Source: Mycobacteriales bacterium
GTDB taxonomy: Bacteria > Actinomycetota > Actinomycetes > BP-191
Length of the DNA: 64,000 bases
Assembly (NCBI GenBank): GCA_036382875.1
Contig: DASVPJ010000033.1
Coordinates: forward strand, 1,660 to 65,659
Direction: 5' to 3'
The translations under genes and the position numbers were made by a program. The notes under the pieces were generated by a model. That model had not been told where the DNA came from. It worked only from the letters and a program-made list of their open reading frames with translations, and did not search any database. Positions 1-64,000 of this stretch are shown one piece after another. Each line of letters begins with the position of its first letter. The stretch's first letter is position 1.

Positions 1-443
1 GCTGCGCGTACACCGCGCACGACCTGGAGGACGCCGTCCGGGCCGGCATCGTCACCCCCGACGAGCTGCCCGAGGAGGTGGTGGCGGTCTGCGGGCGCAC
101 GCGCAAGGAGCAGCTCGCGACGTTCGTCACCGCGCTGGTCGGCTGCATCCGGGAGCACGGCGTCGTCGGCATGGCCGCGGAGCCGGCCGGTGCGCTGGCC
201 GCGCTGCGATCGTTCGACTACGCCCGCATCTACACCCGCCCGGCGTCGGTCGCGCAGGCCGAGGCCGTGGTCACCGTGCTGCGCGCGCTGGTCGAGCACT
301 TCGCCGAGAGGCTCGGGGAGCAGGGCGGCGGCGTCGAGGCGGCGGTGGCGTACGTCAGCGGGATGACCGACCGGTTCGCGTTCCGCACGGCGGTCGAGGC
401 GCTCGGCTGGGACCCGGCGCGGCTGCCGGTGGGGGTGTCTTGA
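1..443 (+). CDS. dgt: dGTP triphosphohydrolase-like (HD superfamily) protein, C-terminal part; 5' end outside window
   Basis: Frame open from window edge (codons in phase with nt 3). Translation ...CAYTAHDLEDAVRAGIVTPDELPEEV... matches the conserved C-terminal region of Dgt-like dGTPases. Position directly upstream of dnaG is the usual actinobacterial arrangement. Confidence 0.75.
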   Translation, partial: CAYTAHDLEDAVRAGIVTPDELPEEVVAVCGRTRKEQLATFVTALVGCIREHGVVGMAAEPAGALAALRSFDYARIYTRPASVAQAEAVVTVLRALVEHFAERLGEQGGGVEAAVAYVSGMTDRFAFRTAVEALGWDPARLPVGVS

Positions 444-467
444 CAGCCGTCAACGCCTCGTTACAAT
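440..467 (+). promoter_or_regulatory. Near-consensus sigma-70/HrdB-type promoter (TTGACA-N16-TACAAT) upstream of dnaG
   Basis: TTGACA at 440-445 (overlaps dgt stop) and TACAAT at 462-467. Both lie in an unusually AT-rich patch (ttacaattatagg) about 80 nt upstream of the dnaG start. Confidence 0.4.
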
Positions 468-476
468 TATAGGAAC

Positions 477-500
477 GCCCGCCCAGACCGGCGGGCTTCT
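477..500 (+). terminator. GC hairpin (GCCCGCC-N6-GGCGGGC) followed by TTCT; dgt terminator or dnaG leader structure
   Basis: Perfect 7-bp stem 477-483/490-496 followed by TTCT. It lies after the dgt stop but downstream of the putative -10 box, so its role is ambiguous. Confidence 0.3.
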
Positions 501-545
501 GCGTGTCACCCTTGCCCGTACGCGAGTGGCGCGGTGCTCTGAGAG

Positions 546-2429
546 GTGACGTTGGCCCGGATCTCCGACGAGGACATCGCGCGCGTGCGCGAGGCGTCGC
601 CCATCGACGCCATCGTCGGCGACTACGTGCAGCTCCGCTCGGCGGGCGCCGGCGAGCTCAAGGGGCTCTGCCCGTTCCACGAGGAGAAGAGCCCGTCGTT
701 CCACGTCACGCCGGCGCGCGGGCTGTACCACTGCTTCGGCTGCGGCGTCGGCGGCGACACCCTCGACTTCGTGATGCGGATCGAGCACCTGTCGTTCGCC
801 GAGGCGGTCGAGCGCCTCGCCCAGCGGGCCGGCATCGAGCTGCGCTACGAGCAGGGCGGCTCCTCGACCCGCGGCGGCAACGCCGGGCAGCGCACCCGGC
901 TCGTCGCCGCGCACCGCGAGGCGCTGGCGTTCTACCGCGACCGCTACCTCAACGACCCCGCGGCCAAGCCCGCTCGGGCGTTCATGCAGGAGCGCGGGTT
1001 CGACGACGAGGCGGCGGAGGCGTACGGCGTCGGCTACTCGCCCGACACCTGGGACGCGCTGTCCAAGCACCTCGCCACCAAGGGCTACAGCCGCGAGGAG
1101 TGCCTCGCCGCCGGGCTCGTGTCGCAGGGCCAGCGCGGCGTGGTCGACCGGTTCCGCGGGCGGCTGATGTTCCCGATCCGCGACAACACCGGCGACCCGA
1201 TCGGGTTCGGCGCGCGCGCGCTCAAGGAGGGCGACCAGCCGAAGTACCTGAACACGCCCGAGACCCCGATCTACAAGAAGTCGCACGTCCTCTACGGCCT
1301 GGACAAGGCCCGGCTGGAGATCGGCCGCCGCGCCCAGGCCGTCGTGGTCGAGGGCTACACCGACGTCATGGCCTGCCACCTCGCGGGCGTGCCGACCGCG
1401 GTCGCGACGTGCGGCACGAGCCTCACCGGCGACCACATCCAGCTCCTCCGCCGGCTGCTGATGGACCAGGACGAGTTCCGCGGCGAGGTGGTGTTCACGT
1501 TCGACGGCGACAACGCCGGGCAGCGGGCCGCGCTCAAGGTGTTCGAGGAGGACGCGCGGTTCGTCACGCAGACGTTCGTCGCGGTCGAGGCCGACGGCAT
1601 GGACCCGTGCGAGCTGCGGCTGGCCCGCGGCGACGCCGCGGTACGCGACCTCGTGGCGCGGCGGGTGCCGCTGTTCGAGTTCAAGCTGCGCGCCGAGCTC
1701 GCCCGCTACGACCTGGAGACGTCCGAGGGCCGGGTCCGCGCGCTGAACACGTGCGCGCCGATCGTCGCGTCGATCCGGGACCGCTCGCTGCGCCCCGAGT
1801 ACGGCCGCCGGCTGGCCGGGTGGCTCGGCATGCCGGTCGAGGACGTGCTGGAGCGCGTGGGCACCGCCGTCGCCGCGCCCGCCGGCCGCGAGGCCGCGCC
1901 GGCCGCCCCCGTCGCGGCCCCGGCCGCGCCGCGACGAGACGACCCCGCGCTGCGGACCGAGCGGGAGTCGTTGAAGGCGGTCATCCAGAGCCCCGGCCTC
2001 GTCGGCCCGGTGTGGGACACGCTCGACCCGGCGCTGTTCACGCACCCGGCGTACCGCGCCTGCCAGGCCGCGATCGCGGACGCGGGCGGGGTGCGTTCGT
2101 TCGGCGCGGCGAGCGGCGGGGTGTCCGGCTTCGTGGCGCGGGTACGGGATGCGGCACCGGACGACGCCGTACGCTCCCTGCTCACCGAGCTCGCGGTAGA
2201 GCCGCTCGCCGCCACCGACGACAGGCGGGCGGCCTACGTACGCACCAACGTCGCGCGACTACAGGAACTAGGGGTCTCGCGCCGAATGTCGGAACTGAAG
2301 TCGAGGCTCCAGCGGTTGAACCCCGTGGAGCAGCCGGAGGCGTACAACGCGCTGTTCGGCGAGCTGGCCGACCTCGAGGCACGACGGCGTGCCCTGCGCG
2401 AGCAGATCGTCGAGTTCGGCACCGAGTGA
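546..2429 (+). CDS. dnaG: DNA primase
   Basis: 627-aa ORF. Has the zinc-finger motif [13 protein letters not shown]...[11 protein letters not shown], a TOPRIM region ([11 protein letters not shown] ... [11 protein letters not shown]) and a C-terminal helicase-interaction region. Confidence 0.97.
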
Positions 2430-2439
2430 GAAGGACGAG

Positions 2440-3609
2440 ATGAGCCCCACCGCACTGCCCAAGGAAGCCCAGATCGACGAGGTCAAGGACCTCATCACGC
2501 GTGGCAAGGAACAGGGCTTCCTCACCAGCGAGGAGATCGGCGCGGCCCTCGTCCAGGCGGAGCTGCCGCCGGAGTCGATGGACGCGGTCCTCCAGGTCTT
2601 CAACGACGAGGGCATCGAGATCGTCGAGCCGTCCGAGGAGGACGAGGACCCGAACCGCGCCGCCCTGCTGCGCCGCGAGGAGGAGCTGGCGCTCAAGGCG
2701 CCGACCAACGACCCGGTCCGGATGTACCTCAAGGAGATCGGCAAGGTCCCGCTCCTGACCGCCGAGGAGGAGGTCGACCTCGCCAAGCGGATCGAGGCCG
2801 GCCTGTTCGCGTCGGAGAAGCTCGCCACCCCGCGGAAGATCGCCGACCGCACGCGCAAGGACCTCGAGGCGATCGAGCGCGACGGCCAGCTCGCGAAGAA
2901 GAAGCTCGTCGAGGCCAACCTCCGCCTCGTCGTCTCCATCGCCAAGCGCTACGTCGGCCGCGGCATGCTCTTCCTCGACCTGATCCAGGAGGGCAACCTC
3001 GGCCTGATCCGCGCGGTCGAGAAGTTCGACTACACCAAGGGCTACAAGTTCTCGACGTACGCCACGTGGTGGATCCGCCAGGCCATCACCCGGGCCATCG
3101 CCGACCAGGCGCGCACCATCCGCATCCCGGTGCACATGGTCGAGACGATCAACAAGCTGATCCGCATCCAGCGCCAGCTCCTCCAGGACCTGGGCCGCGA
3201 GCCCACCCCCGAGGAGATCGCCAAGGAGATGGACCTCACGCCCGACAAGGTGCGTGAGATCCTCAAGGTGTCGCAGGAGCCGGTGTCGCTGGAGACGCCG
3301 ATCGGCGAGGAGGAGGACTCCCACCTCGGCGACGTCATCGAGGACTCCGACGCCGTCGTGCCGGTCGACGCGGCGTCGTTCATCCTGCTCCAGGAGCAGC
3401 TCGACTCCGTGCTGCACACCCTGTCCGAGCGGGAGAAGAAGGTCATCCAGCTCCGCTTCGGACTCACCGACGGCCACCCGCGCACGCTCGAGGAGGTCGG
3501 CCGGGAGTTCGGCGTGACCCGCGAGCGCATCCGGCAGATCGAGTCCAAGACGCTGTCCAAGCTCCGTCACCCGTCGCGGTCGCAGAAGCTCCGCGACTAC
3601 CTGGAGTAG
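2440..3609 (+). CDS. rpoD: Principal (group 1) RNA polymerase sigma factor, RpoD/SigA/HrdB type, 389 aa
   Basis: ATG at 2440 preceded by GAAGGACGAG. Acidic region 1.1 is present. Regions 2-4 are near-invariant ([39 protein letters not shown]; [15 protein letters not shown]; [22 protein letters not shown]). The longer ORF start at 2389 would overlap dnaG and was not used. Confidence 0.95.
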
Positions 3610-3613
3610 AGCC

Positions 3614-4564
3614 GTGCGCCGGGTGGGGGTCGCGGTCCTGGTCGCGACGGCGCTGGTCGTGCCGGCGGCGTGGGGGACCAACGTGCGCCGCGCGCCGGCC
3701 GAGTGGGAGACGCGCACGCCGATGTCGCAGGCGCGCACCGAGGCGGCGTACGCCACCGCCGGCGACGACGTGTACGTCATCGGCGGCTTCGTCGTCGCCG
3801 TCACCAACTCCACCTCCGTCGAGGTCTACGACACCGCCGCCGACGCGTGGCGCGACGGGCCGCCGTTGCCGCTCGCCGTCAACCACGGCATGGCCGCCGC
3901 GGCCGGCGGCGAGGTGTACCACGCGGGCGGGTACGCGGCGTTCCTCTACGGCGCCACCAACCACCTCGTCGTGCTGCGCGGCGGCATCTGGACGCCCCTC
4001 GCGCCGATGCCGGAGACCCGCGCCGCGGCCGGCATGGTCGCGCTCGGCGGGCGGCTGTACGTCGTCGGCGGCTTCTCGCAGCAGGGCACCCTCGCCACCA
4101 CGACGCTCGTCTACGACGTCGCGGCCGGCACGTGGTCCACGCAGCCCGGGCTGCCGACCCCGCGCGAGCACCTGTCCGTCGTCACCGACGGCCGGTACGT
4201 CTACGCGCTCGGCGGCCGCAAGGGCGACCCGGCCACCAACATGGCGACCGTCGAACGGCTCGACCCGCGCACCGGTCGCTGGACGAGGATGGCGCCGTTG
4301 CTGGTCAAGCGCAGCGGCCACGTCACGTCCGTGACGTCGAACGGCCTGCTGGTCACGGCCGGCGGCGAGTACGCGGGCGGCGTGTTCGACAGCGCGGAGG
4401 CGTACGACCTGCGCCGCGGCCGCCGCTTCTTCCTGCCCGCGCTGGAGCCGGGACGTACCGGCTTCGCGACCGCCGCGAAGGGCACCCGCGTCTACGTCTT
4501 CTCCGGCGCCGGCGACACCGGCTACCTCGACCGCACCGAGACCCTCGACCTGCGCGCCCTCTGA
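3614..4564 (+). CDS. Secreted Kelch-repeat beta-propeller protein
   Basis: N-terminal signal-like segment (VAVLVATALVVPAAWG). Repeated Kelch blades (DDVYVIGGF, GGEVYHAGGY, GGRLYVVGGF, GRYVYALGG, GLLVTAGGE, GTRVYVFSG). Starts 4 nt after the rpoD stop. Confidence 0.8.
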   Translation: MRRVGVAVLVATALVVPAAWGTNVRRAPAEWETRTPMSQARTEAAYATAGDDVYVIGGFVVAVTNSTSVEVYDTAADAWRDGPPLPLAVNHGMAAAAGGEVYHAGGYAAFLYGATNHLVVLRGGIWTPLAPMPETRAAAGMVALGGRLYVVGGFSQQGTLATTTLVYDVAAGTWSTQPGLPTPREHLSVVTDGRYVYALGGRKGDPATNMATVERLDPRTGRWTRMAPLLVKRSGHVTSVTSNGLLVTAGGEYAGGVFDSAEAYDLRRGRRFFLPALEPGRTGFATAAKGTRVYVFSGAGDTGYLDRTETLDLRAL

Positions 4565-4610
4565 CGCGCGCCGGCCGCCCGGGCGCCCGGGCGCCCGCCC
4601 CCGCTGAATG

Positions 4611-4738
4611 CGCGACCCGGTCGCGAAAACGGGCACGGCCGTGCGTGGCCCGCGACCCGGTCGCGAAATCGGCACGGCCGGTTCGCGACCCGGTCGCGAA
4701 ATCGGGCACGGCCGTGCGTGGTCCGCGACCCGGTCGCG
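4611..4738 (+). repeat. Tandem array (4 units, 33-40 nt period) of a double-palindrome element
   Basis: Unit = CGCGACCCGGTCGCGAAATCGGGCACGGCCGTGCGTGG. It contains the inverted repeat (TT)CGCGAC-CCG-GTCGCG(AA) and the perfect palindrome GCACGGCCGTGC. Units start at 4611, 4651, 4684 and 4724, are contiguous with no spacers, and are non-coding. Confidence 0.85.
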
Positions 4739-4745
4739 GGGACGG

Positions 4746-5087
4746 TCAGCCGAGGTACCCGTACGCGATCGTGCCGCTCGCCTGCGCGACGATGGTGAGC
4801 GCCGCCTGGCAGCCGCCGCCGGGCAGCGTGCCGATCCGCGGGAGCGCCGCCGTGACGGTGCCGCTGTTGTACACGGACCCCCAGCACGACACGGTGTAGT
4901 ACACGGAGCCGTTCTCGACGGTGACGACGTAGCCGCTGGCGTAGCTGTAGCAGGTGCTCGCCTGTCCCGGGTTCTTGCCGATGAGCTGCGTGGAGCAGGC
5001 CGCGAGCGCCGGCGTCGCGACCGCGACGAACGCGCTGGTCGCGACGAGGGTGGCCAGGCCGGTGACGGTGGTGCGCGCTGCGCGCAT
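4746..5087 (-). CDS. Small secreted cysteine-containing protein (113 aa precursor), function unknown
   Basis: Sec signal MRAARTTVTGLATLVATSAFVAVATPALA followed by an ~84-aa beta-rich mature part with 4 Cys. G/C-rich third positions. Bracketed by the double-palindrome arrays. Confidence 0.7.
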   Translation of the reverse strand: MRAARTTVTGLATLVATSAFVAVATPALAACSTQLIGKNPGQASTCYSYASGYVVTVENGSVYYTVSCWGSVYNSGTVTAALPRIGTLPGGGCQAALTIVAQASGTIAYGYLG

Positions 5088-5188
5088 GAGTTCCCCCGAA
5101 CGTCATGGAAGGGACGAATTCCGGCGAAGCGTGCTCCCGGCGTACCGGCGTGTCAACGGCCGACAGCCCGCCGCTCGCCCCGGGTTTT

Positions 5189-5286
5189 CGCGACCCGGTC
5201 GCGAAATCGGGCACGGCCGTGCGTGGGCCGCGACCGGGTCGCGAAATCCGCCGGCGGGGGCGGGGCGGGGCCGATACCCGGTCGCG
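5189..5286 (+). repeat. Second array (2 good units plus 1 degenerate) of the same double-palindrome element
   Basis: Units start at 5189 and 5229 (40-nt period) and a degenerate one at about 5272. Same orientation as the 4611-4738 array. Located in the divergent region between the small secreted protein gene and the ABC operon. Confidence 0.8.
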
Positions 5287-5318
5287 TCGCGCGCGGTGGC
5301 CTGGGAGAGTCGCCTCTC

Positions 5319-6053
5319 GTGGACGCGCTCGTGGCCGAGGGGCTGGTCAAGGACTACCGCCGCTCCCGCGCCGTCGACGGCGTGTCGCTCACGGTCGGCG
5401 CGGGCGACCGGGTGGCGCTGCTCGGCCCGAACGGCGCCGGCAAGACGACGACGCTGCTCATGCTGCTCGGCGTCGTCTCGCCGGACGAGGGCAGCGTGAC
5501 GATCCTCGGCCACCGGCTGCCGAAGGAGCGCACCAAGGCGCTGCACCACGTCGGCTTCGCGGCCGGGTACCTGCCGCTGCCGGAGAAGCTCCGCGTCCGC
5601 GAGTACCTCACGATGTACGGCGCCCTCTACGGCGTCGCCGACCCGGCGAGCGCCGCGCGCGAGGCGCTAGAACGCTTCCTCATCCCCGAGCTCGACGCGG
5701 CGATGGGCACCGAGCTGTCCAGCGGCCAGAAGACGCTCGTCGGAATCGCGAAGGCGACGATGCACGACCCGCGGCTGCTCGTCCTCGACGAGCCGACCGC
5801 GAGCCTCGACCCCGACGTGGCGCGGCGGGTCCGGGTCGGCCTGCAGAGCCTCTGCGACGAGAAGGGCACCGCGCTGCTCGTGACGAGCCACAACATGGTC
5901 GAGGTCGAACGCCTCTGCGAGCGCGTGGTCTTCCTGTCGCAGGGCCGGATCGTGGCCGACGGCACGGCGGCGGAGGTCGCGGCGGTGTTCGGCCGCGGCG
6001 ACCTGGAAGAGGTCTTCATCCACCTGGCCGCCGAACGGGAGGCCGCGCGATGA
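5319..6053 (+). CDS. ABC transporter ATP-binding protein (ABC-2/DrrA-like exporter type)
   Basis: GTG at 5319. Walker A GPNGAGKTT, signature LSSGQK, Walker B LLVLDEPT, H-loop TSHN. Confidence 0.9.
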   Translation: MDALVAEGLVKDYRRSRAVDGVSLTVGAGDRVALLGPNGAGKTTTLLMLLGVVSPDEGSVTILGHRLPKERTKALHHVGFAAGYLPLPEKLRVREYLTMYGALYGVADPASAAREALERFLIPELDAAMGTELSSGQKTLVGIAKATMHDPRLLVLDEPTASLDPDVARRVRVGLQSLCDEKGTALLVTSHNMVEVERLCERVVFLSQGRIVADGTAAEVAAVFGRGDLEEVFIHLAAEREAAR

Positions 6054-6844
6054 GGTGGTCCGCCGTCCTGGCCATCGCCAAGCGCCACACGCTGGTGCTG
6101 CAACGCAGCCCGCACCGGCTGTTCGACATCACGATCTGGCCGATCGTGGACACGCTGCTGTTCGGCGCGATCGCGGTGTTCTTCGCGCGCTCCGCGGGCG
6201 GCGTGAACGGCCGCACCGGCGCGGCGTACCTACTCTGCGGCGTGCTGCTCTGGCACGTGGTGTTCCAGTCGCAGAACAGCCTCGCCACCGGCTTCCTCGA
6301 GGAGACCTGGTCGCGCAACCTGCTCAGCCTGATGGTGACGCCGCTGACGGAGGCGGAGTGGGTCGCCGGGCTCGTGCTCGTCGGGCTGGTGAAGCTGCTG
6401 CTCGGCGTCGGCCTGGTCGCGGTGATGGTGGCGGTGCTCTACGCCTTCAACGTCACCTCGCTCGGCCTGGCCCTGCTGCCGATCGTCGCGGTGCTGCTCA
6501 CCGCGGGCTGGGCGATCGGCCTGTTCGTGACCGGTGTCGTGCTGCGCTTCGGCAGCGGCGCGGAGGCGTTCGTCTGGGGCGTGCTGTTCGTCGTGATGCC
6601 GCTGTCCGGCACGTTCTACCCGACGTCGGTGCTGCCGGCGCTGCTGCGCCCGCTGTCCGCGCTGCTGCCGACGACGTACGCGTTCGAGGCGGCCCGCGCG
6701 GTCATCGACGGCGACCGGATGCCGTGGCGCCCGCTCGGCATCGCGGCGCTGACGACGGTGGTCGCGCTGGTGCTGGCGGTGGCGTTCGTGCGGGCGATGC
6801 TCGGGACGTTCCGCCGCCGCGGCTACGTCACGCGGTACTCGTAG
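6050..6844 (+). CDS. ABC-2 type transporter permease
   Basis: ATG at 6050 overlaps the ATPase stop (ATGA). About 6 hydrophobic segments. N-terminus AIAKRHTLVLQRSPHRLFDITIWPIVDTLLFG is typical of ABC-2 permeases. Confidence 0.85.
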   Translation: MRWSAVLAIAKRHTLVLQRSPHRLFDITIWPIVDTLLFGAIAVFFARSAGGVNGRTGAAYLLCGVLLWHVVFQSQNSLATGFLEETWSRNLLSLMVTPLTEAEWVAGLVLVGLVKLLLGVGLVAVMVAVLYAFNVTSLGLALLPIVAVLLTAGWAIGLFVTGVVLRFGSGAEAFVWGVLFVVMPLSGTFYPTSVLPALLRPLSALLPTTYAFEAARAVIDGDRMPWRPLGIAALTTVVALVLAVAFVRAMLGTFRRRGYVTRYS

Positions 6845-9383
6845 CCGCCCGCCGCCGCAACGCCACCGCGCAGCCGGCCGCCAGCATCGCGCCGGCCGCG
6901 AGCCCGACCATCGCCAGCTCCTCGTCCCCGCGCACGTCGTCGTAGGCGAGCGCCAGCTCCGGCTGCGCCTGCTCCTGGTGCGCCATGCCGGCCTGCGGGT
7001 TCGGGTTCGGGTTGGGGTTGCTGTGCGGCTGCGCCTGCGCCTGCGGGATCGGCGCGGGCGGCGGCGGCGGCGGGGCGACGGCCGGCACCGCGGCGGCGAC
7101 GACGTACGGCGCCTTCGGCGGTGGCGGCACCTCGCGCGGCGGCGTGCCGGGCAGCGGCTCGCACTCGACGGTGAGCGACGCGGACGCGACGTGCCGCGCG
7201 CCGACCCTGGTCCGCACGCGGACGGGGAACGTCTTCCCGGCCGTCTCGGCGGTGCACGCGACCTGCACGGTGTACGGCAGCCGGTTGTGCTGCTTGACGT
7301 TCACCTCGTCGAAGACGGGCGCCGACGCCACCCGCGCGACGCGCCGGTCGCCGGCCAGCTCGATGCCGACGCTCTGCAGGTCGCGCAGCGAGCGCATCAG
7401 GCCGACGACGGCGGGCGCGAGGTCGGTGGAGCCGCGGCTGTCGACCGGGAGCTCGCAGACCAGCGGCTCGCCCTCGAGCAGGTCGACCTCGCCGTCGTCG
7501 TCGCAGTCGATGCCGCCCGGCGGCGCGAGCGTGCCGGTGCCGCGGCTGACCCGCGACAGCGACTGGAACGCCTCCGCCGGCTGGTCGCCGACGGCGAGCC
7601 CGACGTGCTCGATGCCGCGGCGGTTCAGCGCCGCGATGACCTTGCCGTACGACGGCCCGGGGTAGCCGGGGTCGGTGTTCGGGTCGCGGCTGCGGACGTC
7701 GGCGGCGATGACGAGCACCTTCAACGCCTCCGGCCGCCACTCGGCGCCCTGGCCCGGCTCGATCAGGTACCCGGTGCGGCCGGTGTCGTCCTGCGCCAGG
7801 ATCGGCTGGCCCTCGCCGGTCGCGGCCTGGTACGTCGCGGCGAGCGCGGAGTCGTACGTCACGCCGCCGCCGGTCGAGATCGACTCGATCGCGGTGGCCA
7901 AGTCGTCGTCGATCGGCCCGACCGCGCGGCGCCGCTGGTAGGGGTAGTCGCCGGGCGAGCCGAAGCCGGGGTAGTCCTTGAAGTCGCCGACGCCGAACCA
8001 CACGTCGATCCCGGACCGCCCGAGGTCGTCGATGATGTCCTGGAGGTCCGAGCGCAGCCCCGAGATGACTGGCGCCATCGAGCCCGTGCTGTCCGTCGCG
8101 AAGAAGATGTCCAGCGGCGTCGGCACCGGCGCCAGGTCGAGCGAGTACGGCACCGCCGCGCGCTGGCCCGGCTTGAGCCGGACCGTCTTCGTGGCCGGCC
8201 GCAACGCGGTCGGGCCGGCGGTGACGGGCGCGGCGCCGCGCAGGTTCACCGGCGGCAGCTTCGGCTGGAGCGCGGGCGTGAACCGGCGCACGAACAGGTC
8301 GTGGCCGGCCCGGCCGTACAACGTGACGTCGGCGCGGGTGAACGACAGCGCGACGTCGGTCATGGTGAGCCGCTTCGGCGAGACGTCGCGCGGCCCGCGC
8401 GCGCCGACGCCGGGCGCGGTGAGGAAGACGCCGCGGTCGCTCGCCACGGCGACCGCGTCGGTGGCGTAGAGGTTGGCGGCGCCGGTCACCCGGCCGGGCG
8501 TCCGGGCCGGCTGCCAGCGTCGGCCGCCGTCGTGCGAGGTGTATGCCGCCGCGCGGTTCCTCAGGTACACGATCACGCGCGCCGGGGCGAACGCCGGGTA
8601 GTGCAGCACGTCGAGCGTCGCGATCGGGCCGACCACGTCCACCTCGGCGAACGCCGCCCCGCCGTTCACGGAGTGGAACAGCGAGTCCTCGTCCCACGCC
8701 CAGACGCTGGTCGCGTCGATCGGGTCGAGCGCGAGGTTCGTGTACTGCCCGCTGCGCAGGCCCACGGTGACCGGCGCGAACGTCTCCCCGGTGTCGCGGG
8801 TGACGTACAGCGTCGTCTCGACCGCCGACAGCGGCGTCGACCGCGAGTCGACGAGGACGAACGCCGTGGCCGGGTTCGGCGACACCCACAGGCCGTGCAC
8901 CGCGACCGCGGGCGGCAGGCCGACGCCGCGCCGCGAGTGCCACGTCTCGCCGCGGTCGTGCGAGGTGATGACGCGGGTGCCGTCCACGTCGGTGATGACG
9001 GCGTACGCGACGTAGCCGAGCCGGCCCGGCGGCGACGGCGGCATCGCGACGTCGACGATGGAGTTGCTCGACCAGAGCACGCGCGTCTCGCCGATCGCGG
9101 CGCCGGGCGTGTACGTCTCCTCCCACGAGCAGCCGCCGTCGACGGAGCGGGCGATCGCGTCGCCGTTCGTCGCGAGCAGGAAGCCGTCGACGTGCGGCGA
9201 GGCGGCCCAGGAGCGCAGCACCGGCTCGCCGACGGAGTACGCGGGCCGGCGCAGCGCGGTCCACCCGTCCGGCCGGACGCGGCGCGACTCGTCCGGGCAG
9301 CGGGCGGCCGCGGAGCCGCCGGCGAGCGGCAGGGCGGTGACCAGCGCCGCCAGCGCGACGGCGGTACGGAGGGTGCGGGGCAA
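6828..9383 (-). CDS. C-terminally membrane-anchored surface protein: BNR/Asp-box beta-propeller plus vWA-like domain plus Pro-rich stalk
   Basis: Asp-box motifs SVDGGCSW, SHDRGETW, TRDTGETF, SVNGGAAF, SHDGGRRW. vWA-like segment with MIDAS-like DSTGS (IFFATDSTGSM). Pro/Asn-rich linker, an RGD, and a terminal TM helix followed by RRR. Probable TTG start at 9383 (GGAG 5 nt upstream gives a clean signal peptide PRTLRTAVALAALVTALPLAGGSAAA). The maximal ORF extends to 9485. Confidence 0.8.
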   Translation of the reverse strand: MPRTLRTAVALAALVTALPLAGGSAAARCPDESRRVRPDGWTALRRPAYSVGEPVLRSWAASPHVDGFLLATNGDAIARSVDGGCSWEETYTPGAAIGETRVLWSSNSIVDVAMPPSPPGRLGYVAYAVITDVDGTRVITSHDRGETWHSRRGVGLPPAVAVHGLWVSPNPATAFVLVDSRSTPLSAVETTLYVTRDTGETFAPVTVGLRSGQYTNLALDPIDATSVWAWDEDSLFHSVNGGAAFAEVDVVGPIATLDVLHYPAFAPARVIVYLRNRAAAYTSHDGGRRWQPARTPGRVTGAANLYATDAVAVASDRGVFLTAPGVGARGPRDVSPKRLTMTDVALSFTRADVTLYGRAGHDLFVRRFTPALQPKLPPVNLRGAAPVTAGPTALRPATKTVRLKPGQRAAVPYSLDLAPVPTPLDIFFATDSTGSMAPVISGLRSDLQDIIDDLGRSGIDVWFGVGDFKDYPGFGSPGDYPYQRRRAVGPIDDDLATAIESISTGGGVTYDSALAATYQAATGEGQPILAQDDTGRTGYLIEPGQGAEWRPEALKVLVIAADVRSRDPNTDPGYPGPSYGKVIAALNRRGIEHVGLAVGDQPAEAFQSLSRVSRGTGTLAPPGGIDCDDDGEVDLLEGEPLVCELPVDSRGSTDLAPAVVGLMRSLRDLQSVGIELAGDRRVARVASAPVFDEVNVKQHNRLPYTVQVACTAETAGKTFPVRVRTRVGARHVASASLTVECEPLPGTPPREVPPPPKAPYVVAAAVPAVAPPPPPPAPIPQAQAQPHSNPNPNPNPQAGMAHQEQAQPELALAYDDVRGDEELAMVGLAAGAMLAAGCAVALRRRAATSTA

Positions 9384-9529
9384 CGCGACTCCAGGGCAGG
9401 TGGAGCGGCCGGCAGGACTGGCATGGAGAGCCGCGCCGCCGGGCGCGGGTTCGCGGGGACTCCGCGCCGATTCGCCGCGAACCACCGGCCCGACCCGTGA
9501 CTCTCCAACGGCGTCAGGGGAGGTTCGGG

Positions 9530-10732
9530 ATGCGGGTACGTGCCGTGCTGGTCACCGCCGCGATGGCGGGTGCGCTGGTCGCCGCGCCGCACGCCGGCGC
9601 GCAGTACCCCAACGTCTGCTACCCGGGCGTCGAGGGTGTCTCGCAGCGGAGCCTGGTGGGCGTCACGCCCGCGGGCGGCGCCGCGCTCGGCGCGCTGGTG
9701 CGGTCGTTCGGCGGCACGATGACGGCACGCCACCCGGTCCTGGGCTTCCGTTCGGTACGGCTGCCCGCCCCGGCGGCGCGCGCGGAGTTCCTCACCCAGG
9801 CGCGCGCGCTGCCGGGGGTCACGTGGGCGGAGCCGGAGCGCGTCGCGACCGCGCACCGGTCCGTCAACGATCCCTTCGCCCGCCGCCAGTGGGCGATCCC
9901 GCGCATCGGCCTGCCCCGGGCGTGGGACGTGGAGACGGGCAAGTCCGGCGTCGTCGTCGCCGTTCTCGACACGGGGGTGGCCGCCGCGCACCCGGACCTG
10001 CGCGGGCAGGTGCTCCCGGGGGTGGACGTCGTGAACGACGACGACGACGCGACCGACGACCAGGGCCACGGCACGCACGTGGCCGGCACGATCGCCGCCA
10101 CGTCGAACAACCGGGCCGGCGTCGCGGGCGTCGCGTGGGGCGTCAAGGTGCTGCCGGTGAAGGTCCTCGACTCGGCCGGCACCGGCACGTCCTGCGACAT
10201 CGCGGTCGGCGTGGTCGAGGCGACCGACAAGGGCGCGTCGATCCTCAACATGAGCCTCGGCATGGCGGGTGCCTGCCCGGTGGCGTTCCGGCTCGCGTTC
10301 GAGTACGCCGCGCAGAAGAAGGTGCTGCCGGTCGCCTCGACGGGCAACGACGCGTTCCAGGGCGCGCCCTCGGCCGCACCGGGCAACTGCCCGACGGTGC
10401 TCGCGGTGGGCGCGACCGACTCGAAGGACAAGCCCGCGATCTTCTCGACGTGGGGCCCGCAGGTCGACGTCAGCGCGCCGGGCGTGGACATCATGTCCAC
10501 GACGATCGACCCGAAGACCGGCCGCTTCGGCTACGGCCTGTCCAGCGGTACGTCGATGGCCGCGCCGCACGTCGCCGGCCTCGCCGCGCTGCTCCGCTCG
10601 AAGCACGCGGACTGGTCGCCGCAGCAGGTCGCCGACGCGATCACGAGCACCGCCGACGACCTCGGCCCGCGCGGTCGCGACGACTTCTACGGCAGCGGGC
10701 GCATCAACGCGGCGCGCGCGCTGACCCGCTGA
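9530..10732 (+). CDS. Secreted S8 (subtilisin-family) serine peptidase
   Basis: ATG at 9530 after GGAGG. Has a signal peptide. Catalytic motifs VLDTGV (Asp), HGTHVAG (His), SGTSMAAPHVAG (Ser). Confidence 0.9.
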   Translation: MRVRAVLVTAAMAGALVAAPHAGAQYPNVCYPGVEGVSQRSLVGVTPAGGAALGALVRSFGGTMTARHPVLGFRSVRLPAPAARAEFLTQARALPGVTWAEPERVATAHRSVNDPFARRQWAIPRIGLPRAWDVETGKSGVVVAVLDTGVAAAHPDLRGQVLPGVDVVNDDDDATDDQGHGTHVAGTIAATSNNRAGVAGVAWGVKVLPVKVLDSAGTGTSCDIAVGVVEATDKGASILNMSLGMAGACPVAFRLAFEYAAQKKVLPVASTGNDAFQGAPSAAPGNCPTVLAVGATDSKDKPAIFSTWGPQVDVSAPGVDIMSTTIDPKTGRFGYGLSSGTSMAAPHVAGLAALLRSKHADWSPQQVADAITSTADDLGPRGRDDFYGSGRINAARALTR

Positions 10733-11981
10733 CGCCAAGACCGGCCGCGCCCGCGCCGACCGCGGCGAGCAGCGCCAGCGCCACCCCGATCGGTGCCGTG
10801 CGGCTCGGCTCGGCCGCTCGCGGCGCGGGCGGCTCCGCGACGGCCGGGGGAGTGGTCGTGGGCAGCGCCGGGGGAGTCGTCGGCGACGGGGTCGGCCGCG
10901 GCGACGGCGTGGGGGTCGGGCGTGGCGTGGGCGTCGGCGTCGGGCGCGGCTGCGGCTTGGGCCGCGGCTTCACGGTGACGACCCCGCGCGACGGCCGCGG
11001 GCTGGCCGCGGTGGTCGGCGCGGCGGCGCTCGCGCCGAGCGCGGCGGAGGCGTTGACGAGGCCGGAGCCGGCCCCGGAGAGCGGCCGCGCGGTGGCCCGC
11101 AGCCGGTTGACGACGTCGTCGCGCGAGCGCGTGCGCTGCGAGAACAGCAGCGCCGCCACCCCGCTCACGTGGGGGGCGGCCATCGAGGTGCCGGCCAGCG
11201 CGGCGTACTGGTGCTGCGTCCCGTCGCTCCACGTCGACACGACGCACTGCTCGACGCTGCACTCGTCGCCGGGCGGGTCGCCGCCCGGCGCGGCCAGGTC
11301 GATGCCCTGGCCGTGCTGCGAGTACGACGCGATGGCGCCGTCGCGGCCGGTGGCGGCGACGATGAGCGCGTTGCCGCCGTACGAGTCGGCGACCGGCAGC
11401 CCCTGGTTGCCGGCGGCGAACACCACGAGCACGCCCGCCCGCGCGGCGTCCGCCACGGCGGAGTCGAGCGTGGTGTCGCGGCCGGACAGCGGCACCGCGG
11501 CGCCGGCCGAGATGTTGACGACCCGCGCCCCGTGCGAGACGGCGTAGCGCACCGCCAGCGCCAGGTCGTTGCTGCGGCCGGTGCACTCGTCGCCGTCCCA
11601 CTTGAGGACGCGGATCGGCAGGATGCGCGCGCGCGGCGCGACGCCGTACGTCGCGCTGGCGACCGTGCCGGCGACGTGCGTGCCGTGCGCCTCGCAGCGG
11701 TCGGGCGCGGGGTTGCCGGCCCGGCACGAGCCGCCGGTGCAGTCGGCGCCGGTGAGCATCCGGCCGGAGAAGTCGGGGTGGCGCACGTCCACCCAGGTGT
11801 CGAGCACGGCGACGGTCGTGCCGGTGCCGGACCGCCCGGCGGGCTGCGCCTGGCCCAGCCGGATCTGGTCGAAGTTCCAGGTGCGCGGCTGCGCCGCGTC
11901 GGCGGTCGCGCCGAGCGCGACCGGTACCGCGAGGGCGGCGGCGGCCAGGGTGAGGAAGGCGCGGGGCACGGCGCTGCTCAC
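10704..11981 (-). CDS. S8 serine peptidase with Pro-rich linker and C-terminal TM anchor (mycosin-like architecture)
   Basis: Has a signal peptide. Motifs VLDTWV, HGTHVAG, GTSMAAPHVSG. Followed by PRPKPQPRPTPTPTPRPTPTPSPRPTPSPTTPP and a terminal hydrophobic helix. Converges on and overlaps the previous S8 gene by 29 nt. Confidence 0.9.
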   Translation of the reverse strand: MSSAVPRAFLTLAAAALAVPVALGATADAAQPRTWNFDQIRLGQAQPAGRSGTGTTVAVLDTWVDVRHPDFSGRMLTGADCTGGSCRAGNPAPDRCEAHGTHVAGTVASATYGVAPRARILPIRVLKWDGDECTGRSNDLALAVRYAVSHGARVVNISAGAAVPLSGRDTTLDSAVADAARAGVLVVFAAGNQGLPVADSYGGNALIVAATGRDGAIASYSQHGQGIDLAAPGGDPPGDECSVEQCVVSTWSDGTQHQYAALAGTSMAAPHVSGVAALLFSQRTRSRDDVVNRLRATARPLSGAGSGLVNASAALGASAAAPTTAASPRPSRGVVTVKPRPKPQPRPTPTPTPRPTPTPSPRPTPSPTTPPALPTTTPPAVAEPPAPRAAEPSRTAPIGVALALLAAVGAGAAGLGVSGSARAPR

Positions 11982-11988
11982 GGCATCG

Positions 11989-12369
11989 TCACCCGCTGGT
12001 CGCGGTCACCCCGCTGTCGGTGCGCCGGTCCTCCAGCTCGCGCAGCACGTCGTCGTGCTCGGGCGGGGCCAGCGCGCCGAAGTGCACGACGAGCGTGCCC
12101 TTCGCGCCGCAGTGCCCGCAGGTCACCGCCGCGACCGCCGTCATGTCGTCGGGGTCCGACGCGCCCTCCGTACGGATCAGCGCGGCGAGCGCGATGTCCC
12201 GCGCGTGCGTCGTCCGGTGGCACGAGTAGCAGATGACGTCGCCGCCTTCCTGCGCGGCGAGCTGGGCGGTGAAGCCCTCGGCCTCGAACCGCTTCAGCGC
12301 CTCGCCCATGGGGGTGGCGTCGGTCGCGTTGTCCGGTGTGGTCGGCATGTTCGTAGGTCTGCCCGGCAC
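11989..12369 (-). CDS. Small conserved hypothetical protein with CxxC...CxxC zinc-ribbon-like motif
   Basis: 126-aa ORF with G/C third positions, containing CYSC ... CGHC. 7 nt upstream of the anchored S8 gene on the same strand. Confidence 0.6.
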   Translation of the reverse strand: MPGRPTNMPTTPDNATDATPMGEALKRFEAEGFTAQLAAQEGGDVICYSCHRTTHARDIALAALIRTEGASDPDDMTAVAAVTCGHCGAKGTLVVHFGALAPPEHDDVLRELEDRRTDSGVTATSG

Positions 12370-12385
12370 CGCCCCGGCTACACCG

Positions 12386-13426
12386 CTACACGGCGACCGG
12401 CAGCTCCACCGGCGGCGCGTCCGCGAGCAGGTCGAGCACCGCCCACTCGACCGCGCCCTGCGTGCCGAGGTGCCCGGCCTGCGCGCCGGCGCCGAGCTTG
12501 TCGAGCGGCACGGTGACGCCGGACAGGTAGCGGTCCACCACGCGCGGGTCGACGTACGACGCCTTGCACACGGCGGGGGTGTTGCCGAGGTAGTGCGAGA
12601 CCTCCTGGTACATCCGGGCCACGGCCCGCCGGCGCGCGGTGCGGCTGCGCGACGCCTCGGCGCTCACCGCGAGCGCGACCGCCGCGAGCACGGTCGCCGC
12701 CCAGGTGCGGAAGTCCTTGGCGCTGAAGTCGCCGCCGGTGACCTCCTTGATGTACGCGTTGATGTCGGCGCTCTTCAGGTCGCACCAGCCGCCGTCCGCG
12801 CGGCGGTACGCGAGCAGCTCCGGGCCGCCGCCGCGGCGGCGCTTCAACGCCGTCACGACCTCGACCACGGTCGGCTCGACGATCGACTGGATGCGCTGCT
12901 TGCCGGACTTCGCGACGTAGTCGAACGTCACCACCTCCCCGCGCACGGTCACGTGGTCCTTGCGGATCGTGGCGAGGCCGTAGGTCTGGTTCTGCTCGGC
13001 GTAGCCCTCGGTGCCGATGCGGAAGAAGCCGAGGTCGAGCAGCCGCGCGGCGCAGGCCAGCACCCGCTCGCGGCCGAGGCCCTCGGTGCGCAGGTCGTCG
13101 TTGATGCGGTCGCGCAGCGCGGGCAGCGCGCGGCCGAACTCCACCATGTGCTCGAACTTCTCGCGGTCCCGTTGCGTCCGCCACGCGTCGTGGTAGCGGT
13201 ACTGCCGCCGCCCGGCCGCGTCGAGGCCGGTGGCCTGGATGTGGCCCCGCGGGTGCGCGCAGATCCACACGTCGGTCCACGCGGGCGGGATGACGAGCGC
13301 GTCGATGCGCGCGAGCACGTCGGGGTCGGTGACCCGGGCGCCGTTCTGGTCGACGTAGCTGAAGCCGCGGCCGACGCGCCGCCTGCGGATGCCCGGTGAG
13401 GCCGGGTCGACGCGCCGGAGCCGCAT
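12386..13426 (-). CDS. DNA topoisomerase IB (bacterial/poxvirus type)
   Basis: 346 aa. N-terminus GIRRRRVGRGFSYVDQNGARVTD...LVIPPAWTDVWICAHPRGHIQATGLDAAGRRQYRYH and C-terminal ...LGNTPAVCKASYVDPRV (active-site Tyr region) are characteristic of bacterial TopIB. Confidence 0.9.
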   Translation of the reverse strand: MRLRRVDPASPGIRRRRVGRGFSYVDQNGARVTDPDVLARIDALVIPPAWTDVWICAHPRGHIQATGLDAAGRRQYRYHDAWRTQRDREKFEHMVEFGRALPALRDRINDDLRTEGLGRERVLACAARLLDLGFFRIGTEGYAEQNQTYGLATIRKDHVTVRGEVVTFDYVAKSGKQRIQSIVEPTVVEVVTALKRRRGGGPELLAYRRADGGWCDLKSADINAYIKEVTGGDFSAKDFRTWAATVLAAVALAVSAEASRSRTARRRAVARMYQEVSHYLGNTPAVCKASYVDPRVVDRYLSGVTVPLDKLGAGAQAGHLGTQGAVEWAVLDLLADAPPVELPVAV

Positions 13427-13428
13427 CG

Positions 13429-13836
13429 TTACGCCTCGAACGTGTGCATCGCCGCTTCCTCGGCGCTGCGCTGGCCGTCGTCGCGGCCGACGTCGGTGGC
13501 GACGTTCTCCTTCACGTCGTCCTCGCGCGCGCCCTCGTCGGTGTCGACGATGCGCCCGGCCGGCTCGTCGCCGAGCCCCTCCGCCTCGGAGAGGTACGGC
13601 ACGTCCACCTCCATCGCCGGGTCGGGCGTCTCGCGGGACAGCCGCAGGTCGAGCGGCTCGCCGTCGCGCTGCTCGTTCGCCGTGGTGCCGTACTCGTTCA
13701 CGGCCACCGGGCGGTCGATCGGGGAGTGCTCGCGGTCGAGGATCTCGCCGGGCGTCATCTGCTCGTCCACGGCGATGTCGATGCCGGAGAGGCCGGCGTC
13801 GGCCTGGGTCGCGACCGGGGTCTGGTCGTCGCGCAT
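13429..13836 (-). CDS. Highly acidic small protein, function unknown
   Basis: 135-aa Asp/Glu-rich ORF. Its stop lies 2 nt before the TopIB start. Codon bias is consistent with coding. Confidence 0.65.
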   Translation of the reverse strand: MRDDQTPVATQADAGLSGIDIAVDEQMTPGEILDREHSPIDRPVAVNEYGTTANEQRDGEPLDLRLSRETPDPAMEVDVPYLSEAEGLGDEPAGRIVDTDEGAREDDVKENVATDVGRDDGQRSAEEAAMHTFEA

Positions 13837-13855
13837 GGTTCCTCCTCGGGTCGCG

Positions 13856-14302
13856 TCAGGCGCCGGACGTGGCGCCGCGCTCGATCGTCTCCTTGAACGC
13901 CGCCAGCGCGCGCTCGACCTTGTCCTGCGGGTCGGCCAGCAGCTTGGCCACCGCGTCGCCGACGGCGCCGGCCGGCGGGTCGTACGCGAGGCTCACCTCG
14001 ACTCCGGTGGTCGCGCCGTGGTCGTCGAAGCGCACCGCGCCGGAGGTCGTGACGTCGTTGTCGCCGGTGTCGTCCGTGGCCCACGCGATGCGGACCCCGG
14101 GCACGTCCTCGACGATCCGGGCGTCCCACTCGACGCTCGTGCCGAGCGGGCCGCTGACCTTCCAGTGCGTCAGCCCCGGTCCGGTCGGCTCGACCGACTC
14201 GACGTCGGGCATGACCGACGGGAGGTTGGTGAGGCCGCGCCACCAGGCGTACGCCTGCGCGGCGGGGACGTTGACCTCGACGTAGTGCGCGACGGTGCCC
14301 AC
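13856..14302 (-). CDS. SRPBCC (polyketide cyclase/dehydrase, START-like) family protein
   Basis: GTG at 14302 gives 148 aa (VGTVAHYVEVNVPAAQAYAWWRGLTNLPSVMPDVESVEP...), typical of the SRPBCC fold. The longer ORF (to 14692) would overlap the upstream gene. Confidence 0.8.
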   Translation of the reverse strand: MGTVAHYVEVNVPAAQAYAWWRGLTNLPSVMPDVESVEPTGPGLTHWKVSGPLGTSVEWDARIVEDVPGVRIAWATDDTGDNDVTTSGAVRFDDHGATTGVEVSLAYDPPAGAVGDAVAKLLADPQDKVERALAAFKETIERGATSGA

Positions 14303-14304
14303 CG

Positions 14305-14586
14305 CTAGACCCTGATCGAGACGTCCGGGTGCGCCGTCACCTGGTCGGTCACCTCCTTGCCGACGAACGTGTCGGTGACGACGCGCTTGGCCGTCCCGAG
14401 CAGGTCCGACGCCTCGTGCCGCGCGGTCTCCGCGGCCTGCTTCACCTCGGGCTTGCCGACGAGCGAGCGCCACTGCGTGACGATCTGCTCGTAGCGGCGG
14501 CGCCCCGCCTTGGCCCCGAGGACGTACCCGGCCGCGAACCCGGTCACGAACGTCGCCTTGTACCGCATGTCCATCCTCCAGGGCAT
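14305..14586 (-). CDS. Small YtxH-like/membrane-associated stress protein (hypothetical)
   Basis: 93-aa ORF with N-terminal hydrophobic helix (ATFVTGFAAGYVLGAKAG) followed by a charged helical tail. First gene of a tightly packed six-gene minus-strand array. Alternative starts at 14574 or 14568. Confidence 0.6.
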   Translation of the reverse strand: MPWRMDMRYKATFVTGFAAGYVLGAKAGRRRYEQIVTQWRSLVGKPEVKQAAETARHEASDLLGTAKRVVTDTFVGKEVTDQVTAHPDVSIRV

Positions 14587-14684
14587 CGTCGTGTGGTGCC
14601 GTACGAGGCGGGACGTACCCGGACGGGCGGGGACGCAACCGCCATGCGGAGCCGCTGGGGCGGCTGGTACCCTCGTCCCGCCGT

Positions 14685-14757
14685 TCCCCCATAGCTCAAT
14701 TGGCAGAGCGCCCGACTGTTAATCGGTAGGTTCCTGGTTCGAGTCCAGGTGGGGGAG
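14685..14757 (+). tRNA. tRNA-Asn (anticodon GTT)
   Basis: Cloverleaf by eye: acceptor TCCCCCA/TGGGGGA, D arm GCTC..GAGC, anticodon loop CTGTTAA, T arm CCTGG-TTCGAGT-CCAGG, discriminator G. Confidence 0.95.
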
Positions 14758-14781
14758 CTCGAACGACGGAGGGGGACTCCG

Positions 14782-15477
14782 ATGCGTCGGCTCCTGGCCG
14801 CGGCGGCCGGCCTCCTGCTCGCGCTCGCGGGCTGCTCCGCGGACGGCGGCTCGCCCCGCGCGGACACCGTCTCGGTGTCGCCCTCCGCCACGCCGAGCCC
14901 CACCGCGGGCGCCGCCACCGAAGCGCAGCTCGCCGGCGCGCTGCTCGCGGTCGGCGACCTGCCGACCGGGTGGAGCGTGGACGACGACGAGGACGACGAC
15001 GACGAGGACCCGATCCAGGGCTGCCCCGAGCTGGCCGCGCTCGACGACCGGATCGGCGAGCGCCCGAACGCCGAGGTGTCGTTCGCGCGGGCGGAGCTCG
15101 GCCCGTTCTTCAGCGAGTCGGCGGGGACGTTCCGCGACGCGGGCGACGCCGCGGCCGCGGTCCGGCGGCTGACGCACGCGCTGGGCTCGTGCCCGTCGTT
15201 CACCTACACCGACGACGACGGCAAGAAGCAGCGGGCCCGGATCGCGGCGCTGTCGTTCCCGCAGGTCGGCGACGAGACGTTCGCCGCGCGGATGTCGGTC
15301 GAGTTCGAGGGCGGGCGGATCAGCGTCGACTTCGCCGTCGTCCGGGTGCGCCAGCACGTGCTGCTGCTCGCCGGCACGAGCGTGACGACGGTGTTCGGCG
15401 GCGGGCAGCTCGACCCGGCCGACCTCGAACGCCTCGTGCGCGCCGCGGTCACGAAGGCGAGCGGCGCGCTGCCGTAG
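14782..15477 (+). CDS. Lipoprotein, function unknown
   Basis: ATG at 14782. Signal with lipobox MRRLLAAAAGLLLALAGC. Contains an acidic run DDDEDDDDED. Confidence 0.8.
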   Translation: MRRLLAAAAGLLLALAGCSADGGSPRADTVSVSPSATPSPTAGAATEAQLAGALLAVGDLPTGWSVDDDEDDDDEDPIQGCPELAALDDRIGERPNAEVSFARAELGPFFSESAGTFRDAGDAAAAVRRLTHALGSCPSFTYTDDDGKKQRARIAALSFPQVGDETFAARMSVEFEGGRISVDFAVVRVRQHVLLLAGTSVTTVFGGGQLDPADLERLVRAAVTKASGALP

Positions 15478-15527
15478 CCGCCGAAAACGCCGCGCGGCGC
15501 GCGGCCGCCGTCGGCATCATTCGGCGG

Positions 15528-16400
15528 GTGCACGACGACGAGGTCACGGTGGACGAGGCGCTGGTCCGCCGGCTGCTCGCGGCGCAGCACCCGGAGTACG
15601 CCGCGCTCCCGCTGAGCCGCGTCGCGGAGAGCGGGACGGACAACGCGCTGTTCCGGCTCGGCGACGACCTCGCCGTCCGGCTGCCGCGCATCCCGTCGGC
15701 GCACCGGCAGGTGGCGAAGGAGCAGCAGTGGCTGGCGCGGCTCGCGCCGCACCTGCCGCTGCCGGTGCCCGTCCCGGTCGCGCACGGCGTCCCGGGCGAG
15801 GGATACCCGTACGTGTGGTCGGTCTGCCGCTGGCTGCCCGGCGGCACGGTGGCCGAGGGGCCGGAGAGCGCGGCGGCGGACCTCGCGGCGTTCCTCCTCG
15901 CGCTGCGCGCGGTGGACGCGACCGGCGGCCCCGCGCCGGGCGACCACAACTTCGGCCGGGGCGTAACGCTCGCCGAGCGCGACGAGACGTACCGCCGCCG
16001 CGCCGCCGAGCTCGACGGCGTGCTCGACCCCCGGGTGCTGCTCGAAGCGTGGGACGAGGCGCTCGCCGCGCCGGCGTGGGACGGGCCGCCGGTGTGGATC
16101 CACGGCGACCTGCACGGCGCGAACCTCGCCGTGTCGGACGGGCGGGTCAGTGGCGTCCTGGACTGGGGCGGGCTCGGCGTCGGCGACCCGGCGTGCGACG
16201 TGATGGTCGCGTGGACGTACCTGCCGCGGGCCGCGCGGGCGGCGTTCCGCGACGCCGTGGGTGCCGACGACGCGACGTGGGCGCGGGCGCGCGGCTGGGT
16301 GCTGTCGATGGGCGTCAACGCGCTGCCGTACTACCTCCCGCGCTCCCCGCGCATCGCCGCGCAGTCGCGGCGCTGGATAGACCTGGCGCTCGCGGACTGA
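15528..16400 (+). CDS. Aminoglycoside phosphotransferase (APH)/protein-kinase-like family protein
   Basis: GTG at 15528. Motifs SGTDNALFRLGDDLAVRLPR, catalytic WIHGDLHGANL and VLDWGGLGVGDPACD. Confidence 0.85.
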   Translation: MHDDEVTVDEALVRRLLAAQHPEYAALPLSRVAESGTDNALFRLGDDLAVRLPRIPSAHRQVAKEQQWLARLAPHLPLPVPVPVAHGVPGEGYPYVWSVCRWLPGGTVAEGPESAAADLAAFLLALRAVDATGGPAPGDHNFGRGVTLAERDETYRRRAAELDGVLDPRVLLEAWDEALAAPAWDGPPVWIHGDLHGANLAVSDGRVSGVLDWGGLGVGDPACDVMVAWTYLPRAARAAFRDAVGADDATWARARGWVLSMGVNALPYYLPRSPRIAAQSRRWIDLALAD

Positions 16401-16431
16401 ACCGCCACGGCCGGTCGCGCGAAGACCAGCC

Positions 16432-16887
16432 GTGACCTCCGAGACCGCGACTCCCGACACCGCCGCACCGCGCGCCGTCGCCGCACCGCGCGACGTCGCC
16501 GCACCGCGCGACGTCGCCGCACCGCGCGACGTCGCCGCACCGCGCGCCGCCGCGCTCGTCGCGTTCGGCCTCGCGGTCGCCGGCCTGGCGCACGTGCCGC
16601 CGACCTCGCACCACCTGGCCGAGGCGCCGTACGCCGGCGCGGCGTTCGTCGGCTTCACGCTCGCCTGCGTCGCGCTGCTGCTCGCGCTGTCGAGCTCGCC
16701 GTCGCGACCGGTGCTGCTCGCCTCCGGCGTGCTGTGCGCGGTCGCGATCGGCACGTACGCCGCGACGCGGCTGGTGGCGTTCCCCGGGCTCGCGCACGAC
16801 GTCGGCGACTGGCTCGACCCGTACGGCGTCGTGTCCGTCGCCGCCGAGGCGCTCGTCGTCGCCGCCGCCGCGCGGGCCGTCCGGTGA
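16432..16887 (+). CDS. Integral membrane protein with N-terminal AAPRDV hexapeptide repeats
   Basis: 151 aa with 3-4 hydrophobic helices after a repeat-containing N-terminus. Its stop overlaps the start of the cupredoxin gene (GTGA). Confidence 0.7.
   Translation: MTSETATPDTAAPRAVAAPRDVAAPRDVAAPRDVAAPRAAALVAFGLAVAGLAHVPPTSHHLAEAPYAGAAFVGFTLACVALLLALSSSPSRPVLLASGVLCAVAIGTYAATRLVAFPGLAHDVGDWLDPYGVVSVAAEALVVAAAARAVR
16462..16551 (+). repeat. In-frame 18-nt tandem repeat, 5 units (GCCGCACCGCGCGACGTC)
   Basis: Three central units are identical and the outer two differ by 1-2 nt. Encodes AAPRAV-AAPRDV-AAPRDV-AAPRDV-AAPRAA. Confidence 0.9.
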
Positions 16888-17249
16888 GGCGCGCCGCGGC
16901 CGCCGCCGCGTTGCTGCTCGGGACCGCCTGCGGCGGCGGCGCCGAGCCGAAGGCGGCGACCGTCTCCGTCCAGGGGCTCGCGTTCGGGCCCGGCGACCTC
17001 ACGGTCGCGGCCGGGACGACCGTCACCTGGCGCAACGACGAGCCGATCGGCCACACCGTCACGTCCGGCACGGCGACCGGCATCGACGCCGGCACCGGGC
17101 TGCGTTCCGGCGAACGCCCCGACGGCGCGTACGACGCGCCGCTCACCACGAAGGGCGCGACGTTCACCCGGACGTTCGACGCCCCCGGCACCTACCCGTA
17201 CTACTGCGCGATTCACAAAGGGATGAACGCGCGCGTCGTCGTCACCTGA
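16884..17249 (+). CDS. Cupredoxin (plastocyanin/azurin-like) copper-binding lipoprotein
   Basis: Lipobox LLLGTAC. Type-1 Cu ligand pattern ...GHTV... and YYCAIHKGM (Cys-x2-His-x2-Met). Confidence 0.85.
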   Translation: MRRAAAAAALLLGTACGGGAEPKAATVSVQGLAFGPGDLTVAAGTTVTWRNDEPIGHTVTSGTATGIDAGTGLRSGERPDGAYDAPLTTKGATFTRTFDAPGTYPYYCAIHKGMNARVVVT

Positions 17250-17275
17250 CCCTGACACGAGAGAAGGAACCACCC

Positions 17276-18526
17276 ATGCGCAAGACCCCCGTACGTCTCG
17301 CCGCCGCGGGCATCACGCTCGCGCTGGCCGCCGTCGCCTGTGGCGGCGACAGTCCCCGCGAGGTGGCCGAGCCGGCCGCCTCGCACGGCTCCACCGCTCC
17401 GCACTCCTCGTCGCCGGCCACCGCGACCGGCGGGTCCGACACCGCCGCCGCCGAGCTGCGGGCCGGGCTGACCAACCTGCTCGCCGACCACGTGTGGCTC
17501 GCCGGCAACGCGCTGGAGACCGCCGTGCTCAAGGGCGGCAACCTCAAGGACGCCGAGGTGCAGGGCGCGGTCAAGGCGCTCGACGCCAACTCGGTCGCGC
17601 TGTCGAAGGCGATCGCGAGCGTCTACCCGCAGGCCGAGAAGCCGTTCCTCGACTCGTGGCGCCAGCACATCGGGTTCTTCGTCGACTACACCCTCGGCAA
17701 GGCCACCAAGGACACCGCCAAGGTGGAGAAGGCGCGCAAGGACCTCGACGGCTACCGCACGTCGTTCGGCCAGCTCATCAACTCGGTCGTGCCCGAGCTG
17801 CCGGCCGACGCCGTGGCCGACGAGCTGACGCCGCACGTCGCGCTGCTGTTCACGGCGATCGACGCCGCGGTGGCCGGCGCGCCGGACTACCAGAGCAAGC
17901 TGAACGCCGCGGCGGCGCACATGCCGATGACGGCGGCGATCCTGGCCGGCGGCATCGCCAAGAACAAGGGCCTCGACGGCGACCCGGCGAGCAAGGCGGC
18001 CGAGCTGCGCGGCGGGCTCACCGGCCTGCTCAACGACCACGTGTGGCTCGCCGGCAACGCGCTGCAGACGGCGGTGCGCAAGGGCGGCGACCTCAAGGAC
18101 CCGTCCGTGCAGGGCGCCGTGAAGGCGCTGGACGAGAACACCGTCGCGCTGGCCAAGGCCGTCGCGAGCGTCTACCCGGACGCCGAGAAGCCGTTCCTCG
18201 ACTCGTGGCGGCAGCACATCGGGTTCTTCGTCGACTACACGCTCGGCAAGGCCACGAAGGACACCGCGAAGGCGACCAAGGCGACGAAGGACCTCGACGG
18301 CTACCGCACGTCGTTCGGCCAGCTCATCAACTCGGTCGTGCCGGAGCTGCCGGCGGACGCGGTCGCGGACGAGCTGAAGCCGCACGTGGCCACGCTGCTG
18401 GCGGCCATCGACGCGATGCTCGCCGACCCGCCGTCGGTGCAGGCGAAGCTCGCGACCGCCACGTCGCACATGCCGATGACGGCCGCGATCCTCGCGGGCG
18501 GCATCGCCAGGAACAAGGGCCTCTAG
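17276..18526 (+). CDS. Lipoprotein made of two tandem ~190-aa homologous domains, function unknown
   Basis: Lipobox LALAAVAC. Residues ~60-235 and ~240-416 are about 80 percent identical by eye (AAELR.GLT.LL.DHVWLAGNAL.TAV.KGG.LKD..VQGAVKALD ... HMPMTAAILAGGIA.NKGL). Confidence 0.8.
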   Translation: MRKTPVRLAAAGITLALAAVACGGDSPREVAEPAASHGSTAPHSSSPATATGGSDTAAAELRAGLTNLLADHVWLAGNALETAVLKGGNLKDAEVQGAVKALDANSVALSKAIASVYPQAEKPFLDSWRQHIGFFVDYTLGKATKDTAKVEKARKDLDGYRTSFGQLINSVVPELPADAVADELTPHVALLFTAIDAAVAGAPDYQSKLNAAAAHMPMTAAILAGGIAKNKGLDGDPASKAAELRGGLTGLLNDHVWLAGNALQTAVRKGGDLKDPSVQGAVKALDENTVALAKAVASVYPDAEKPFLDSWRQHIGFFVDYTLGKATKDTAKATKATKDLDGYRTSFGQLINSVVPELPADAVADELKPHVATLLAAIDAMLADPPSVQAKLATATSHMPMTAAILAGGIARNKGL

Positions 18527-18564
18527 CACCACCAGGCCCGAGCCGCGGCGCCCCGTCGCCGCAC

Positions 18565-18600
18565 GAACGCCCCTGCCCCCCGTCCCGGGCAGGGGCGTTC
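18565..18600 (+). terminator. Stem-loop terminator candidate after the duplicated lipoprotein gene
   Basis: Perfect 13-bp stem GAACGCCCCTGCC / GGCAGGGGCGTTC with a 10-nt loop, 39 nt after the stop. No T-tract, which is common in high-GC actinobacteria. Confidence 0.55.
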
Positions 18601-18678
18601 GCCTGTCCGTCCCGGGACAGCGTGCCTACACTGAGACGATCCGGTCGCGCAGGGCGGCCCGGCTGGAGCCGACCCCCC

Positions 18679-20052
18679 ATGACACTGCTCGAGCTGCCGC
18701 ACGACGAGGCCGAACGCCTCGCCGCCGTGCGCCGGTTCGAGATCCTCGACACGCCGCCGGACGGCACGTTCGACCGGATCACGGCACTCGCCGCCCGCCT
18801 GCTCGACGTGCCCATCGCGATCGTGAGCGTCGTCGACACCGACCGCGTGTGGTTCATGTCCAAGTACGGCATCGCGGGCGTCGACCAGGTCGGCCGCGAT
18901 CCGGGCCTCTGCTCGTCGGCGATCCTCGGGCACGAGCCGTGGATCGTGACCGACGCCGGGTCCGACCCGCGCACGCTGGCCAACCCGCTCGTCGCCGGCG
19001 AGCTCGGCCTCCGCTTCTACGCCGGCGTCCCCCTGACGACCTCCGACGGGCACAACCTCGGCGTCCTCTGCGTCATCGACAAGAAGCCCCGCACGATCGA
19101 GCCGGAGCAGGTCGACCTGCTGCGCGAGCTCGCCGGGCTCGTGGTCGACCAGCTCGAGCTGCGGATGCGCTCGATCGAGGTCGTCCGCAACGAGTCGGGC
19201 CTGCGTCGCGACGCCGAGACGCTGGCGTCGGCGCTGCAGGCCAGCCTGCTGCCGCCGCGCGCGCCCGTCGTGCCCGGCATGGACGTGGCGAGCCGCTACG
19301 TCGCCGGCGAGCGCGGCCTGTCCGTGGGTGGCGACTTCTTCGACGTGTTCCGGCTCGCGAGCAACGACTGGGCCGTCGTCCTCGGCGACGTCTGCGGCAA
19401 GGGCGCGCGGGCCGCGTCGCTGACCGCGCTCGCGCGCTGGACCGTCCGCGCCGCGTCGGTGCGGACGTTCTCGCCGCGCGAGGTGCTCGCCGACGTCAAC
19501 GACGTCCTGCTCGCCGACGGCGACGCCGACGACCACTACTGCACGATGGTCGTGGGCCGCGTCGAGCTCGACACCTGCGGCGCGTGGGTGACGCTCTCGT
19601 CGGGCGGGCATCCGCTGCCGATCCTCGTCCGCGGGAAGGGCGTCGTGGAGCAGCGCGGCGTCGCGTCGCTGCCGCTCGGCATGTTCCCGATGGTCGAGGC
19701 GTACGACCACCGCGTCGGCCTCGGCCCCGGCGACGCGCTCGTCTTCTACACCGACGGCATCACCGAGGCGCGGGCCGCGGACGGCGGGCTGTTCGGCGAG
19801 GAGCGGCTGATGTCGGTCCTCGCGGACTGCTGCGGGCTCAGCGCGGAGGAGACCGTCGCGCGGGTGGTGCACGCGGCGCGCGCGTACGCCGCCAACGGCC
19901 TCGGCGACGACGCCGCCGTGCTCGTCGTGCGGGTCCCCGAGGGGGCCGCCGCCGACCCGCTGCGCCGTCTCGAGGAGGCGACCGGCGTGCCGGCCGACGA
20001 GCTGCGCCTCCCCGGCTACCCCCACGGCACCCCCGCGGACGCCACGTGCTAG
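18679..20052 (+). CDS. GAF-domain PP2C (SpoIIE-type) serine phosphatase
   Basis: ATG at 18679. N-terminal GAF (ERLAAVRRFEILDTPPDGTFDRITALAARLLDVPIAIVSVVD). C-terminal PP2C motifs GGDFFDV, VLGDVCGKG, TDGITEA, DDAAVLVV. Confidence 0.9.
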   Translation: MTLLELPHDEAERLAAVRRFEILDTPPDGTFDRITALAARLLDVPIAIVSVVDTDRVWFMSKYGIAGVDQVGRDPGLCSSAILGHEPWIVTDAGSDPRTLANPLVAGELGLRFYAGVPLTTSDGHNLGVLCVIDKKPRTIEPEQVDLLRELAGLVVDQLELRMRSIEVVRNESGLRRDAETLASALQASLLPPRAPVVPGMDVASRYVAGERGLSVGGDFFDVFRLASNDWAVVLGDVCGKGARAASLTALARWTVRAASVRTFSPREVLADVNDVLLADGDADDHYCTMVVGRVELDTCGAWVTLSSGGHPLPILVRGKGVVEQRGVASLPLGMFPMVEAYDHRVGLGPGDALVFYTDGITEARAADGGLFGEERLMSVLADCCGLSAEETVARVVHAARAYAANGLGDDAAVLVVRVPEGAAADPLRRLEEATGVPADELRLPGYPHGTPADATC

Positions 20053-20927
20053 CCGAGCTCGCCGACCCCGTCGAGCGCGGCGCCCACGCCGTGCAGTTCT
20101 ACGACAGCGTCGACGCGCTGGTGCCGTCGGTCGCGCGGTTCGTCGGCGGCGGGCTGGCCAAGGGCGAGTGCGCGATCGTGCTGGCGCGGCCCGAGCACGG
20201 CGCGGCCTTCGAGGAGGCGATCACGGAGTCGGGCGTCGACATCGACGCGTGCGACGGCCGCTACCTCACGATCGACGCGACGGCGTTGCTGCCGGACTTC
20301 GACCTGCGGGCGTTCGCGGAGACCGTGGGCGGGCTCGTCCGCGGCCTCGCCGAGCCGGGGCCGCTGCGCATCTACGGCGAGATGGTCGCGCTGCTCGAGG
20401 AGACCGGCGAGCGCGAGGACGCCCTCGCGGTCGAGGGCTGGTGGAACGCGCTGCGCTCTCGCGTGCCGTTCACCCTGTTCTGCGCCTACCGGGGCTCGGC
20501 GCACGCGGACCTGGCCGCGACCCACGACCTGCACGTGCCGTCCCCGTCCCCCGGGCCCCGGCACGCGGGGCGGGTGACGAGGGCGTTCGAGCCGACGAGG
20601 TACGCGGTCCCGCTCGCCCGGCGGCTCGTCACCGACGCGCTCGAAGGGTGGGGCCTCGACCCCGAGGTGGCCACGCTCGTCCTCACCGAGCTCGCGACCA
20701 ACGCCGTCGAGCACACGACGCTGCGCTTCAAGGTGTCGGTGACGCGCCTCGGCCGGACGGTCAGGGTGGCCGTGTCGGACCAGTCGTCGCGGCCGTTGCC
20801 GCCGCCGTCGCCGCCCCCGGCGGTCGCGACGGGCGGGCGGGGACTCGTCCTCGTCGACGCGCTCGCGAAGGAGTGGGGCTGCGACGTGCACCGCGACGGC
20901 AAGACCGTCTGGGCCCTCGTCGGCTGA
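20046..20927 (+). CDS. MEDS domain fused to an RsbW/SpoIIAB-like HATPase (anti-sigma-factor-type Ser kinase)
   Basis: GTG at 20046 overlaps the phosphatase stop by 7 nt. The N-terminus HAVQFYDSVDALVPSVARFVGGGLAKGECAIV is MEDS-like. The C-terminus LTELATNAVEHT ... GGRGLVLVDALAKEWG is the HATPase_c_2 type. Confidence 0.8.
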   Translation: MLAELADPVERGAHAVQFYDSVDALVPSVARFVGGGLAKGECAIVLARPEHGAAFEEAITESGVDIDACDGRYLTIDATALLPDFDLRAFAETVGGLVRGLAEPGPLRIYGEMVALLEETGEREDALAVEGWWNALRSRVPFTLFCAYRGSAHADLAATHDLHVPSPSPGPRHAGRVTRAFEPTRYAVPLARRLVTDALEGWGLDPEVATLVLTELATNAVEHTTLRFKVSVTRLGRTVRVAVSDQSSRPLPPPSPPPAVATGGRGLVLVDALAKEWGCDVHRDGKTVWALVG

Positions 20928-20932
20928 CCGCG

Positions 20933-22693
20933 ATGCCGTCGGACCTGCTGTCGCGCCGCGACCTCGACTTCCTGCTCCACGAGTGGCTCGACGTCACGTC
21001 GCTGACGTCGCGCGAGCGGTTCAAGGAGCACGGCCGCGAGACGTTCGACGCGGTGCTCGACCTCGCGGAGCGGGTCGCGACCGAACGGTTCGCCACGCAC
21101 AACAAGAAGGCCGACGCGAACGAGCCGGTCGTCGAGGACGGCCACGTCCGCCTCGTCCCCGAGGTGAAGGAGGCGCTCGACGCGTTCGCCGCGACGGGCC
21201 TGATCGCGAGCACGATGGACGCCGAGGTCGGCGGCCTGCAGCTCCCGGCCTGCGTGGCGGCCGCCTGCTTCGCGTGGTTCCAGGCGGCGAACGTCGGCAC
21301 GAGCGCGTACCCGTTCCTCACGATGGCCAACGCCAACCTGCTCCTCGCGCACGGCACGCCGGAGCAGGTGGAGACGTTCGTCCGGCCGATGCTGGAGGGG
21401 CGCTGGCACGGCACGATGTGCCTTTCGGAGCCGCACGCCGGCTCGTCGCTCGCGGACATCACGACCCGCGCGGAACGCCGCGACGACGGGTCGTACCGGC
21501 TCCGCGGCAGCAAGATGTGGATCTCCGCAGGCGAGCACGACCTCGGCGAGAACATCGTGCACCTCGTCCTCGCGAAGGTGCCGGGGTCGCCGGCCGGCGT
21601 GAAGGGCATCAGCCTGTTCGCCGTCCCGAAGGTGCTGCCGGACGGCACCCGCAACGACGTCACGCTGGCCGGGCTGAACCACAAGATGGGCTACCGCGGC
21701 ACCGTCAACACGCTGCTCAACTTCGGCGAGCGGGACGGCGCGGTCGGCTGGCTCGTCGGCAGCGAGAACGACGGCCTCAAGATCATGTTCCACATGATGA
21801 ACGAGGCCCGCGTCGGCGTCGGCGCAGGCGCGACGGCGCTGGGCTACACGGGCTACCTGAAGTCGTTGCGCTACGCCAAGGAGCGCCCCCAGGGCCGGCC
21901 GGTCGACGCGAAGGACCCGGCCGCGCCGCAGGTGCCGATCGTCGAGCACGCCGACGTCCGGCGGATGCTGCTCGCGCAGAAGTCGTACGTCGAGGGCGCG
22001 CTGGCGCTCGTCCTCTACTGCGGCCGGCTGCTGGACGAGGAGCGCACCGCGGGCACCGACGAGGAGCGCGCCCGCGCCCACCTGCTGCTCGACACGCTGA
22101 CCCCGATCGCCAAGTCGTGGCCGTCACAGTGGTGCCTCGCCGCGAACGACCTCGCGATCCAGGTGCACGGCGGCTACGGCTACACCCGCGAGTACGACGT
22201 CGAGCAGCACTACCGCGACAACCGGCTCAACCCGATCCACGAGGGAACCCACGGCATCCAGGCGCTCGACCTGCTCGGCCGCAAGGTCGTCGCGGGCAAC
22301 GGCGCGGGGCTCGCCGCGCTCGCCGGCGTGATGACCGCGACCTGCGACCGCGGCGAGGCGGCGGGCGGCGAGGCGGCGGCGTACGCGGCGGCGTTGCGCG
22401 GGACCGTCACGCGGATCGCGGAGGTGACCGCGGCGCTCTGGGGGACCGGCGACGTGCGGCTCGCGCTGGCCAACGCGTCGGTCTACCTGGAGGCGGTGGG
22501 GCACGCGGTCGTGGCGTGGCTGTGGCTGGAGCAGCTCCTCGCCGCGGGGGAGGGGCAGGGCGCGTTCTACGACGGCAAGCGGGCGGCGGCGCGGTACTTC
22601 TTCCGCTGGGAGCTGCCGCGCACCGGGCCGCAGCTCGACCTGCTGGCGAGCCTCGACCGCACGACGCTGGACGTGGACCCGGAGTCCCTCTAG
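20933..22693 (+). CDS. Long-form acyl-CoA dehydrogenase (about 586 aa, with extra C-terminal domain)
   Basis: Motifs CLSEPHAGSSLADI, GSKMWISAGEHD, QVHGGYGYTREYDVEQHYRDNRLNPIHEGTHGIQ. Confidence 0.9.
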   Translation: MPSDLLSRRDLDFLLHEWLDVTSLTSRERFKEHGRETFDAVLDLAERVATERFATHNKKADANEPVVEDGHVRLVPEVKEALDAFAATGLIASTMDAEVGGLQLPACVAAACFAWFQAANVGTSAYPFLTMANANLLLAHGTPEQVETFVRPMLEGRWHGTMCLSEPHAGSSLADITTRAERRDDGSYRLRGSKMWISAGEHDLGENIVHLVLAKVPGSPAGVKGISLFAVPKVLPDGTRNDVTLAGLNHKMGYRGTVNTLLNFGERDGAVGWLVGSENDGLKIMFHMMNEARVGVGAGATALGYTGYLKSLRYAKERPQGRPVDAKDPAAPQVPIVEHADVRRMLLAQKSYVEGALALVLYCGRLLDEERTAGTDEERARAHLLLDTLTPIAKSWPSQWCLAANDLAIQVHGGYGYTREYDVEQHYRDNRLNPIHEGTHGIQALDLLGRKVVAGNGAGLAALAGVMTATCDRGEAAGGEAAAYAAALRGTVTRIAEVTAALWGTGDVRLALANASVYLEAVGHAVVAWLWLEQLLAAGEGQGAFYDGKRAAARYFFRWELPRTGPQLDLLASLDRTTLDVDPESL

Positions 22694-23253
22694 CGCGTCG
22701 CGCGGAAGCGGGCGACCTGCCCGAGCAGCGCCCGCGACACCTCGGCGCCGGAGAACCGGCGGACCAGCTCCATCCGCAGCGCGCCCTGGGAGAGCAGCCG
22801 GTGCGGCGACCCGTCGACGCGGTGGATCACCCGCGCGGTGCGGGTGTCGAGCAGGTCGTAGCCGAGGAGCACGCCGCCGGGCCGCAGCACGCGCGCGCAC
22901 TCCGCGACGACGTCCTCCCAGCGGATCGTGTGGTGCAGCATCAGGAACGACACCACCGCGTCGAACGAGCCGTCGGCGAACGGCAGCGCGGTCGCGTCGG
23001 CGACCTCGGCGGTGCCGCGTTCGGGCAGCCGCGCCGCGGCCGCCGCGACCATGTCCGGGTCGACGTCGGTCGCGGTGACCCGCACGTCGGGCCAGCGGCG
23101 CAGCATCGCCTCGGCCATCGCGCCGCTGCCGGCGCCGACCTCGAGCACCTCGCCGCGCGGCGTGGCGCCGCGGGTCGCCCACGGCAGCACCACGCGGGCG
23201 GCGAACGCCCGCCACGGCGCGCTGCGGCAGAACACCGCCTCGCCGCGCGACAT
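22690..23253 (-). CDS. Class I SAM-dependent methyltransferase
   Basis: ATG at 23253 (187 aa). SAM motif I VLEVGAGSGAM and post-I/II motifs DVD.., ADGSFDAVVSFLMLHH, LRPGGVLL. The upstream part of the 268-aa ORF overlaps a tRNA gene and was excluded. Confidence 0.85.
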   Translation of the reverse strand: MSRGEAVFCRSAPWRAFAARVVLPWATRGATPRGEVLEVGAGSGAMAEAMLRRWPDVRVTATDVDPDMVAAAAARLPERGTAEVADATALPFADGSFDAVVSFLMLHHTIRWEDVVAECARVLRPGGVLLGYDLLDTRTARVIHRVDGSPHRLLSQGALRMELVRRFSGAEVSRALLGQVARFRATR

Positions 23254-23276
23254 CTCCGGCACGAGCCGTTCCTCCG

Positions 23277-23351
23277 TGGGCCGCCAGGGACTTGAACCCT
23301 GAACCTGACAGATTATGAGTCTGCTGCTCTGACCGATTGAGCTAGCGGCCC
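23277..23351 (-). tRNA. tRNA with CAT anticodon (elongator Met, or Ile2 if lysidine-modified)
   Basis: Reverse complement GGGCCGCTAGCTCAATCGGTCAGAGCAGCAGACTCATAATCTGT...CAGGGTTCAAGTCCCTGGCGGCCCA. It has acceptor GGGCCGC/GCGGCCC, anticodon loop CTCATAA and T arm CAGGG-TTCAAGT-CCCTG. C4-G69/C5-G68 resemble the E. coli tRNA-Ile2 acceptor, so the identity is ambiguous. Confidence 0.88.
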
Positions 23352-23408
23352 TCGCCACCGGAGACGGTAACCGGCGAACCTCCCCGCGCGCCCGGGGCTC
23401 TATCCGGC

Positions 23409-24248
23409 ATGACGCGTTCCCGCCTCCCGATCCTGCTGCTGCTCGCCGTCTCCCTCGCCGCGCCGACGAACGCGTCGGCCGGGTGCACGTCGTCACCGCT
23501 CCCGGCGGACAAGCGCGCCGCGAGCGTCGAGTGCGACGGCGTCCACCCCGGCATGACGCTGATCGTGCCGAGCATGAAGTACGGCGACTACGAGTGCGGC
23601 GCGAGCTTCGCGTTCCGCGACCAGGCCGGCAACCGTTACCTCACGATGCCCGGCACGTGCTTCCTCGACTACGACTGCCTCGAGGACACCGTCAAGGACG
23701 TGCTGCCGCCGCCGCTCAACGAGGTCGTGCCGAACCTGCCGGTCTGCGTCGTGATGAGCGAGAGCGAGCTCGAGCCCGTCTACCGCAACGGCCCGGTCGT
23801 CCGCGACCTCAACGGCGCGCGGGTCGGCCGCATCGCGTACGCGGTCAACAAGGACGGCGTCGACCTGGCGCTGGTCCGCGTCGACAAGGGCGTGAAGCTC
23901 GACCCGGCGCTGCCGTTCTACGGGGGCCCGGTGCGGACGGGCACGCCGGGGGCGTTGGAGGAGACCTACGTCTACTCGCCGGCGCTGGGCCTGCCCGGCG
24001 CGCCGAACGCCCGCACCGGCCTGCTGCGCGGCGACGCCGAGTACGCGGAGGTCACGACCGAGGGCCTGCTGTCGCGGGCCAACGGCGCGTCGGTGATCCG
24101 GCCCGACGGCTCGGCGCTCGGCTACTTCACCGGCGGCGTGATGCTGACGGGCGGGTTCGCGACGCAGCCCCTCGGCAGCGCGATCGCCCGGGCGGAGCGC
24201 CGGACGCGGCTGCGCCTCTCGCTGATGACGGCGCCGCTGCGCGGCTGA
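23409..24248 (+). CDS. Secreted protein with degenerate chymotrypsin-fold (S1, alpha-lytic-protease-like) features; probably non-catalytic
   Basis: Signal peptide MTRSRLPILLLLAVSLAAPTNASA. CGASFAF and DLALVRV resemble S1 landmarks, but the positions expected for TAGHC and GDSGG read MPGTCF and ANGASV. Confidence 0.65.
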   Translation: MTRSRLPILLLLAVSLAAPTNASAGCTSSPLPADKRAASVECDGVHPGMTLIVPSMKYGDYECGASFAFRDQAGNRYLTMPGTCFLDYDCLEDTVKDVLPPPLNEVVPNLPVCVVMSESELEPVYRNGPVVRDLNGARVGRIAYAVNKDGVDLALVRVDKGVKLDPALPFYGGPVRTGTPGALEETYVYSPALGLPGAPNARTGLLRGDAEYAEVTTEGLLSRANGASVIRPDGSALGYFTGGVMLTGGFATQPLGSAIARAERRTRLRLSLMTAPLRG

Positions 24249-24265
24249 GGTGGACGATCCCCCCT

Positions 24266-24529
24266 GTGGGTGAGGAGCGCGCGGCCGGTACCCGGCTCCT
24301 GGTAGCCGGGTTCGCCGCGACGGCGGCGGGCCTCGCGCTGCTCGCCGTGGCGGCGGCGGTCGCGCTGCCCGACCCGCTCGTCGGCGCCGCGCTCGCCGCG
24401 GTGGCGGCCGGCCTGCTGGCGTTCCTCGCCGGGGCGTGGCGCCGGGCCAGGGCGACCGGCGCCGGCCTCGGGCGGACCGCGTGGCGCTCGCTGGCGGCGA
24501 CCCTGCGGATGCTCGCCGACCTCTTCTGA
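24266..24529 (+). CDS. Small two-helix membrane protein (hypothetical)
   Basis: GTG at 24266. 87 aa with two hydrophobic helices (LLVAGFAATAAGLALLAVAAAVAL; GAALAAVAAGLLAFLAGAW) and G/C third positions. The start is uncertain. Confidence 0.45.
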   Translation: MGEERAAGTRLLVAGFAATAAGLALLAVAAAVALPDPLVGAALAAVAAGLLAFLAGAWRRARATGAGLGRTAWRSLAATLRMLADLF

Positions 24530-24715
24530 GCGGCCCGCGCTCCCGGGTCCGGGTAGGGACCTAAGTCACCAATTTCGGGGGAGCCCCGCACGATCACGGC
24601 ACCGGCCGCGAGTTTTTTCCGTCGAACCCTCCCGAACCACCCCTGCCGCGACGATGCTGTGCCTCGCCGTGCGGACCGCTTTGGGCGCGCGGCTACGGGA
24701 GCAGGGGGTTACGCC

Positions 24716-27700
24716 ATGTCCGGACGGCTGTGCCGCGGTCGGGGGTCGCGCGACCAGGCGGTGCGCACGCGTGCCAGGGCACTCCTGGTCGTCGGCGGCG
24801 CGCTCGGGCTCGGCGGTGTGTTCGCCGTCGTGGCCCAGGGCGCCACGCCGCCCGCGTACGCCGCGACGGCGTCGATCGCCCCCGCGCTCTACTACATCGG
24901 CGACAGCACCGGCTCGAACTACGTCTTCACGGTGAAGAACACCGGCACGACGACGAAGATCGGCGCGGTCGAGATCACCCGCCCCAGCACCTACTGGACC
25001 GTCAACGGCTGCGTCGCGCCGTACGGCTGGGCCGCCCAGCTCGCCGACACCAAGTGCCGCTTCCGCGCGTCCAACTCCAGCTTCTTCATCGCCGCGAACG
25101 GCGCCTCCAAGAACTTCACGGTCAAGGCCAAGACCGCGGCCGGCAACGTCGACCGCGTCGGCACCTGGCCGGTCATCGTGAGCGCGAGCAGCCAGTTCGA
25201 CAACACCAGCCTGCTCAAGTACGCCTCGCCCGCGGGCGGCGGCCTCACGACCAAGCTGCACACGTTCGAGCTGATCACCGCCGTCGTCTCCGACACGGCG
25301 AAGACGCCCGGCACCGCGTGCCCGGCGGCGAACAAGGACGCGGTCGTCGGCTCGCAGAAGACGATCGTGGTCTGCGGCCGCAACCGCGCCAACGTCGCGC
25401 TGCTCCCGTCGAGCGCGTACTCGTCGTTGAGCGGCACCTTCGTCAAGACGGCGGGGACGTTCTCCTCCGGCGTCATCCAGCCGAACAGTGCCAACGTCGT
25501 CCTCGCGCAGTGGGTCAACACCACCGTCAGCGACGTCTTCGGCTCCGGCAAGAAGGTCGTCACCAAGGTCGGCGCGCGCAGCGACCGCACGTCGCCGCTG
25601 CGGACGTTCACCGGTTACAACGCCACCAGCTCGCCGCCGGTGGCGGTCGACGACTCGGGCTACTCGGTCAACGAGGACGCGCAGCTCTCGGTCCCGGCGG
25701 ACGGCGTGCTCGGCAACGACACCGACGCCGAGAACGACCCGCTGACGGCGGTCGACGCCACCGACCCGGCGCACGGCACCGTGGCGCTGAACGCCGACGG
25801 CTCCTTCACCTACACGCCCGACCCCGACTACGCCGGCCCGGACTCGTTCCAGTACAAGGCGTACGACACGCACAGCAAGTCCGGCAGCGCGACCGTGTCG
25901 ATCACCGTCAACCCGGTGAACGACGCGCCGGTGGCGCAGCCGGTGTCGGCGTCGACGAACGAGGACACGGCGAAGGCGGTGACGCTGAGCGCGTCCGACG
26001 TGGACGGTGACTCGCTGTCGTACGCGATCGTGACCGGTCCTGGGCACGGTTGGCTGGGCGTGATCTCGGGTGACTCGGTGACGTACACGCCGGACCCGAA
26101 CTACTTCGGTGGGGACTCGTTCCAGTACAAGGCGACGGACGGCACGGCGGACTCGGCGCCGGTGACGGTGACGTTGACGGTGACGTCGGTGAACGACGTG
26201 CCGGTGGCGGATGACGAGGCGTACGCGACGGACGAGGACACGCAGCTCGCGGTCACGGCGCCGGGTGTGCTGGACGGTGACACGGACGTGGAGTCGTCGC
26301 CGTTGACGGCGGTGCTGGTGTCCGGTCCGTCGCACGGGTCGTTGACGCTGAACGCGAACGGTTCGTTCACGTACACGCCGGCGGCGAACTACTTCGGTGC
26401 GGACTCGTTCAAGTACAAGGCGAACGACGGCACGGCGGACTCGGCCGTCGCGACGGTGGCGATCACGGTCGGCTCGGTGAACGACGCGCCGGTGGCGCAG
26501 CCGGTGTCGGCGTCGACGAACGAGGACACGGCGAAGGCGGTGACGTTCAGCGCGTCCGACGTGGACGGTGACTCGCTGTCGTACGCGATCGTGACCGGTC
26601 CTGGGCACGGTTGGCTGGGTGCGATCTCGGGGAACTCGGTGACGTACACGCCGGACCCGAACTACTTCGGTGGGGACTCGTTCCAGTACAAGGCGACGGA
26701 CGGCACGGCGGACTCGGCGCCGGTGACGGTGACGCTGACCGTGACGTCGGTTAACGACGCGCCCGTCGCGGGCGACGACGCGTACCAGGTGATCCAGGGC
26801 AACGCGCTCGTCGTCTCCGCCCCGGGCGTGCTGGCGAACGACACCGACGTCGACGCGGGCGCCACCAAGACGGCCCTCAACGCGAGCACGCCCGCGCACG
26901 GCGGCGTGACGCTCAACGAGGACGGCTCCTTCACGTACACGCCGGTGACCACCTACACCGGTCCCGACTCGTTCACCTACGACGTGAGCGACGGCACGGC
27001 CACCGACACCGCGACGGTGAGCCTGACCGTCGTCCCGCCGAACGCCACCCCGACCGCGGACGCGACGAGCGCGAGCGGCAACGAGGACGCCGGCGCGATC
27101 ACGGTCACGCTGACCGGCCACGACAGCGACGACGACAACCTGACGTTCGCGGTCAGCTCGCCGGTCGGCGGCACCCTCGGCACCCCGGCCGCGCCGGCCG
27201 ACTGCACCACGACGGCACTGACCTGCACGACGACGGTCACCTTCACGCCGGCGGCGGACTTCAACGGCGCGGGCTCGTTCAGCTACACGGTGTACGACGG
27301 GACCATCTCCTCGGCGCCGGCCGGCGCGACCGTCACGGTGAACCCGGTCAACGACGCGCCGTCGTTCACGGCGGGCGCGGGCCAGACGGTCAACGAGGAC
27401 GCGGCCGCGCAGACCGTCACCGGCTGGGCGACGGGCGTCAGCGCCGGCCCGGCCAACGAGTCCGCGCAGACCGTGTCGTTCACGGTCACGAACGACGACA
27501 ACTCCCTGTTCGCGACGCAGCCGGCGGTCTCGCCGACCGGCACGCTCACGTACCTCCCGGCGAGCGACGCGAACGGCGTCGCCACCGTGTCGGTGAAGAT
27601 CACCGACGACGGCGGGAACGCCAACGGCGGCGTCGCCGAGAGCGCGGTGCAGACGTTCACGATCACGGTCACCGCGGTCAACGACGCGCCGTCGTTCCTC

Positions 27701-30700
27701 AAGGGCGACGACCAGACCGTGCTCGAGGACTCCGGCACGTACTCGGTCTCCAACTGGGCCAGCGCGATCAGCAAGGGCCCGGCCGACGAGTCGGGGCAGG
27801 CGCTGACGTTCGACGTCGACGTCGACACCCCGGCGCTGTTCCTGGCGCAGCCGACCCTGTCGGACACCGGCACGCTGCAGTACACCCTGGCCGCTGACGC
27901 CGTGGGCACCGCCACCGTCACGGTGACGCTGTCGGACAACGGCGGCGTGCTGAACGGCGGCGACGACACGTCCGACGCGCAGACGTTCACCATCACGATC
28001 ACCCCGGTGAACGACGCGCCGAGCTTCACCACGGCGGGCAGCCAGAGCGTCCTCGAGGACGCGGCCGCGCAGACGGTGAACGGCTTCGTCACGAGCACGA
28101 GCGCCGGCCCGGCGGACGAGGCGGGCCAGACGGTCACCGTCGCGGTGACGAACGTCACAAACCCGACGATGTTCGCGGTCCAGCCGACGATCACCAACGG
28201 CACGCTGACCTACACGCCGGCGGCGAACGCCAACGGCGTCTCGACGGTCACCGTCAGCGCGACCGACGACGGCGGCATCGCGAACGGCGGTGACGCCACC
28301 AGCGACAACCAGACGTTCGCGATCACCGTCACCGCGGTGAACGACGCCCCGTCGTTCGTCAAGGGGCTGGACGAGACGGTGCTCGAGGACGCCGGCACGC
28401 AGTCGGTCTCCAACTGGGCGACGTCGATCAGCGCCGGCCCGGCCAACGAGAACACGCAGACCGTGGCGTTCACGGTCACGAACAACAACAACGGGCTGTT
28501 CCTGACCCAGCCGACGATCTCGCCGACCGGCACGCTGGTGTACGCCGCGGCGGCCAACAAGTACGGCACCGCGACGGTGACCGTCGTGCTGAAGGACAGC
28601 GGCGGCACCGCGAACAGCGGCGTCGACACCGCGCCGACGCAGACGTTCGTCATCACGGTCAACCCGGTGAACGACCCGCCGTCCGCGATCGACCAGAGCT
28701 TCAGCGTGCAGACGAACATGAAGATCTCGCTGAGCGGCCTGTTCACCGGCGCGACCGACACGGCCGACACCGACCAGCAGCCCGGCTACACGCCGCAGTA
28801 CTCGGTCGGCACGATCACCGCGACCGGCGCGAACTGCCCCGGCTGCGTCGTCAGCGGCGTGAACAACGCGCTGGGCACGTTCGACTTCGAGCCGCCGCCC
28901 GGCCAGACCGGCACGTTCACGCTCAAGTACACGATCGTCGACAGCGGCTACCCGACGCCCGGCGTGGAGAGCGCGCAGAAGACGCTCACGTTCACCGTGT
29001 CGGGTGACGTGATCTGGTTCGCCGACGCGACGAGCGGCGACGACGTGACCGGCAACGGCACGCTCGCGCGACCGTTCAAGACGCTCACCGCGGTCGCCGG
29101 CGTCGACGCCACCAACCACAAGGTGTTCGTGCACCCCGGCACCTACAGCACGGCGTTCACGCTCAACGCGGGCGAGTGGCTGACCGGCGCGGGCACCAAG
29201 GCGGCGAGCTTCGACGCGCTCATGGGCATCACCCCGCCGGCCGGGACCATCGCTCGCCCGTCGATCAACGGCACCAACCCGACGGTGTCGGGCGCGGTCA
29301 CGCTGGGCTCGGGCAACACCCTGCGCGGCGTCGACCTCACGGGTGCGACGGCGCTGAGCGGCAGCAACTTCGGGACCCTGACGCTGGGCTCGGGGCTCAG
29401 CACCGACGTGCGGCTGAACAGCACCGGCCAGGCGCTGAACCTTAACACCGGCACGATCAGTGGTGACCTCCTCTCGACCACGTCCACCGGCAGCGCCGCG
29501 GACAACGTCAACCTGACGACCGTCTCGACGACCGGCACCTCGCTCGGCACCGGCGCGCTCTCCGGCGCGACCGGCGACGCCCTGGAGATCAACGGCGGCA
29601 CGGGCTCGTTCAGCTACGCCGGCACGGTCACCAACACGTCGGCCGGCCGGGCCGTCGCGATCCTGAACAAGACCGGCACCTCCACGGTCGCGCTGTCCGG
29701 CGCGGTCAACGACAACAGCGGCGCAGGCGTCGCGATGACCGGCAACAGCAGCGGCACCACGGTGAGCCTCACCGGCGGCGTCGTGCTCAGCTCCGGCACG
29801 CAGCCCGCGTTCGTGGCGACCGGGGCCGGCACGGTGTCGGTCACCGGCGCGACGAACACCATCACCAGCACGACCGGCACGCCGCTGAACATCACGAACG
29901 TCTCGATCGGCGCGGCCGACGTGACGTTCCAGAGCATCAGCGCGAACGGCGCCGCGAGCGGCATCGTGCTGGACAACACCGGCAGCGCCGGCAACTTCGC
30001 CCTGACCGGCACCGGCACGACCGCCGGTTCGGGCGGCACCATCCAGAACGGCACCGGCGGCGACCTCACGTCGAACCAGTGCGCCGCGGTGTCGTCCACG
30101 GCGGGCACCGGCATCTTCCTGAGGAACACCCGCGACGCGTCGCTGAAGAACATGAACCTCAGCAACTTCTCGAACTTCGCGGTCCTCGGCTACGACGTCA
30201 CGAACCTCACGATGGACCGGTTCTCCGTCACCGGCACGAACGGCAGCAACTCGAGCCAGGACGAGGACAGCGTCCACTTCTGCAACCTGCTGGGCTCGGC
30301 GACGATCTCGAACTCGACCATCAACGGCGGCTTCGAGAACAGCCTCCGCGTCTACAACACGAGCGGCACGCTGAACAGGCTGACGGTGTCGGCGACGACG
30401 CTGGCCACCCGTTCGGCGACGACCGACGCGGACGACGCGTTCCTCGCGACGGCGTTCAACACCGCCACGATGAACGTCACGTTGAGCAACGTCACCGCGA
30501 CCACCGCGCGCGGCGACCTGGTCCAGTACGCGCTGGGCGACAACTCGACCGGTGACCTGGTCATCCAGAACAGCACGTTCACCAACAACCACCCGGCGAT
30601 GCTGGGCGGCGGCGGCGGCGTGACCCTGGGCGCGGGCTCGGCGAGCACGTCGGTGAGCACGAACTTCACCTACAGCGTCACGAACAACTCGTTCAGGGAC

Positions 30701-31309
30701 GCGGTCGGCAACGGGCTCACGCTGTTCCTCGGCAACGGCACCGCGTCGGGCACCATCGCGAGCAACACGTTCGGTGTCAGCGGGGTGCAGAAGTCGGCCG
30801 GCGCCGCGAGCGGCATCGCCGTGACGAAGATCAAGGGCGGGACCGGCAAGGTGTCGATCCTGAACAACACGATCCGCTCCTACGGCGCGGACGCCGGCAT
30901 CCGCGTCCTCGCGAACGACGGCAACCCGACGCTGCGCGCCACGATCACCGGGAACTCGGTCACCGAGCCGAGCACGGCGGCGGGCAGCCCGTCCTTCGCC
31001 GGCATCACGGTGGAGCCGGGCGCGACCGGGACGGACAACGTCACGATGTGCCTGGACCTCGGCGGTGCCGGTGCGCTCCAGAACTCCGTCAGCAACGGTG
31101 ACCCGTCGAACTTCAACGACATCAACCTGCCGCTGAACGGCAACACGACGGTGGACCTGCCCGGCTACGCCGGCGGGACCACCGACACGACCGCGGTCGG
31201 CAACTACCTGAAGGCCCGCAACAGCGGCGACGGCACGCCGACCGTGTTCGTGAGCAACAGCTTCGTCGGCACCTCGAGCTTCACGCACGTCGCCTCGAAC
31301 TGCCTCTGA
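24716..31309 (+). CDS. Giant (2197 aa) secreted repeat protein: Sec signal, N-terminal domain, about 11 cadherin-like/Ig (tandem-95 type) repeats, C-terminal right-handed beta-helix region
   Basis: ATG at 24716 after GGGAGCAGGGGG. Signal ...ALLVVGGALGLGGVFAVVAQGATPPAYA. Repeats end in VNDAP/VNDVP/VNDPP junctions and carry the internal motifs NEDT/LGNDTD, GSFTYTP and DSFxYK. The last ~800 aa are G/N/T/S-rich with parallel-beta-helix-like periodicity (NSxxxNN, GGG turns). No C-terminal sorting signal. Confidence 0.9.
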   Translation: MSGRLCRGRGSRDQAVRTRARALLVVGGALGLGGVFAVVAQGATPPAYAATASIAPALYYIGDSTGSNYVFTVKNTGTTTKIGAVEITRPSTYWTVNGCVAPYGWAAQLADTKCRFRASNSSFFIAANGASKNFTVKAKTAAGNVDRVGTWPVIVSASSQFDNTSLLKYASPAGGGLTTKLHTFELITAVVSDTAKTPGTACPAANKDAVVGSQKTIVVCGRNRANVALLPSSAYSSLSGTFVKTAGTFSSGVIQPNSANVVLAQWVNTTVSDVFGSGKKVVTKVGARSDRTSPLRTFTGYNATSSPPVAVDDSGYSVNEDAQLSVPADGVLGNDTDAENDPLTAVDATDPAHGTVALNADGSFTYTPDPDYAGPDSFQYKAYDTHSKSGSATVSITVNPVNDAPVAQPVSASTNEDTAKAVTLSASDVDGDSLSYAIVTGPGHGWLGVISGDSVTYTPDPNYFGGDSFQYKATDGTADSAPVTVTLTVTSVNDVPVADDEAYATDEDTQLAVTAPGVLDGDTDVESSPLTAVLVSGPSHGSLTLNANGSFTYTPAANYFGADSFKYKANDGTADSAVATVAITVGSVNDAPVAQPVSASTNEDTAKAVTFSASDVDGDSLSYAIVTGPGHGWLGAISGNSVTYTPDPNYFGGDSFQYKATDGTADSAPVTVTLTVTSVNDAPVAGDDAYQVIQGNALVVSAPGVLANDTDVDAGATKTALNASTPAHGGVTLNEDGSFTYTPVTTYTGPDSFTYDVSDGTATDTATVSLTVVPPNATPTADATSASGNEDAGAITVTLTGHDSDDDNLTFAVSSPVGGTLGTPAAPADCTTTALTCTTTVTFTPAADFNGAGSFSYTVYDGTISSAPAGATVTVNPVNDAPSFTAGAGQTVNEDAAAQTVTGWATGVSAGPANESAQTVSFTVTNDDNSLFATQPAVSPTGTLTYLPASDANGVATVSVKITDDGGNANGGVAESAVQTFTITVTAVNDAPSFLKGDDQTVLEDSGTYSVSNWASAISKGPADESGQALTFDVDVDTPALFLAQPTLSDTGTLQYTLAADAVGTATVTVTLSDNGGVLNGGDDTSDAQTFTITITPVNDAPSFTTAGSQSVLEDAAAQTVNGFVTSTSAGPADEAGQTVTVAVTNVTNPTMFAVQPTITNGTLTYTPAANANGVSTVTVSATDDGGIANGGDATSDNQTFAITVTAVNDAPSFVKGLDETVLEDAGTQSVSNWATSISAGPANENTQTVAFTVTNNNNGLFLTQPTISPTGTLVYAAAANKYGTATVTVVLKDSGGTANSGVDTAPTQTFVITVNPVNDPPSAIDQSFSVQTNMKISLSGLFTGATDTADTDQQPGYTPQYSVGTITATGANCPGCVVSGVNNALGTFDFEPPPGQTGTFTLKYTIVDSGYPTPGVESAQKTLTFTVSGDVIWFADATSGDDVTGNGTLARPFKTLTAVAGVDATNHKVFVHPGTYSTAFTLNAGEWLTGAGTKAASFDALMGITPPAGTIARPSINGTNPTVSGAVTLGSGNTLRGVDLTGATALSGSNFGTLTLGSGLSTDVRLNSTGQALNLNTGTISGDLLSTTSTGSAADNVNLTTVSTTGTSLGTGALSGATGDALEINGGTGSFSYAGTVTNTSAGRAVAILNKTGTSTVALSGAVNDNSGAGVAMTGNSSGTTVSLTGGVVLSSGTQPAFVATGAGTVSVTGATNTITSTTGTPLNITNVSIGAADVTFQSISANGAASGIVLDNTGSAGNFALTGTGTTAGSGGTIQNGTGGDLTSNQCAAVSSTAGTGIFLRNTRDASLKNMNLSNFSNFAVLGYDVTNLTMDRFSVTGTNGSNSSQDEDSVHFCNLLGSATISNSTINGGFENSLRVYNTSGTLNRLTVSATTLATRSATTDADDAFLATAFNTATMNVTLSNVTATTARGDLVQYALGDNSTGDLVIQNSTFTNNHPAMLGGGGGVTLGAGSASTSVSTNFTYSVTNNSFRDAVGNGLTLFLGNGTASGTIASNTFGVSGVQKSAGAASGIAVTKIKGGTGKVSILNNTIRSYGADAGIRVLANDGNPTLRATITGNSVTEPSTAAGSPSFAGITVEPGATGTDNVTMCLDLGGAGALQNSVSNGDPSNFNDINLPLNGNTTVDLPGYAGGTTDTTAVGNYLKARNSGDGTPTVFVSNSFVGTSSFTHVASNCL
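25916..26198 (+). repeat. Copy A of a 283-nt near-identical intragenic direct repeat (561-nt period)
   Basis: About 96 percent identical by eye to 26477-26759. Encodes repeat VNDAPVAQPVSASTNEDTAKAVT.SASDVDGDSLSYAIVTGPGHGWLG.ISG.SVTYTPDPNYFGGDSFQYKATDGTADSAPVTVTLTVTSVND. Confidence 0.9.
26477..26759 (+). repeat. Copy B of the 283-nt intragenic direct repeat
   Basis: See copy A. The offset is exactly 561 nt (187 codons), so unequal recombination would stay in frame. Confidence 0.9.
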
Positions 31310-31342
31310 CCCCGCTCGCCCGCAACCAGACTGGGAGGCGCT

Positions 31343-31837
31343 ATGGCTGAACCTTTCCTCGGGGAGGTCCGGTTGATGAGCTTCAACTTCGCACCGAAGG
31401 GCTGGGCCCTGTGCAACGGCCAGCTCCTGCCGATCAACCAGAACCAGGCGCTGTTCTCGATCCTCGGGACGACGTTCGGCGGCAACGGCCAGACGACGTT
31501 CGCGCTGCCCGACCTGCGCGGTCGCGTGCCGGTGCACTGGGGTTCGGGGAGCGTCACGCTCGGCCAGCGGGGCGGTGAGGAGGCGCACACGATCACGCAG
31601 AGCGAGATGCCCGCGCACAACCACCTCGTGCAGGCGTCGAACACGAACGCCGACCAGGTCATCCCGTCGATCCTCGCGGCCACGAACAACGCCTACGCGC
31701 CGGTGGGGAACCTCACGACGCTGAACCCGGCCGCGATCTCGAACGTGGGCGGCTCGCAGCCGCACGAGAACCGGCAGCCGTACACCGTGATCAGCTTCTG
31801 CATCGCGTTGCAGGGCATCTTCCCGTCGCGCAACTGA
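31343..31837 (+). CDS. Phage tail collar domain (Collar/MdpB-like) protein, paralogue 1
   Basis: 164 aa. MAEPFLGEVRLMSFNFAPKGWALCNGQLLPINQNQALFSILGTTFGGNGQTTFALPDLRGRVP ... GGSQPHENRQPY is the canonical Collar-domain signature. GGGAGG RBS. No signal peptide. Confidence 0.92.
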   Translation: MAEPFLGEVRLMSFNFAPKGWALCNGQLLPINQNQALFSILGTTFGGNGQTTFALPDLRGRVPVHWGSGSVTLGQRGGEEAHTITQSEMPAHNHLVQASNTNADQVIPSILAATNNAYAPVGNLTTLNPAAISNVGGSQPHENRQPYTVISFCIALQGIFPSRN

Positions 31838-31852
31838 GAGGACCTCGGACAC

Positions 31853-32371
31853 ATGGCACAGCCCTACGTCGGAGAGATCCGGATGTTCGGCGGCAACTTC
31901 CCACCCGTGGGGTGGGCGCTCTGCAACGGACAGCTCCTCGCGATCTCCGAGAACGACACGTTGTTCACTCTCATCGGGACGACCTACGGCGGTGACGGCC
32001 AGGAGACGTTCGGCCTCCCGAACCTCGGCGGTCGCGTCCCGGTCCACCAGGGGCAGGGCCCCGGTCTCCAGAACTACCAGATCGGCGAGACCGCCGGCGT
32101 CCAAGAGGTGACGCTGACGACGCAGCAGATCCCCGTGCACACGCACGCGCTCGTCGCGTCGCAGAACCAGGGGACGTCGGGCAACCCGGGCAACCAGGTC
32201 CTCGCCACGGGCCCGAACGTCCAGCTCTTCCGGTCGATCGCCCCCGCGCTCACGCTCGCCAACAACGTCGTGCTGCCCGTCGGCGGTTCGCAGCCGCACA
32301 CCAACCTGCAGCCGTACCTCGCGCTCACGTTCATCATCTCGCTGTTCGGCATCTTCCCGTCGCCGACCTGA
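31853..32371 (+). CDS. Phage tail collar domain protein, paralogue 2
   Basis: 172 aa. MAQPYVGEIRMFGGNFPPVGWALCNGQLLAISENDTLFTLIGTTYGGDGQETFGLPNLGGRVP ... GGSQPHTNLQPY. 15 nt after paralogue 1. Confidence 0.92.
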   Translation: MAQPYVGEIRMFGGNFPPVGWALCNGQLLAISENDTLFTLIGTTYGGDGQETFGLPNLGGRVPVHQGQGPGLQNYQIGETAGVQEVTLTTQQIPVHTHALVASQNQGTSGNPGNQVLATGPNVQLFRSIAPALTLANNVVLPVGGSQPHTNLQPYLALTFIISLFGIFPSPT

Positions 32372-32401
32372 TCTCGCTCCCATGCCTTAGGAGGGCATCG
32401 A

Positions 32402-32920
32402 ATGGCTGACCCGTTTGTCGCCGAGATCAGGATCTTCTGCGGCAACTTCCCGCCGACCGGCTGGGCGTTCTGCAACGGCCAGCTACTGCCGATCTCGCAG
32501 AACACCGCCCTGTTCTCGCTGCTGGGCACGTACTACGGCGGTGACGGCAAGAGCACCTTCGCGCTGCCGAACCTCGTGGACAACGTGCCGGTGGGCGCCA
32601 CCAACGACAACCAGTTCCCGCTCGGCGCCCAGGGCGGCTCGCAGACCGTGACGCTGCTCCAGTCGGAGATCCCGGTGCACACCCACCTGGTCAACGCCTC
32701 GAACCAGCCGGCCCAGCTCAACGCCCCCGGGCCGGACCGCATCCTGGCGCGGTCCGCGGGCGGCAGCGCCTACCAGAGCAACACGTCGGCGAACCTCGTG
32801 ACGATGGACCCGAACTCGCTCAGCGTCGCGGGCGCGTCGTTCCCGCACAACAACATGATGCCGTTCCTGGGAATGACGTTCATCATCGCGCTCCAGGGCG
32901 TGTTCCCCGCGCGGCAGTAA
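32402..32920 (+). CDS. Phage tail collar domain protein, paralogue 3 (divergent in the RGR motif)
   Basis: 172 aa. MADPFVAEIRIFCGNFPPTGWAFCNGQLLPISQNTALFSLLGTYYGGDGKSTFALPNLVDNVP ... GASFPHNNMMPF. AGGAGG RBS. Confidence 0.92.
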   Translation: MADPFVAEIRIFCGNFPPTGWAFCNGQLLPISQNTALFSLLGTYYGGDGKSTFALPNLVDNVPVGATNDNQFPLGAQGGSQTVTLLQSEIPVHTHLVNASNQPAQLNAPGPDRILARSAGGSAYQSNTSANLVTMDPNSLSVAGASFPHNNMMPFLGMTFIIALQGVFPARQ

Positions 32921-32923
32921 CGC

Positions 32924-33385
32924 GTGGAGGTGTCGCTCCGCGACGCCGGGCCGGACGACCGGGAGCTGCTGCACGCCGTGTACGCCAGCACCCGGTCGCC
33001 CGAGCTGGCGGCGCTGGGCTGGGACGGCGCCACGACGGCGGCGTTCCTCCGGATGCAGGCGGAGGCGCAGGAGGCCGGCTACCTGGGCCGGCATCCGGGC
33101 CTGCGCAGGCTCGTCGTGTCGTGCGACGGCGCCGACGTCGGCCGGCTCTACCTCGCCGACCTGCCGGGCGAGGTGCGGGTCGCGGACGTGGCGCTGCTGC
33201 CGGAGTGGCGCGGTCGCGGCATCGGCACCCGGCTGCTGGCCGAGGTCGTCGAGGGCGCCGCGGGGCGGGTCGTGTCGCTGCACGTGACGCCCGGCAACCC
33301 GGCGATCCGGCTGTACGAGCGGCTCGGGTTCGCCGTCACGGCGTCCGACGAGACGTCGGTGCGGATGGAGAGGTCGCCTAGTTGA
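32924..33385 (+). CDS. GNAT family N-acetyltransferase
   Basis: GTG at 32924, 3 nt after collar paralogue 3. Acetyl-CoA motif LLPEWRGRGIGTRLL and C-terminal RLYERLGF. Confidence 0.85.
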   Translation: MEVSLRDAGPDDRELLHAVYASTRSPELAALGWDGATTAAFLRMQAEAQEAGYLGRHPGLRRLVVSCDGADVGRLYLADLPGEVRVADVALLPEWRGRGIGTRLLAEVVEGAAGRVVSLHVTPGNPAIRLYERLGFAVTASDETSVRMERSPS

Positions 33386-33665
33386 ACGTCGCCTCGTAGC
33401 GCGGCACGCCGTCGGCCGCCGGTGCGCGGGGCACCAGGAAGAGGTCGAGCCGGCCCATCGCGTCGTGCTCGAGCGCGTAGGTGCCCTGCGGCAGCGACAC
33501 CGTGGGCGGCGACGTGAACCACAGGCTGAACGGCTCGCGCGGACCGCCCGCGGGGGCCGCGCGCTCGACGGCCACCAGGGTCAGCGGTGCCGTGCCGTCC
33601 TCGGCCAGGACGGTGAACGACGTCCCCTCGTGGGGCGAGAACGAGTCGGCGGAGAGTTCGGTCAC
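33378..33665 (-). CDS. Small beta-rich protein (95 aa, no signal), paralogue of 33805..34203
   Basis: MTELSADSFSPHEGTSFTVL...FSLWFTSP...LPQGTYALEHDAMGRLDLFLVP...RYEATFN. Converges on the GNAT gene with an 8-nt overlap. Confidence 0.75.
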   Translation of the reverse strand: MTELSADSFSPHEGTSFTVLAEDGTAPLTLVAVERAAPAGGPREPFSLWFTSPPTVSLPQGTYALEHDAMGRLDLFLVPRAPAADGVPRYEATFN

Positions 33666-33804
33666 GGCGCGGAACGCTACACGCGCGCCGGGGCCGCCGG
33701 GTGGGGCGGGCCTCCCGCACCACCCGATCGGATGATCTTGCGGCGTTCGCCGGACGGCGACGGTATCCCCGCGTACGGTTTGCCCGCGGGGTCAGGGAGG
33801 GCTC

Positions 33805-34203
33805 GTGCACGACACATCGCGCCGCACGCTGCTTCGGGCGGCCGTCTTCGGTGCCGTCACGGTCGCGGTGCCCGGCGTCGCCGCGGGCCGGGCGAGCGCG
33901 CTCAGCGTCGCGTCGTCGCCGACCCGGCTGCGCAGGCGGGTGTTCGTGCCGCACGTCGGCACCTCGTTCCTGCTCACGTCCGGCCGCGCGACGTACCGCG
34001 CGATCCTCACCGAGGTCAGCGACTCGACCCGCGCCGCGGGGCACGACCGCCGCTTCGGGCTGACGTTCCGGATCGCCGGCGCCGCCCGGCCCGCCGACGG
34101 GACGTACGCCGTGACCCACCCGCACCTGCGGGCGTTCGACCTCTACGTCGGCGCGGTGGGGAAGCCGGAACGCGGCCTCTACGAGGCCGTCGTCAACGCC
34201 TGA
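33805..34203 (+). CDS. Tat-signal small beta-rich protein (132 aa), paralogue of 33378..33665
   Basis: GTG start after GGGAGGG. Twin-arginine signal TSRRTLLRAAVFGAVTVAVPGVAAGRASA. The mature part aligns with the neighbour (FVPHVGTSFLL / FGLTFRIA / DGTYAVTHPHLRAFDLYVG / LYEAVVNA). Confidence 0.75.
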   Translation: MHDTSRRTLLRAAVFGAVTVAVPGVAAGRASALSVASSPTRLRRRVFVPHVGTSFLLTSGRATYRAILTEVSDSTRAAGHDRRFGLTFRIAGAARPADGTYAVTHPHLRAFDLYVGAVGKPERGLYEAVVNA

Positions 34204-34684
34204 CGAACACGGCGCGCACGACGTAGCCGGCCACGGCCAGCACGAGCAGCCACTTCGCCCACGCCACGACCGCCGTCGCGGGCGCGAGCCACGCCGTGCC
34301 GTGCGCGGCGTAGCCCGCGGCGCCGAGGCGCTGCGCCTGCGCGACCTGGCGGAGCAGCAGGACGTTCTCGACCGCGTCGAGCCCGGCCGCGGCGAGCGGC
34401 GCCCACCGGGCCGCTTGGAGGCGGCGGCCGTAACGGTCGCCGGCCCACGACGCGGCGGCGGCGAGCGGCACCCAGTACGTCGCGAGGTAGGGGAAGTCGC
34501 GCCACACGTAGTCGTCCGCGCGGCCGAGCGGCCACGCCGCCAGCGCGCGGCCGGCCGCCTCGCGGGTGGGCGCGAAGAGCTCCAGGCGGAGGACGTCGCC
34601 GTGCGGCACCGACTGCATCCAGGCGAGCGCCGCCGTGCTCGCCGCCAGCCCGCCCCAGAACGCGAGGGCGCGGCGGCTCGGCAT
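34193..34684 (-). CDS. Integral membrane protein, function unknown
   Basis: 163 aa with 4 hydrophobic segments and good codon bias. Overlaps the 3' end of the preceding gene by 11 nt (convergent). Confidence 0.65.
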   Translation of the reverse strand: MPSRRALAFWGGLAASTAALAWMQSVPHGDVLRLELFAPTREAAGRALAAWPLGRADDYVWRDFPYLATYWVPLAAAASWAGDRYGRRLQAARWAPLAAAGLDAVENVLLLRQVAQAQRLGAAGYAAHGTAWLAPATAVVAWAKWLLVLAVAGYVVRAVFVRR

Positions 34685-34725
34685 GGCGGCAGCGTAGTGC
34701 GCGCCCCTGCGGGTACGGGCGCGGC

Positions 34726-35127
34726 GTGACCCCCTTGGAGATCCTGCGCGACGCGCGCGTCATCGCCGTCGTCGGCGCGTCCGACGACGAGGCGAAGCCG
34801 TCGCACCGCATCCCGCTCGCGCTGCGCGAGCGCGGCTGGACGATCCTGCCCGTCAACCCCAACGACCCGGTCGTGCTCGGCGTCCCGTCGGTGCCGTCCG
34901 TGTCCGACCTGCCGGACGGGGTCGACGTGGTCGAGGTGTTCCGGCCGGCGGAGGAGGCGGAGGGCATCGTGCGCGAGGCCGCCGCGCGCGGCGTCAAGGC
35001 GGTGTGGCTGCAGCAGGGCATCGTGTCGCCCGCCGCCCGCGCCGCCGCGGCGGAGGCGGGGATCGAGTACGTCGAGGACGCCTGCATGGGCGTCGTGGCC
35101 CGGGCGAACGACCTGCGGGCGCCGTGA
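34726..35127 (+). CDS. CoA-binding domain protein (YccU/YneT-like)
   Basis: 133 aa. ARVIAVVGASDDEAKPSHRIPLALRERGWTILPVNP ... VVEVFRPAEEA ... AVWLQQG is the CoA_binding_2 pattern. Confidence 0.85.
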   Translation: MTPLEILRDARVIAVVGASDDEAKPSHRIPLALRERGWTILPVNPNDPVVLGVPSVPSVSDLPDGVDVVEVFRPAEEAEGIVREAAARGVKAVWLQQGIVSPAARAAAAEAGIEYVEDACMGVVARANDLRAP

Positions 35128-35615
35128 CCGTACGCCGCCTCACGACGGTCGCCGACCTGCTCGCGGCGCTGCCCGGCGCGGTGCCGGAGGCGGCGGCGGC
35201 GTTCGTCGCGGACCCGCGCAACGTGGCGTTCGCGGCGTACGAGGGGGAGGAGCCGGTCGGCTTTGTCCGCGCGGTGCTGCTGACCCGGCCGGACGACGTC
35301 CGGCCGCAGGCGTTCCTCTACGACGTGTCGGTCGCGGAGCACGCGCGGCGGCGCGGCCACGGCGGCGCGCTGGTGCGGGCGCTGCTGGCGGAGTGCGCGG
35401 CGCTGGGGGCGAGCGAGCTGTTCGTGCTGACGAACCGGTCGAACGCCGCCGCGATGGCGCTGTACGCGTCGACCGGCGCGGTGAGCGACGCCGGCGACGA
35501 CGAGGTGTCGCTGGTCTGGTCGCCGCCGTTCGCCGGGCGGGCCGCCGCACCCGTCCCCGACCCCGACCCCGACCCCGACCCGGACCCTGACCCGGGCCCC
35601 GACCCCGAACTGTGA
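35124..35615 (+). CDS. GNAT family acetyltransferase with (Pro-Asp)n C-terminal tail
   Basis: GTG at 35124 overlaps the upstream stop (GTGA). Motif VAEHARRRGHGGALVRALL. The tail PVPDPDPDPDPDPDPGPDPEL is encoded by a CCCCGA microsatellite, and the stop codon lies inside a dispersed hairpin element. Confidence 0.8.
   Translation: MTVRRLTTVADLLAALPGAVPEAAAAFVADPRNVAFAAYEGEEPVGFVRAVLLTRPDDVRPQAFLYDVSVAEHARRRGHGGALVRALLAECAALGASELFVLTNRSNAAAMALYASTGAVSDAGDDEVSLVWSPPFAGRAAAPVPDPDPDPDPDPDPGPDPEL
35555..35608 (+). repeat. Hexanucleotide microsatellite (CCCCGA)n, 9 units (4 perfect in tandem)
   Basis: ccccga ccccga ccccga ccccga cccgga ccctga cccggg ccccga ccccga. In frame in the 3' end of the GNAT gene. 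Confidence 0.9.
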
Positions 35616-35660
35616 AGATCACCACGCGGGGAGGGGGGCGGCTGGGCTGCACGGTTGGGG
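35594..35660 (+). repeat. Dispersed ~65-nt hairpin element, copy 1
   Basis: GGGCCCCGACCCCGAACTGTGAAGATCACCACGCGGGG...CTGCACGGTTGGGG. Aligns with 46084-46147. The arms CCCC(G)AACTGTGAAG / CT(G/T)CACGGTTGGGG are inverted repeats. Confidence 0.75.
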
Positions 35661-35721
35661 AATCGGGGGGCGGGGGCCCGGGGTAGCGGCGCGGGCGGTC
35701 GGCTCGCGGGACGGGCGGGGC

Positions 35722-36732
35722 TCAGCGGTCGCGGGTCCAGCCGACGAGGTCGCCGGCGGACCAGGCGTTGATCACGCGGTCCGGCGTCACCCCGCACGCG
35801 GCGGCGCGTTCGGCACCGTAGTGCTGCCACTCGAGCTGCCCCGGCGCGTGCGCGTCGGTGTCGATGCTGACCAGGCAGCCGGCCTCGACGGCGAGTGACA
35901 GGAGCCGGCGCGGCGGGTCGAGGCGCTCGGGCCGGGAGTTGACCTCGACGGCGGTCCCGAACTCCGCGCACGCCGCGAACACCAGCTCCGCGTCGAACTC
36001 CGACTCCGGCCGCCCGCGCCCGACCACGATCCGCCCGGTGCAGTGGCCGAGCACGTCGGTGTGCGGGTTGGCGACGGCGTACGCCATCCGCCGGGTCATC
36101 TCGTCGCGCGGCATCCGCAGCTTGGAGTGCACGGAGGCGACCACGACGTCGAGCCGTTCGAGCAGCTCGTCCTCCTGGTCGAGCGAGCCGTCCTCGAGGA
36201 TGTCGCACTCGATCCCGGTGAGGATGCGGAACGGAGCCAGCTCCTCGTTCAACGAAGCCACGACGTCGAGCTGCTCGCGCAGCCGGTCGGGCGAGAGGCC
36301 GTTCGCGATGGTCAGCCGCGGCGAGTGGTCGGTGAGCACCATGTACTCGTGCCCGAGCGCCCGGGCGGCGACGGCCATCTCGCGGATGGGCGACCCGCCG
36401 TCGGACCAGTCGGAGTGCACGTGGCAGTCGCCGCGCAGCGCGGCGAGGATCTCCTCGGTGCCCTCGGGCAGCGGTTCGAGCTCGATGCCCTCGAGCTTGG
36501 TGAGGTACGCCGGCTGCTCGCCCGCCAGCGCCTCCAGCACGACCCGCGCGGTGACGTCGCCGATCCCGGGCAGGTCGGTGAGGCGTTCCGCCAGCGCCAG
36601 CTCGGTCAGCTCGTCACGGGACAGCGCGCCGATCGTCTCCGCCGCGCGGCGGAACGCCCGGACGCGGTACGTCGGCTCGCGGCCGCGTTCGAGCAGGTAC
36701 GCGATGCGCTTCAGCGCCTCCACGGGCTCCAT
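35722..36732 (-). CDS. PHP-domain phosphoesterase with N-terminal helix-hairpin-helix (PolX C-terminal-like)
   Basis: ATG at 36732 (336 aa). HhH LTDLPGIGDVTA. PHP metal motifs GDCHVHSDWSDG, VLTDHS, GIECD, VASVH, LGHCTG, IDTDAH. The upstream 300 aa of the 642-aa ORF are low-complexity and were excluded. Confidence 0.85.
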   Translation of the reverse strand: MEPVEALKRIAYLLERGREPTYRVRAFRRAAETIGALSRDELTELALAERLTDLPGIGDVTARVVLEALAGEQPAYLTKLEGIELEPLPEGTEEILAALRGDCHVHSDWSDGGSPIREMAVAARALGHEYMVLTDHSPRLTIANGLSPDRLREQLDVVASLNEELAPFRILTGIECDILEDGSLDQEDELLERLDVVVASVHSKLRMPRDEMTRRMAYAVANPHTDVLGHCTGRIVVGRGRPESEFDAELVFAACAEFGTAVEVNSRPERLDPPRRLLSLAVEAGCLVSIDTDAHAPGQLEWQHYGAERAAACGVTPDRVINAWSAGDLVGWTRDR

Positions 36733-36792
36733 CGGGCGGAAGCCTCCCACGGCACGCGGTTGCCGAACCGCCCCAGCGGGCACCGAGCGAGC

Positions 36793-38238
36793 ATGGGCGC
36801 CCTCCGGAAGGCCGACGAGAAGGCATGGGCCGCGCTGCACGCGGCGGACACGCCGTTGTGGCTCGACACCGCGATGGCGCGGCTCACCCGCGCCGCCGAC
36901 CACTCGAAGCTGTGGTTCGGCGTCGCCGCGGTGCTCGCCACGCGCGGCCGGCCCGGCCGGCGCGCGGCGATGCGCGGCACGCTGTCGATCGCGGCGGCCA
37001 GCGCGGTCGCGAACCAGCTCGGCAAGCGCATCTACCGCCGCCCGCGCCCCGACTACCTGAACCTGACGGAGGTCGCCCGGCTGCCGCACCGCCGGCCGAC
37101 GAGCACGTCGTTCCCCAGCGGCCACAGCGCGAGCGCGGCGGCGTTCGCGGTCGGCGTGGCGACCGAGATGCCCGCGCTCGGGGTGCCGCTCGGCGTGGCG
37201 GCCGCGGCGGTCGGCTACTCGCGGGTGCACACCGGCGTGCACTGGCCGGGCGACGTGCTGGGCGGGTTCGCGCTCGGCGCCGGGCTGGCCTACGGCACCC
37301 GCTGGTGGTGGCCGCGCGCCCCGATCGACCCGGCGTCGGTACGCCGCCGGCTCAGCGCGGTCTCGGTCGGCGCGGCACCGCAGGGGGAGGGGGTGACGAT
37401 CGCGGTCAACGCCGCCGCCGGCGCGACCAGCCCCGACGACGCGGCCGAGTCGATCCGCACCGCCCTGCCGAAGGCCGACGTGGTCCCCCTGGACGACCCC
37501 GAGCAGCTCTCGAAGACGCTGGAGGCCGCCGCGCCGTCCGCCCGCGCGCTCGGCGTGCACGGCGGCGACGGGTCGGTGAACGCCGCCGCGGAGGTCGCGT
37601 TCGCGCACGACCTGCCGCTGGCCCTGGTGCCCGGCGGCACGCTCAACCACCTGGCCCGCGACGTCGGGCTGGACGGCGTGGACGACGTGGCCCGCGCGGT
37701 CGAGCAGGGCTCCGCGGTGGAGCTCGACGTGGCCGAGATCGACGGGCGGCCGTTCCTCAACACGGCGTCGTTCGGCTCGTACGCCGAGCTGGTCGACGCC
37801 CGTGAACGGCTCGAGGGCCGCTACGGCAAGTGGCCCGCGCTGCTCGTCGCGCTGGTCCGGGTGCTCCGCACCAGGGAGCCGGTCGAGGTGGAGATCGACG
37901 GCCGGCCGCGGCGGATCTGGGCGATCTTCATCGGCAACTGCCGCTACGAGCCCGCGGGCTTCGCGCCGGCGTACCGGCCGGAGCTGGACGACGGGCTGCT
38001 CGACGTGCGGATCGTCGACGCGGACAAGCCGCTGGCCGGGGTCAGGCTGATCGCCGCGGTGCTCACCGGCACGCTGGCGCGCAGCCGGGTCTACGAGCAG
38101 CGGTTCGCGACGCGGGTCACGGTGCGCAGCGAGACGCCGCTGCGGCTCGCGCGCGACGGCGAGACGTTCGACGGGAGCCCGGAGTTCACCGTCGGCAAGC
38201 GGGCGCGGCCGCTGCGGGTCTACGTCCCGCCGGCCTGA
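36793..38238 (+). CDS. Fusion protein: PAP2 lipid phosphatase domain plus diacylglycerol/lipid kinase (DAGK_cat, LCB5-like) domain
   Basis: PAP2 motifs KRIYRRPRP, PSGHS, SRVHTGVHWPGD. The kinase part has GGDGSVN and PGGTLNHLARD. Confidence 0.85.
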   Translation: MGALRKADEKAWAALHAADTPLWLDTAMARLTRAADHSKLWFGVAAVLATRGRPGRRAAMRGTLSIAAASAVANQLGKRIYRRPRPDYLNLTEVARLPHRRPTSTSFPSGHSASAAAFAVGVATEMPALGVPLGVAAAAVGYSRVHTGVHWPGDVLGGFALGAGLAYGTRWWWPRAPIDPASVRRRLSAVSVGAAPQGEGVTIAVNAAAGATSPDDAAESIRTALPKADVVPLDDPEQLSKTLEAAAPSARALGVHGGDGSVNAAAEVAFAHDLPLALVPGGTLNHLARDVGLDGVDDVARAVEQGSAVELDVAEIDGRPFLNTASFGSYAELVDARERLEGRYGKWPALLVALVRVLRTREPVEVEIDGRPRRIWAIFIGNCRYEPAGFAPAYRPELDDGLLDVRIVDADKPLAGVRLIAAVLTGTLARSRVYEQRFATRVTVRSETPLRLARDGETFDGSPEFTVGKRARPLRVYVPPA

Positions 38239-38975
38239 TGCACCCGCGGCTGGACCCCGAGAGCCGCTACGGGCTGCGGCTCACGCTGTTCGCGGTCGCG
38301 CTGCTGCTGGCCGCGGTGCCGTTCGGGATCCTGCTGGAGCAGGTGGTGCGCACCGGGCCGCTGCTCGACGTCGATCACGGCGTCGCCGTCCGCGTGCACG
38401 AGTACGTCACCCGCCACGACGCGCTGCGGGTGGCCGCCCGCGCCGTCACGGCGCTCGGCGGGCCGCTCGCGCTGTACCCGCTCGGGGCCGCCGCGACGGC
38501 GTGGATCCTGCGGAAGGGGCGGCGGCGGCTGGCGTTCTACGTGGCCGTGACCGGCCTCGGCGGCGCGCTGCTGAACAGCGTCGTCAAGCTGCTGGTCGCC
38601 CGGCCCCGGCCGGTGTTCGAGGTGCCGCTGGCGCACGCGCTGGGCAAGTCGTTCCCGTCCGGCCACGCGATGGCCTCGACGGTCGTCTACGGCGCCCTGC
38701 TGCTGGCGTTCCTCCCGGCCCTGCGCCGCCGCGGCCTGGCCCGCGCCGCGACGGCCGGGACGGTCGCGCTGGTGCTCGCCATCGCCGCCTCGCGGGTGGC
38801 GCTGGGCGTCCACTTCCTCTCCGACGTGGCCGGCGGGATCACGCTCGGTGTCGCGTGGCTGTGCGCGTCGACGGCGGCGTTCCGGGTCTGGCGGACCGAC
38901 CGCGGCGCGCCTCCGGCGCCCCTCGAGGAGGGCGCGGACCCGGGCGCGGCGCGCCTTCTGTCCGGGTCTGCCTAG
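38238..38975 (+). CDS. PAP2 family membrane phosphatase
   Basis: ATG overlaps the upstream stop (TGATG). Motifs KLLVARPRP, PSGHA, SRVALGVHFLSD. Confidence 0.85.
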   Translation: MHPRLDPESRYGLRLTLFAVALLLAAVPFGILLEQVVRTGPLLDVDHGVAVRVHEYVTRHDALRVAARAVTALGGPLALYPLGAAATAWILRKGRRRLAFYVAVTGLGGALLNSVVKLLVARPRPVFEVPLAHALGKSFPSGHAMASTVVYGALLLAFLPALRRRGLARAATAGTVALVLAIAASRVALGVHFLSDVAGGITLGVAWLCASTAAFRVWRTDRGAPPAPLEEGADPGAARLLSGSA

Positions 38976-39158
38976 GTCTGGGCCGAGGTCGGGGCCTTAC
39001 GGCCCGTCAGCAATTGATCACAACGTGCTAGGGACTCAGGCGGCCGTCACGACGAGTATCCGTACGGACACAGCAAGCGAGAGACGGCTCGACCTCGATC
39101 CAGGGTCGTCACTCAGAGCAACAGCAGCCAACCGCTGCGTGACGAGAGGATCCCTCTG

Positions 39159-41051
39159 ATGGGACCGGCCGCTCGTACGAACCGGCGCCTCCGCTGGCTT
39201 GCAGCCGCGGTGGCGACGGCCGGCGTCGCGACCCCCGCCCTGTCTGCCTCCGCCGCCGTGCCACTGGCCGCGAAGGGCAGCACCTGGGCAGCGCGACCGG
39301 GCACGGGCACGGCGCAGAAGGTGATCGTGCAGGCGCGGGTCGGGCACGAGTCCGACGTCGCCGCGGCGATCCGGCAGCTCGGCGGCTCCGTCGACTCGCC
39401 CCTCGACATCGTGAACGGCTTCGCGGCGCACGTGCCCGCGTCGGCCGTCGCGGCGCTGCGCGCGCACCCCGGGGTGCGCGCCGTCAGCGAGAACAGCCAG
39501 GTGCACTTCGCCAGCAACATCTACGACGAGTCCACCGTCGCGTCGTCCTACGGCAAGGCGGCCGGCGCCCCGGCGGCCTGGAGCGCCGGCAACACCGGCA
39601 GCGGCGTGGGCATCGCGGTGATCGACACCGGCATCTCGCCGATGAAGGACTTCGAGGGCCGGCTCGTCCACGGCCCCGACCTCTCGGGCGAGGGCAACGT
39701 CATCGACTCGTACGGCCACGGCACGGTCATGGCGGGCATCGCCGGCGGCAGCGGCGCGGACTCCGCGAACAACGCCGCGGGCTCGTACGCCGGCGTGGCG
39801 CCGGGCTCGACGCTCGTCTCGGTCAAGGTCGCGGGCCGCAACGGCGCCGCCGACGTCTCCTCCATGCTCCAGGCGATGCACTGGGTGTCCGCGTACAAGG
39901 ACCAGTACAACATCCGGGTCCTGAACCTCTCGTGGGGCACCACGTCCACCGCCGACCCGGCGACCGACCCGATCAACTACGCGGTCGAGCGCCTGTGGCG
40001 GCAGGGCATCGTCGTCGTCGCGGCGGCCGGCAACGCCGGCCCGAACAGCGGCACGATCACCAAGCCCGGCGACGACCCGGTCATCCTCTCGGTGGGCGCG
40101 TACAACGACGGCGGCAACACCAGCACGTCCGACGACTCGATCCCCGGCTGGTCGTCCCGCGGGCCGACGGCGCAGGGGCTCACCAAGCCCGACGTCGTCG
40201 CCCCCGGCCGCACGCTGATCGCGACGCGCTCGTACGGCTCCACCGTCGAGCAGCAGAACCCGAAGGCGCTCGTCCCCCCGAGCTACATCAAGGGCTCGGG
40301 CACGTCGGAGGCCGCGGCCGTCACGTCGGGCGTCGCCGCCCTGCTCCTCAAGGCGCACCCGGACTGGACGCCGGACCAGGTGAAGGCCGCGCTGCGCAAC
40401 ACCGCGACGCCGATCCCCGGCGTCTCCGGGAACACGCAGGGCAAGGGCCGGATCAACTACGCCGTCGCGACGGCGACGGACCCGGGCCCGGCGCAGCAGC
40501 AGTCGTTCCAGGGCAGCGGCCTCGGCTCCCTCGAGGCGAGCCGCGGCAGCACGCACGTCTGGTCGGACTGCAAGCAGGACGGCACCTACGTCGAGATCCG
40601 CGGCGAGATCGACGACCGCTGCAACCCGTGGAACGGCACCTCGTGGACCGGCACCTCCTGGACCGGGACGAGCTGGACGGGCACCTCCTGGACGGGCACG
40701 AGCTGGACCGGGACGTCGTGGACCGGGACCTCCTGGACCGGTACGAGCTGGACCGGGACGTCGTGGACGGGCGGCACGTGGAACGGCACCTCGTGGACCG
40801 GCACCTCCTGGACGGGCACGTCCTGGACGGGCACGTCGTGGACCGGCACGAGCTGGACGGGCACCTCGTGGACCGGTACGAGCTGGACGGGCACCTCGTG
40901 GACCGGCACCTCGTGGACGTCGGCCGAGTACGGTGACGACGAAGACCTCTTCCTGAACGCCTTCTGGGGTCCCCGGCCGAAGGCAGGGCATCACGTGAAC
41001 GGTGAGATCAGCGAGCCGGGCCAGCGAGCGCGAGCCAACGGCGACGACTGA
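39159..41051 (+). CDS. Secreted S8 subtilase with C-terminal Trp pentapeptide-repeat domain
   Basis: Has a signal peptide and an inhibitor_I9-like propeptide. Catalytic VIDTGI, HGTVMAG, GTSEAAAVTSG. Followed by 20 consecutive x-W-x-G-T pentapeptides and an acidic tail. Confidence 0.92.
   Translation: MGPAARTNRRLRWLAAAVATAGVATPALSASAAVPLAAKGSTWAARPGTGTAQKVIVQARVGHESDVAAAIRQLGGSVDSPLDIVNGFAAHVPASAVAALRAHPGVRAVSENSQVHFASNIYDESTVASSYGKAAGAPAAWSAGNTGSGVGIAVIDTGISPMKDFEGRLVHGPDLSGEGNVIDSYGHGTVMAGIAGGSGADSANNAAGSYAGVAPGSTLVSVKVAGRNGAADVSSMLQAMHWVSAYKDQYNIRVLNLSWGTTSTADPATDPINYAVERLWRQGIVVVAAAGNAGPNSGTITKPGDDPVILSVGAYNDGGNTSTSDDSIPGWSSRGPTAQGLTKPDVVAPGRTLIATRSYGSTVEQQNPKALVPPSYIKGSGTSEAAAVTSGVAALLLKAHPDWTPDQVKAALRNTATPIPGVSGNTQGKGRINYAVATATDPGPAQQQSFQGSGLGSLEASRGSTHVWSDCKQDGTYVEIRGEIDDRCNPWNGTSWTGTSWTGTSWTGTSWTGTSWTGTSWTGTSWTGTSWTGTSWTGGTWNGTSWTGTSWTGTSWTGTSWTGTSWTGTSWTGTSWTGTSWTGTSWTSAEYGDDEDLFLNAFWGPRPKAGHHVNGEISEPGQRARANGDD
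40626..40922 (+). repeat. Coding 15-nt tandem repeat, 20 units (S-W-T-G-T pentapeptide)
   Basis: PWNGT (SWTGT)x8 SWTGG TWNGT (SWTGT)x8 SWTS (20 five-residue periods). Ser is encoded alternately by TCG, TCC and AGC, and Thr by ACC and ACG. Confidence 0.95.
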
Positions 41052-41054
41052 CGC

Positions 41055-43352
41055 ATGACTCCCCGCTCGGGCGACGCGGCCGGACCGGCTCTGCCGGTCC
41101 GGTTGCGCCGTCTCCTGACGCTGATCGCGGTGGGCGGCGTCGTCTCGGTGGGGTACGCCGTCCCCGCGGCCGTGCGGGACCGGCCGAGCTTCGGCTCGCT
41201 CCTGCTGGCGGTGGCGTTCTTCCTCATCGGCGACGCCGCGCTGATGAACATCCGGTTCGGCCAGAGCCGGTACACGTTCACCTGGGCCGAGCTGGCCGTG
41301 GTCTTCGGCCTCGTGATGATGCCGGCCGGCTGGCTGGTGCTCGTCGCGACCTGCTCGGTCGCCGCGGCGCAGGCGATGCTCCGCCGCCCCACCCCCAAGC
41401 TGGTGTTCAACACCGCCGGCATCGCGGTCGGCACCGGCCTCGCCTGGCTGACCGTCAACGGCCTGGCCGGCGACGAGCAGATCCACGCCCGGATCACCAA
41501 CCCGCACGCCTGGGTCGCGCTCGGCGCGGGCACGCTGGTGTTCGCGGTCTGGAGCAGCACGACCGTCGGCCTCGCCGTCGCCTACTCGCAGGACGTGCCG
41601 GTCGGGGTCGTGCTGCGCAAGGGCCTGGTGCTGCAGTCGATCGTCTGGCTCGGCAACACCGTCGCCGGCGTCGGCGTGGCGATGGTCGCCCAGCAGTCCA
41701 GCGGCGCGCTGATCGTGCTGCCGTTCTTCCTGCTGCTGCTCTACGCCGCCTACCGCGGCTACCTGCGGGCCGGTGAGGACCGCGACACCTGGCAGGTGCT
41801 CCAGGCCACGTCCCGCGACCTGTCCCGGCTGCGCCGCGCGGAGATCGCGCAGGTGGTGCTCGACCGGGCCGCCGAGTTGTTCAAGGCTGACTTCGTCGAG
41901 CTGATGCTCGTCGACGACGAGACCTCCGGCGCCATCACGACGTGGCGGCGTACCGGCAACGACACCAAGGTGCTCGACGGCCGGACGCTGGAGGACGCGG
42001 CGACGTTCTGGCCGCGCGCGCACTCCGAGCGCGAGCCGTACCAGCTCCTCCGCCGCCGCGCCCCGGTCGCCCAGCGCCGCGAGCTCGCGTCGCTCGGCCT
42101 GGAGCAGTGCGTCGTGGTCCCGGTCGCGACGGCCGAACGCTGCGTCGGCACGCTGCGGGTCGGCTTCGCCGGCGTCGTGCGGATGCCGACCCGCGAGCTG
42201 CAGGTCATGCGCACGTTCGCCAACCAGCTCGCCACGTCGGTCGAGAACGCCCGCCTCTACGAGGAGATGCGCGAGGAGCGGGCCAAGCTGTCCCGGGTCG
42301 TCGACAACACCTCCGACGGCATCCTGTCGGTCGACGCGCGCGGGCGCGTGACGTCGTGGAACCCGGCCATGACCCGCATCTCGGGGCTGTCCGCGGAGGA
42401 CGTGCTCGGCTGCCCGCTGACGTTCGGCCACGCCGGCACCGACGCCGACGGCACGCCGGTGTCGACGGACTGGCTGTGGAACCAGCTCGGCGCCGCGTCG
42501 GTCGCCGAGGCCTCGGTGTCGATCGGCGCGAGCGAGTCGACCCGCCGCTGGCTGCACCTGTCGCTCGCCGCCGTGCGCTCGCCCGCGGGCGACGTGGAGA
42601 CGGTCGTCATCGTCGTCCGCGACGTCACCGCGATGCGCGAGGCGGCGCAGGCGAAGGAGGAGTTCCTCGCCACGGTGTCGCACGAGCTGCGGACGCCGCT
42701 GACGTCGCTGCGCGGCTGGGTGTCGACGCTGCTGCGGCCGGAGTTCCAGCCGACCGAGGAGGACCGCCGCGAGATCCACGAGCGGCTGATGCACCAGACC
42801 GGCCGGCTCCAGCGGCTCATCGAGGACGTGCTCTCGGTGTCGTCGATGGACCGTGGCCAGTTCGTCGTGCAGGCCGTTCCGGTGGGCGTGGACGAGGTCA
42901 TCGAGAAGTCGCTCGCGGAGTTCCGCCGCCAGGTGCCGGACCGCCCGGTCACGCACGTGCGGGCGGGCCTGGCGGGCACCGCGCTGGCCGACGCCGGCCG
43001 CGTGGAGCAGGTCATCAACAACCTGGTCTCCAACGCCGACAAGTACTCGCCGGCCGGCGCGCCGGTCGAGGTGCGGGTCGCCCGCGACGGCGACAAGGTC
43101 GTCGTCAGCGTCTCCGACCACGGCTTCGGCATCCCGGAGGACCAGCGGGAGGCGGTGTTCGAACGGTTCCACCGGCTCGGGCACCACATGACCCGCGAGG
43201 CGCAGGGCACCGGCCTCGGCCTGCACATCGCCCGCCGCCTGGTCGAGGCGATGGGCGGGCGCATCTGGGTCGACAGCCGCGTCGGCGAGGGGTCGACGTT
43301 CACGTTCACCCTGCCGGCGGCCGCCCTCGTCGCGAAGCCGAAGGCGGTCTGA
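41055..43352 (+). CDS. Membrane sensor histidine kinase (multi-TM N-terminus, GAF, PAS, HisKA, HATPase_c); no cognate response regulator adjacent
   Basis: 765 aa with about 6-7 TM segments. H-box FLATVSHELRTPLTSL, N-box NLVSNADKYSP, G-boxes DHGFGIP and GTGLGLHIA. Starts 4 nt after the S8 stop. Confidence 0.9.
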   Translation: MTPRSGDAAGPALPVRLRRLLTLIAVGGVVSVGYAVPAAVRDRPSFGSLLLAVAFFLIGDAALMNIRFGQSRYTFTWAELAVVFGLVMMPAGWLVLVATCSVAAAQAMLRRPTPKLVFNTAGIAVGTGLAWLTVNGLAGDEQIHARITNPHAWVALGAGTLVFAVWSSTTVGLAVAYSQDVPVGVVLRKGLVLQSIVWLGNTVAGVGVAMVAQQSSGALIVLPFFLLLLYAAYRGYLRAGEDRDTWQVLQATSRDLSRLRRAEIAQVVLDRAAELFKADFVELMLVDDETSGAITTWRRTGNDTKVLDGRTLEDAATFWPRAHSEREPYQLLRRRAPVAQRRELASLGLEQCVVVPVATAERCVGTLRVGFAGVVRMPTRELQVMRTFANQLATSVENARLYEEMREERAKLSRVVDNTSDGILSVDARGRVTSWNPAMTRISGLSAEDVLGCPLTFGHAGTDADGTPVSTDWLWNQLGAASVAEASVSIGASESTRRWLHLSLAAVRSPAGDVETVVIVVRDVTAMREAAQAKEEFLATVSHELRTPLTSLRGWVSTLLRPEFQPTEEDRREIHERLMHQTGRLQRLIEDVLSVSSMDRGQFVVQAVPVGVDEVIEKSLAEFRRQVPDRPVTHVRAGLAGTALADAGRVEQVINNLVSNADKYSPAGAPVEVRVARDGDKVVVSVSDHGFGIPEDQREAVFERFHRLGHHMTREAQGTGLGLHIARRLVEAMGGRIWVDSRVGEGSTFTFTLPAAALVAKPKAV

Positions 43353-43358
43353 CGCGCG

Positions 43359-44216
43359 TCAGTCGTGCTGGAACGTCGCCTCGGCGGCGGGCAGCGTCTC
43401 GCGGCTGAGCGGCCGGGCCACCATCCGGTACTCGCCCGGCGGCGGCGTGAGGCCGTAGTCGTCGAAGCCGTTCCAGAGCATGTGCCAGCGCTGGCAGGTG
43501 TTCGGCTGGACGGTGACCGTCTCCTCGTCGCCGGTGCGCCGGACGCCCCGCGAGTAGGTGAACACCGTGTCGTTGCGGGCCACGTCGGTCGCGGTGAACT
43601 CGATCTCCTGGGTCCAGTCGAACGTGATCTCGCCCGGGCCGGCGTTGACGTGGCGGCACAGCAGGTAGGTGAACGTGTAGCCGGACTCCGGCGACGTGTC
43701 GTCCACGCTGGCCCGCACGCACCACTCGTCCGGCGAGGACAGGCAGCCGGTGTCGGTGTTGGTCTCGGCCTCGGGGTCGCGGACGATCTCGGGGCGCCGC
43801 GCGAACGCGCGCGACTGGCCGCCGCTGCTGCCGTCGCGGGTCGGGCGCACGGTCGGGATCGCGGTCGGGCCCGCGGTGGGGCGGACGCCGGTGACGGCGC
43901 CGGTGCCCTGCGTCGGCAGCGCGCCGGTGCGCGGGCCGGACGACGCGGACGGCTTCGGGGTCGCGGTCGGCACGAGGCCGCCGGACGGCGGCTGGTACGA
44001 CCGCTCGTCCTGCCGCTCGTCGGTCGGCACGACGCGGTCGACGCCGTTCGGGCCGCCGAGGACGGCGTAGCCGAGCGCGCCGACGAGCACGAGCGCGGCG
44101 CCGGACGCGCCCCCGGCGCGGCGGCGGCGGACGCCACGGCCACGGCGGACGGCGTCCTCGAACCCGCCGGGCGGCGGGACGACGAGCGGGTAGGAGCGGC
44201 GGGGCAGGTCAGTCAC
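43359..44216 (-). CDS. Single-pass membrane protein with extracytoplasmic BsuPI-like (subtilisin-inhibitor-type) beta-sandwich domain
   Basis: Short cytoplasmic N-terminus, TM ALVLVGALGYAVLG, and a Pro/Thr linker. The C-terminal EITFDWTQEIEFTATDVARNDTVFTYSRG...TVQPNTCQRWHMLWNG...PPPGEYRMVARP follows the pattern of B. subtilis intracellular proteinase inhibitor Ipi. Overlaps the ECF sigma stop by 8 nt. Confidence 0.7.
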   Translation of the reverse strand: MTDLPRRSYPLVVPPPGGFEDAVRRGRGVRRRRAGGASGAALVLVGALGYAVLGGPNGVDRVVPTDERQDERSYQPPSGGLVPTATPKPSASSGPRTGALPTQGTGAVTGVRPTAGPTAIPTVRPTRDGSSGGQSRAFARRPEIVRDPEAETNTDTGCLSSPDEWCVRASVDDTSPESGYTFTYLLCRHVNAGPGEITFDWTQEIEFTATDVARNDTVFTYSRGVRRTGDEETVTVQPNTCQRWHMLWNGFDDYGLTPPPGEYRMVARPLSRETLPAAEATFQHD

Positions 44217-44841
44217 GGCGCCCCTCCAGCTCGGCGGCGAGGAGCTGCCGCGCCTCGTGCAGCCGGCGCTTCACGGTGCCGACGGGTCGCTTGGTCAGGA
44301 CGGCGACCTCGGTCACGGGGAGGTCGGCGTAGTAGTGCAGCAGGACGGCCTCACGGAGTCGTTCGGGGAGCCGCTCGACCAGGTCGCGCAGCCACGGGTC
44401 GTGGACGGGCGCGTCCTCGGCCGGACGGTGCCCGATCTCGGTGTAGATCTCCCGCTCGCGCTTGCTCCGGCGCCAGTGGCGGCGGGCCAGGTTCGTGGCG
44501 ACGTAGTAGACGTACGCCTTCGGCTCCCGGACCCCGACCCAGCGGGCGAACAGGCGGGCGAACGCCTCCTGCGTGATGTCGCGCGCGAGCTGGACGTCGC
44601 CGGTGAGGGCGGTGCAGTAGCCGGCCAGGCCGGAGTACTCCGCCGCGTAGAGGTCCCGGAAGCCCTCCTCGCGGGAGGTCGGGACGACCGCGGCGGGCGT
44701 GTCGGGGCGCGCGTCGACGCCACCGAGCACCAGCTCGGCCGTCATGCCCCCAGCTCCGTCACCGGTCACCAGCTCCTTCGTCCACGGGGAAAGAGCCCCG
44801 GGCACGGCGGGAGGTTCGGCGGAATGTGAGAGCTGGGTCAT
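44209..44841 (-). CDS. ECF (group 4) RNA polymerase sigma factor
   Basis: Region 2 FRDLYAAEYSGLAGYC ... DITQEAFARLF. Region 4 LPERLREAVLLHYYADLPVTEVAVLTKRPVGTVKRRLHEAR. ATG at 44841, with an alternative ATG at 44745 (178 aa). Confidence 0.85.
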   Translation of the reverse strand: MTQLSHSAEPPAVPGALSPWTKELVTGDGAGGMTAELVLGGVDARPDTPAAVVPTSREEGFRDLYAAEYSGLAGYCTALTGDVQLARDITQEAFARLFARWVGVREPKAYVYYVATNLARRHWRRSKREREIYTEIGHRPAEDAPVHDPWLRDLVERLPERLREAVLLHYYADLPVTEVAVLTKRPVGTVKRRLHEARQLLAAELEGRRD

Positions 44842-44973
44842 GACGACGTTCCCGTTCGACACGGGGCGTGACCAGTCCTGCGCGGGCCGTTTCGGTGTCC
44901 GATTCGCCGGGGATTTTTCGGGGCAACCCGGGCCGGAGCGGCGGCCCCCCTTCAGCGGAAGGCAGACGGACAG

Positions 44974-45975
44974 ATGAGCGACTCCTTCAGGCTCTCCCAT
45001 CGCGCGGTCGCCGCGTCGGCGGCGTTCCTCCTGACCGGTCTGGCGATGGCCGGCCCGGCGCTGGCGGAGGACGGCAGGAAGGGTGGGGGTGACCGGGGGG
45101 CGTCGGCCTCGCAGGGCCGTTCGCAGGGCGGCGCGCGCGGCGGCTCGTCGTCCGGCGGGGGCGGGCAGAGCGAGCAGGCGCGGCCGGCCGAGACCGGACG
45201 GCCGGAGGGCTCCCACGGTGGCGGCGGGGCCGGGTCGCAGGGCGCCGAAGGGGCGGGCGGGTCCGAGGACCCGGCCGGCAACAACGGCACGTTCAAGGTC
45301 GACGGCCTCGCGTACGACGAGGGCATGGCGAACGAGCCGCACGTGACCTGCGGGTTCCGGCTGAAGCTGTTCGGCTTCGACGAGGGCCAGACCGGCGACG
45401 TCACGATCGCCGGCCACGCGCCGTCCGGCGCGGGCACCGTCGCGTCGCTGACCGGCGTGACGTTCTCCGACGACGCCGCGGGCGGCGGGCCGAACGATGC
45501 CGACGCGACGTTCGAGTTCACCGAGGACGACCTCGACCTCACCGGCCTCACCGCGCACCCGCAGCAGGGCTACCACCTCAAGGTCACGCTCTCGACCGGC
45601 GAGCCGGGGGGCGTGAAGCACAAGGTCTTCTGGCTCGAGCCGTGCACGCCGGAGGTGGGCGGCACCGAGACGGAGACCGGCGGCACCGGGGGCACCGGCG
45701 GCACGGGCGGCACGGGCGGCACCGGCGGCACCGGCGGCACGACGCCCACCGTGGGCACCGGGACGGCCGGCGCGGACGTGCTCGGCACGAAGTTCACCCG
45801 CAACGGCGCGGTCGCGGCCCAGGTGCTCGGCACCCGCTTCGAGCGCGGCGCGGCGCCGGCGACCCTGCCGTTCACCGGCTCGGCCGCGGGCACGCTGCTC
45901 GCGATCGGCGGCGGCCTGGTGGTCGTCGGTGGCGGCGCCTGGCTCGTCGGCCGGCGGATGCGGCACGTCGCGTAG
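44974..45975 (+). CDS. LPXTG-type (LPFTG) cell-wall-anchored surface protein
   Basis: Has a signal peptide, a Gly/Ser-rich region, a central domain and a (GGT)6 run. Followed by LPFTG, a hydrophobic helix and RRMRHVA. Divergent from the ECF sigma gene. Confidence 0.85.
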   Translation: MSDSFRLSHRAVAASAAFLLTGLAMAGPALAEDGRKGGGDRGASASQGRSQGGARGGSSSGGGGQSEQARPAETGRPEGSHGGGGAGSQGAEGAGGSEDPAGNNGTFKVDGLAYDEGMANEPHVTCGFRLKLFGFDEGQTGDVTIAGHAPSGAGTVASLTGVTFSDDAAGGGPNDADATFEFTEDDLDLTGLTAHPQQGYHLKVTLSTGEPGGVKHKVFWLEPCTPEVGGTETETGGTGGTGGTGGTGGTGGTGGTTPTVGTGTAGADVLGTKFTRNGAVAAQVLGTRFERGAAPATLPFTGSAAGTLLAIGGGLVVVGGGAWLVGRRMRHVA

Positions 45976-46010
45976 CCCGTAGCACCCCGTAGCAGCCCGT
46001 AGCACGACCC

Positions 46011-46039
46011 GGAAGCCCCCGCCCCGCGCGGGGGCTTCC
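46011..46039 (+). terminator. Stem-loop terminator candidate after the LPXTG gene
   Basis: Perfect 11-bp stem GGAAGCCCCCG / CGGGGGCTTCC with a 7-nt loop. Confidence 0.55.
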
Positions 46040-46083
46040 GCGCGTCCGCCGCCCGGTCGCCGTCCGCCGCCCGCCGCCCGCCC

Positions 46084-46147
46084 GGCCCCGACCCCAACTG
46101 TGAAGATCGTCACGCGGGGCGGCGCGGCCCGGGCTTCACGGTTGGGG
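46084..46147 (+). repeat. Dispersed ~65-nt hairpin element, copy 2
   Basis: GGCCCCGACCCCAACTGTGAAGATCGTCACGCGGGG...CTTCACGGTTGGGG. The arms pair 13/14. The stop codon of the minus-strand gene 46136..46585 lies in the right arm. Confidence 0.75.
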
Positions 46148-46585
46148 CGGGGCCGCCGCCGGCCAGACGTACGGCAGGTCGTCCGGCACGTCGCCGAAGC
46201 GCGGGCCGTACCACTCCGGGTCCTTGCGCAGCAGCGAGGAGCGGTGGGCGAGGTGGAACGCCTCGTCGCCCAGCCACCACGGCAGCTCGCCGGCCCGCGC
46301 GAGCGCGGCCTGGTCGCGGCCGTCCCAGAGCTCCGCGATCTGCGCCTCGCAGGTGTCCGCGTGGCCACGGCGCACCCACTCGCGGCTGATCTCGACGCCG
46401 TACGCCGCGAGCGCCACGACGTGCCCGCGCCACATCCGGGTGCACGGGTGGTGCTGCCAGCCGTACGTCGGGATCGTCAGCGCGCGCAGCACCTGCAACG
46501 CCTCGACCCGCTGCTTGCCGAGCCGCCGCGGGTCGAGCGCCCGCGCGGACTCGGCGAACGACGCGTACGGCAGGAACGTCTGCAC
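46136..46585 (-). CDS. Conserved actinobacterial protein (MSMEG_6728-like; possibly pyrimidine-dimer-glycosylase-fold), tentative
   Basis: GTG at 46585 (149 aa). VQTFLPYASFAESARALDPRRLGKQRVEALQVLRAL...GWQHHPCTRMWRG recalls a family I know as MSMEG_6728-like. The family assignment is from memory only. Confidence 0.75.
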   Translation of the reverse strand: MQTFLPYASFAESARALDPRRLGKQRVEALQVLRALTIPTYGWQHHPCTRMWRGHVVALAAYGVEISREWVRRGHADTCEAQIAELWDGRDQAALARAGELPWWLGDEAFHLAHRSSLLRKDPEWYGPRFGDVPDDLPYVWPAAAPPQP

Positions 46586-46590
46586 GCGCG

Positions 46591-49344
46591 CTACGACGCC
46601 GCGTCCGGCTCCTGCGCCTCGCTGGAGCCGTGCGCCGCCGCCTCGTCGGTGAGGGCGTACTTCGCGATCGCCTGCTCCACGACGTCGGCCTTCACCTCGC
46701 CGCGCCGGGCCAGCGACTGGAGGACCGCCACGGTGATCGACTCGGCGTCGATGTGGAAGTGCCGCCGCAGCGCCGACCGGGTGTCCGAGCGGCCGAAGCC
46801 GTCGGTGCCGAGCGACTCGTAGTCGCCGGGCACCCAGCGGGCGATCTGGTCGGGCACCGCGCGCATCCAGTCGCTGACCGCGACGACCGGGCCGGGCTCG
46901 CCGGCCAGCGCGGTGGTGACGTACGGCGTGCGCTGGTCGCCCGGGTTGAGCAGGTTGTGCTCCTCGCAGGCGAGCGCGTCGCGCCGCAGCTCGTTCCACG
47001 ACGTCGCGCTCCAGACGTCGGCGGCGACGCCCCAGTCGTTCGCCAGCAGCTCCTGCGCCTGCACGGCGAGCCGCACGGCCATCCCGCTCGCGAGCACCTG
47101 CGCGCGCGGCGCCTTCTTGCCGCCGCCCTGCGCGGGGGCGTAGCGGTAGAGGCCGCGCACGATGCCCTGCTCCAGGTCCGGCAGGTCCGGCGCGGGGGGC
47201 TGCGGCATCGGCTCGTTGTATACGCTGACGTAGTAGAAGACGTTCTCGGCGTCCTCGCCGTACATCCGCCGCAGGCCGTCCTTGACGATGACCGCGACCT
47301 CGTACGCCCACCCGGGGTCGTACGCGACGCACGCCGGGTTGGTGCTGGCCAGGAGCTGCGAGTGGCCGTCCTGGTGCTGCAGCCCCTCGCCGTTGAGCGT
47401 CGTACGGCCCGCCGTCGCGCCCATCAGGAAGCCGCGGCCGAGCTGGTCGCCGAGCTGCCAGATCTGGTCCCCGACCCGCTGGAACCCGAACATCGAGTAG
47501 AAGACGAACACCGGGATCATGTGCTCGCCGTGCGTGGCGTACGACGTGCCGGCCGCGATCACCGACGCCATCGAGCCGGCCTCGCTGATGCCCTCGTGCA
47601 GGATCACGCCCTGCTGCGACTCCTTGTAGGACAGCAGCAGCTCGCGGTCGACGGCCTCGTAGCGCTGGCCGTGCGGCGAGTAGATCTTCAGGCTCGGGAA
47701 CAGCGAGTCCATGCCGAACGTGCGCGCCTCGTCCGGGATGATCGGCACGAACCGCGGGCCGACGCCCTTCTCCTTGAGCAGGTCCTTGAGCAGCCGGACG
47801 AACGCCATCGTCGTGGCGACCTCCTGCTTGCCCGAGCCCTTCATCAGGTCGGCGAACGCCTTGTCGGCCGGCTGCGGCAGCGGCTTCGCGCGGTTGACGC
47901 GCTGCGGGAGGAAGCCGCCGAGCGCCTTGCGCCGGTCGAGCATGTACCGGATCTCGTCGCTGTCCTGGCCCGGGTGGTAGTACGGGGGCAGGTCGCCCTC
48001 GAGGTCCTTGTCCGGGATCTCCAGGTACAGCCGGTCGCGGAACTCCTTGAGCTCGGCCTTGGTCAGCTTCTTCATCTGGTGCGTGGCGTTGCGCGCCTCG
48101 AAGTCCTTGCCGAGCGTCCAGCCCTTGATGGTCTGGGCCAGGATCACCGTCGGCTGGCCGGTGTGCGCGACCGCGCTGGCGAACGCCGCGTACACCTTCC
48201 GGTAGTCGTGACCGCCGCGGGAGAGCCGGCGCAGGTCGTCGTCGCTGAGGTGCTCGACCATGCGGCGCAGCCGGGCGTCCGTACCGAAGAAGTGCTCGCG
48301 GATGTACGCCCCGGACTCGACCGAGTAGGTCTGGAACTGGCCGTCCGGCGTGGTGTTCATCTTGTTGACCAGCACGCCGTCGACGTCGCGCTGGAGCAGC
48401 GGGTCCCAGTCGCGGCCCCAGACCACCTTGATGACGTTCCAGCCGGCGCCGCGGAAGTACGACTCCAGCTCCTGGATGACCTTGCCGTTGCCGCGCACCG
48501 GGCCGTCGAGGCGTTGCAGGTTGCAGTTGACGACGAAGATCAGGTTGTCGAGCTCCTCGCGGGCCGCCACGCCGATCGCGCCGAGGCTCTCGGGCTCGTC
48601 CATCTCGCCGTCGCCGAGGAAGCACCACACCCTCGACCTGCTGGTGTCCTTGATGCGGCGCGCGTGCAGGTAGCGGTTGAACCGCGCCTGGTAGATCGCG
48701 CCGATCGCGCCGAGCCCCATCGAGACGGTGGGGAACTCCCAGAAGTCCGGCATCAGCCGCGGGTGAGGGTAGGAGGGGAGCCCCCCGGGCTTCGACTCCT
48801 GCCGGAACGCGTCGAGCTGCTGCTCGGTCAGCCGGCCCTCGAGGAACGCGCGGGCGTAGATGCCGGGGGAGCCGTGGCCCTGGATGAAGACCTGGTCGCC
48901 GGACTCGCCGCCCTCCTTGCCGCGGAAGAAGTGGTTGAAGCCGACCTCGTAGAGGCTGGCGCTGCTTGCGTAGGTGGCGATGTGGCCGCCGACGCCGAGG
49001 CCGGGGCGGTTCGCGCGGCTGACCATCACGGCGGCGTTCCAGCGGATGTACGCCCTGATCCGGCGCTCGACGTACTCGTCGCCGGGGAACCACGGCTCCT
49101 CGTCCGGGTGGATCGTGTTGATGTAGTCGGTGCTCGTCAGGCTCGGGACGCCGATGGCCTGCTGGCGCGCCCGCGCGAGCAGCCGGAGCAGGAGGTAGCG
49201 CGCGCGGGTGCGGCCCTGCTCGTTGACGACGGCGTCGAGGCTCTCCAGCCACTCGGCGGTCTCCGCCGGGTCGGTGTCGGGGAGCTGCGACGGCAGGCCG
49301 TCGGTGATGATGCCGGGGCGGTTCGAATCGGCCACGTACGACAT
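46591..49344 (-). CDS. aceE: Pyruvate dehydrogenase E1 component (homodimeric type)
   Basis: 917 aa. [50 protein letters not shown] and [12 protein letters not shown] are very close to mycobacterial AceE. Confidence 0.97.
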
Positions 49345-49353
49345 CCTCGCACT

Positions 49354-49761
49354 ATGAGGTCGACTGTGTTCCGGGTCTCGACCGGCTCCGTACCCGCCGT
49401 CGTGGACCTCACCGACCGGTGCGCGGCGTTCGTCTCGGGCGCCGGTGACGGGCTGCTGAACGTGTTCGTCCCGCACGCCACCGCGGGCGTCGCGATCCTC
49501 GAGCTGGGGGCGGGCTCGGAGGCGGACCTGCTGGCCGCGCTGTCCGACCTGCTGCCGGCCGTCGAGGGCAAGTGGCGCCACCGGCACGGCTCGCCGGGGC
49601 ACGGTCGCGACCACGTGCTGCCGGCGTTCGTGGCGCCGTCGGTGGTGGTGCCGGTCGTCGGCGGCCGCCTGACGCTCGGCACCTGGCAGTCGGTCGCGCT
49701 GGTGGACACCAACGGCGACAACCCGGACCGCGAGGTCCGGCTGTCGTTCGTCGCCGGCTGA
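49354..49761 (+). CDS. YjbQ/UPF0047 family protein (secondary thiamine-phosphate synthase-like)
   Basis: 135 aa. [30 protein letters not shown]...[10 protein letters not shown]...[13 protein letters not shown]. The start is only 9 nt from the divergent aceE start. Confidence 0.85.
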
Positions 49762-49797
49762 CCCCCGCCCGCCCGCCGCCCGCCCCGCCCGCCCGGC

Positions 49798-49855
49798 GTG
49801 AGCGTTTCCTGCAGCGAACGTGCTCCTACGCGACTTCGCTGCAGGAAACGCTCAC
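49798..49855. terminator. Perfect 21-bp inverted repeat with 16-nt loop between convergent genes (bidirectional terminator or palindromic element)
   Basis: GTGAGCGTTTCCTGCAGCGAA-N16-TTCGCTGCAGGAAACGCTCAC. Noticeably less GC-rich than its flanks. Preceded by a CCGCCC-rich tract. Confidence 0.6.
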
Positions 49856-49867
49856 CGCGGCCGGGGG

Positions 49868-50908
49868 CTAGCGGGGGCGGCGGTGGTCGGCGGTGTGCTC
49901 GTGGTGGCCGTCGCCGCGCGGGTCGGTGTGCACGATCGCGTCGGAGAGCTTCGGGACGTCGTGCAGCAACGCGTGCTCGGCGTGCTCGGCGACGCGGTGC
50001 GCCTCCACGACGGTGCGGTCGGCAGCGACCACGATCCGCGCCTCGGCGCGCAGCGCGTGGCCGATCCAGCGGATGCGTACCTCGGTCACGTCCTCGACGC
50101 CCTCCGCGCCGCGCAACGCCGCCTCGGCCGCGTCGACCAGCGACTCGTCGACCGCGTCCATCAGCCGCAGGTACACGTCCCGGGCGGCGCTGCGCAGCAC
50201 GACGAGGATGGCGACCGTGATCAGCAGGCCGACGATCGGGTCGGCCTTCGGGTAGCCGAGCCAGACGCCGACCGCGCCGAGCAGCACGGCGAGGCTGGTG
50301 AAGCCGTCGGTCCGCGCGTGCAGCCCGTCCGCGACGAGCGCGGCCGAGCCGATCTCGCGGCCGACCCGGATGCGGTAGCGGGCCACGACCTCGTTGCCGA
50401 CGAAGCCCACGACGGCGGCCGCCGCGACGGCACCGACGTGGCGCACGTCGCGCGGGTCGAGCAGCCGGTGCAGGGCCTCGTAGCCGGCCAGCGCGGCGGA
50501 GGCCGCGATCGTGAGGACGATCGCGATGCCGGCCAGGTCCTCGGCGCGGCCGTAGCCGTACGTGTAGCGGCGGGTCGGCGGCCGCCGGCCGAGGGTGAAC
50601 GCGAGCCACAGCGGCAGCGCGGTCAGCGCGTCGGCGACGTTGTGCAGCGTGTCCCCGAGCAGCGCGACGCTGCCGGTGAGCACGACGACGAACCCCTGCG
50701 CCACCGCGGTGACGCCGAGCACGAGCAGCGAGACCTTCAGCGCGCGGATGCCCCGGTCGCTGGACTCCAGCGCGTCGTCCACCTTGTCGGCCGAGTCGTG
50801 GCTGTGCGGCGCGAAGAGCTCCTTCAGGGCACCCAGCGGGCCGGACGGGTGGTCGTGGGAGTGGTCGTGGCCGGAGCCGTCGTCGTGGTGCTCGTGCGGC
50901 GCCGACAC
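49868..50908 (-). CDS. Cation diffusion facilitator (CDF) family metal efflux transporter
   Basis: His-rich N-terminus HEHHDDGSGHDHSHDH. TM2 motif LLGDTLHNVADAL and TM5 HARTDGFTSL. Has a C-terminal cytoplasmic domain. Confidence 0.9.
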   Translation of the reverse strand: MSAPHEHHDDGSGHDHSHDHPSGPLGALKELFAPHSHDSADKVDDALESSDRGIRALKVSLLVLGVTAVAQGFVVVLTGSVALLGDTLHNVADALTALPLWLAFTLGRRPPTRRYTYGYGRAEDLAGIAIVLTIAASAALAGYEALHRLLDPRDVRHVGAVAAAAVVGFVGNEVVARYRIRVGREIGSAALVADGLHARTDGFTSLAVLLGAVGVWLGYPKADPIVGLLITVAILVVLRSAARDVYLRLMDAVDESLVDAAEAALRGAEGVEDVTEVRIRWIGHALRAEARIVVAADRTVVEAHRVAEHAEHALLHDVPKLSDAIVHTDPRGDGHHEHTADHRRPR

Positions 50909-50988
50909 TTGCGCACCCCTCCCTGCCCGTGTGGACTATCCAATCTAGAGCGGGCCGCCGGCCCGCGCGGCGAACGGGAGGCGTCGAC

Positions 50989-51426
50989 GTGGCTACCGCG
51001 GGCTCCGCGGAGGGTCAGCGCACGGCCGCGGACCGGCTCGGCATCACCGCCGGCATGGTCGTGCAGGAGGTCGGGCGCGACGACGACAGCGACGGCGAGC
51101 TCGTCGACGCGATCGTCGAACGCACCGGCGTCGAGCCGATCGGCGACGACAGCGACGACGTCGTGGACGTCGTGCTGCTGTGGTTCCGCGAGGACGACGG
51201 CGACCTGGTCGACGCGCTGATGGACGCGCGCACCCGCCTCGACAACAACGGCTGCATCTGGGTGCTCACGCCGAAGGCCGGCCGGGACGGCCACGTCGAG
51301 CCGAGCGACATCATGGACGCCGCCCCGACCGCGGGGCTGACGCAGACCGCCACCGTGTCGGCGTCGAAGGACTGGGCCGCCGCCAAGCTCGTCGTGCCGA
51401 AGGGCCAGCGCGCGCCGCGCCGTTAG
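50989..51426 (+). CDS. DUF3052-like conserved actinobacterial protein
   Basis: GTG at 50989 after GGGAGG. LGITAGMVVQEVGRDDD...DVVLLWFREDDGDLVDALMDA...IWVLTPKAGRDGHVEPSDI is the family pattern. Confidence 0.8.
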   Translation: MATAGSAEGQRTAADRLGITAGMVVQEVGRDDDSDGELVDAIVERTGVEPIGDDSDDVVDVVLLWFREDDGDLVDALMDARTRLDNNGCIWVLTPKAGRDGHVEPSDIMDAAPTAGLTQTATVSASKDWAAAKLVVPKGQRAPRR

Positions 51427-51436
51427 GGGTCGTCTC

Positions 51437-51892
51437 GTGGTGGACGTGGGTCAGCCGGCGCCGGACTTCGCGCTGAAGGACCAGAACAACCAGGTCGTCG
51501 CGCTGGCCGACTTCCACGGCCGCCGGAACGTCCTGCTCGTCTTCTACCCGTGGGCGTTCACCCGCGTCTGCGGCTCCGAGCTCCACGCGCTGCGGGACTC
51601 GCTCGCCGACTTCCAGAACGACGCCGTCCAGGTGCTCACCGTCAGCGTCGACTCGCCGTACGCGCACCGGGTGTGGGCGGAGCGGGAGGGGTTCGACTTC
51701 CCGCTGCTGGCGGACTTCTGGCCGCACGGCGCGGTGGCGCGGGCGTACGGCTGCTTCGACGAGCAGCGCGGCTGCGCGACCAGGGGCACGTACGTGATCG
51801 ACCGGGACGGCGTGGTGCGCTGGCGCGAGGTGTTCGCGATCCCGGACGGGCGCGACCTCGGGGCGTGGCGCGAGGCGCTGGCCGGGGTCTAG
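51437..51892 (+). CDS. ahpE: 1-Cys peroxiredoxin AhpE
   Basis: 151 aa, closely resembling M. tuberculosis AhpE (PAPDF.L.DQN.Q.V.L......NVLLVF.P.AFT..C..EL..LRD ... FPLL.DFWPHGAV..AYG.F.EQ). Confidence 0.9.
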   Translation: MVDVGQPAPDFALKDQNNQVVALADFHGRRNVLLVFYPWAFTRVCGSELHALRDSLADFQNDAVQVLTVSVDSPYAHRVWAEREGFDFPLLADFWPHGAVARAYGCFDEQRGCATRGTYVIDRDGVVRWREVFAIPDGRDLGAWREALAGV

Positions 51893-51894
51893 CG

Positions 51895-52215
51895 GTGGGC
51901 TGCTACGTCTGCGGCACGCGCCAGACCGACCCGGCGCGCGGGGCGTCGCCGTGGCAGCGCGGGGTCGTGCACGACGTGCAGGTGCTCGGCTGCCCGGCCT
52001 GCCAGGCGTCCGGCGCCTGGGCGCGGGTGCTGGACACGTGCGCGGCGTGCGGGTCGACCGCGCTGGTGCGCCGGCTCGGCGAGACGGTGTGCCGCGCGTG
52101 CGGGCACTCCGGCGGCGGGGTCGCCGCCGCGGACGCGCCGCCGCCCGCCGCGACGCGACCGCTCGGCGACGACGTCGCGGCGGCGCTGGACCGGATGTTC
52201 CGGCAGCTCCCGTAG
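51895..52215 (+). CDS. Cys-rich zinc-ribbon protein (hypothetical)
   Basis: GTG at 51895, 106 aa, with four CxxC pairs (CYVC, CPAC, CAAC, CRAC). 2 nt after the ahpE stop. Confidence 0.65.
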   Translation: MGCYVCGTRQTDPARGASPWQRGVVHDVQVLGCPACQASGAWARVLDTCAACGSTALVRRLGETVCRACGHSGGGVAAADAPPPAATRPLGDDVAAALDRMFRQLP

Positions 52216-52217
52216 GG

Positions 52218-53558
52218 CTACGAGCGCGGCCGGGCGAAGCGCGGCAGCAGCCGCCCCCGGCCCGGCTGCGGCGTCGCCTGCTCGGGCACCGAGACCGGGC
52301 CGACCGGCACCGGCTCGGCCGGCGCGGCGACCGCCTCCTCCGGCACCCGCGGGCGGGCCGGCAACGTCGCGAACAGCGCGCCCGACGCGACCGCGAGCCC
52401 GACGCTGCCGAACCACAGCACGCCGTGCCCGAACGCGAGCGCGGTGCTGCCGAGCACCGGCCCGACGGTGAACGCGAGCGACCACGACAGGCCGAGCGCG
52501 CCGGCGTAGCGGCCGCGCAGGTCCGGCGGCGCGAGCGACGACATGTACGCCCACCCGGTCGGCGAGCCGAGCATCTCGCCGACCGTCCAGACGAGGACCG
52601 TGGCGAGCAGCAGCGGGACCGACCGGTCCACCAGCCCGGTGAGCGCGTAGCCGCCGCCGAGCACGAGCGCGCCGGCCGCCATCACCGCCGGCGCCGGGTA
52701 GCGCCGGGTGCGGCCGCTGATCCAGAACTCCGTGGCGATGATGAGCAGCCCGTTGACGCTGATGATGCCGCCGTAGACGGCGGGGCTGAACCCGCGCTCG
52801 GTCAGCACCAGCGGCAGCGTCACCATCGTCTGCGCGAACACCAGCGCCATGACGAACGAGCCCGCCCAGAAGCGGCGGAACACCGGGTCGGCGAGCACGT
52901 CGCGGAAGCCGCGGCCGGGGCGTTCGGCGTCGGCCGCGCGCGGCGCGGCGGCCGCCGCCGGGCGGGTCTCCGGCAGCAGCGCGAGCGCGACGGCGGCGTA
53001 GATCCACGAGGTCGCCGCGTCGGCGAGGAACAGCCGGACGAACCCGATGTGCGTGATCAGCACGCCGCCGAGCCCGGTGCCGACCGCGAAGCCTAGGTTG
53101 ACGACGAGCCGGAACAGCGCGAACGCGTCGATGCGGCGTTCGGCGGGCGTGAGGTCGGTGAGCATCGCCGAGACGGCCGGGCGGCCGGACTCCGACACCG
53201 CGCCCGCGACGAGCGCGACGGCGACGACCATCGCGGGGTGCTGGGTGAGCAGCAGCGCGGTGATCGCCAGGCCGCCGAGCAGCGGCGAGCCCACGACGAC
53301 GGGCTTGCGGCCGAGCCGGTCGGCGAGCGAGCCGCCGGACAGCGCGGCGACCATGCCGCCGGCGCCCCACGCCGCCATGGCGATGCCGGCGTAGCGCAGC
53401 GAGAGGCCGCGCTCGTTGTGGAGGTAGATCGTGAGGAACGGCACCGCGAAGCTGCCGGCGCGCGTGATCAGCGTGCCCGCCAGGAGGATCCAGACGGCAC
53501 GGGGGAGTCCGCGCATGCGCCGGGGCAGCAACCGGGTCATGGGTCGTGTGTAGCGCAC
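52218..53558 (-). CDS. MFS transporter
   Basis: About 12 TM segments. The MFS loop motif GSLADRLGRKP is present. Alternative start at 53540. Confidence 0.85.
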   Translation of the reverse strand: MRYTRPMTRLLPRRMRGLPRAVWILLAGTLITRAGSFAVPFLTIYLHNERGLSLRYAGIAMAAWGAGGMVAALSGGSLADRLGRKPVVVGSPLLGGLAITALLLTQHPAMVVAVALVAGAVSESGRPAVSAMLTDLTPAERRIDAFALFRLVVNLGFAVGTGLGGVLITHIGFVRLFLADAATSWIYAAVALALLPETRPAAAAAPRAADAERPGRGFRDVLADPVFRRFWAGSFVMALVFAQTMVTLPLVLTERGFSPAVYGGIISVNGLLIIATEFWISGRTRRYPAPAVMAAGALVLGGGYALTGLVDRSVPLLLATVLVWTVGEMLGSPTGWAYMSSLAPPDLRGRYAGALGLSWSLAFTVGPVLGSTALAFGHGVLWFGSVGLAVASGALFATLPARPRVPEEAVAAPAEPVPVGPVSVPEQATPQPGRGRLLPRFARPRS

Positions 53559-53617
53559 GCCTGGAACAAGAACGACCGGGTTTCCGGGATTCCCGGCCGG
53601 TACCCTCGGCGGGAAGA

Positions 53618-53690
53618 GGGCGCGTAGCTCAGCGGAACGAGCACTCGGTTTACACCCGAGCGGTCGCAGGTTCGACCCCTGCCGCGCCCA
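53618..53690 (+). tRNA. tRNA-Val (anticodon TAC), CCA encoded at 53691-53693
   Basis: Acceptor GGGCGCG/CGCGCCC, D arm GCTC..GAGC, anticodon arm CTCGG-TTTACAC-CCGAG, T arm GCAGG-TTCGACC-CCTGC, discriminator A. Confidence 0.95.
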
Positions 53691-53902
53691 CCATCACGGG
53701 TGCGGTGGTCCGCTGCCGCGGCAGTGGTCGTGCCGGCCGGTCACTCCGTGCACCAACACGTGCCGTCACAGGTCAGGCAGGTAGGGCAGCTCGGGCAGGT
53801 CGTCAGGGTGAGGGCCTGGCAGATGCTGCCGACCGTGACGACTTCGGCCCCGGCGCAGGTGGGGCGCCGGCCGCTCGGGGTGTGGCGCCCGGCGCTCGGC
53901 TC

Positions 53903-53938
53903 ACGAGCGGTCGCAGGTCAGGTCCCTGCCGCGCCCAC
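53903..53938 (+). repeat. Partial direct duplicate of the tRNA-Val 3' end (att-like relic)
   Basis: CGAGCGGTCGCAGGTcaggtcCCTGCCGCGCCCACC versus tRNA 53657-53692 CGAGCGGTCGCAGGTtcgaccCCTGCCGCGCCCACC. There are 15 identical nt on each side of a 6-nt divergent core. Confidence 0.75.
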
Positions 53939-54613
53939 CGTGAACGCGAACCCGTCCGGGTCGGCCAGCACGACCTCGCCGTCGCCCCCGGAGGCCAGCC
54001 GGGTGGCGCCGAGCGACACCAGCCGCTCGGCCTCCGCCGCGACGTCGTCCGCGACGAGGTCGAAGCGCTGTCCCGTCTCCGTCGCGGTGACCGGCGGGCC
54101 GCCCCAGGCGACCTTGGTGCCGCCGCGCGGCGACTGGATCGCGGTCTCCCCGTCCCGGTCCCACACCAGCGGCCAGCCGAGCGCGGCGCTCCAGAACAGC
54201 CCGACCTCGCGGCTGCCCTCGCACGCGACCTCGCCGAGGAGGCCGCAGCCGGCCAGGTACGCGTTGCCGTGCTCGATCACGCAGAGCTCGTTGCCCTCCG
54301 GGTCGGCCAGCACGACGTGCCCCTCCTCGGGCCGCTGCCCCACGTCGAGGTGGTTCGCGCCGAGCCCGAGCGCCGTCGCCACCGTCCGCTCCTGGTCGCC
54401 GGGGGAGGCGCTGGTGAGGTGGAGGTGCAGCCGGTTCAGGCCGTTCCTCCGGACCTGTCCGGGAACGAACCGCAGCCCGACCTGCGTCTCGTCGCCCGGC
54501 AGCAGCACCCCGTCGCCGGCGACGGCCGCGCGGCCGAGCAGCGCGGCCCAGAACCGCCCGAGCAGCGCCGGGTCGTGCGCGGCGAACGTCACCGCCAGCA
54601 GGCGCGAGGGCAC
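53918..54613 (-). CDS. Two-domain VOC (glyoxalase/bleomycin-resistance/dioxygenase) family protein
   Basis: 231 aa with duplicated VOC modules (HLHLTS..., ADPEGNELCV ; FDLVADD..., LADPDGFAF). The last 7 codons and the stop lie inside the tRNA-Val duplicate. Confidence 0.8.
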   Translation of the reverse strand: MPSRLLAVTFAAHDPALLGRFWAALLGRAAVAGDGVLLPGDETQVGLRFVPGQVRRNGLNRLHLHLTSASPGDQERTVATALGLGANHLDVGQRPEEGHVVLADPEGNELCVIEHGNAYLAGCGLLGEVACEGSREVGLFWSAALGWPLVWDRDGETAIQSPRGGTKVAWGGPPVTATETGQRFDLVADDVAAEAERLVSLGATRLASGGDGEVVLADPDGFAFTVGAAGT

Positions 54614-54687
54614 CGCCGCAGGATAGGCCGCGCGCTCCGGTAGGGTCCGGTACCGCCGACACCACCGACCCCGCGGGGGGAACCCAC

Positions 54688-55713
54688 GTGACCGGAAACC
54701 CAGCCTCGCCGCGCCGCAGCCTCGCGCGGCGCGTCGCCGGGCGGCTGCGCCGCGAGCTCGCCGCGCGCACCGCCGGCCGCAGCGCCGGGCTCCCGATGGC
54801 CGGCGAGGGCCGCGCCGACGCCGTCGTGCAGGCGGGCGCGATGGTGCCGTTCGAGGCGTGGGAGCGCGCCGGGTGGCACCTGACCAAGGCCGACTTCCTC
54901 TCGCCCATCCCGATCGTGGCGGAGCTGCCGGAGACGCTCTGGACGACGCCCTCGGAGCTGCCCGGCATCGACATGCGCGACGACGCGCAGGTCGCGATGC
55001 TGCGGGAGTTCGCGCAGCGGTTCGGGGCCGAGTTCGACGCGCTCCCGCGCACGTCGCCGGACGGCACGCACAAGCGGTTCTTCCTGGCCAACAGCGCGTT
55101 CGAGTCGGTGGACGCCGAGGTCTACTACTCGATGCTGCGTACCCACAAGCCGAAGCGGATCATCGAGATCGGCTCGGGCTGGTCGACGCTGCTGTCGCTG
55201 GAGGCGTTGCGGCGCAACGCCGACGAGGGGCACTCGGCGCACGTGGTGTGCATCGAGCCGTACCCGCACCAGTTCCTCCGCGACGCGGTCGCCGCGAACT
55301 CCGACGTCCTCGAGCTCTGGGAGACGCCGCTGCAGGAGGTGGCGCTGTCGACGTTCGAGGAGCTCGGCGAGGGCGACTTCCTGTTCATCGACAGCTCGCA
55401 CGTGCTCAAGATCGGCAGCGACGTCCAGTACGAGTTCCTGGAGATCCTGCCGCGAGTGCCCGCGGGCGTCGTCGTGCACGTGCACGACATCTTCCTGCCG
55501 GGCGAGTACCCGCGGTCGTGGGTCAAGGACGAGCACCGCTTCTGGAACGAGCAGTACCTGCTGCAGGCGTACCTGATCGACAACCGGCGCGTCGAGGTGC
55601 TGTGGGGCGGCGCGTGGATGCACGCCCGGCACCCGGCGGAGCTGGACAAGGCGATCGCGTCGTACCAGCCGGGGATCTCGTCGCCGGGCTCGTTCTGGTT
55701 CCGCCTGCGGTAG
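54688..55713 (+). CDS. Class I SAM-dependent methyltransferase (Methyltransf_24-like)
   Basis: KRIIEIGSGWSTL (motif I), CIEPYP, DFLFIDSSH. GTG at 54688 or ATG at 54796. Confidence 0.8.
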   Translation: MTGNPASPRRSLARRVAGRLRRELAARTAGRSAGLPMAGEGRADAVVQAGAMVPFEAWERAGWHLTKADFLSPIPIVAELPETLWTTPSELPGIDMRDDAQVAMLREFAQRFGAEFDALPRTSPDGTHKRFFLANSAFESVDAEVYYSMLRTHKPKRIIEIGSGWSTLLSLEALRRNADEGHSAHVVCIEPYPHQFLRDAVAANSDVLELWETPLQEVALSTFEELGEGDFLFIDSSHVLKIGSDVQYEFLEILPRVPAGVVVHVHDIFLPGEYPRSWVKDEHRFWNEQYLLQAYLIDNRRVEVLWGGAWMHARHPAELDKAIASYQPGISSPGSFWFRLR

Positions 55714-55716
55714 CCG

Positions 55717-57942
55717 CTACGCCGTCACGTCGGCGAGCCGCAGCCGCAGCCCGCTCAGGCGCACCGGCGCCGCGCCGCCGGCGAGCGTGACGTCGAGCAG
55801 CACCGCGTCCGCCGGCGGCCCCGCCTCGCGCCACGCGGTGACGTGCGCCGCGAGCCGGTCCGCCGCCTCGGCGTCGAGCGGGTCCGCGAAAAGCACCGTG
55901 ACGGGAATCGACGACAGGCCCACCGCGGCCGACACCTGGACCTGCGCCTTCGGGTGGACCCCCTCGCGGGTGAGCGCCGCGAACAGCGCGGCCAGGTGCT
56001 CCCGCAGCGGCCGCGGCCCGGGGCCGAGCGCGGCGACGTCGAGACGGAGGTCGACGCTGACCGAGGGGGCGACCCGCGGGTACCCCAGCACGGCGGTCGC
56101 GTAGGCGAACGCGGCCGGCGCGTCCGCGTTGCGGACCACGCGCAGGGTCGGGGACGCGGCCGGCCGGCGCAGCGCGTCGAGCCAGCCGACCTCGAGGGTG
56201 CGCCGCTGCGCGCCCTCCTCGCGGGACAGCGGCGTGCCGTCGGCGGCGCGGTACGTCCACGCGCGGGTCGCGCGGTTGTCGCCCGACGGCCGCGGGGGCG
56301 CGTCGACGGCGGTGCACCCCTCGACCAGCACGCGCGGGGTCGCGCCGTCCGGCAGCGAGTACGCGACGGTGACCCGCAGCGCGCCGTCGAGGGTGTCCTC
56401 GCGGATCGTGACGGGCGCGTCCGGCGGGACGGGCGGCGGCTCGCGGCCGACCCACGCGGCCCACGCCTCGTCCAGGCCCTCGGCGAGGGAGGCGAGCGCG
56501 GCGGCGGCGCCGGGGGCGCCCGGCGGGATGCGCGGCGCGGCGACCACGATGCGGGCGAGGCGCTCCGGCAGGTCGCCGCCGAGGTCGGGCGGCGCCGCCG
56601 CGAGCAGCCCGGCGTCCGGGTCGGCCTCGGGTCGCGCGTCCGGCTCGGGCGCCGCCAGCCCGAGCGTCACGTCGAGGCGGTCGTCGTCGGTCAGCTCGGC
56701 GGCGTACTCCAGGCGGACCAGCCACTGGATCGCCCGCCGCAGCGCCTCGGCCGCGTCGTCGCCGGGGTCTTTCAGGGCGGGCTCGGCCGCCGCCGCGACG
56801 GGCGGCAGCGGCAACGCGAGCAGCGGCAGCCGCGCCGGCACCTCCGCCGTCGCGACCGGCGGGTCCACCACCTCCAGCGGCCCGGCCTGGTGCTCGACCC
56901 AGCCGACGCGGGAGGCGAGCGGCGTGCCCGGCGGGCCGGCGAGCGGCCCGGCGTACGTCAGCGTCCGCGCCCCGGCCGCGAGCCGGTGCGTCCGCGGCCC
57001 CTCGACCACGACGGGGAACGCCGGCGGCTCGGCCAGCTCGTGCTGGAGCACGACCGGCGGGCGGTCGGTGAGGCGGTGCAGCAGGCGTTCGGTCAGGGCG
57101 GCCCGGGCCTCGTCCAGCGCGGCGCCGTCCGGCTCCGTTCCCATCGGGCGCAGCCCCGACGCGATCGCGGCCGCGAGCCGGGTCCTGGTCCGGGCGAGAT
57201 CCGGGGAGTCGGCGCGCTCCAGCGCGGCCAGCGCGTCGTCGGCGAACCGCGCCAGGTCGATCCCGTGGAACACCATCGTCCCGGCCGGCACGAGGCCGCC
57301 GCCCGCCTCGTCCCAGGAGTGCACCGACACCTCGAGGTCCACCGGCACCGTCGACAGCGGCGCGAGCGCGTAGACCCGGGCCTCCGACAGCGCGTACGGC
57401 GCGAGCGCCAGCGCCCAGACCGTGCGGTGCGGCCACCCGGTGCGCGGCGGCCCGTACGCCGCGAGCAGCGCGCCGCCGAACGCCTCCGCCAGCATCGCCA
57501 CGACGTCCCCGGACGGCGCCACCTCCTGCGTGGCGTCGCCGACGACGAGCGACACCGACACCTCGGTCACCTCTGGCGGCGACGGCGTCGCGAGCGTTCG
57601 CGAGAACGTCACCGGCTCCGGCGCCGGGCCCGGCGTGCCGCCGTGCTCGCCGAGCCGCCGGCCGAGCCAGCGGACCGCGGCGGCGGTGTGCTCGCGCGCC
57701 CGCTCGACCTCCTCGTCGCGCGCCGGCATCGCCGTGTCGAGGCTGCACGCGGTGAGCGGGCGTTCGGCCGTCAGGACGTCGGCGACGGCGACGAACGCCT
57801 CGCGGTCCGCCGTCGCGGCCGCGGCCCCCGCGTCGCCGTCGTAGCGCCCGGGGTCGAACGCCGCCTCGACCGTGAGCCGGGCGCCCGCGGCGTCGCGGAC
57901 GAGCCGGTACGAGTACGCGAGGGGGCCGAGGAGGGCGGTCAC
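55717..57942 (-). CDS. Large (about 741 aa) Ala/Pro/Leu-rich protein with no motif I can recognise
   Basis: Long frame with uniformly G/C third positions and a non-repetitive sequence. The only frame in this interval with protein-like composition. GTG at 57942 or ATG at 57987. The part of the ORF upstream of about 57990 overlaps the nif3-like gene and was excluded. Confidence 0.65.
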   Translation of the reverse strand: MTALLGPLAYSYRLVRDAAGARLTVEAAFDPGRYDGDAGAAAATADREAFVAVADVLTAERPLTACSLDTAMPARDEEVERAREHTAAAVRWLGRRLGEHGGTPGPAPEPVTFSRTLATPSPPEVTEVSVSLVVGDATQEVAPSGDVVAMLAEAFGGALLAAYGPPRTGWPHRTVWALALAPYALSEARVYALAPLSTVPVDLEVSVHSWDEAGGGLVPAGTMVFHGIDLARFADDALAALERADSPDLARTRTRLAAAIASGLRPMGTEPDGAALDEARAALTERLLHRLTDRPPVVLQHELAEPPAFPVVVEGPRTHRLAAGARTLTYAGPLAGPPGTPLASRVGWVEHQAGPLEVVDPPVATAEVPARLPLLALPLPPVAAAAEPALKDPGDDAAEALRRAIQWLVRLEYAAELTDDDRLDVTLGLAAPEPDARPEADPDAGLLAAAPPDLGGDLPERLARIVVAAPRIPPGAPGAAAALASLAEGLDEAWAAWVGREPPPVPPDAPVTIREDTLDGALRVTVAYSLPDGATPRVLVEGCTAVDAPPRPSGDNRATRAWTYRAADGTPLSREEGAQRRTLEVGWLDALRRPAASPTLRVVRNADAPAAFAYATAVLGYPRVAPSVSVDLRLDVAALGPGPRPLREHLAALFAALTREGVHPKAQVQVSAAVGLSSIPVTVLFADPLDAEAADRLAAHVTAWREAGPPADAVLLDVTLAGGAAPVRLSGLRLRLADVTA

Positions 57943-57999
57943 GCGGCCAGTGTGCTCCCGCGCCGCCGCGCCGGGACGAGAACCCATAAGGTCGCGCAC

Positions 58000-59103
58000 G
58001 TGGCCGCGCGAGTAGGGGACTGGGTCGCCGCGCTGGAGGCGCTGTACGACCCGCGCTGGGCCGAGCCGTGGGACGCGGTCGGGCTCGTCTGCGGCGACCC
58101 CGACGCCCCCTGCGAGGAGGCGGTGTTCGCCATCGACCCGGTCTCGGCGACGGTGGACGAGGCGATCGCGCGCGGCGCGCGGCTGCTCGTGACCCACCAC
58201 CCGTTGCTGCTGCGCGGCGTGCACGGCATCCCGGTCACCGACCACAAGGGCGCGCTCGTCACCCGCCTGGTCGAGCACGGCGTGGCGCTCTACGTCGCGC
58301 ACACCAACGCCGACAACGCCAACCCCGGCGTCTCCGACGCGCTCGCCCGCGCGCTCGGCGTCGAGGACGTCGCGCCGCTGTCGCCCGGCCCGCCCGACGA
58401 CGCGGCCAAGCTCGTCGTGTTCGTCCCGCCGGAGGCCACCCAGCGCGTGGTCGACGCGCTCGCCGGCGCCGGCGCGGGGCGGATCGGCGACTACGGCCGG
58501 TGCGCCTGGTGGGCGGACGGGACGGGGACGTTCGAGGCGGGCCCGGACGCCCGGCCGGCGGTCGGCGAGCCGGGCGAGCGGACCGAGACGGCGGAACGCC
58601 GCGTCGAGATGGTCGTGCCGCGCACCCGCCTGGCGCCGTGCATCAGGGCGCTGCTGGCGGCGCACCCGTACGAGGAGCCGGCGTACGACGTGCTGCCCGT
58701 CCTGCTCCCCAACGACCGCGGCGCCGGCCGGGTCGGCACGCTGCGCGAGCCGGTGACGTTGCGCGAGCTCGTCGCGCGGGTCGCCGACGCGCTGCCCGCG
58801 ACCGTCAACGCGGTGCGGGCCACCGGCGACCCCGACCGGCGGGTCGAGCGGGTCGCGGTCTGCGGCGGCGGGGGCGACGACCTGATCGACGCGGCGCGGG
58901 GGGCCGGCGCGGACGTCTACGTCACCGCCGACCTGCGGCACCACCCCGCCTCCGAGGCGGCCGAGCGCGGCCTCGCGCTGGTCGACGCCGGGCACTGGGC
59001 CACCGAGTGGCCGTGGCTCGCGGACGCCGCCGAGCGCGTGGGTAGGGTGGGCCGGACGCACGTCTCGACCCTCGTCACCGACCCGTGGAGCCTGCTCGCG
59101 TGA
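58000..59103 (+). CDS. Nif3-like dinuclear metal centre protein (YbgI/NIF3 family)
   Basis: WDAVGLVCGDP, LLVTHHPLL, VALYVAHTNAD, central PII-like insert, C-terminal YVTADLRHH...GLALVDAGHWATE. Confidence 0.9.
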   Translation: MAARVGDWVAALEALYDPRWAEPWDAVGLVCGDPDAPCEEAVFAIDPVSATVDEAIARGARLLVTHHPLLLRGVHGIPVTDHKGALVTRLVEHGVALYVAHTNADNANPGVSDALARALGVEDVAPLSPGPPDDAAKLVVFVPPEATQRVVDALAGAGAGRIGDYGRCAWWADGTGTFEAGPDARPAVGEPGERTETAERRVEMVVPRTRLAPCIRALLAAHPYEEPAYDVLPVLLPNDRGAGRVGTLREPVTLRELVARVADALPATVNAVRATGDPDRRVERVAVCGGGGDDLIDAARGAGADVYVTADLRHHPASEAAERGLALVDAGHWATEWPWLADAAERVGRVGRTHVSTLVTDPWSLLA

Positions 59104-59843
59104 AAGCCGCCCCCGAGTCCCAGCTCCGGCTGCTCGACCTCCAGGAGATCGACACGGCGCTCGACCGGCTCGCGCACCGGAGGCGCACGTTGCCCGAGCT
59201 GGCGGACATCGAGAAGCACGAGGCGCGGCTCACCGAGCTGCGCGACCTCGTCGTCGCGGCCGAGACCGAGCTGTCCGACGTCGACCGCGAGCAGCGCAAG
59301 ATCGAGAACGACGTCGACGTCGTGCGCACCCGGATGACCCGCGACCAGCAGCGGCTCGACGCGGGCAACGTCTCGCACGCCAAGGAGCTCGAGTCGTTGC
59401 GGCACGAGCTCGAGTCGCTCGCCAAGCGGCAGGGCGACCTCGAGGACCTCGTCCTCGAGCAGATGGAACGCCGCGAGGGCATCGAGTCGACGCTCGCCGG
59501 GCTCACCGCCGAACGCTCGTCGGTCGAGGCCGAGCTGGCCGCCGCGTCGGCGCGGCGGGACGAGGCGTTCGCGTCGATCGACGCCGACACCGGGTCGCGG
59601 CGCGCGGCCCGCGAGGCGGTGGCCGCGGAGATCCCGGCCGACCTGCTCGCGCTGTACGAGAAGGTCCGCGCGTCGGCCGGCGGCACCGGCGCGGCGCCGT
59701 TGCTGCGCGGGCAGTGCCAGGGGTGCCGGCTGTCGTTGCCGCCGAACGACCTGGCGGCGTTCCGCGCGGCTCCCGAGGACGAGGTGCTGCGCTGCGAGGA
59801 GTGCCGCCGCATCCTCGTGCGCCGGCCGGACAGCGGCCTGTAG
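59100..59843 (+). CDS. Coiled-coil protein with C-terminal C4 zinc ribbon (DUF164/zf-RING_7, Rv2229c-like)
   Basis: GTG at 59100 overlaps the nif3 stop. LRLLDLQEIDTALDRL, a long coiled coil, then CQGCRLSL...CEECRRIL. Confidence 0.85.
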   Translation: MKAAPESQLRLLDLQEIDTALDRLAHRRRTLPELADIEKHEARLTELRDLVVAAETELSDVDREQRKIENDVDVVRTRMTRDQQRLDAGNVSHAKELESLRHELESLAKRQGDLEDLVLEQMERREGIESTLAGLTAERSSVEAELAAASARRDEAFASIDADTGSRRAAREAVAAEIPADLLALYEKVRASAGGTGAAPLLRGQCQGCRLSLPPNDLAAFRAAPEDEVLRCEECRRILVRRPDSGL

Positions 59844-60965
59844 GTGCGCGTCGTCGTCGAGGCCGACGGCGGCTCGCGGGGCAACCCCGGCCCGGCCGGC
59901 TACGGCGCCGTCGTGCGCGACGCCGAGACCGGCGAGGTGCTCGCCGAGGTGGCCGAGGGGATCGGCGTCGCGAGCAACAACGTCGCCGAGTACCGCGGCC
60001 TCATCGCCGGCCTGCGCGCGGCCGCGGCGTTGCCCGGCGTCGACGCCGTCGAGGTCCGGATGGACTCGAAGCTCGTCGTCGAGCAGATGGCCGGGCGCTG
60101 GCAGGTCAAGCACCCGGACATGCGGACGCTGCGCCGCGAGGCGGGCGAGGTCGTCGCGCTGCTGCCGCGCGTGACGTTCACCCACATCCCGCGCGCGCTG
60201 AACGGCCACGCCGACCGCCTCGCGAACGAGGCCATGGACGCGGCCGCGCGCGGCGCGACCTGGTCGCGGTCGGCGCCCGCCGCCGCGCCCGCCGCCGCGC
60301 CGGAGCGCGCGACCGGCTGGTCCAGCCCGGAGGGCGAGCCGACGTCGTTGCTGCTGCTGCGCCACGGCCAGACCGCGATGACGGTCGAGCGCCGGTACAG
60401 CGGCCACGGCGACCCGCCGCTGACGCCGTTCGGCACCGCCCAGGCGGCCGCCCTGGGCGACCGGGTCGCCGCGCTCGCCGGGCCGGTCGCCGCCGTCTGG
60501 GCGTCGCCGTTGCGGCGCGCGGCCGGCACCGCCGAGGCCGTCGCGGCCCGGCTCGGGCTCGACGTCCGCGTCGACGAGCGGCTGCGCGAGACGAACTTCG
60601 GCGAGTGGGAGGGGCTGACGTTCGCCGAGATCCAGGAACGCGCGCCCGACGCGTTCCGCGCCTGGCTGAACGATCCCTCCGTCCCTGCGCCGGGCGGGGA
60701 GTCGTTCGACCAGGTGGCCCGCCGGGTGCGGCAGGCGCGCGACGCGATCGTCTCCGCGCACCCCGGCGCGACCGTCGCGGTCGTGTCGCACGTCACGCCG
60801 GTCAAGGTGCTGCTGCGGCTCGCGCTCGACGCGCCGCAGGTGCTGTACCGGCTGCACCTCGACCTGTGCTCCATCACCCACGTCGACTGGTACCCCGACG
60901 GCACCGCCGTCGTCCGCCGCGTGAACGACACCGCCCACCTGGAGGCGTTGACGCCGGCGCCGTAA
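59844..60965 (+). CDS. Bifunctional RNase H / histidine phosphatase (CobC-like), Rv2228c-like
   Basis: N-terminus EADGGSRGNPGPAGYG...NNVAEYRGL (RNase HI fold). C-terminus LLLLRHGQT ... HG (phosphoglycerate-mutase-type RHG motif). Confidence 0.9.
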   Translation: MRVVVEADGGSRGNPGPAGYGAVVRDAETGEVLAEVAEGIGVASNNVAEYRGLIAGLRAAAALPGVDAVEVRMDSKLVVEQMAGRWQVKHPDMRTLRREAGEVVALLPRVTFTHIPRALNGHADRLANEAMDAAARGATWSRSAPAAAPAAAPERATGWSSPEGEPTSLLLLRHGQTAMTVERRYSGHGDPPLTPFGTAQAAALGDRVAALAGPVAAVWASPLRRAAGTAEAVAARLGLDVRVDERLRETNFGEWEGLTFAEIQERAPDAFRAWLNDPSVPAPGGESFDQVARRVRQARDAIVSAHPGATVAVVSHVTPVKVLLRLALDAPQVLYRLHLDLCSITHVDWYPDGTAVVRRVNDTAHLEALTPAP

Positions 60966-60984
60966 TATGTGACCATCGAGTCAC

Positions 60985-61704
60985 ATGAATGACGACGTCT
61001 GGCGAGCCCTCGCCGACCCGACGCGCCGCGCGCTGCTGGACCTGCTGCGCGACGCGCCGCGGACGACGGGGGAGCTCGCGGCGGCGTTCCCGGACGTGAC
61101 GCGGTTCGCCGTGATGAAGCACCTGGCGGTGCTCTCGGAGGCGGGCTTGGTCGTGGTCCGGCGGCGCGGCCGCGAGCGCTGGAACCACCTCAACGCCGTG
61201 CCGTTGCGGCAGGCGTACGAACGCTGGATGGCGCCGTTCGCCGAGCGGGCCGCCATGACGTCGTTGCGGCTCAAGGACTTCGTGGAGGGTCGGACGATGG
61301 AGCTGGACGTGGCGAACGAGGTCGCGATCGACGCGCCGCCGGAGCGGGTGTTCGACGCGCTGACGCGGATGGGGGAGTGGTGGCCGCACCGGTTCCGCGA
61401 GGGCGCCGCCGTCGTGCTGGAGCCGCGGGTGGGCGGGCGGTTCTACGAGGACTGGGGCGGCGGCGACGGCGCGCTCTACGCGACCGTCCAGCGCCTGGAG
61501 CGCCCCTCGCGGATCGAGATGGTGGGGCCGATGGGGATGCCCGGACCGGTGACCGCCGTCTGGTCGATGACGCTCACGCCGACCGGCTCGGGCACCACGC
61601 TCGGGCTGTCGCACCGGGCGTTCGGCGACATCGACGAGGAGACGCGGGCGGGCTACACCGCCGGCTGGGGCGAGGTCGTCGAGGCGCTACGGTCGGCGCT
61701 GTGA
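60985..61704 (+). CDS. ArsR-family wHTH fused to SRPBCC (AHSA1/START-like) domain
   Basis: ALADPTRRALLDLLRDAPRTTGELAAAFPDVTRFAVMKHLAVLSEAGLV, followed by an Aha1-like domain (IDAPPERVFDALT...WWP). Confidence 0.85.
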   Translation: MNDDVWRALADPTRRALLDLLRDAPRTTGELAAAFPDVTRFAVMKHLAVLSEAGLVVVRRRGRERWNHLNAVPLRQAYERWMAPFAERAAMTSLRLKDFVEGRTMELDVANEVAIDAPPERVFDALTRMGEWWPHRFREGAAVVLEPRVGGRFYEDWGGGDGALYATVQRLERPSRIEMVGPMGMPGPVTAVWSMTLTPTGSGTTLGLSHRAFGDIDEETRAGYTAGWGEVVEALRSAL

Positions 61705-62486
61705 CCGTCGAGCAGCTCGTCAGCACCCTCGAAGGGACGTGGACCGGCCTCGCCGCCGCGTGCGCCGGCCTCTCCGAGGCCGAGTGGCACCTGCCGACCG
61801 ACCTGCCGGGCTGGACCGTCAAGGACAACGTCTCGCACGTCGCCGGGCTCGAACGGTTCTTCATGGGCGAGCCGTACCCCGAGCACGAGCTGCCGGCCGA
61901 GCTGCCGCACGTGCGCGACGAGGCCGGGCGGTTCATGGAGGTGCTGGTCGACGTGCGCCGGTCGTGGCCGGGCGAGCGCGTGCTGGACGACCTGCGTTCG
62001 ATGACCGCGGCCCGGCTGACCACGCTGCGCGCGCTGCCCGAGTCGGCGCTGGACGAGGAGACCGACTTCCTGTTCGGCTCGCGGTGGACGTGGCGCAACA
62101 TCCTGGAGATCCGCGTCTTCGACTCGTGGGTGCACGAGCAGGACGTGCGCCGCGCCGTGCGCCGCCCCGGCGGCCTGGACTCCGAGGCCGCGCGGGTGTC
62201 GTTGCGGCGGATGCTGCGCGGCCTGTCCCGCCTCGACTCCGATGTCCCCGCGCTGGACGGGCGGGCCGTGCTGTTCACGACGACGGGGGCGTTGGAGACC
62301 GCGTCGACCGTGACGTACGGCGCTGCTCCGGCGGACCCCGACGTCCGGGTCTCGCTCGACTGGGAGACGTTCGTCCGGCTCGTCTGCGGGCGGGTGGCGT
62401 ACGACGACGTCGCCGCCACCGTCGCGGTGTCGGGCGACGTCGCGCTGGGCGAGGAGCTGCTGCGCCACGCCGCGGTGACGCCGTAG
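61701..62486 (+). CDS. DinB/mycothiol-dependent maleylpyruvate-isomerase-like metal-binding protein (TIGR03083-like)
   Basis: GTG at 61701 overlaps the upstream stop. N-terminus W..PT.LPGWTVKDNVSHV is typical of MDMPI_N/DinB-fold proteins. Confidence 0.75.
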   Translation: MTVEQLVSTLEGTWTGLAAACAGLSEAEWHLPTDLPGWTVKDNVSHVAGLERFFMGEPYPEHELPAELPHVRDEAGRFMEVLVDVRRSWPGERVLDDLRSMTAARLTTLRALPESALDEETDFLFGSRWTWRNILEIRVFDSWVHEQDVRRAVRRPGGLDSEAARVSLRRMLRGLSRLDSDVPALDGRAVLFTTTGALETASTVTYGAAPADPDVRVSLDWETFVRLVCGRVAYDDVAATVAVSGDVALGEELLRHAAVTP

Positions 62487-62494
62487 ACTCGACC

Positions 62495-62917
62495 CGAACG
62501 AGTCGGCCGGACGGTCGCGTCGTCGCGTGAGCGGCGCCGAGGAAAGTCCGGGCTCCACAGGGCAGGGTGGTCGGTAACACCGACCCGGGGTGACCCGCGG
62601 GACAGTGCCACAGAGAACAGACCGCGTCGCCTGCTCGGCTTGCCGGGCGCGCGGCGTAAGGGTGAAACGGTGGTGTAAGAGACCACCAGCGCCCCGGGTG
62701 ACCGGGGCGGCTCGGCAAACCCCACCCGGAGCAAGGTCGAAAGGGCTCGTCGTCGGCTTCGGCCGGCGGCCGGGCCTGCGCAGGCGTTCGAGGGCGGCCC
62801 GCCCGAGCCTGCGGGTGGACCGCTAGAGGCCGTCGGCAACGCCGGCCCGAGATGGATGACCGTCGGCCCGGCGCTCGCGCCGGGTCACAGGACCCGGCTT
62901 ACAGGCCGGCTCGTTCG
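62495..62917 (+). ncRNA. rnpB: RNase P RNA, bacterial type A
   Basis: Universally conserved GAGGAAAGTCCGGGCTCCACAGGGCA, GGTAACACC, ACAGAGAACAGACCGC, GGTGAAACGGTGGTGTAAGAGACCACCAG, GGCAAACCCCACC, ACAGGACCCGGCTTA. P1 pairing is CGAACGAGTCGGCC / GGCCGGCTCGTTCG. Confidence 0.92.
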
Positions 62918-63435
62918 CCCCCCGCCGTTGTACGATTCGAACGCTGTCGCAGGTCCCGTGCGCGCCACAGGCGTCGCCTTCCGCCTGCGAATCCGCCCGG
63001 TGGGCGTGCCCATCGGTGAGCGAGTCGTGCGGGCCGTCTACCCGCAGGCTGGGGCCCGCTCAGAAGTCCTGTTGGTCATGGGCTTCTGAGGCAGGTCGGC
63101 GTGGTCTATCTCTGCGTGCTCCTGGCGTTCCTCGTCGTCGGCGGGGTGCTCGTGCTCGCCTTCTCGATGCGGCCGCGGGTGGTCCGGGTCCGGGCGTCGT
63201 TGGTGCGGGTGTTCTCGCTGAGCATCGACATCGAACGCGGGAGCGACCGGCGGGAGTGACGGGCGGGCACAACCGAGCCCGGCGCAGGCCGGAATGGCGG
63301 GCCTGCTACGGTGGTTGCACCAACGCGGCTACTGCCGCGCCCCGACCACGGCGCACGACGCGCCGGGCCCGTCGCTTGTAACCCGCTCCCGCGGATCTCC
63401 CGAGACGCGCCACCTACGTCCGAGAGGTCTGTTCC

Positions 63436-64000
63436 TTGACGCACGCCACCACGTTCTCCGACCTCGGCCTGCCCCGGCCGATCCTGACCGTTCTCGCGAA
63501 GAACGGCATGACCCACCCGTTCGCGATCCAGGCCGCGGCGATCCCCGACGCGCTCGCCGGCCGCGACGTCCTCGGCAAGGCGCAGACGGGCTCGGGCAAG
63601 ACGCTCGCGTTCGGCCTGCCGCTGCTCGCCCGCCTCGCCGGCACGCAGGCGGCGCCGAAGCGCCCCACCGGCCTCGTCCTCGTGCCGACGCGCGAGCTGG
63701 CGGGCCAGGTGCACGACGCGCTCGCGCCGTTCGCGATGGGCCTCGGCGTCCGCGTCGCGGTCGTCGTCGGCGGCGTCTCGATGGGCCGCCAGATCATGGC
63801 GCTTCGCAAGGGCGTGGACCTCGTCGTGGCGACGCCGGGCCGCCTGGAGGACCTGATCGAGCAGGGTGCCTGCGCGCTCGGCGACGTGCGGCTGGCGGTG
63901 CTGGACGAGGCCGACCACATGACCGACCTCGGCTTCCTCCCCGCGGTACGCCGCCTGCTCGGCCAGACCCGCCCCGGCGGCCAGCGGCTGCTGTTCTCGG
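63436..64000 (+). CDS. DEAD-box ATP-dependent RNA helicase, N-terminal part (3' end outside window)
   Basis: TTG start at 63436. Q motif FSDLGL...PFAIQ, motif I AQTGSGKT, Ia PTRELA, Ib/GG, motif II DEAD. The frame is open to the window end. Confidence 0.9.
   Translation, partial: MTHATTFSDLGLPRPILTVLAKNGMTHPFAIQAAAIPDALAGRDVLGKAQTGSGKTLAFGLPLLARLAGTQAAPKRPTGLVLVPTRELAGQVHDALAPFAMGLGVRVAVVVGGVSMGRQIMALRKGVDLVVATPGRLEDLIEQGACALGDVRLAVLDEADHMTDLGFLPAVRRLLGQTRPGGQRLLFS

Follow-up and report, generated by a model that had tools for sequence, protein, structure and literature searches.

Collar-domain (PF07484) proteins have been described from viruses as well as from bacterial replicons. In the virophage DSLV2, three consecutive Collar proteins co-purify in a 1:1:1 ratio and form 16-nm fibres, which bind Synechococcus cells and cell-surface LPS, and the triplet displays a position-specific phylogeny (PMC12724248, J Virol 2025). 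In phage T4, the long-tail-fibre tip gp37, the short tail fibre gp12 and the C-terminal domain of gp10 combine the Collar domain with an HxH metal-binding motif, as do the proteins reported below. Among bacteria, RhiB, encoded by the rhiABCR genes of Rhizobium leguminosarum, is a quorum-regulated Collar protein, which is expressed in the rhizosphere and influences nodulation. RhiB and the COG4675 'MdpB' proteins, compared here by description, resemble the present locus in being chromosomal or plasmid-borne bacterial Collar proteins without an assigned mechanism.

The locus lies in a window of 64 kb (the whole stretch of DNA that was analysed), which also harbors genes for DnaG, a principal sigma factor and PDH E1, together with RNase P RNA and four tRNAs. 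Seven genes had been proposed as a surface-fibre system by a sequence-only reading of this stretch, and all of them are present. A large secreted surface protein of 2197 aa (24716..31309, forward strand) is followed on the same strand by three Collar proteins, c1 (164 aa, 31343..31837), c2 (172 aa, 31853..32371) and c3 (172 aa, 32402..32920), and by a cassette-specific GNAT N-acetyltransferase of 153 aa (32924..33385). The intergenic gaps along this row are 33, 15, 30 and 3 nt, the GNAT start being placed 3 nt past the c3 stop codon, and c1, c2 and c3 are preceded by GGGAGG, GAGAGGA and AGGAGGG, respectively, which bears out the short spacing and GGAGG-type ribosome-binding sites claimed earlier. 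The 3' end of the GNAT gene is overlapped by 8 nt by the convergent gene of a short DUF6916 protein (95 aa, 33378..33665, reverse strand), and a convergent GNAT/97-aa arrangement was also found in Sinorhizobium meliloti and Ruegeria. A long DUF6916 protein of 132 aa (33805..34203, forward strand) is encoded divergently from its short paralogue, with 139 nt between them. For comparison, the 80 loci with the best match to c1 of the window were collected from GTDB genomes (54-70% identity, about 11 phyla), so that the proportions given below describe the Collar subfamily of c1 and not all Collar proteins; 52 of these loci have at least 4 kb on each side and are called complete.

The large protein is constructed from a signal peptide, a beta-rich N-terminal region of ~260 aa, about 10-11 repeats and a beta-helix module. 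Its N-terminal export signal (MSGRLCRGRGSRDQAVRTRARALLVVGGALGLGGVFAVVAQGATPPAYA, 24716..24862, forward strand), read from the translation, is positively charged and hydrophobic and is of Sec type by inspection, with an approximate cleavage site. The Ig/cadherin-like repeat array (25646..28681, forward strand) comprises VNDAP-bounded units of ~91-110 aa each and was matched by the profiles Big_9, Cadherin_4, Cadherin_5 and the tandem-95 repeat (Pfam, NCBIfam), the last of which, NF012211, covers 10 stretches with 408 bits against a cut-off of 90 (E 3e-125). Nine VND[AVP]P boundaries and one PNATP boundary lead to about 10-11 repeats, in agreement with the approximately eleven that had been counted before. 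With its multiple ~95-aa repeats and an export signal recognized by inspection, the giant is, on its sequence, a tandem-95 or Ig/cadherin surface protein.

For the C-terminal 867 aa of this protein (aa 1331-2197, 28706..31306, forward strand), AlphaFold2 predicted one Ig-like domain and, behind it, a long right-handed beta-helix (pLDDT 92). The best Foldseek matches of the module are phage tailspikes, a capsule lyase, GH28 and PL6 enzymes and Ag43, including 6nw9, 6f7k, 7w1c, 2uve and 5z9t, with E values of 1e-4 to 1e-2 and low TM-scores (0.2-0.3). The module is thus modelled as a right-handed parallel beta-helix of the tailspike or pectate-lyase-like type, and Pfam Beta_helix is recorded on relatives of the large protein. 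Homologues of the module adjoin Collar genes in 50 of the 80 loci and in 39 of the 52 complete ones, while beside the other 13 complete loci none was found; in minimal loci its place is taken by other proteins, such as a collagen-like protein in L009. The position of the module inside the large protein tracks the gene order across loci, and the means of export or anchoring differ with the lineage, being a Sec signal here, a T9SS C-terminal domain in Flavobacterium, three SLH domains together with CBM_X2 in Paenibacillus, and RTX elsewhere. Judged by these homologues, the conserved part of the giant is the ~860-aa module only, and the Ig/cadherin repeats and anchors are lineage-specific; the giant that had been proposed as a stalk is therefore conserved in this module but not as a whole.

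The three Collar proteins score 101.8, 94.5 and 90.4 bits against PF07484 (gathering cut-off 24; E 2e-29, 4e-27 and 7e-26), and a weak Gp10_C match was also observed. They match phage tail and fibre PHROGs, with c1 matching the phage tail protein phrog_9116 over its full length, and their only solved sequence relative is the phage long tail fibre 8kec (E 3e-5). The order c1-c2-c3 is retained in 49 of the 80 loci with three invariant N-termini, which read MAEPFL, MAQPYV and MADPFV in the window. The HxH motif, represented here by HNH, HTH and HTH, respectively, recurs in 238 of 240 homologous Collar proteins, and the proteins probably bind a metal. A signal peptide is absent from all 240 and from c1, c2 and c3. 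The ends of the Collar proteins are 80-99% conserved and residues ~95-135 are variable; even in a syntenic relative the middle shows ~30% identity, against 78% at the N-terminus. Such a variable middle between conserved ends looks like a ligand-binding tip and not like a housekeeping chaperone. The heterotrimeric Collar knob postulated by the sequence-only reading is backed by the kept paralogue order and, by analogy, by the experimentally determined 1:1:1 stoichiometry of the virophage triplet (PMC12724248), but the contact of such a knob with the giant stands as a proposal only.

The acetyltransferase possesses the GNAT fold by its Acetyltransf_1 and Acetyltransf_7 matches (Pfam, E 1e-12), carries no signal peptide, and has orthologues in 70 of the 80 Collar loci (E 1e-45 to 1e-68). 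It was assigned to none of the characterised subfamilies such as RimI, MshD or streptothricin acetyltransferase, as all NCBIfam scores fell far below their cut-offs (for rimI, 31.6 against 86.4 bits), and the search for close solved or characterised relatives returned only generic PDB relatives at E >= 2e-7. In some cassettes the set is joined by a sulfotransferase and an Asp/Asn hydroxylase, which extends the theme of modification. N-terminal acetylation of the Collar proteins is a guess from their conserved M-[AS]-[EQD]-P-[FY] start, bearing in mind that many proteins of all kinds have Ala or Ser at position 2.

The two small paralogues pointed out previously both belong to DUF6916 (PF21880; cut-off 27), the short one with 100.5 bits (E 6e-29) and the long one with 51.1 bits (E 1.5e-13), a family that amounts to 11,260 clusters at 50% identity (E <= 1e-3). 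For the short protein, an N-terminal helix and a six-stranded beta-barrel were predicted (AlphaFold2, pLDDT 93), whose structural matches are weak (E >= 0.01, TM <= 0.54). The long protein begins with VHDTSRRTLLRAAVFGAV, in which inspection revealed a twin-arginine signal, SRRTLLRAAVFGAVTVAVPGVAAGRASA, with the S/T-R-R-x-F/L-L motif, a hydrophobic segment behind it and a cleavage site of the AxA type; Pfam returned no TAT_signal match for this protein. Twin-arginine motifs occur throughout the long subfamily and across clades, and none of the short proteins inspected, including that of the window, carries a signal peptide. In the minimal loci L009, with an 8-nt overlap, and L175, the Tat form sits tightly beside a single signal-less Collar gene, which renders piggy-back export of Collar proteins plausible. 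Within 10 kb, the Tat form is present near 31 of the 80 cassettes and the signal-less form near 61, 33 cassettes having the latter alone. Because the Tat form is found near only 31 of the 80, Tat hitch-hiking can serve as the general route of export only if the other genomes have a Tat copy elsewhere. The role of export partner assigned before to the Tat-signal protein is accordingly favoured by the family-wide signal and the minimal loci, but not by this frequency. The immunity-like or cytoplasmic counterpart envisaged for the short paralogue gained no support; a natural fusion of a Tat signal with two DUF6916 domains (P0075) instead suggests that the long and short forms pair.

Among the 80 loci, 74 contain at least three tandem Collar genes, 70 the cassette GNAT, 65 a DUF6916 and 64 both of the latter, and the corresponding numbers for the 52 complete loci are 50, 50, 45 and 45. 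Unbiased clustering of the flanking ORFs yielded only four recurrent families, namely Collar, GNAT, DUF6916 and the large beta-helix protein, and no secretion or phage gene family recurs in these flanks. As a control, 79 viral Collar loci were inspected, of which one contains DUF6916 and two contain GNAT, the differences from the cassettes being highly significant (Fisher's exact test, p = 1e-28 and 3e-31, respectively). The cassette has a lower GC content than its surroundings, is often found in bacteria from soil, the rhizosphere and algae, and is frequently located on megaplasmids, including those of the model symbionts Sinorhizobium, Ruegeria/Tritonibacter and Aminobacter. By these comparisons the genes form one conserved, widely transferred cassette, which occurs in at least 11 phyla, from Actinomycetota to Bacteroidota, and the co-occurrence that had been anticipated for a single unit is strongly enriched.

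The same data bear on two other explanations. That unrelated genes adjoin by chance or through synteny alone could be argued from the downstream flank that the window shares with its closest relatives L002, L004 and L005. This view is refuted, with a practically negligible probability left to it, by the co-occurrence in the 80 loci set against the viral control, since many cassettes have rearranged gene orders and unrelated flanks; contexts seeded with DUF6916 that have unrelated flanks (L007/L008, L009, L011-L013, L014, L174 and L175) also hold Collar genes. A decayed prophage, tailocin or eCIS whose fibre genes survived would account for the PHROG matches, the tailspike-like module and a tRNA-Met gene 1.4 kb upstream. 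Yet no phage structural gene was detected by Pfam in the window, which carries core chromosomal genes only, or in the precomputed Pfam annotation of its flanks; integrase, terminase, capsid, sheath, tube and baseplate genes are missing from the 64 kb as well as from the flanks of the 80 loci, and neither these nor tape-measure genes form a recurrent family in the ORF clustering. Moreover, the four families are constant in about 11 phyla, while viral Collar loci almost always lack GNAT and DUF6916 and their Collar proteins are at most 52% identical. These absences and the viral control effectively refute a phage remnant, which is highly improbable, and uphold the earlier exclusion of a prophage, tailocin or eCIS.

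The cassette is read here as a cell-surface recognition or adhesion device made from two phage receptor-binding-type modules. In the cytoplasm, c1, c2 and c3 would fold together as a heterotrimeric (1:1:1) mini-fibre analogous to the T4 gp37 tip, in which the N- and C-terminal ends might form a collar with a metal site at HxH and the variable middle a ligand-binding tip. The cytoplasmic GNAT would modify a cassette protein, the favoured target being the Collar N-terminus with its invariant Ala/Ser-2, and the DUF6916 barrel could bind the trimer as a chaperone or adaptor. Where present, the Tat-signal DUF6916 may pair with the short form and carry the folded complex across the membrane. In diderm bacteria, Tat export would reach only the periplasm. 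Outside the cell, the tip would work with, and perhaps dock on, the beta-helix module of the anchored giant in binding a polysaccharide or cell-surface ligand. As a general statement, a horizontally spread surface-recognition module, in which GNAT and DUF6916 modify or escort a Collar heterotrimer assembled in the cytoplasm and a tailspike-like surface protein is its partner, stands about evenly between right and wrong. The more specific version, a mobile phage-derived apparatus spread across bacteria, is rather doubtful; in it, the c1:c2:c3 tip would be acetylated in the cytoplasm on assembly, pass to DUF6916 as a dedicated carrier family whose twin-arginine members export it folded, and be mounted on the giant's beta-helix as a swappable, fast-evolving ligand-binding tip.

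Two further readings place the Collar trimer elsewhere, and each of them is considered improbable. The trimer, the GNAT and the short DUF6916 may all stay inside the cell and hold, target or modify the giant before its Sec export, similar to the accessory Asp proteins and acetyltransferases serving serine-rich adhesins; signal peptides are indeed lacking from the 240 Collar proteins, the inspected short DUF6916 proteins and the window GNAT, 33 of the 80 cassettes have no Tat-signal partner nearby, and conserved genes dedicated to secretion are missing from the vicinity. Such a cytoplasmic set is difficult to align with the tip-like variability of the Collar middle, with minimal cassettes that have Collar, Tat-DUF6916 and GNAT without the beta-helix giant, with the homologous virophage triplet being an external receptor-binding fibre (PMC12724248), and with the detection of a Collar protein in Ruegeria pomeroyi exoproteomes (PMC4949626). 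Alternatively, the trimer may be a soluble lectin-like or bacteriocin-like factor, secreted or released by lysis and directed at other cells, with GNAT and DUF6916 responsible for maturation or self-protection and the giant merely a frequent neighbour with a related ecological role. The variable tip, the signs of horizontal spread (54-70% identity across phyla, lower GC and frequent megaplasmid location), the soil, rhizosphere and algal habitats and the regulation and expression of RhiB would all suit a released factor. Against it, no toxin domain was found in any cassette protein (Pfam, NCBIfam, PADLOC), and the PADLOC anti-phage defence models gave no match for eight proteins; furthermore, 39 of the 52 complete loci have a linked module, whose position inside the large protein follows the gene order, and a loose neighbourhood alone is hard to reconcile with these data.

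In public annotation the genes appear as 'tail fiber protein' (three times), 'GNAT family N-acetyltransferase' and 'hypothetical protein', and a literature search returned neither a description of the cassette nor any mention of DUF6916. The cassette provides the first functional context for this very large uncharacterised domain family, places the RhiB/MdpB proteins, long unexplained, with a defined partner set, and suggests that cells may reuse both types of phage receptor-binding module, the tailspike and the fibre tip, in surface interactions of their own. It also offers a hypothesis for the export of signal-less, trimeric, probably metal-binding proteins, and it is carried by several cultured bacteria, model symbionts among them, which makes it amenable to direct experiment; cassette-bearing strains include Ruegeria sp. 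TM1040, S. meliloti LMB1 and Flavobacterium phragmitis. If the mounted, Tat-exported tip proves true, it would provide a role for proteins of the RhiB/MdpB type, for which none has been known since 1992, and Tat hitch-hiking would gain a new class of cargo.

Tat hitch-hiking, by which a partner without a signal of its own is exported, is exemplified by hydrogenase HybO/HybC and by DmsA/DmsB. As in these systems, a twin-arginine protein of the cassette is encoded beside signal-less partners, which probably need cytoplasmic folding, oligomerisation and metal insertion; the putative carrier of the cassette differs in being a ~90-aa cofactor-less beta-barrel whose Tat form is absent from ~60% of cassettes. 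The giant's module shares a long right-handed parallel beta-helix with the phage tailspikes CBA120 TSP3 and Dettilon gp208, the K1 capsule lyase, GH28 and PL6 enzymes and Ag43, a self-associating autotransporter. Unlike these proteins, the giant is a monomeric chain with a Sec signal, its helix being embedded in a repeat-rich surface protein, and the comparison is one of fold. The rhi operon differs in having a single Collar gene between those of RhiA and RhiC, both of which are reported without Pfam domains, and therefore lacks DUF6916 and GNAT. The T4 fibre proteins are homotrimers that tip a long shaft in the virion, whereas the three paralogues of the cassette stand alone, start directly at the collar and lack both a shaft and accompanying phage genes. 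The DSLV2 triplet, compared by description, is capsid-mounted and free of GNAT, DUF6916 and a beta-helix giant, while capsid or viral genes adjoin the Collar genes neither in the window nor in the related loci. Nevertheless, the virophage and the cassette have in common three consecutive, co-oriented PF07484 genes (~170-190 aa) with a conserved collar and a variable head, and the position-specific phylogeny of the former is paralleled by position-specific orthology of c1, c2 and c3 across the cassettes.

All the cassette genes that the sequence-only reading had described were found in the window as described. The large gene (24716-31309, + strand) encodes a protein of 2197 aa with an export signal at its N-terminus, and is followed on the same strand by three Collar genes whose products carry no signal peptide, namely c1 (31343-31837, 164 aa), c2 (31853-32371, 172 aa) and c3 (32402-32920, 172 aa), and by a GNAT gene (32924-33385, 153 aa) that starts 3 nt past c3. 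The gaps of 33, 15, 30 and 3 nt and the Shine-Dalgarno-like sequences 5' of the three Collar genes were borne out, and Pfam and NCBIfam agreed with the proposed domains, which comprise Big_9, Cadherin_4/5 and tandem-95 repeats in the large protein, three Collar domains and the GNAT. The two small paralogues were assigned by Pfam to DUF6916 (PF21880): the short form of 95 aa lies on the - strand (33378-33665) and shares 8 nt with the 3' end of the GNAT gene, and the long form of 132 aa lies on the + strand (33805-34203) and has the twin-arginine start SRRTLL. The same genes were called on the matching 140-kb ENA metagenome contig ERZ27253064. No Rfam element was found near the cassette, and PADLOC gave no match for any cassette protein.

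A scan with the Collar alignment, using one genome per GTDB species, yielded at least 595 matching loci, and the best 80 of them, which have 54-70% identity to c1, were kept; because these were chosen as nearest to c1, the frequencies hold for its Collar subfamily and not for all Collar proteins. The 80 loci are distributed over Actinomycetota, Chloroflexota, Acidobacteriota, Verrucomicrobiota, Myxococcota, Phycisphaerae, Eremiobacterota, Alpha-, Beta- and Gammaproteobacteria (Bradyrhizobium, Mesorhizobium, Chiayiivirga, Wenzhouxiangella, Marinicella), Bacteroidota (Flavobacterium, Dyadobacter) and Paenibacillus, and a plasmid search added a Deinococcus carrier. Partner genes were sought with purpose-built HMMs on six-frame ORFs of the 80 loci, 52 of which have at least 4 kb on both sides and constitute the complete-locus subset. 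The co-occurrence that had been proposed for checking by HMM proved to be enriched, with at least three tandem Collar genes in 74/80 loci (50/52 complete), the cassette GNAT in 70/80 (50/52; E-values of 1e-45 to 1e-68) and at least one DUF6916 gene in 65/80 (45/52). GNAT and DUF6916 were present together in 64/80 (45/52), and two DUF6916 genes in 28/80 (20/52). When all ORFs of at least 80 aa were compared with one another, the only recurrent families were Collar, DUF6916, GNAT and the large protein of about 2000 aa; the remaining ORF clusters of similar size were antisense shadows of these four, and no secretion-system or phage family recurred among the clusters of the best 80 loci.

The search was also conducted from the side of DUF6916, which is a very large family (11,260 clusters at 50% identity in an exhaustive profile search with E <= 1e-3). 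The profile search retrieved 74 homologues with DUF6916 as their sole Pfam domain, which fall into two sizes of about 95-105 and 125-185 aa. Three close relatives of the window share its downstream flank and are thus not independent evidence. A Baekduia MAG with a different flank carries a beta-helix giant, three Collar genes, GNAT, a short DUF6916 and a divergent long DUF6916, and the full cassette was found in yet another flank at genome locus L174. A JGI lineage has long DUF6916, GNAT, sulfotransferase, short DUF6916, three Collar genes and the large protein, and locus L014 has long DUF6916, one Collar gene, GNAT and short DUF6916. In loci L009 and L175 a Tat-signal DUF6916 gene is directly followed by a single Collar gene, and L010 holds DUF6916, GNAT and a giant without a Collar gene, its DUF6916 gene lying 404 nt from the contig end. 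A minimal cassette is located at 9066-11444 of L009, in which a collagen-like GxY-repeat protein, globular at its C-terminus, stands in for the giant; downstream of it come Tat-DUF6916, a single Collar gene overlapping the latter by 8 nt, and a GNAT gene that the public gene call had cut down to 51 aa. Cultured carriers include Ruegeria sp. TM1040 (megaplasmid; NC_008043, 292367-296080), S. meliloti LMB1 (plasmid pB) and Deinococcus ficus (pDFI2), where the RefSeq labels are "tail fiber protein" three times, GNAT and hypothetical protein; Flavobacterium phragmitis is a further culturable carrier. Sinorhizobium and Ruegeria repeat the convergent overlap seen in the window, with GNAT facing a gene for a 97-aa protein, and in Ruegeria this protein is matched by the DUF6916 profile. 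Collar triplets were also seen on plasmids of Aminobacter, Tritonibacter and Paenibacillus, a result that refers to the triplet itself.

Chance adjacency and a prophage remnant are two rival explanations that these data render very improbable. The former would make the neighbourhood of the four families fortuitous, to be set against their recurrence across phyla in differing flanks. The latter would derive the cassette from an integrated phage: phage tail and fibre PHROGs do match the Collar proteins over their full length, and PHROG gave no match for DUF6916. A viral control was made with the best 79 Collar loci on IMG/VR contigs, whose identity is at most 52%; DUF6916 was present in 1/79 and the cassette GNAT in 2/79 (Fisher's exact test, best 80 genome loci versus 79 viral loci, p = 1e-28 and 3e-31, respectively). 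The absence of phage context that had been read from the sequence holds for the annotated 64-kb window, which outside the cassette is core chromosome encoding DnaG, the principal sigma factor, S8 peptidases, topoisomerase IB and PDH E1, together with RNase P RNA and four tRNAs. The GC content of the window is 74%, with 70.2% in the cassette (24716-34203) and 67.4% in the Collar genes versus 74.7% elsewhere, and a tRNA-Met gene (23276-23351) lies 1.4 kb upstream of the cassette without an integrase. The low GC, this integrase-free tRNA-Met, the cross-phylum identity of 54-70% and the frequent megaplasmid location suggest horizontal acquisition. Elsewhere in the window, the topoisomerase at 12386-13855 (- strand) is of the eukaryotic/poxvirus-like type IB (Topoisom_I and Top1B_N_bact), and the stretch 55714-59229, with about 80% GC, contains opposing long ORFs of 1170 aa (- strand) and 1130 aa (+ strand), the putative 1170-aa product having no Pfam match.

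Single-sequence and iterated searches revealed that the conserved part of the giant is its C-terminal portion of about 860 aa (aa 1331-2197, the beta-helix module), not the Ig/cadherin array. A homologous module was found in the adjacent large ORF in 50/80 of the best loci and 39/52 complete loci under a stricter filter, and in 54/80 by the looser count of an iterated search. This ORF and the Collar genes usually run in the same direction, and the module is C-terminal where the large gene lies upstream of Collar and mostly N-terminal or central where it lies downstream. An AlphaFold2 model built on 42 aligned homologues (pLDDT 92) displays an Ig-like domain and a long right-handed beta-helix, for which the best Foldseek matches were the phage tailspikes CBA120 TSP3, Dettilon gp208 and LKA1 gp49, together with a K1-capsule lyase, GH28 and PL6 enzymes and Ag43, at E-values of 1e-4 to 1e-2 and low TM-scores. 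The remainder of the large protein differs by lineage, with a T9SS C-terminal sorting domain in Flavobacterium, three SLH, seven CBM_X2 and one fn3 domain in Paenibacillus, and RTX repeats in a Solirubrobacterales MAG; this exported or surface-anchored partner in each lineage is the main reason for placing the action of the cassette at the cell surface. Two repeat units of the giant (25900-27700; aa ~405-500 and ~590-690) are near-identical, PVAQPVSASTNEDTAKAVT[LF]SASDVDGDSLSYAIVTGPGHGWLG...TVTLTVTSVND, which points to a recent duplication or gene conversion inside the gene. The module alignment shows conservation of two cysteines close to where the beta-helix ends, at aa 2112 and 2196 (31270-31306); their consensus is ...C....GN... 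and, at the extreme C-terminus, ...GGA.CP.P, and they may form a capping disulfide.

The order c1-c2-c3 was retained in 49 of the best 80 loci when each homologue was assigned to the nearest window paralogue, most of the remainder being truncated contigs or loci with ambiguous assignment. The N-termini are near-invariant by position, MAEPFL in c1, MAQPYV in c2 and MADPFV in c3, and no Collar homologue of the best 80 loci has an N-terminal extension. Of 240 Collar proteins, 238 have an HxH motif; conservation across phyla is 80-99% over residues 1-63 and the C-terminal ~30, and residues ~95-135 are highly variable, the middle being about 30% identical to that of a syntenic Frankiaceae relative versus 78% for the N-terminus. 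Variation driven by a DGR was considered and rejected, as reverse transcriptase is absent near the cassette and the RVT_3 match at 59.8 kb belongs to an RNase H/phosphatase gene. Six to nine tandem Collar genes, arranged as two or three successive triplets, occur in loci L095, L096, L024, L069 and L077, of which L095, a 5.4-kb IMG/VR contig, holds nine Collar genes and nothing more.

The cassette GNAT is a cassette-specific orthologous group, and no informative characterised relative was found in NCBIfam or the PDB. A role in a toxin-antitoxin pair was rejected, since the genetic linkage of the GNAT is with Collar and the large protein and an antitoxin-type partner is absent; acetylation of Collar on lysine was likewise discarded, as the alignment contains no invariant lysine. 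The near-invariant Collar start M-[AS]-[EQD]-P-[FY] leads us to favour, on thin evidence, acetylation of the Collar N-termini by the GNAT. Some cassettes add a Sulfotransfer_3 gene, adjoined in L009 by an Asp/Arg (Asn) hydroxylase gene (L011 11252-12250; L009 11444-12951), and these accessory enzymes hint at protein modification. A gene for an additional protein of about 390-405 aa separates the third Collar gene from GNAT at 7081-8241 of L176 (Deinococcus ficus) and 10650-11867 of L177 (Ruegeria sp. TM1040), annotated as "ABC transporter substrate-binding protein" and "hypothetical", respectively; ORFs of about 416-437 aa form separate clusters recurring in a few genome loci.

The short DUF6916 was modelled as an N-terminal helix and a six-stranded beta-barrel (pLDDT 93). 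The DUF6916 profile found no solved structure even at E <= 10, and Foldseek against the PDB and BFVD returned weak, generic small-barrel matches only, at E >= 0.01 and TM <= 0.54 (phage stopper, tail-terminator, 43-kDa tail protein, Hcp, ferredoxin-reductase and protease half-barrels); the domain is not classed here as a relative of tail tubes or Hcp. No fusion to Collar, GNAT or another domain was seen among the homologues examined, the additional architectures being a DUF6916-DUF6916 tandem and low-complexity or extra beta-rich tails. All long forms inspected carry a twin-arginine signal (SRRTLLR, SRRSFLKS, TRRKFLRAG), degenerate in one. The best 80 loci comprise 27 with Tat and short forms, 4 with the Tat form only, 33 with the short form only, 1 with two short forms and 15 with none, many of the last being truncated contigs. 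The homologue P0075, a natural fusion of a Tat signal and two DUF6916 domains, suggests that the long and short forms act as a pair. Four homologues (P0085, P0116, P0188, P0207) constitute a Tat-DUF6916 subgroup of about 270-330 aa with a Pro/Ala/Gly-rich linker and an extra beta-rich, Arg-rich C-terminal domain of about 100 aa without a Pfam match.

In the proposed mechanism, the Collar proteins would assemble as a cytoplasmic trimer, probably with metal at the HxH site, and the GNAT would modify a cassette protein; the trimer would be bound by DUF6916, and the complex exported via Tat where the Tat-signal paralogue exists, so that, outside the cell, the tip and the tailspike-like surface protein could jointly bind a glycan or a ligand on a cell surface. 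To our knowledge, no export routes other than Sec and Tat are shared by every one of these phyla, monoderm or diderm; with no further conserved gene and no signal peptide on Collar, hitch-hiking of Collar through Tat would be a reasonable route, and the idea is strengthened by the tight pairs of Tat-DUF6916 and a single Collar gene. The weak point of Tat carriage is that ~60% of cassettes in the best 80 loci lack a Tat form inside 10 kb; Tat, moreover, takes proteins no further than the periplasm in diderm bacteria. A less likely rival explanation keeps the small proteins in the cytoplasm as an accessory set serving the large protein, in line with the signal-less Collar proteins. Another, equally less likely, regards the product as a released lectin-like factor. 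We consider the chances evenly balanced that the cassette is a general surface recognition module, and the specific model, in which Tat carriage would be combined with docking on the beta-helix, is held only tentatively and as rather improbable.

The closest named bacterial relatives are RhiB and the COG4675 "MdpB" proteins, which have been without an assigned function since 1992. A Collar protein of Ruegeria pomeroyi was detected in exoproteomes (PMC4949626). Microcystis MrpC is a tubular-pilus pilin and not a Collar protein, and the paper on the Solibacter paralogues presents a positive-selection test only. The literature outside subscription journals yielded no paper on the cassette or naming DUF6916. 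The sole solved sequence relative of the Collar proteins is a phage long tail fibre. In the virophage DSLV2, three consecutive PF07484 proteins resembling the T4 gp37 tip co-purify at 1:1:1, build 16-nm fibres and bind Synechococcus cells, and their Collar phylogeny is position-specific (PMC12724248, 2025). This virophage heterotrimer is the closest functional analogue of the cassette triplet, and as the bacterial triplet bears the same genetic signature, a heterotrimeric mini-fibre of c1, c2 and c3 is the best-supported inference by analogy. There is a real chance that the cassette represents a new type of apparatus, in which phage receptor-binding modules and giant surface proteins, each of a known kind, are joined in an undescribed, conserved cassette of four families.
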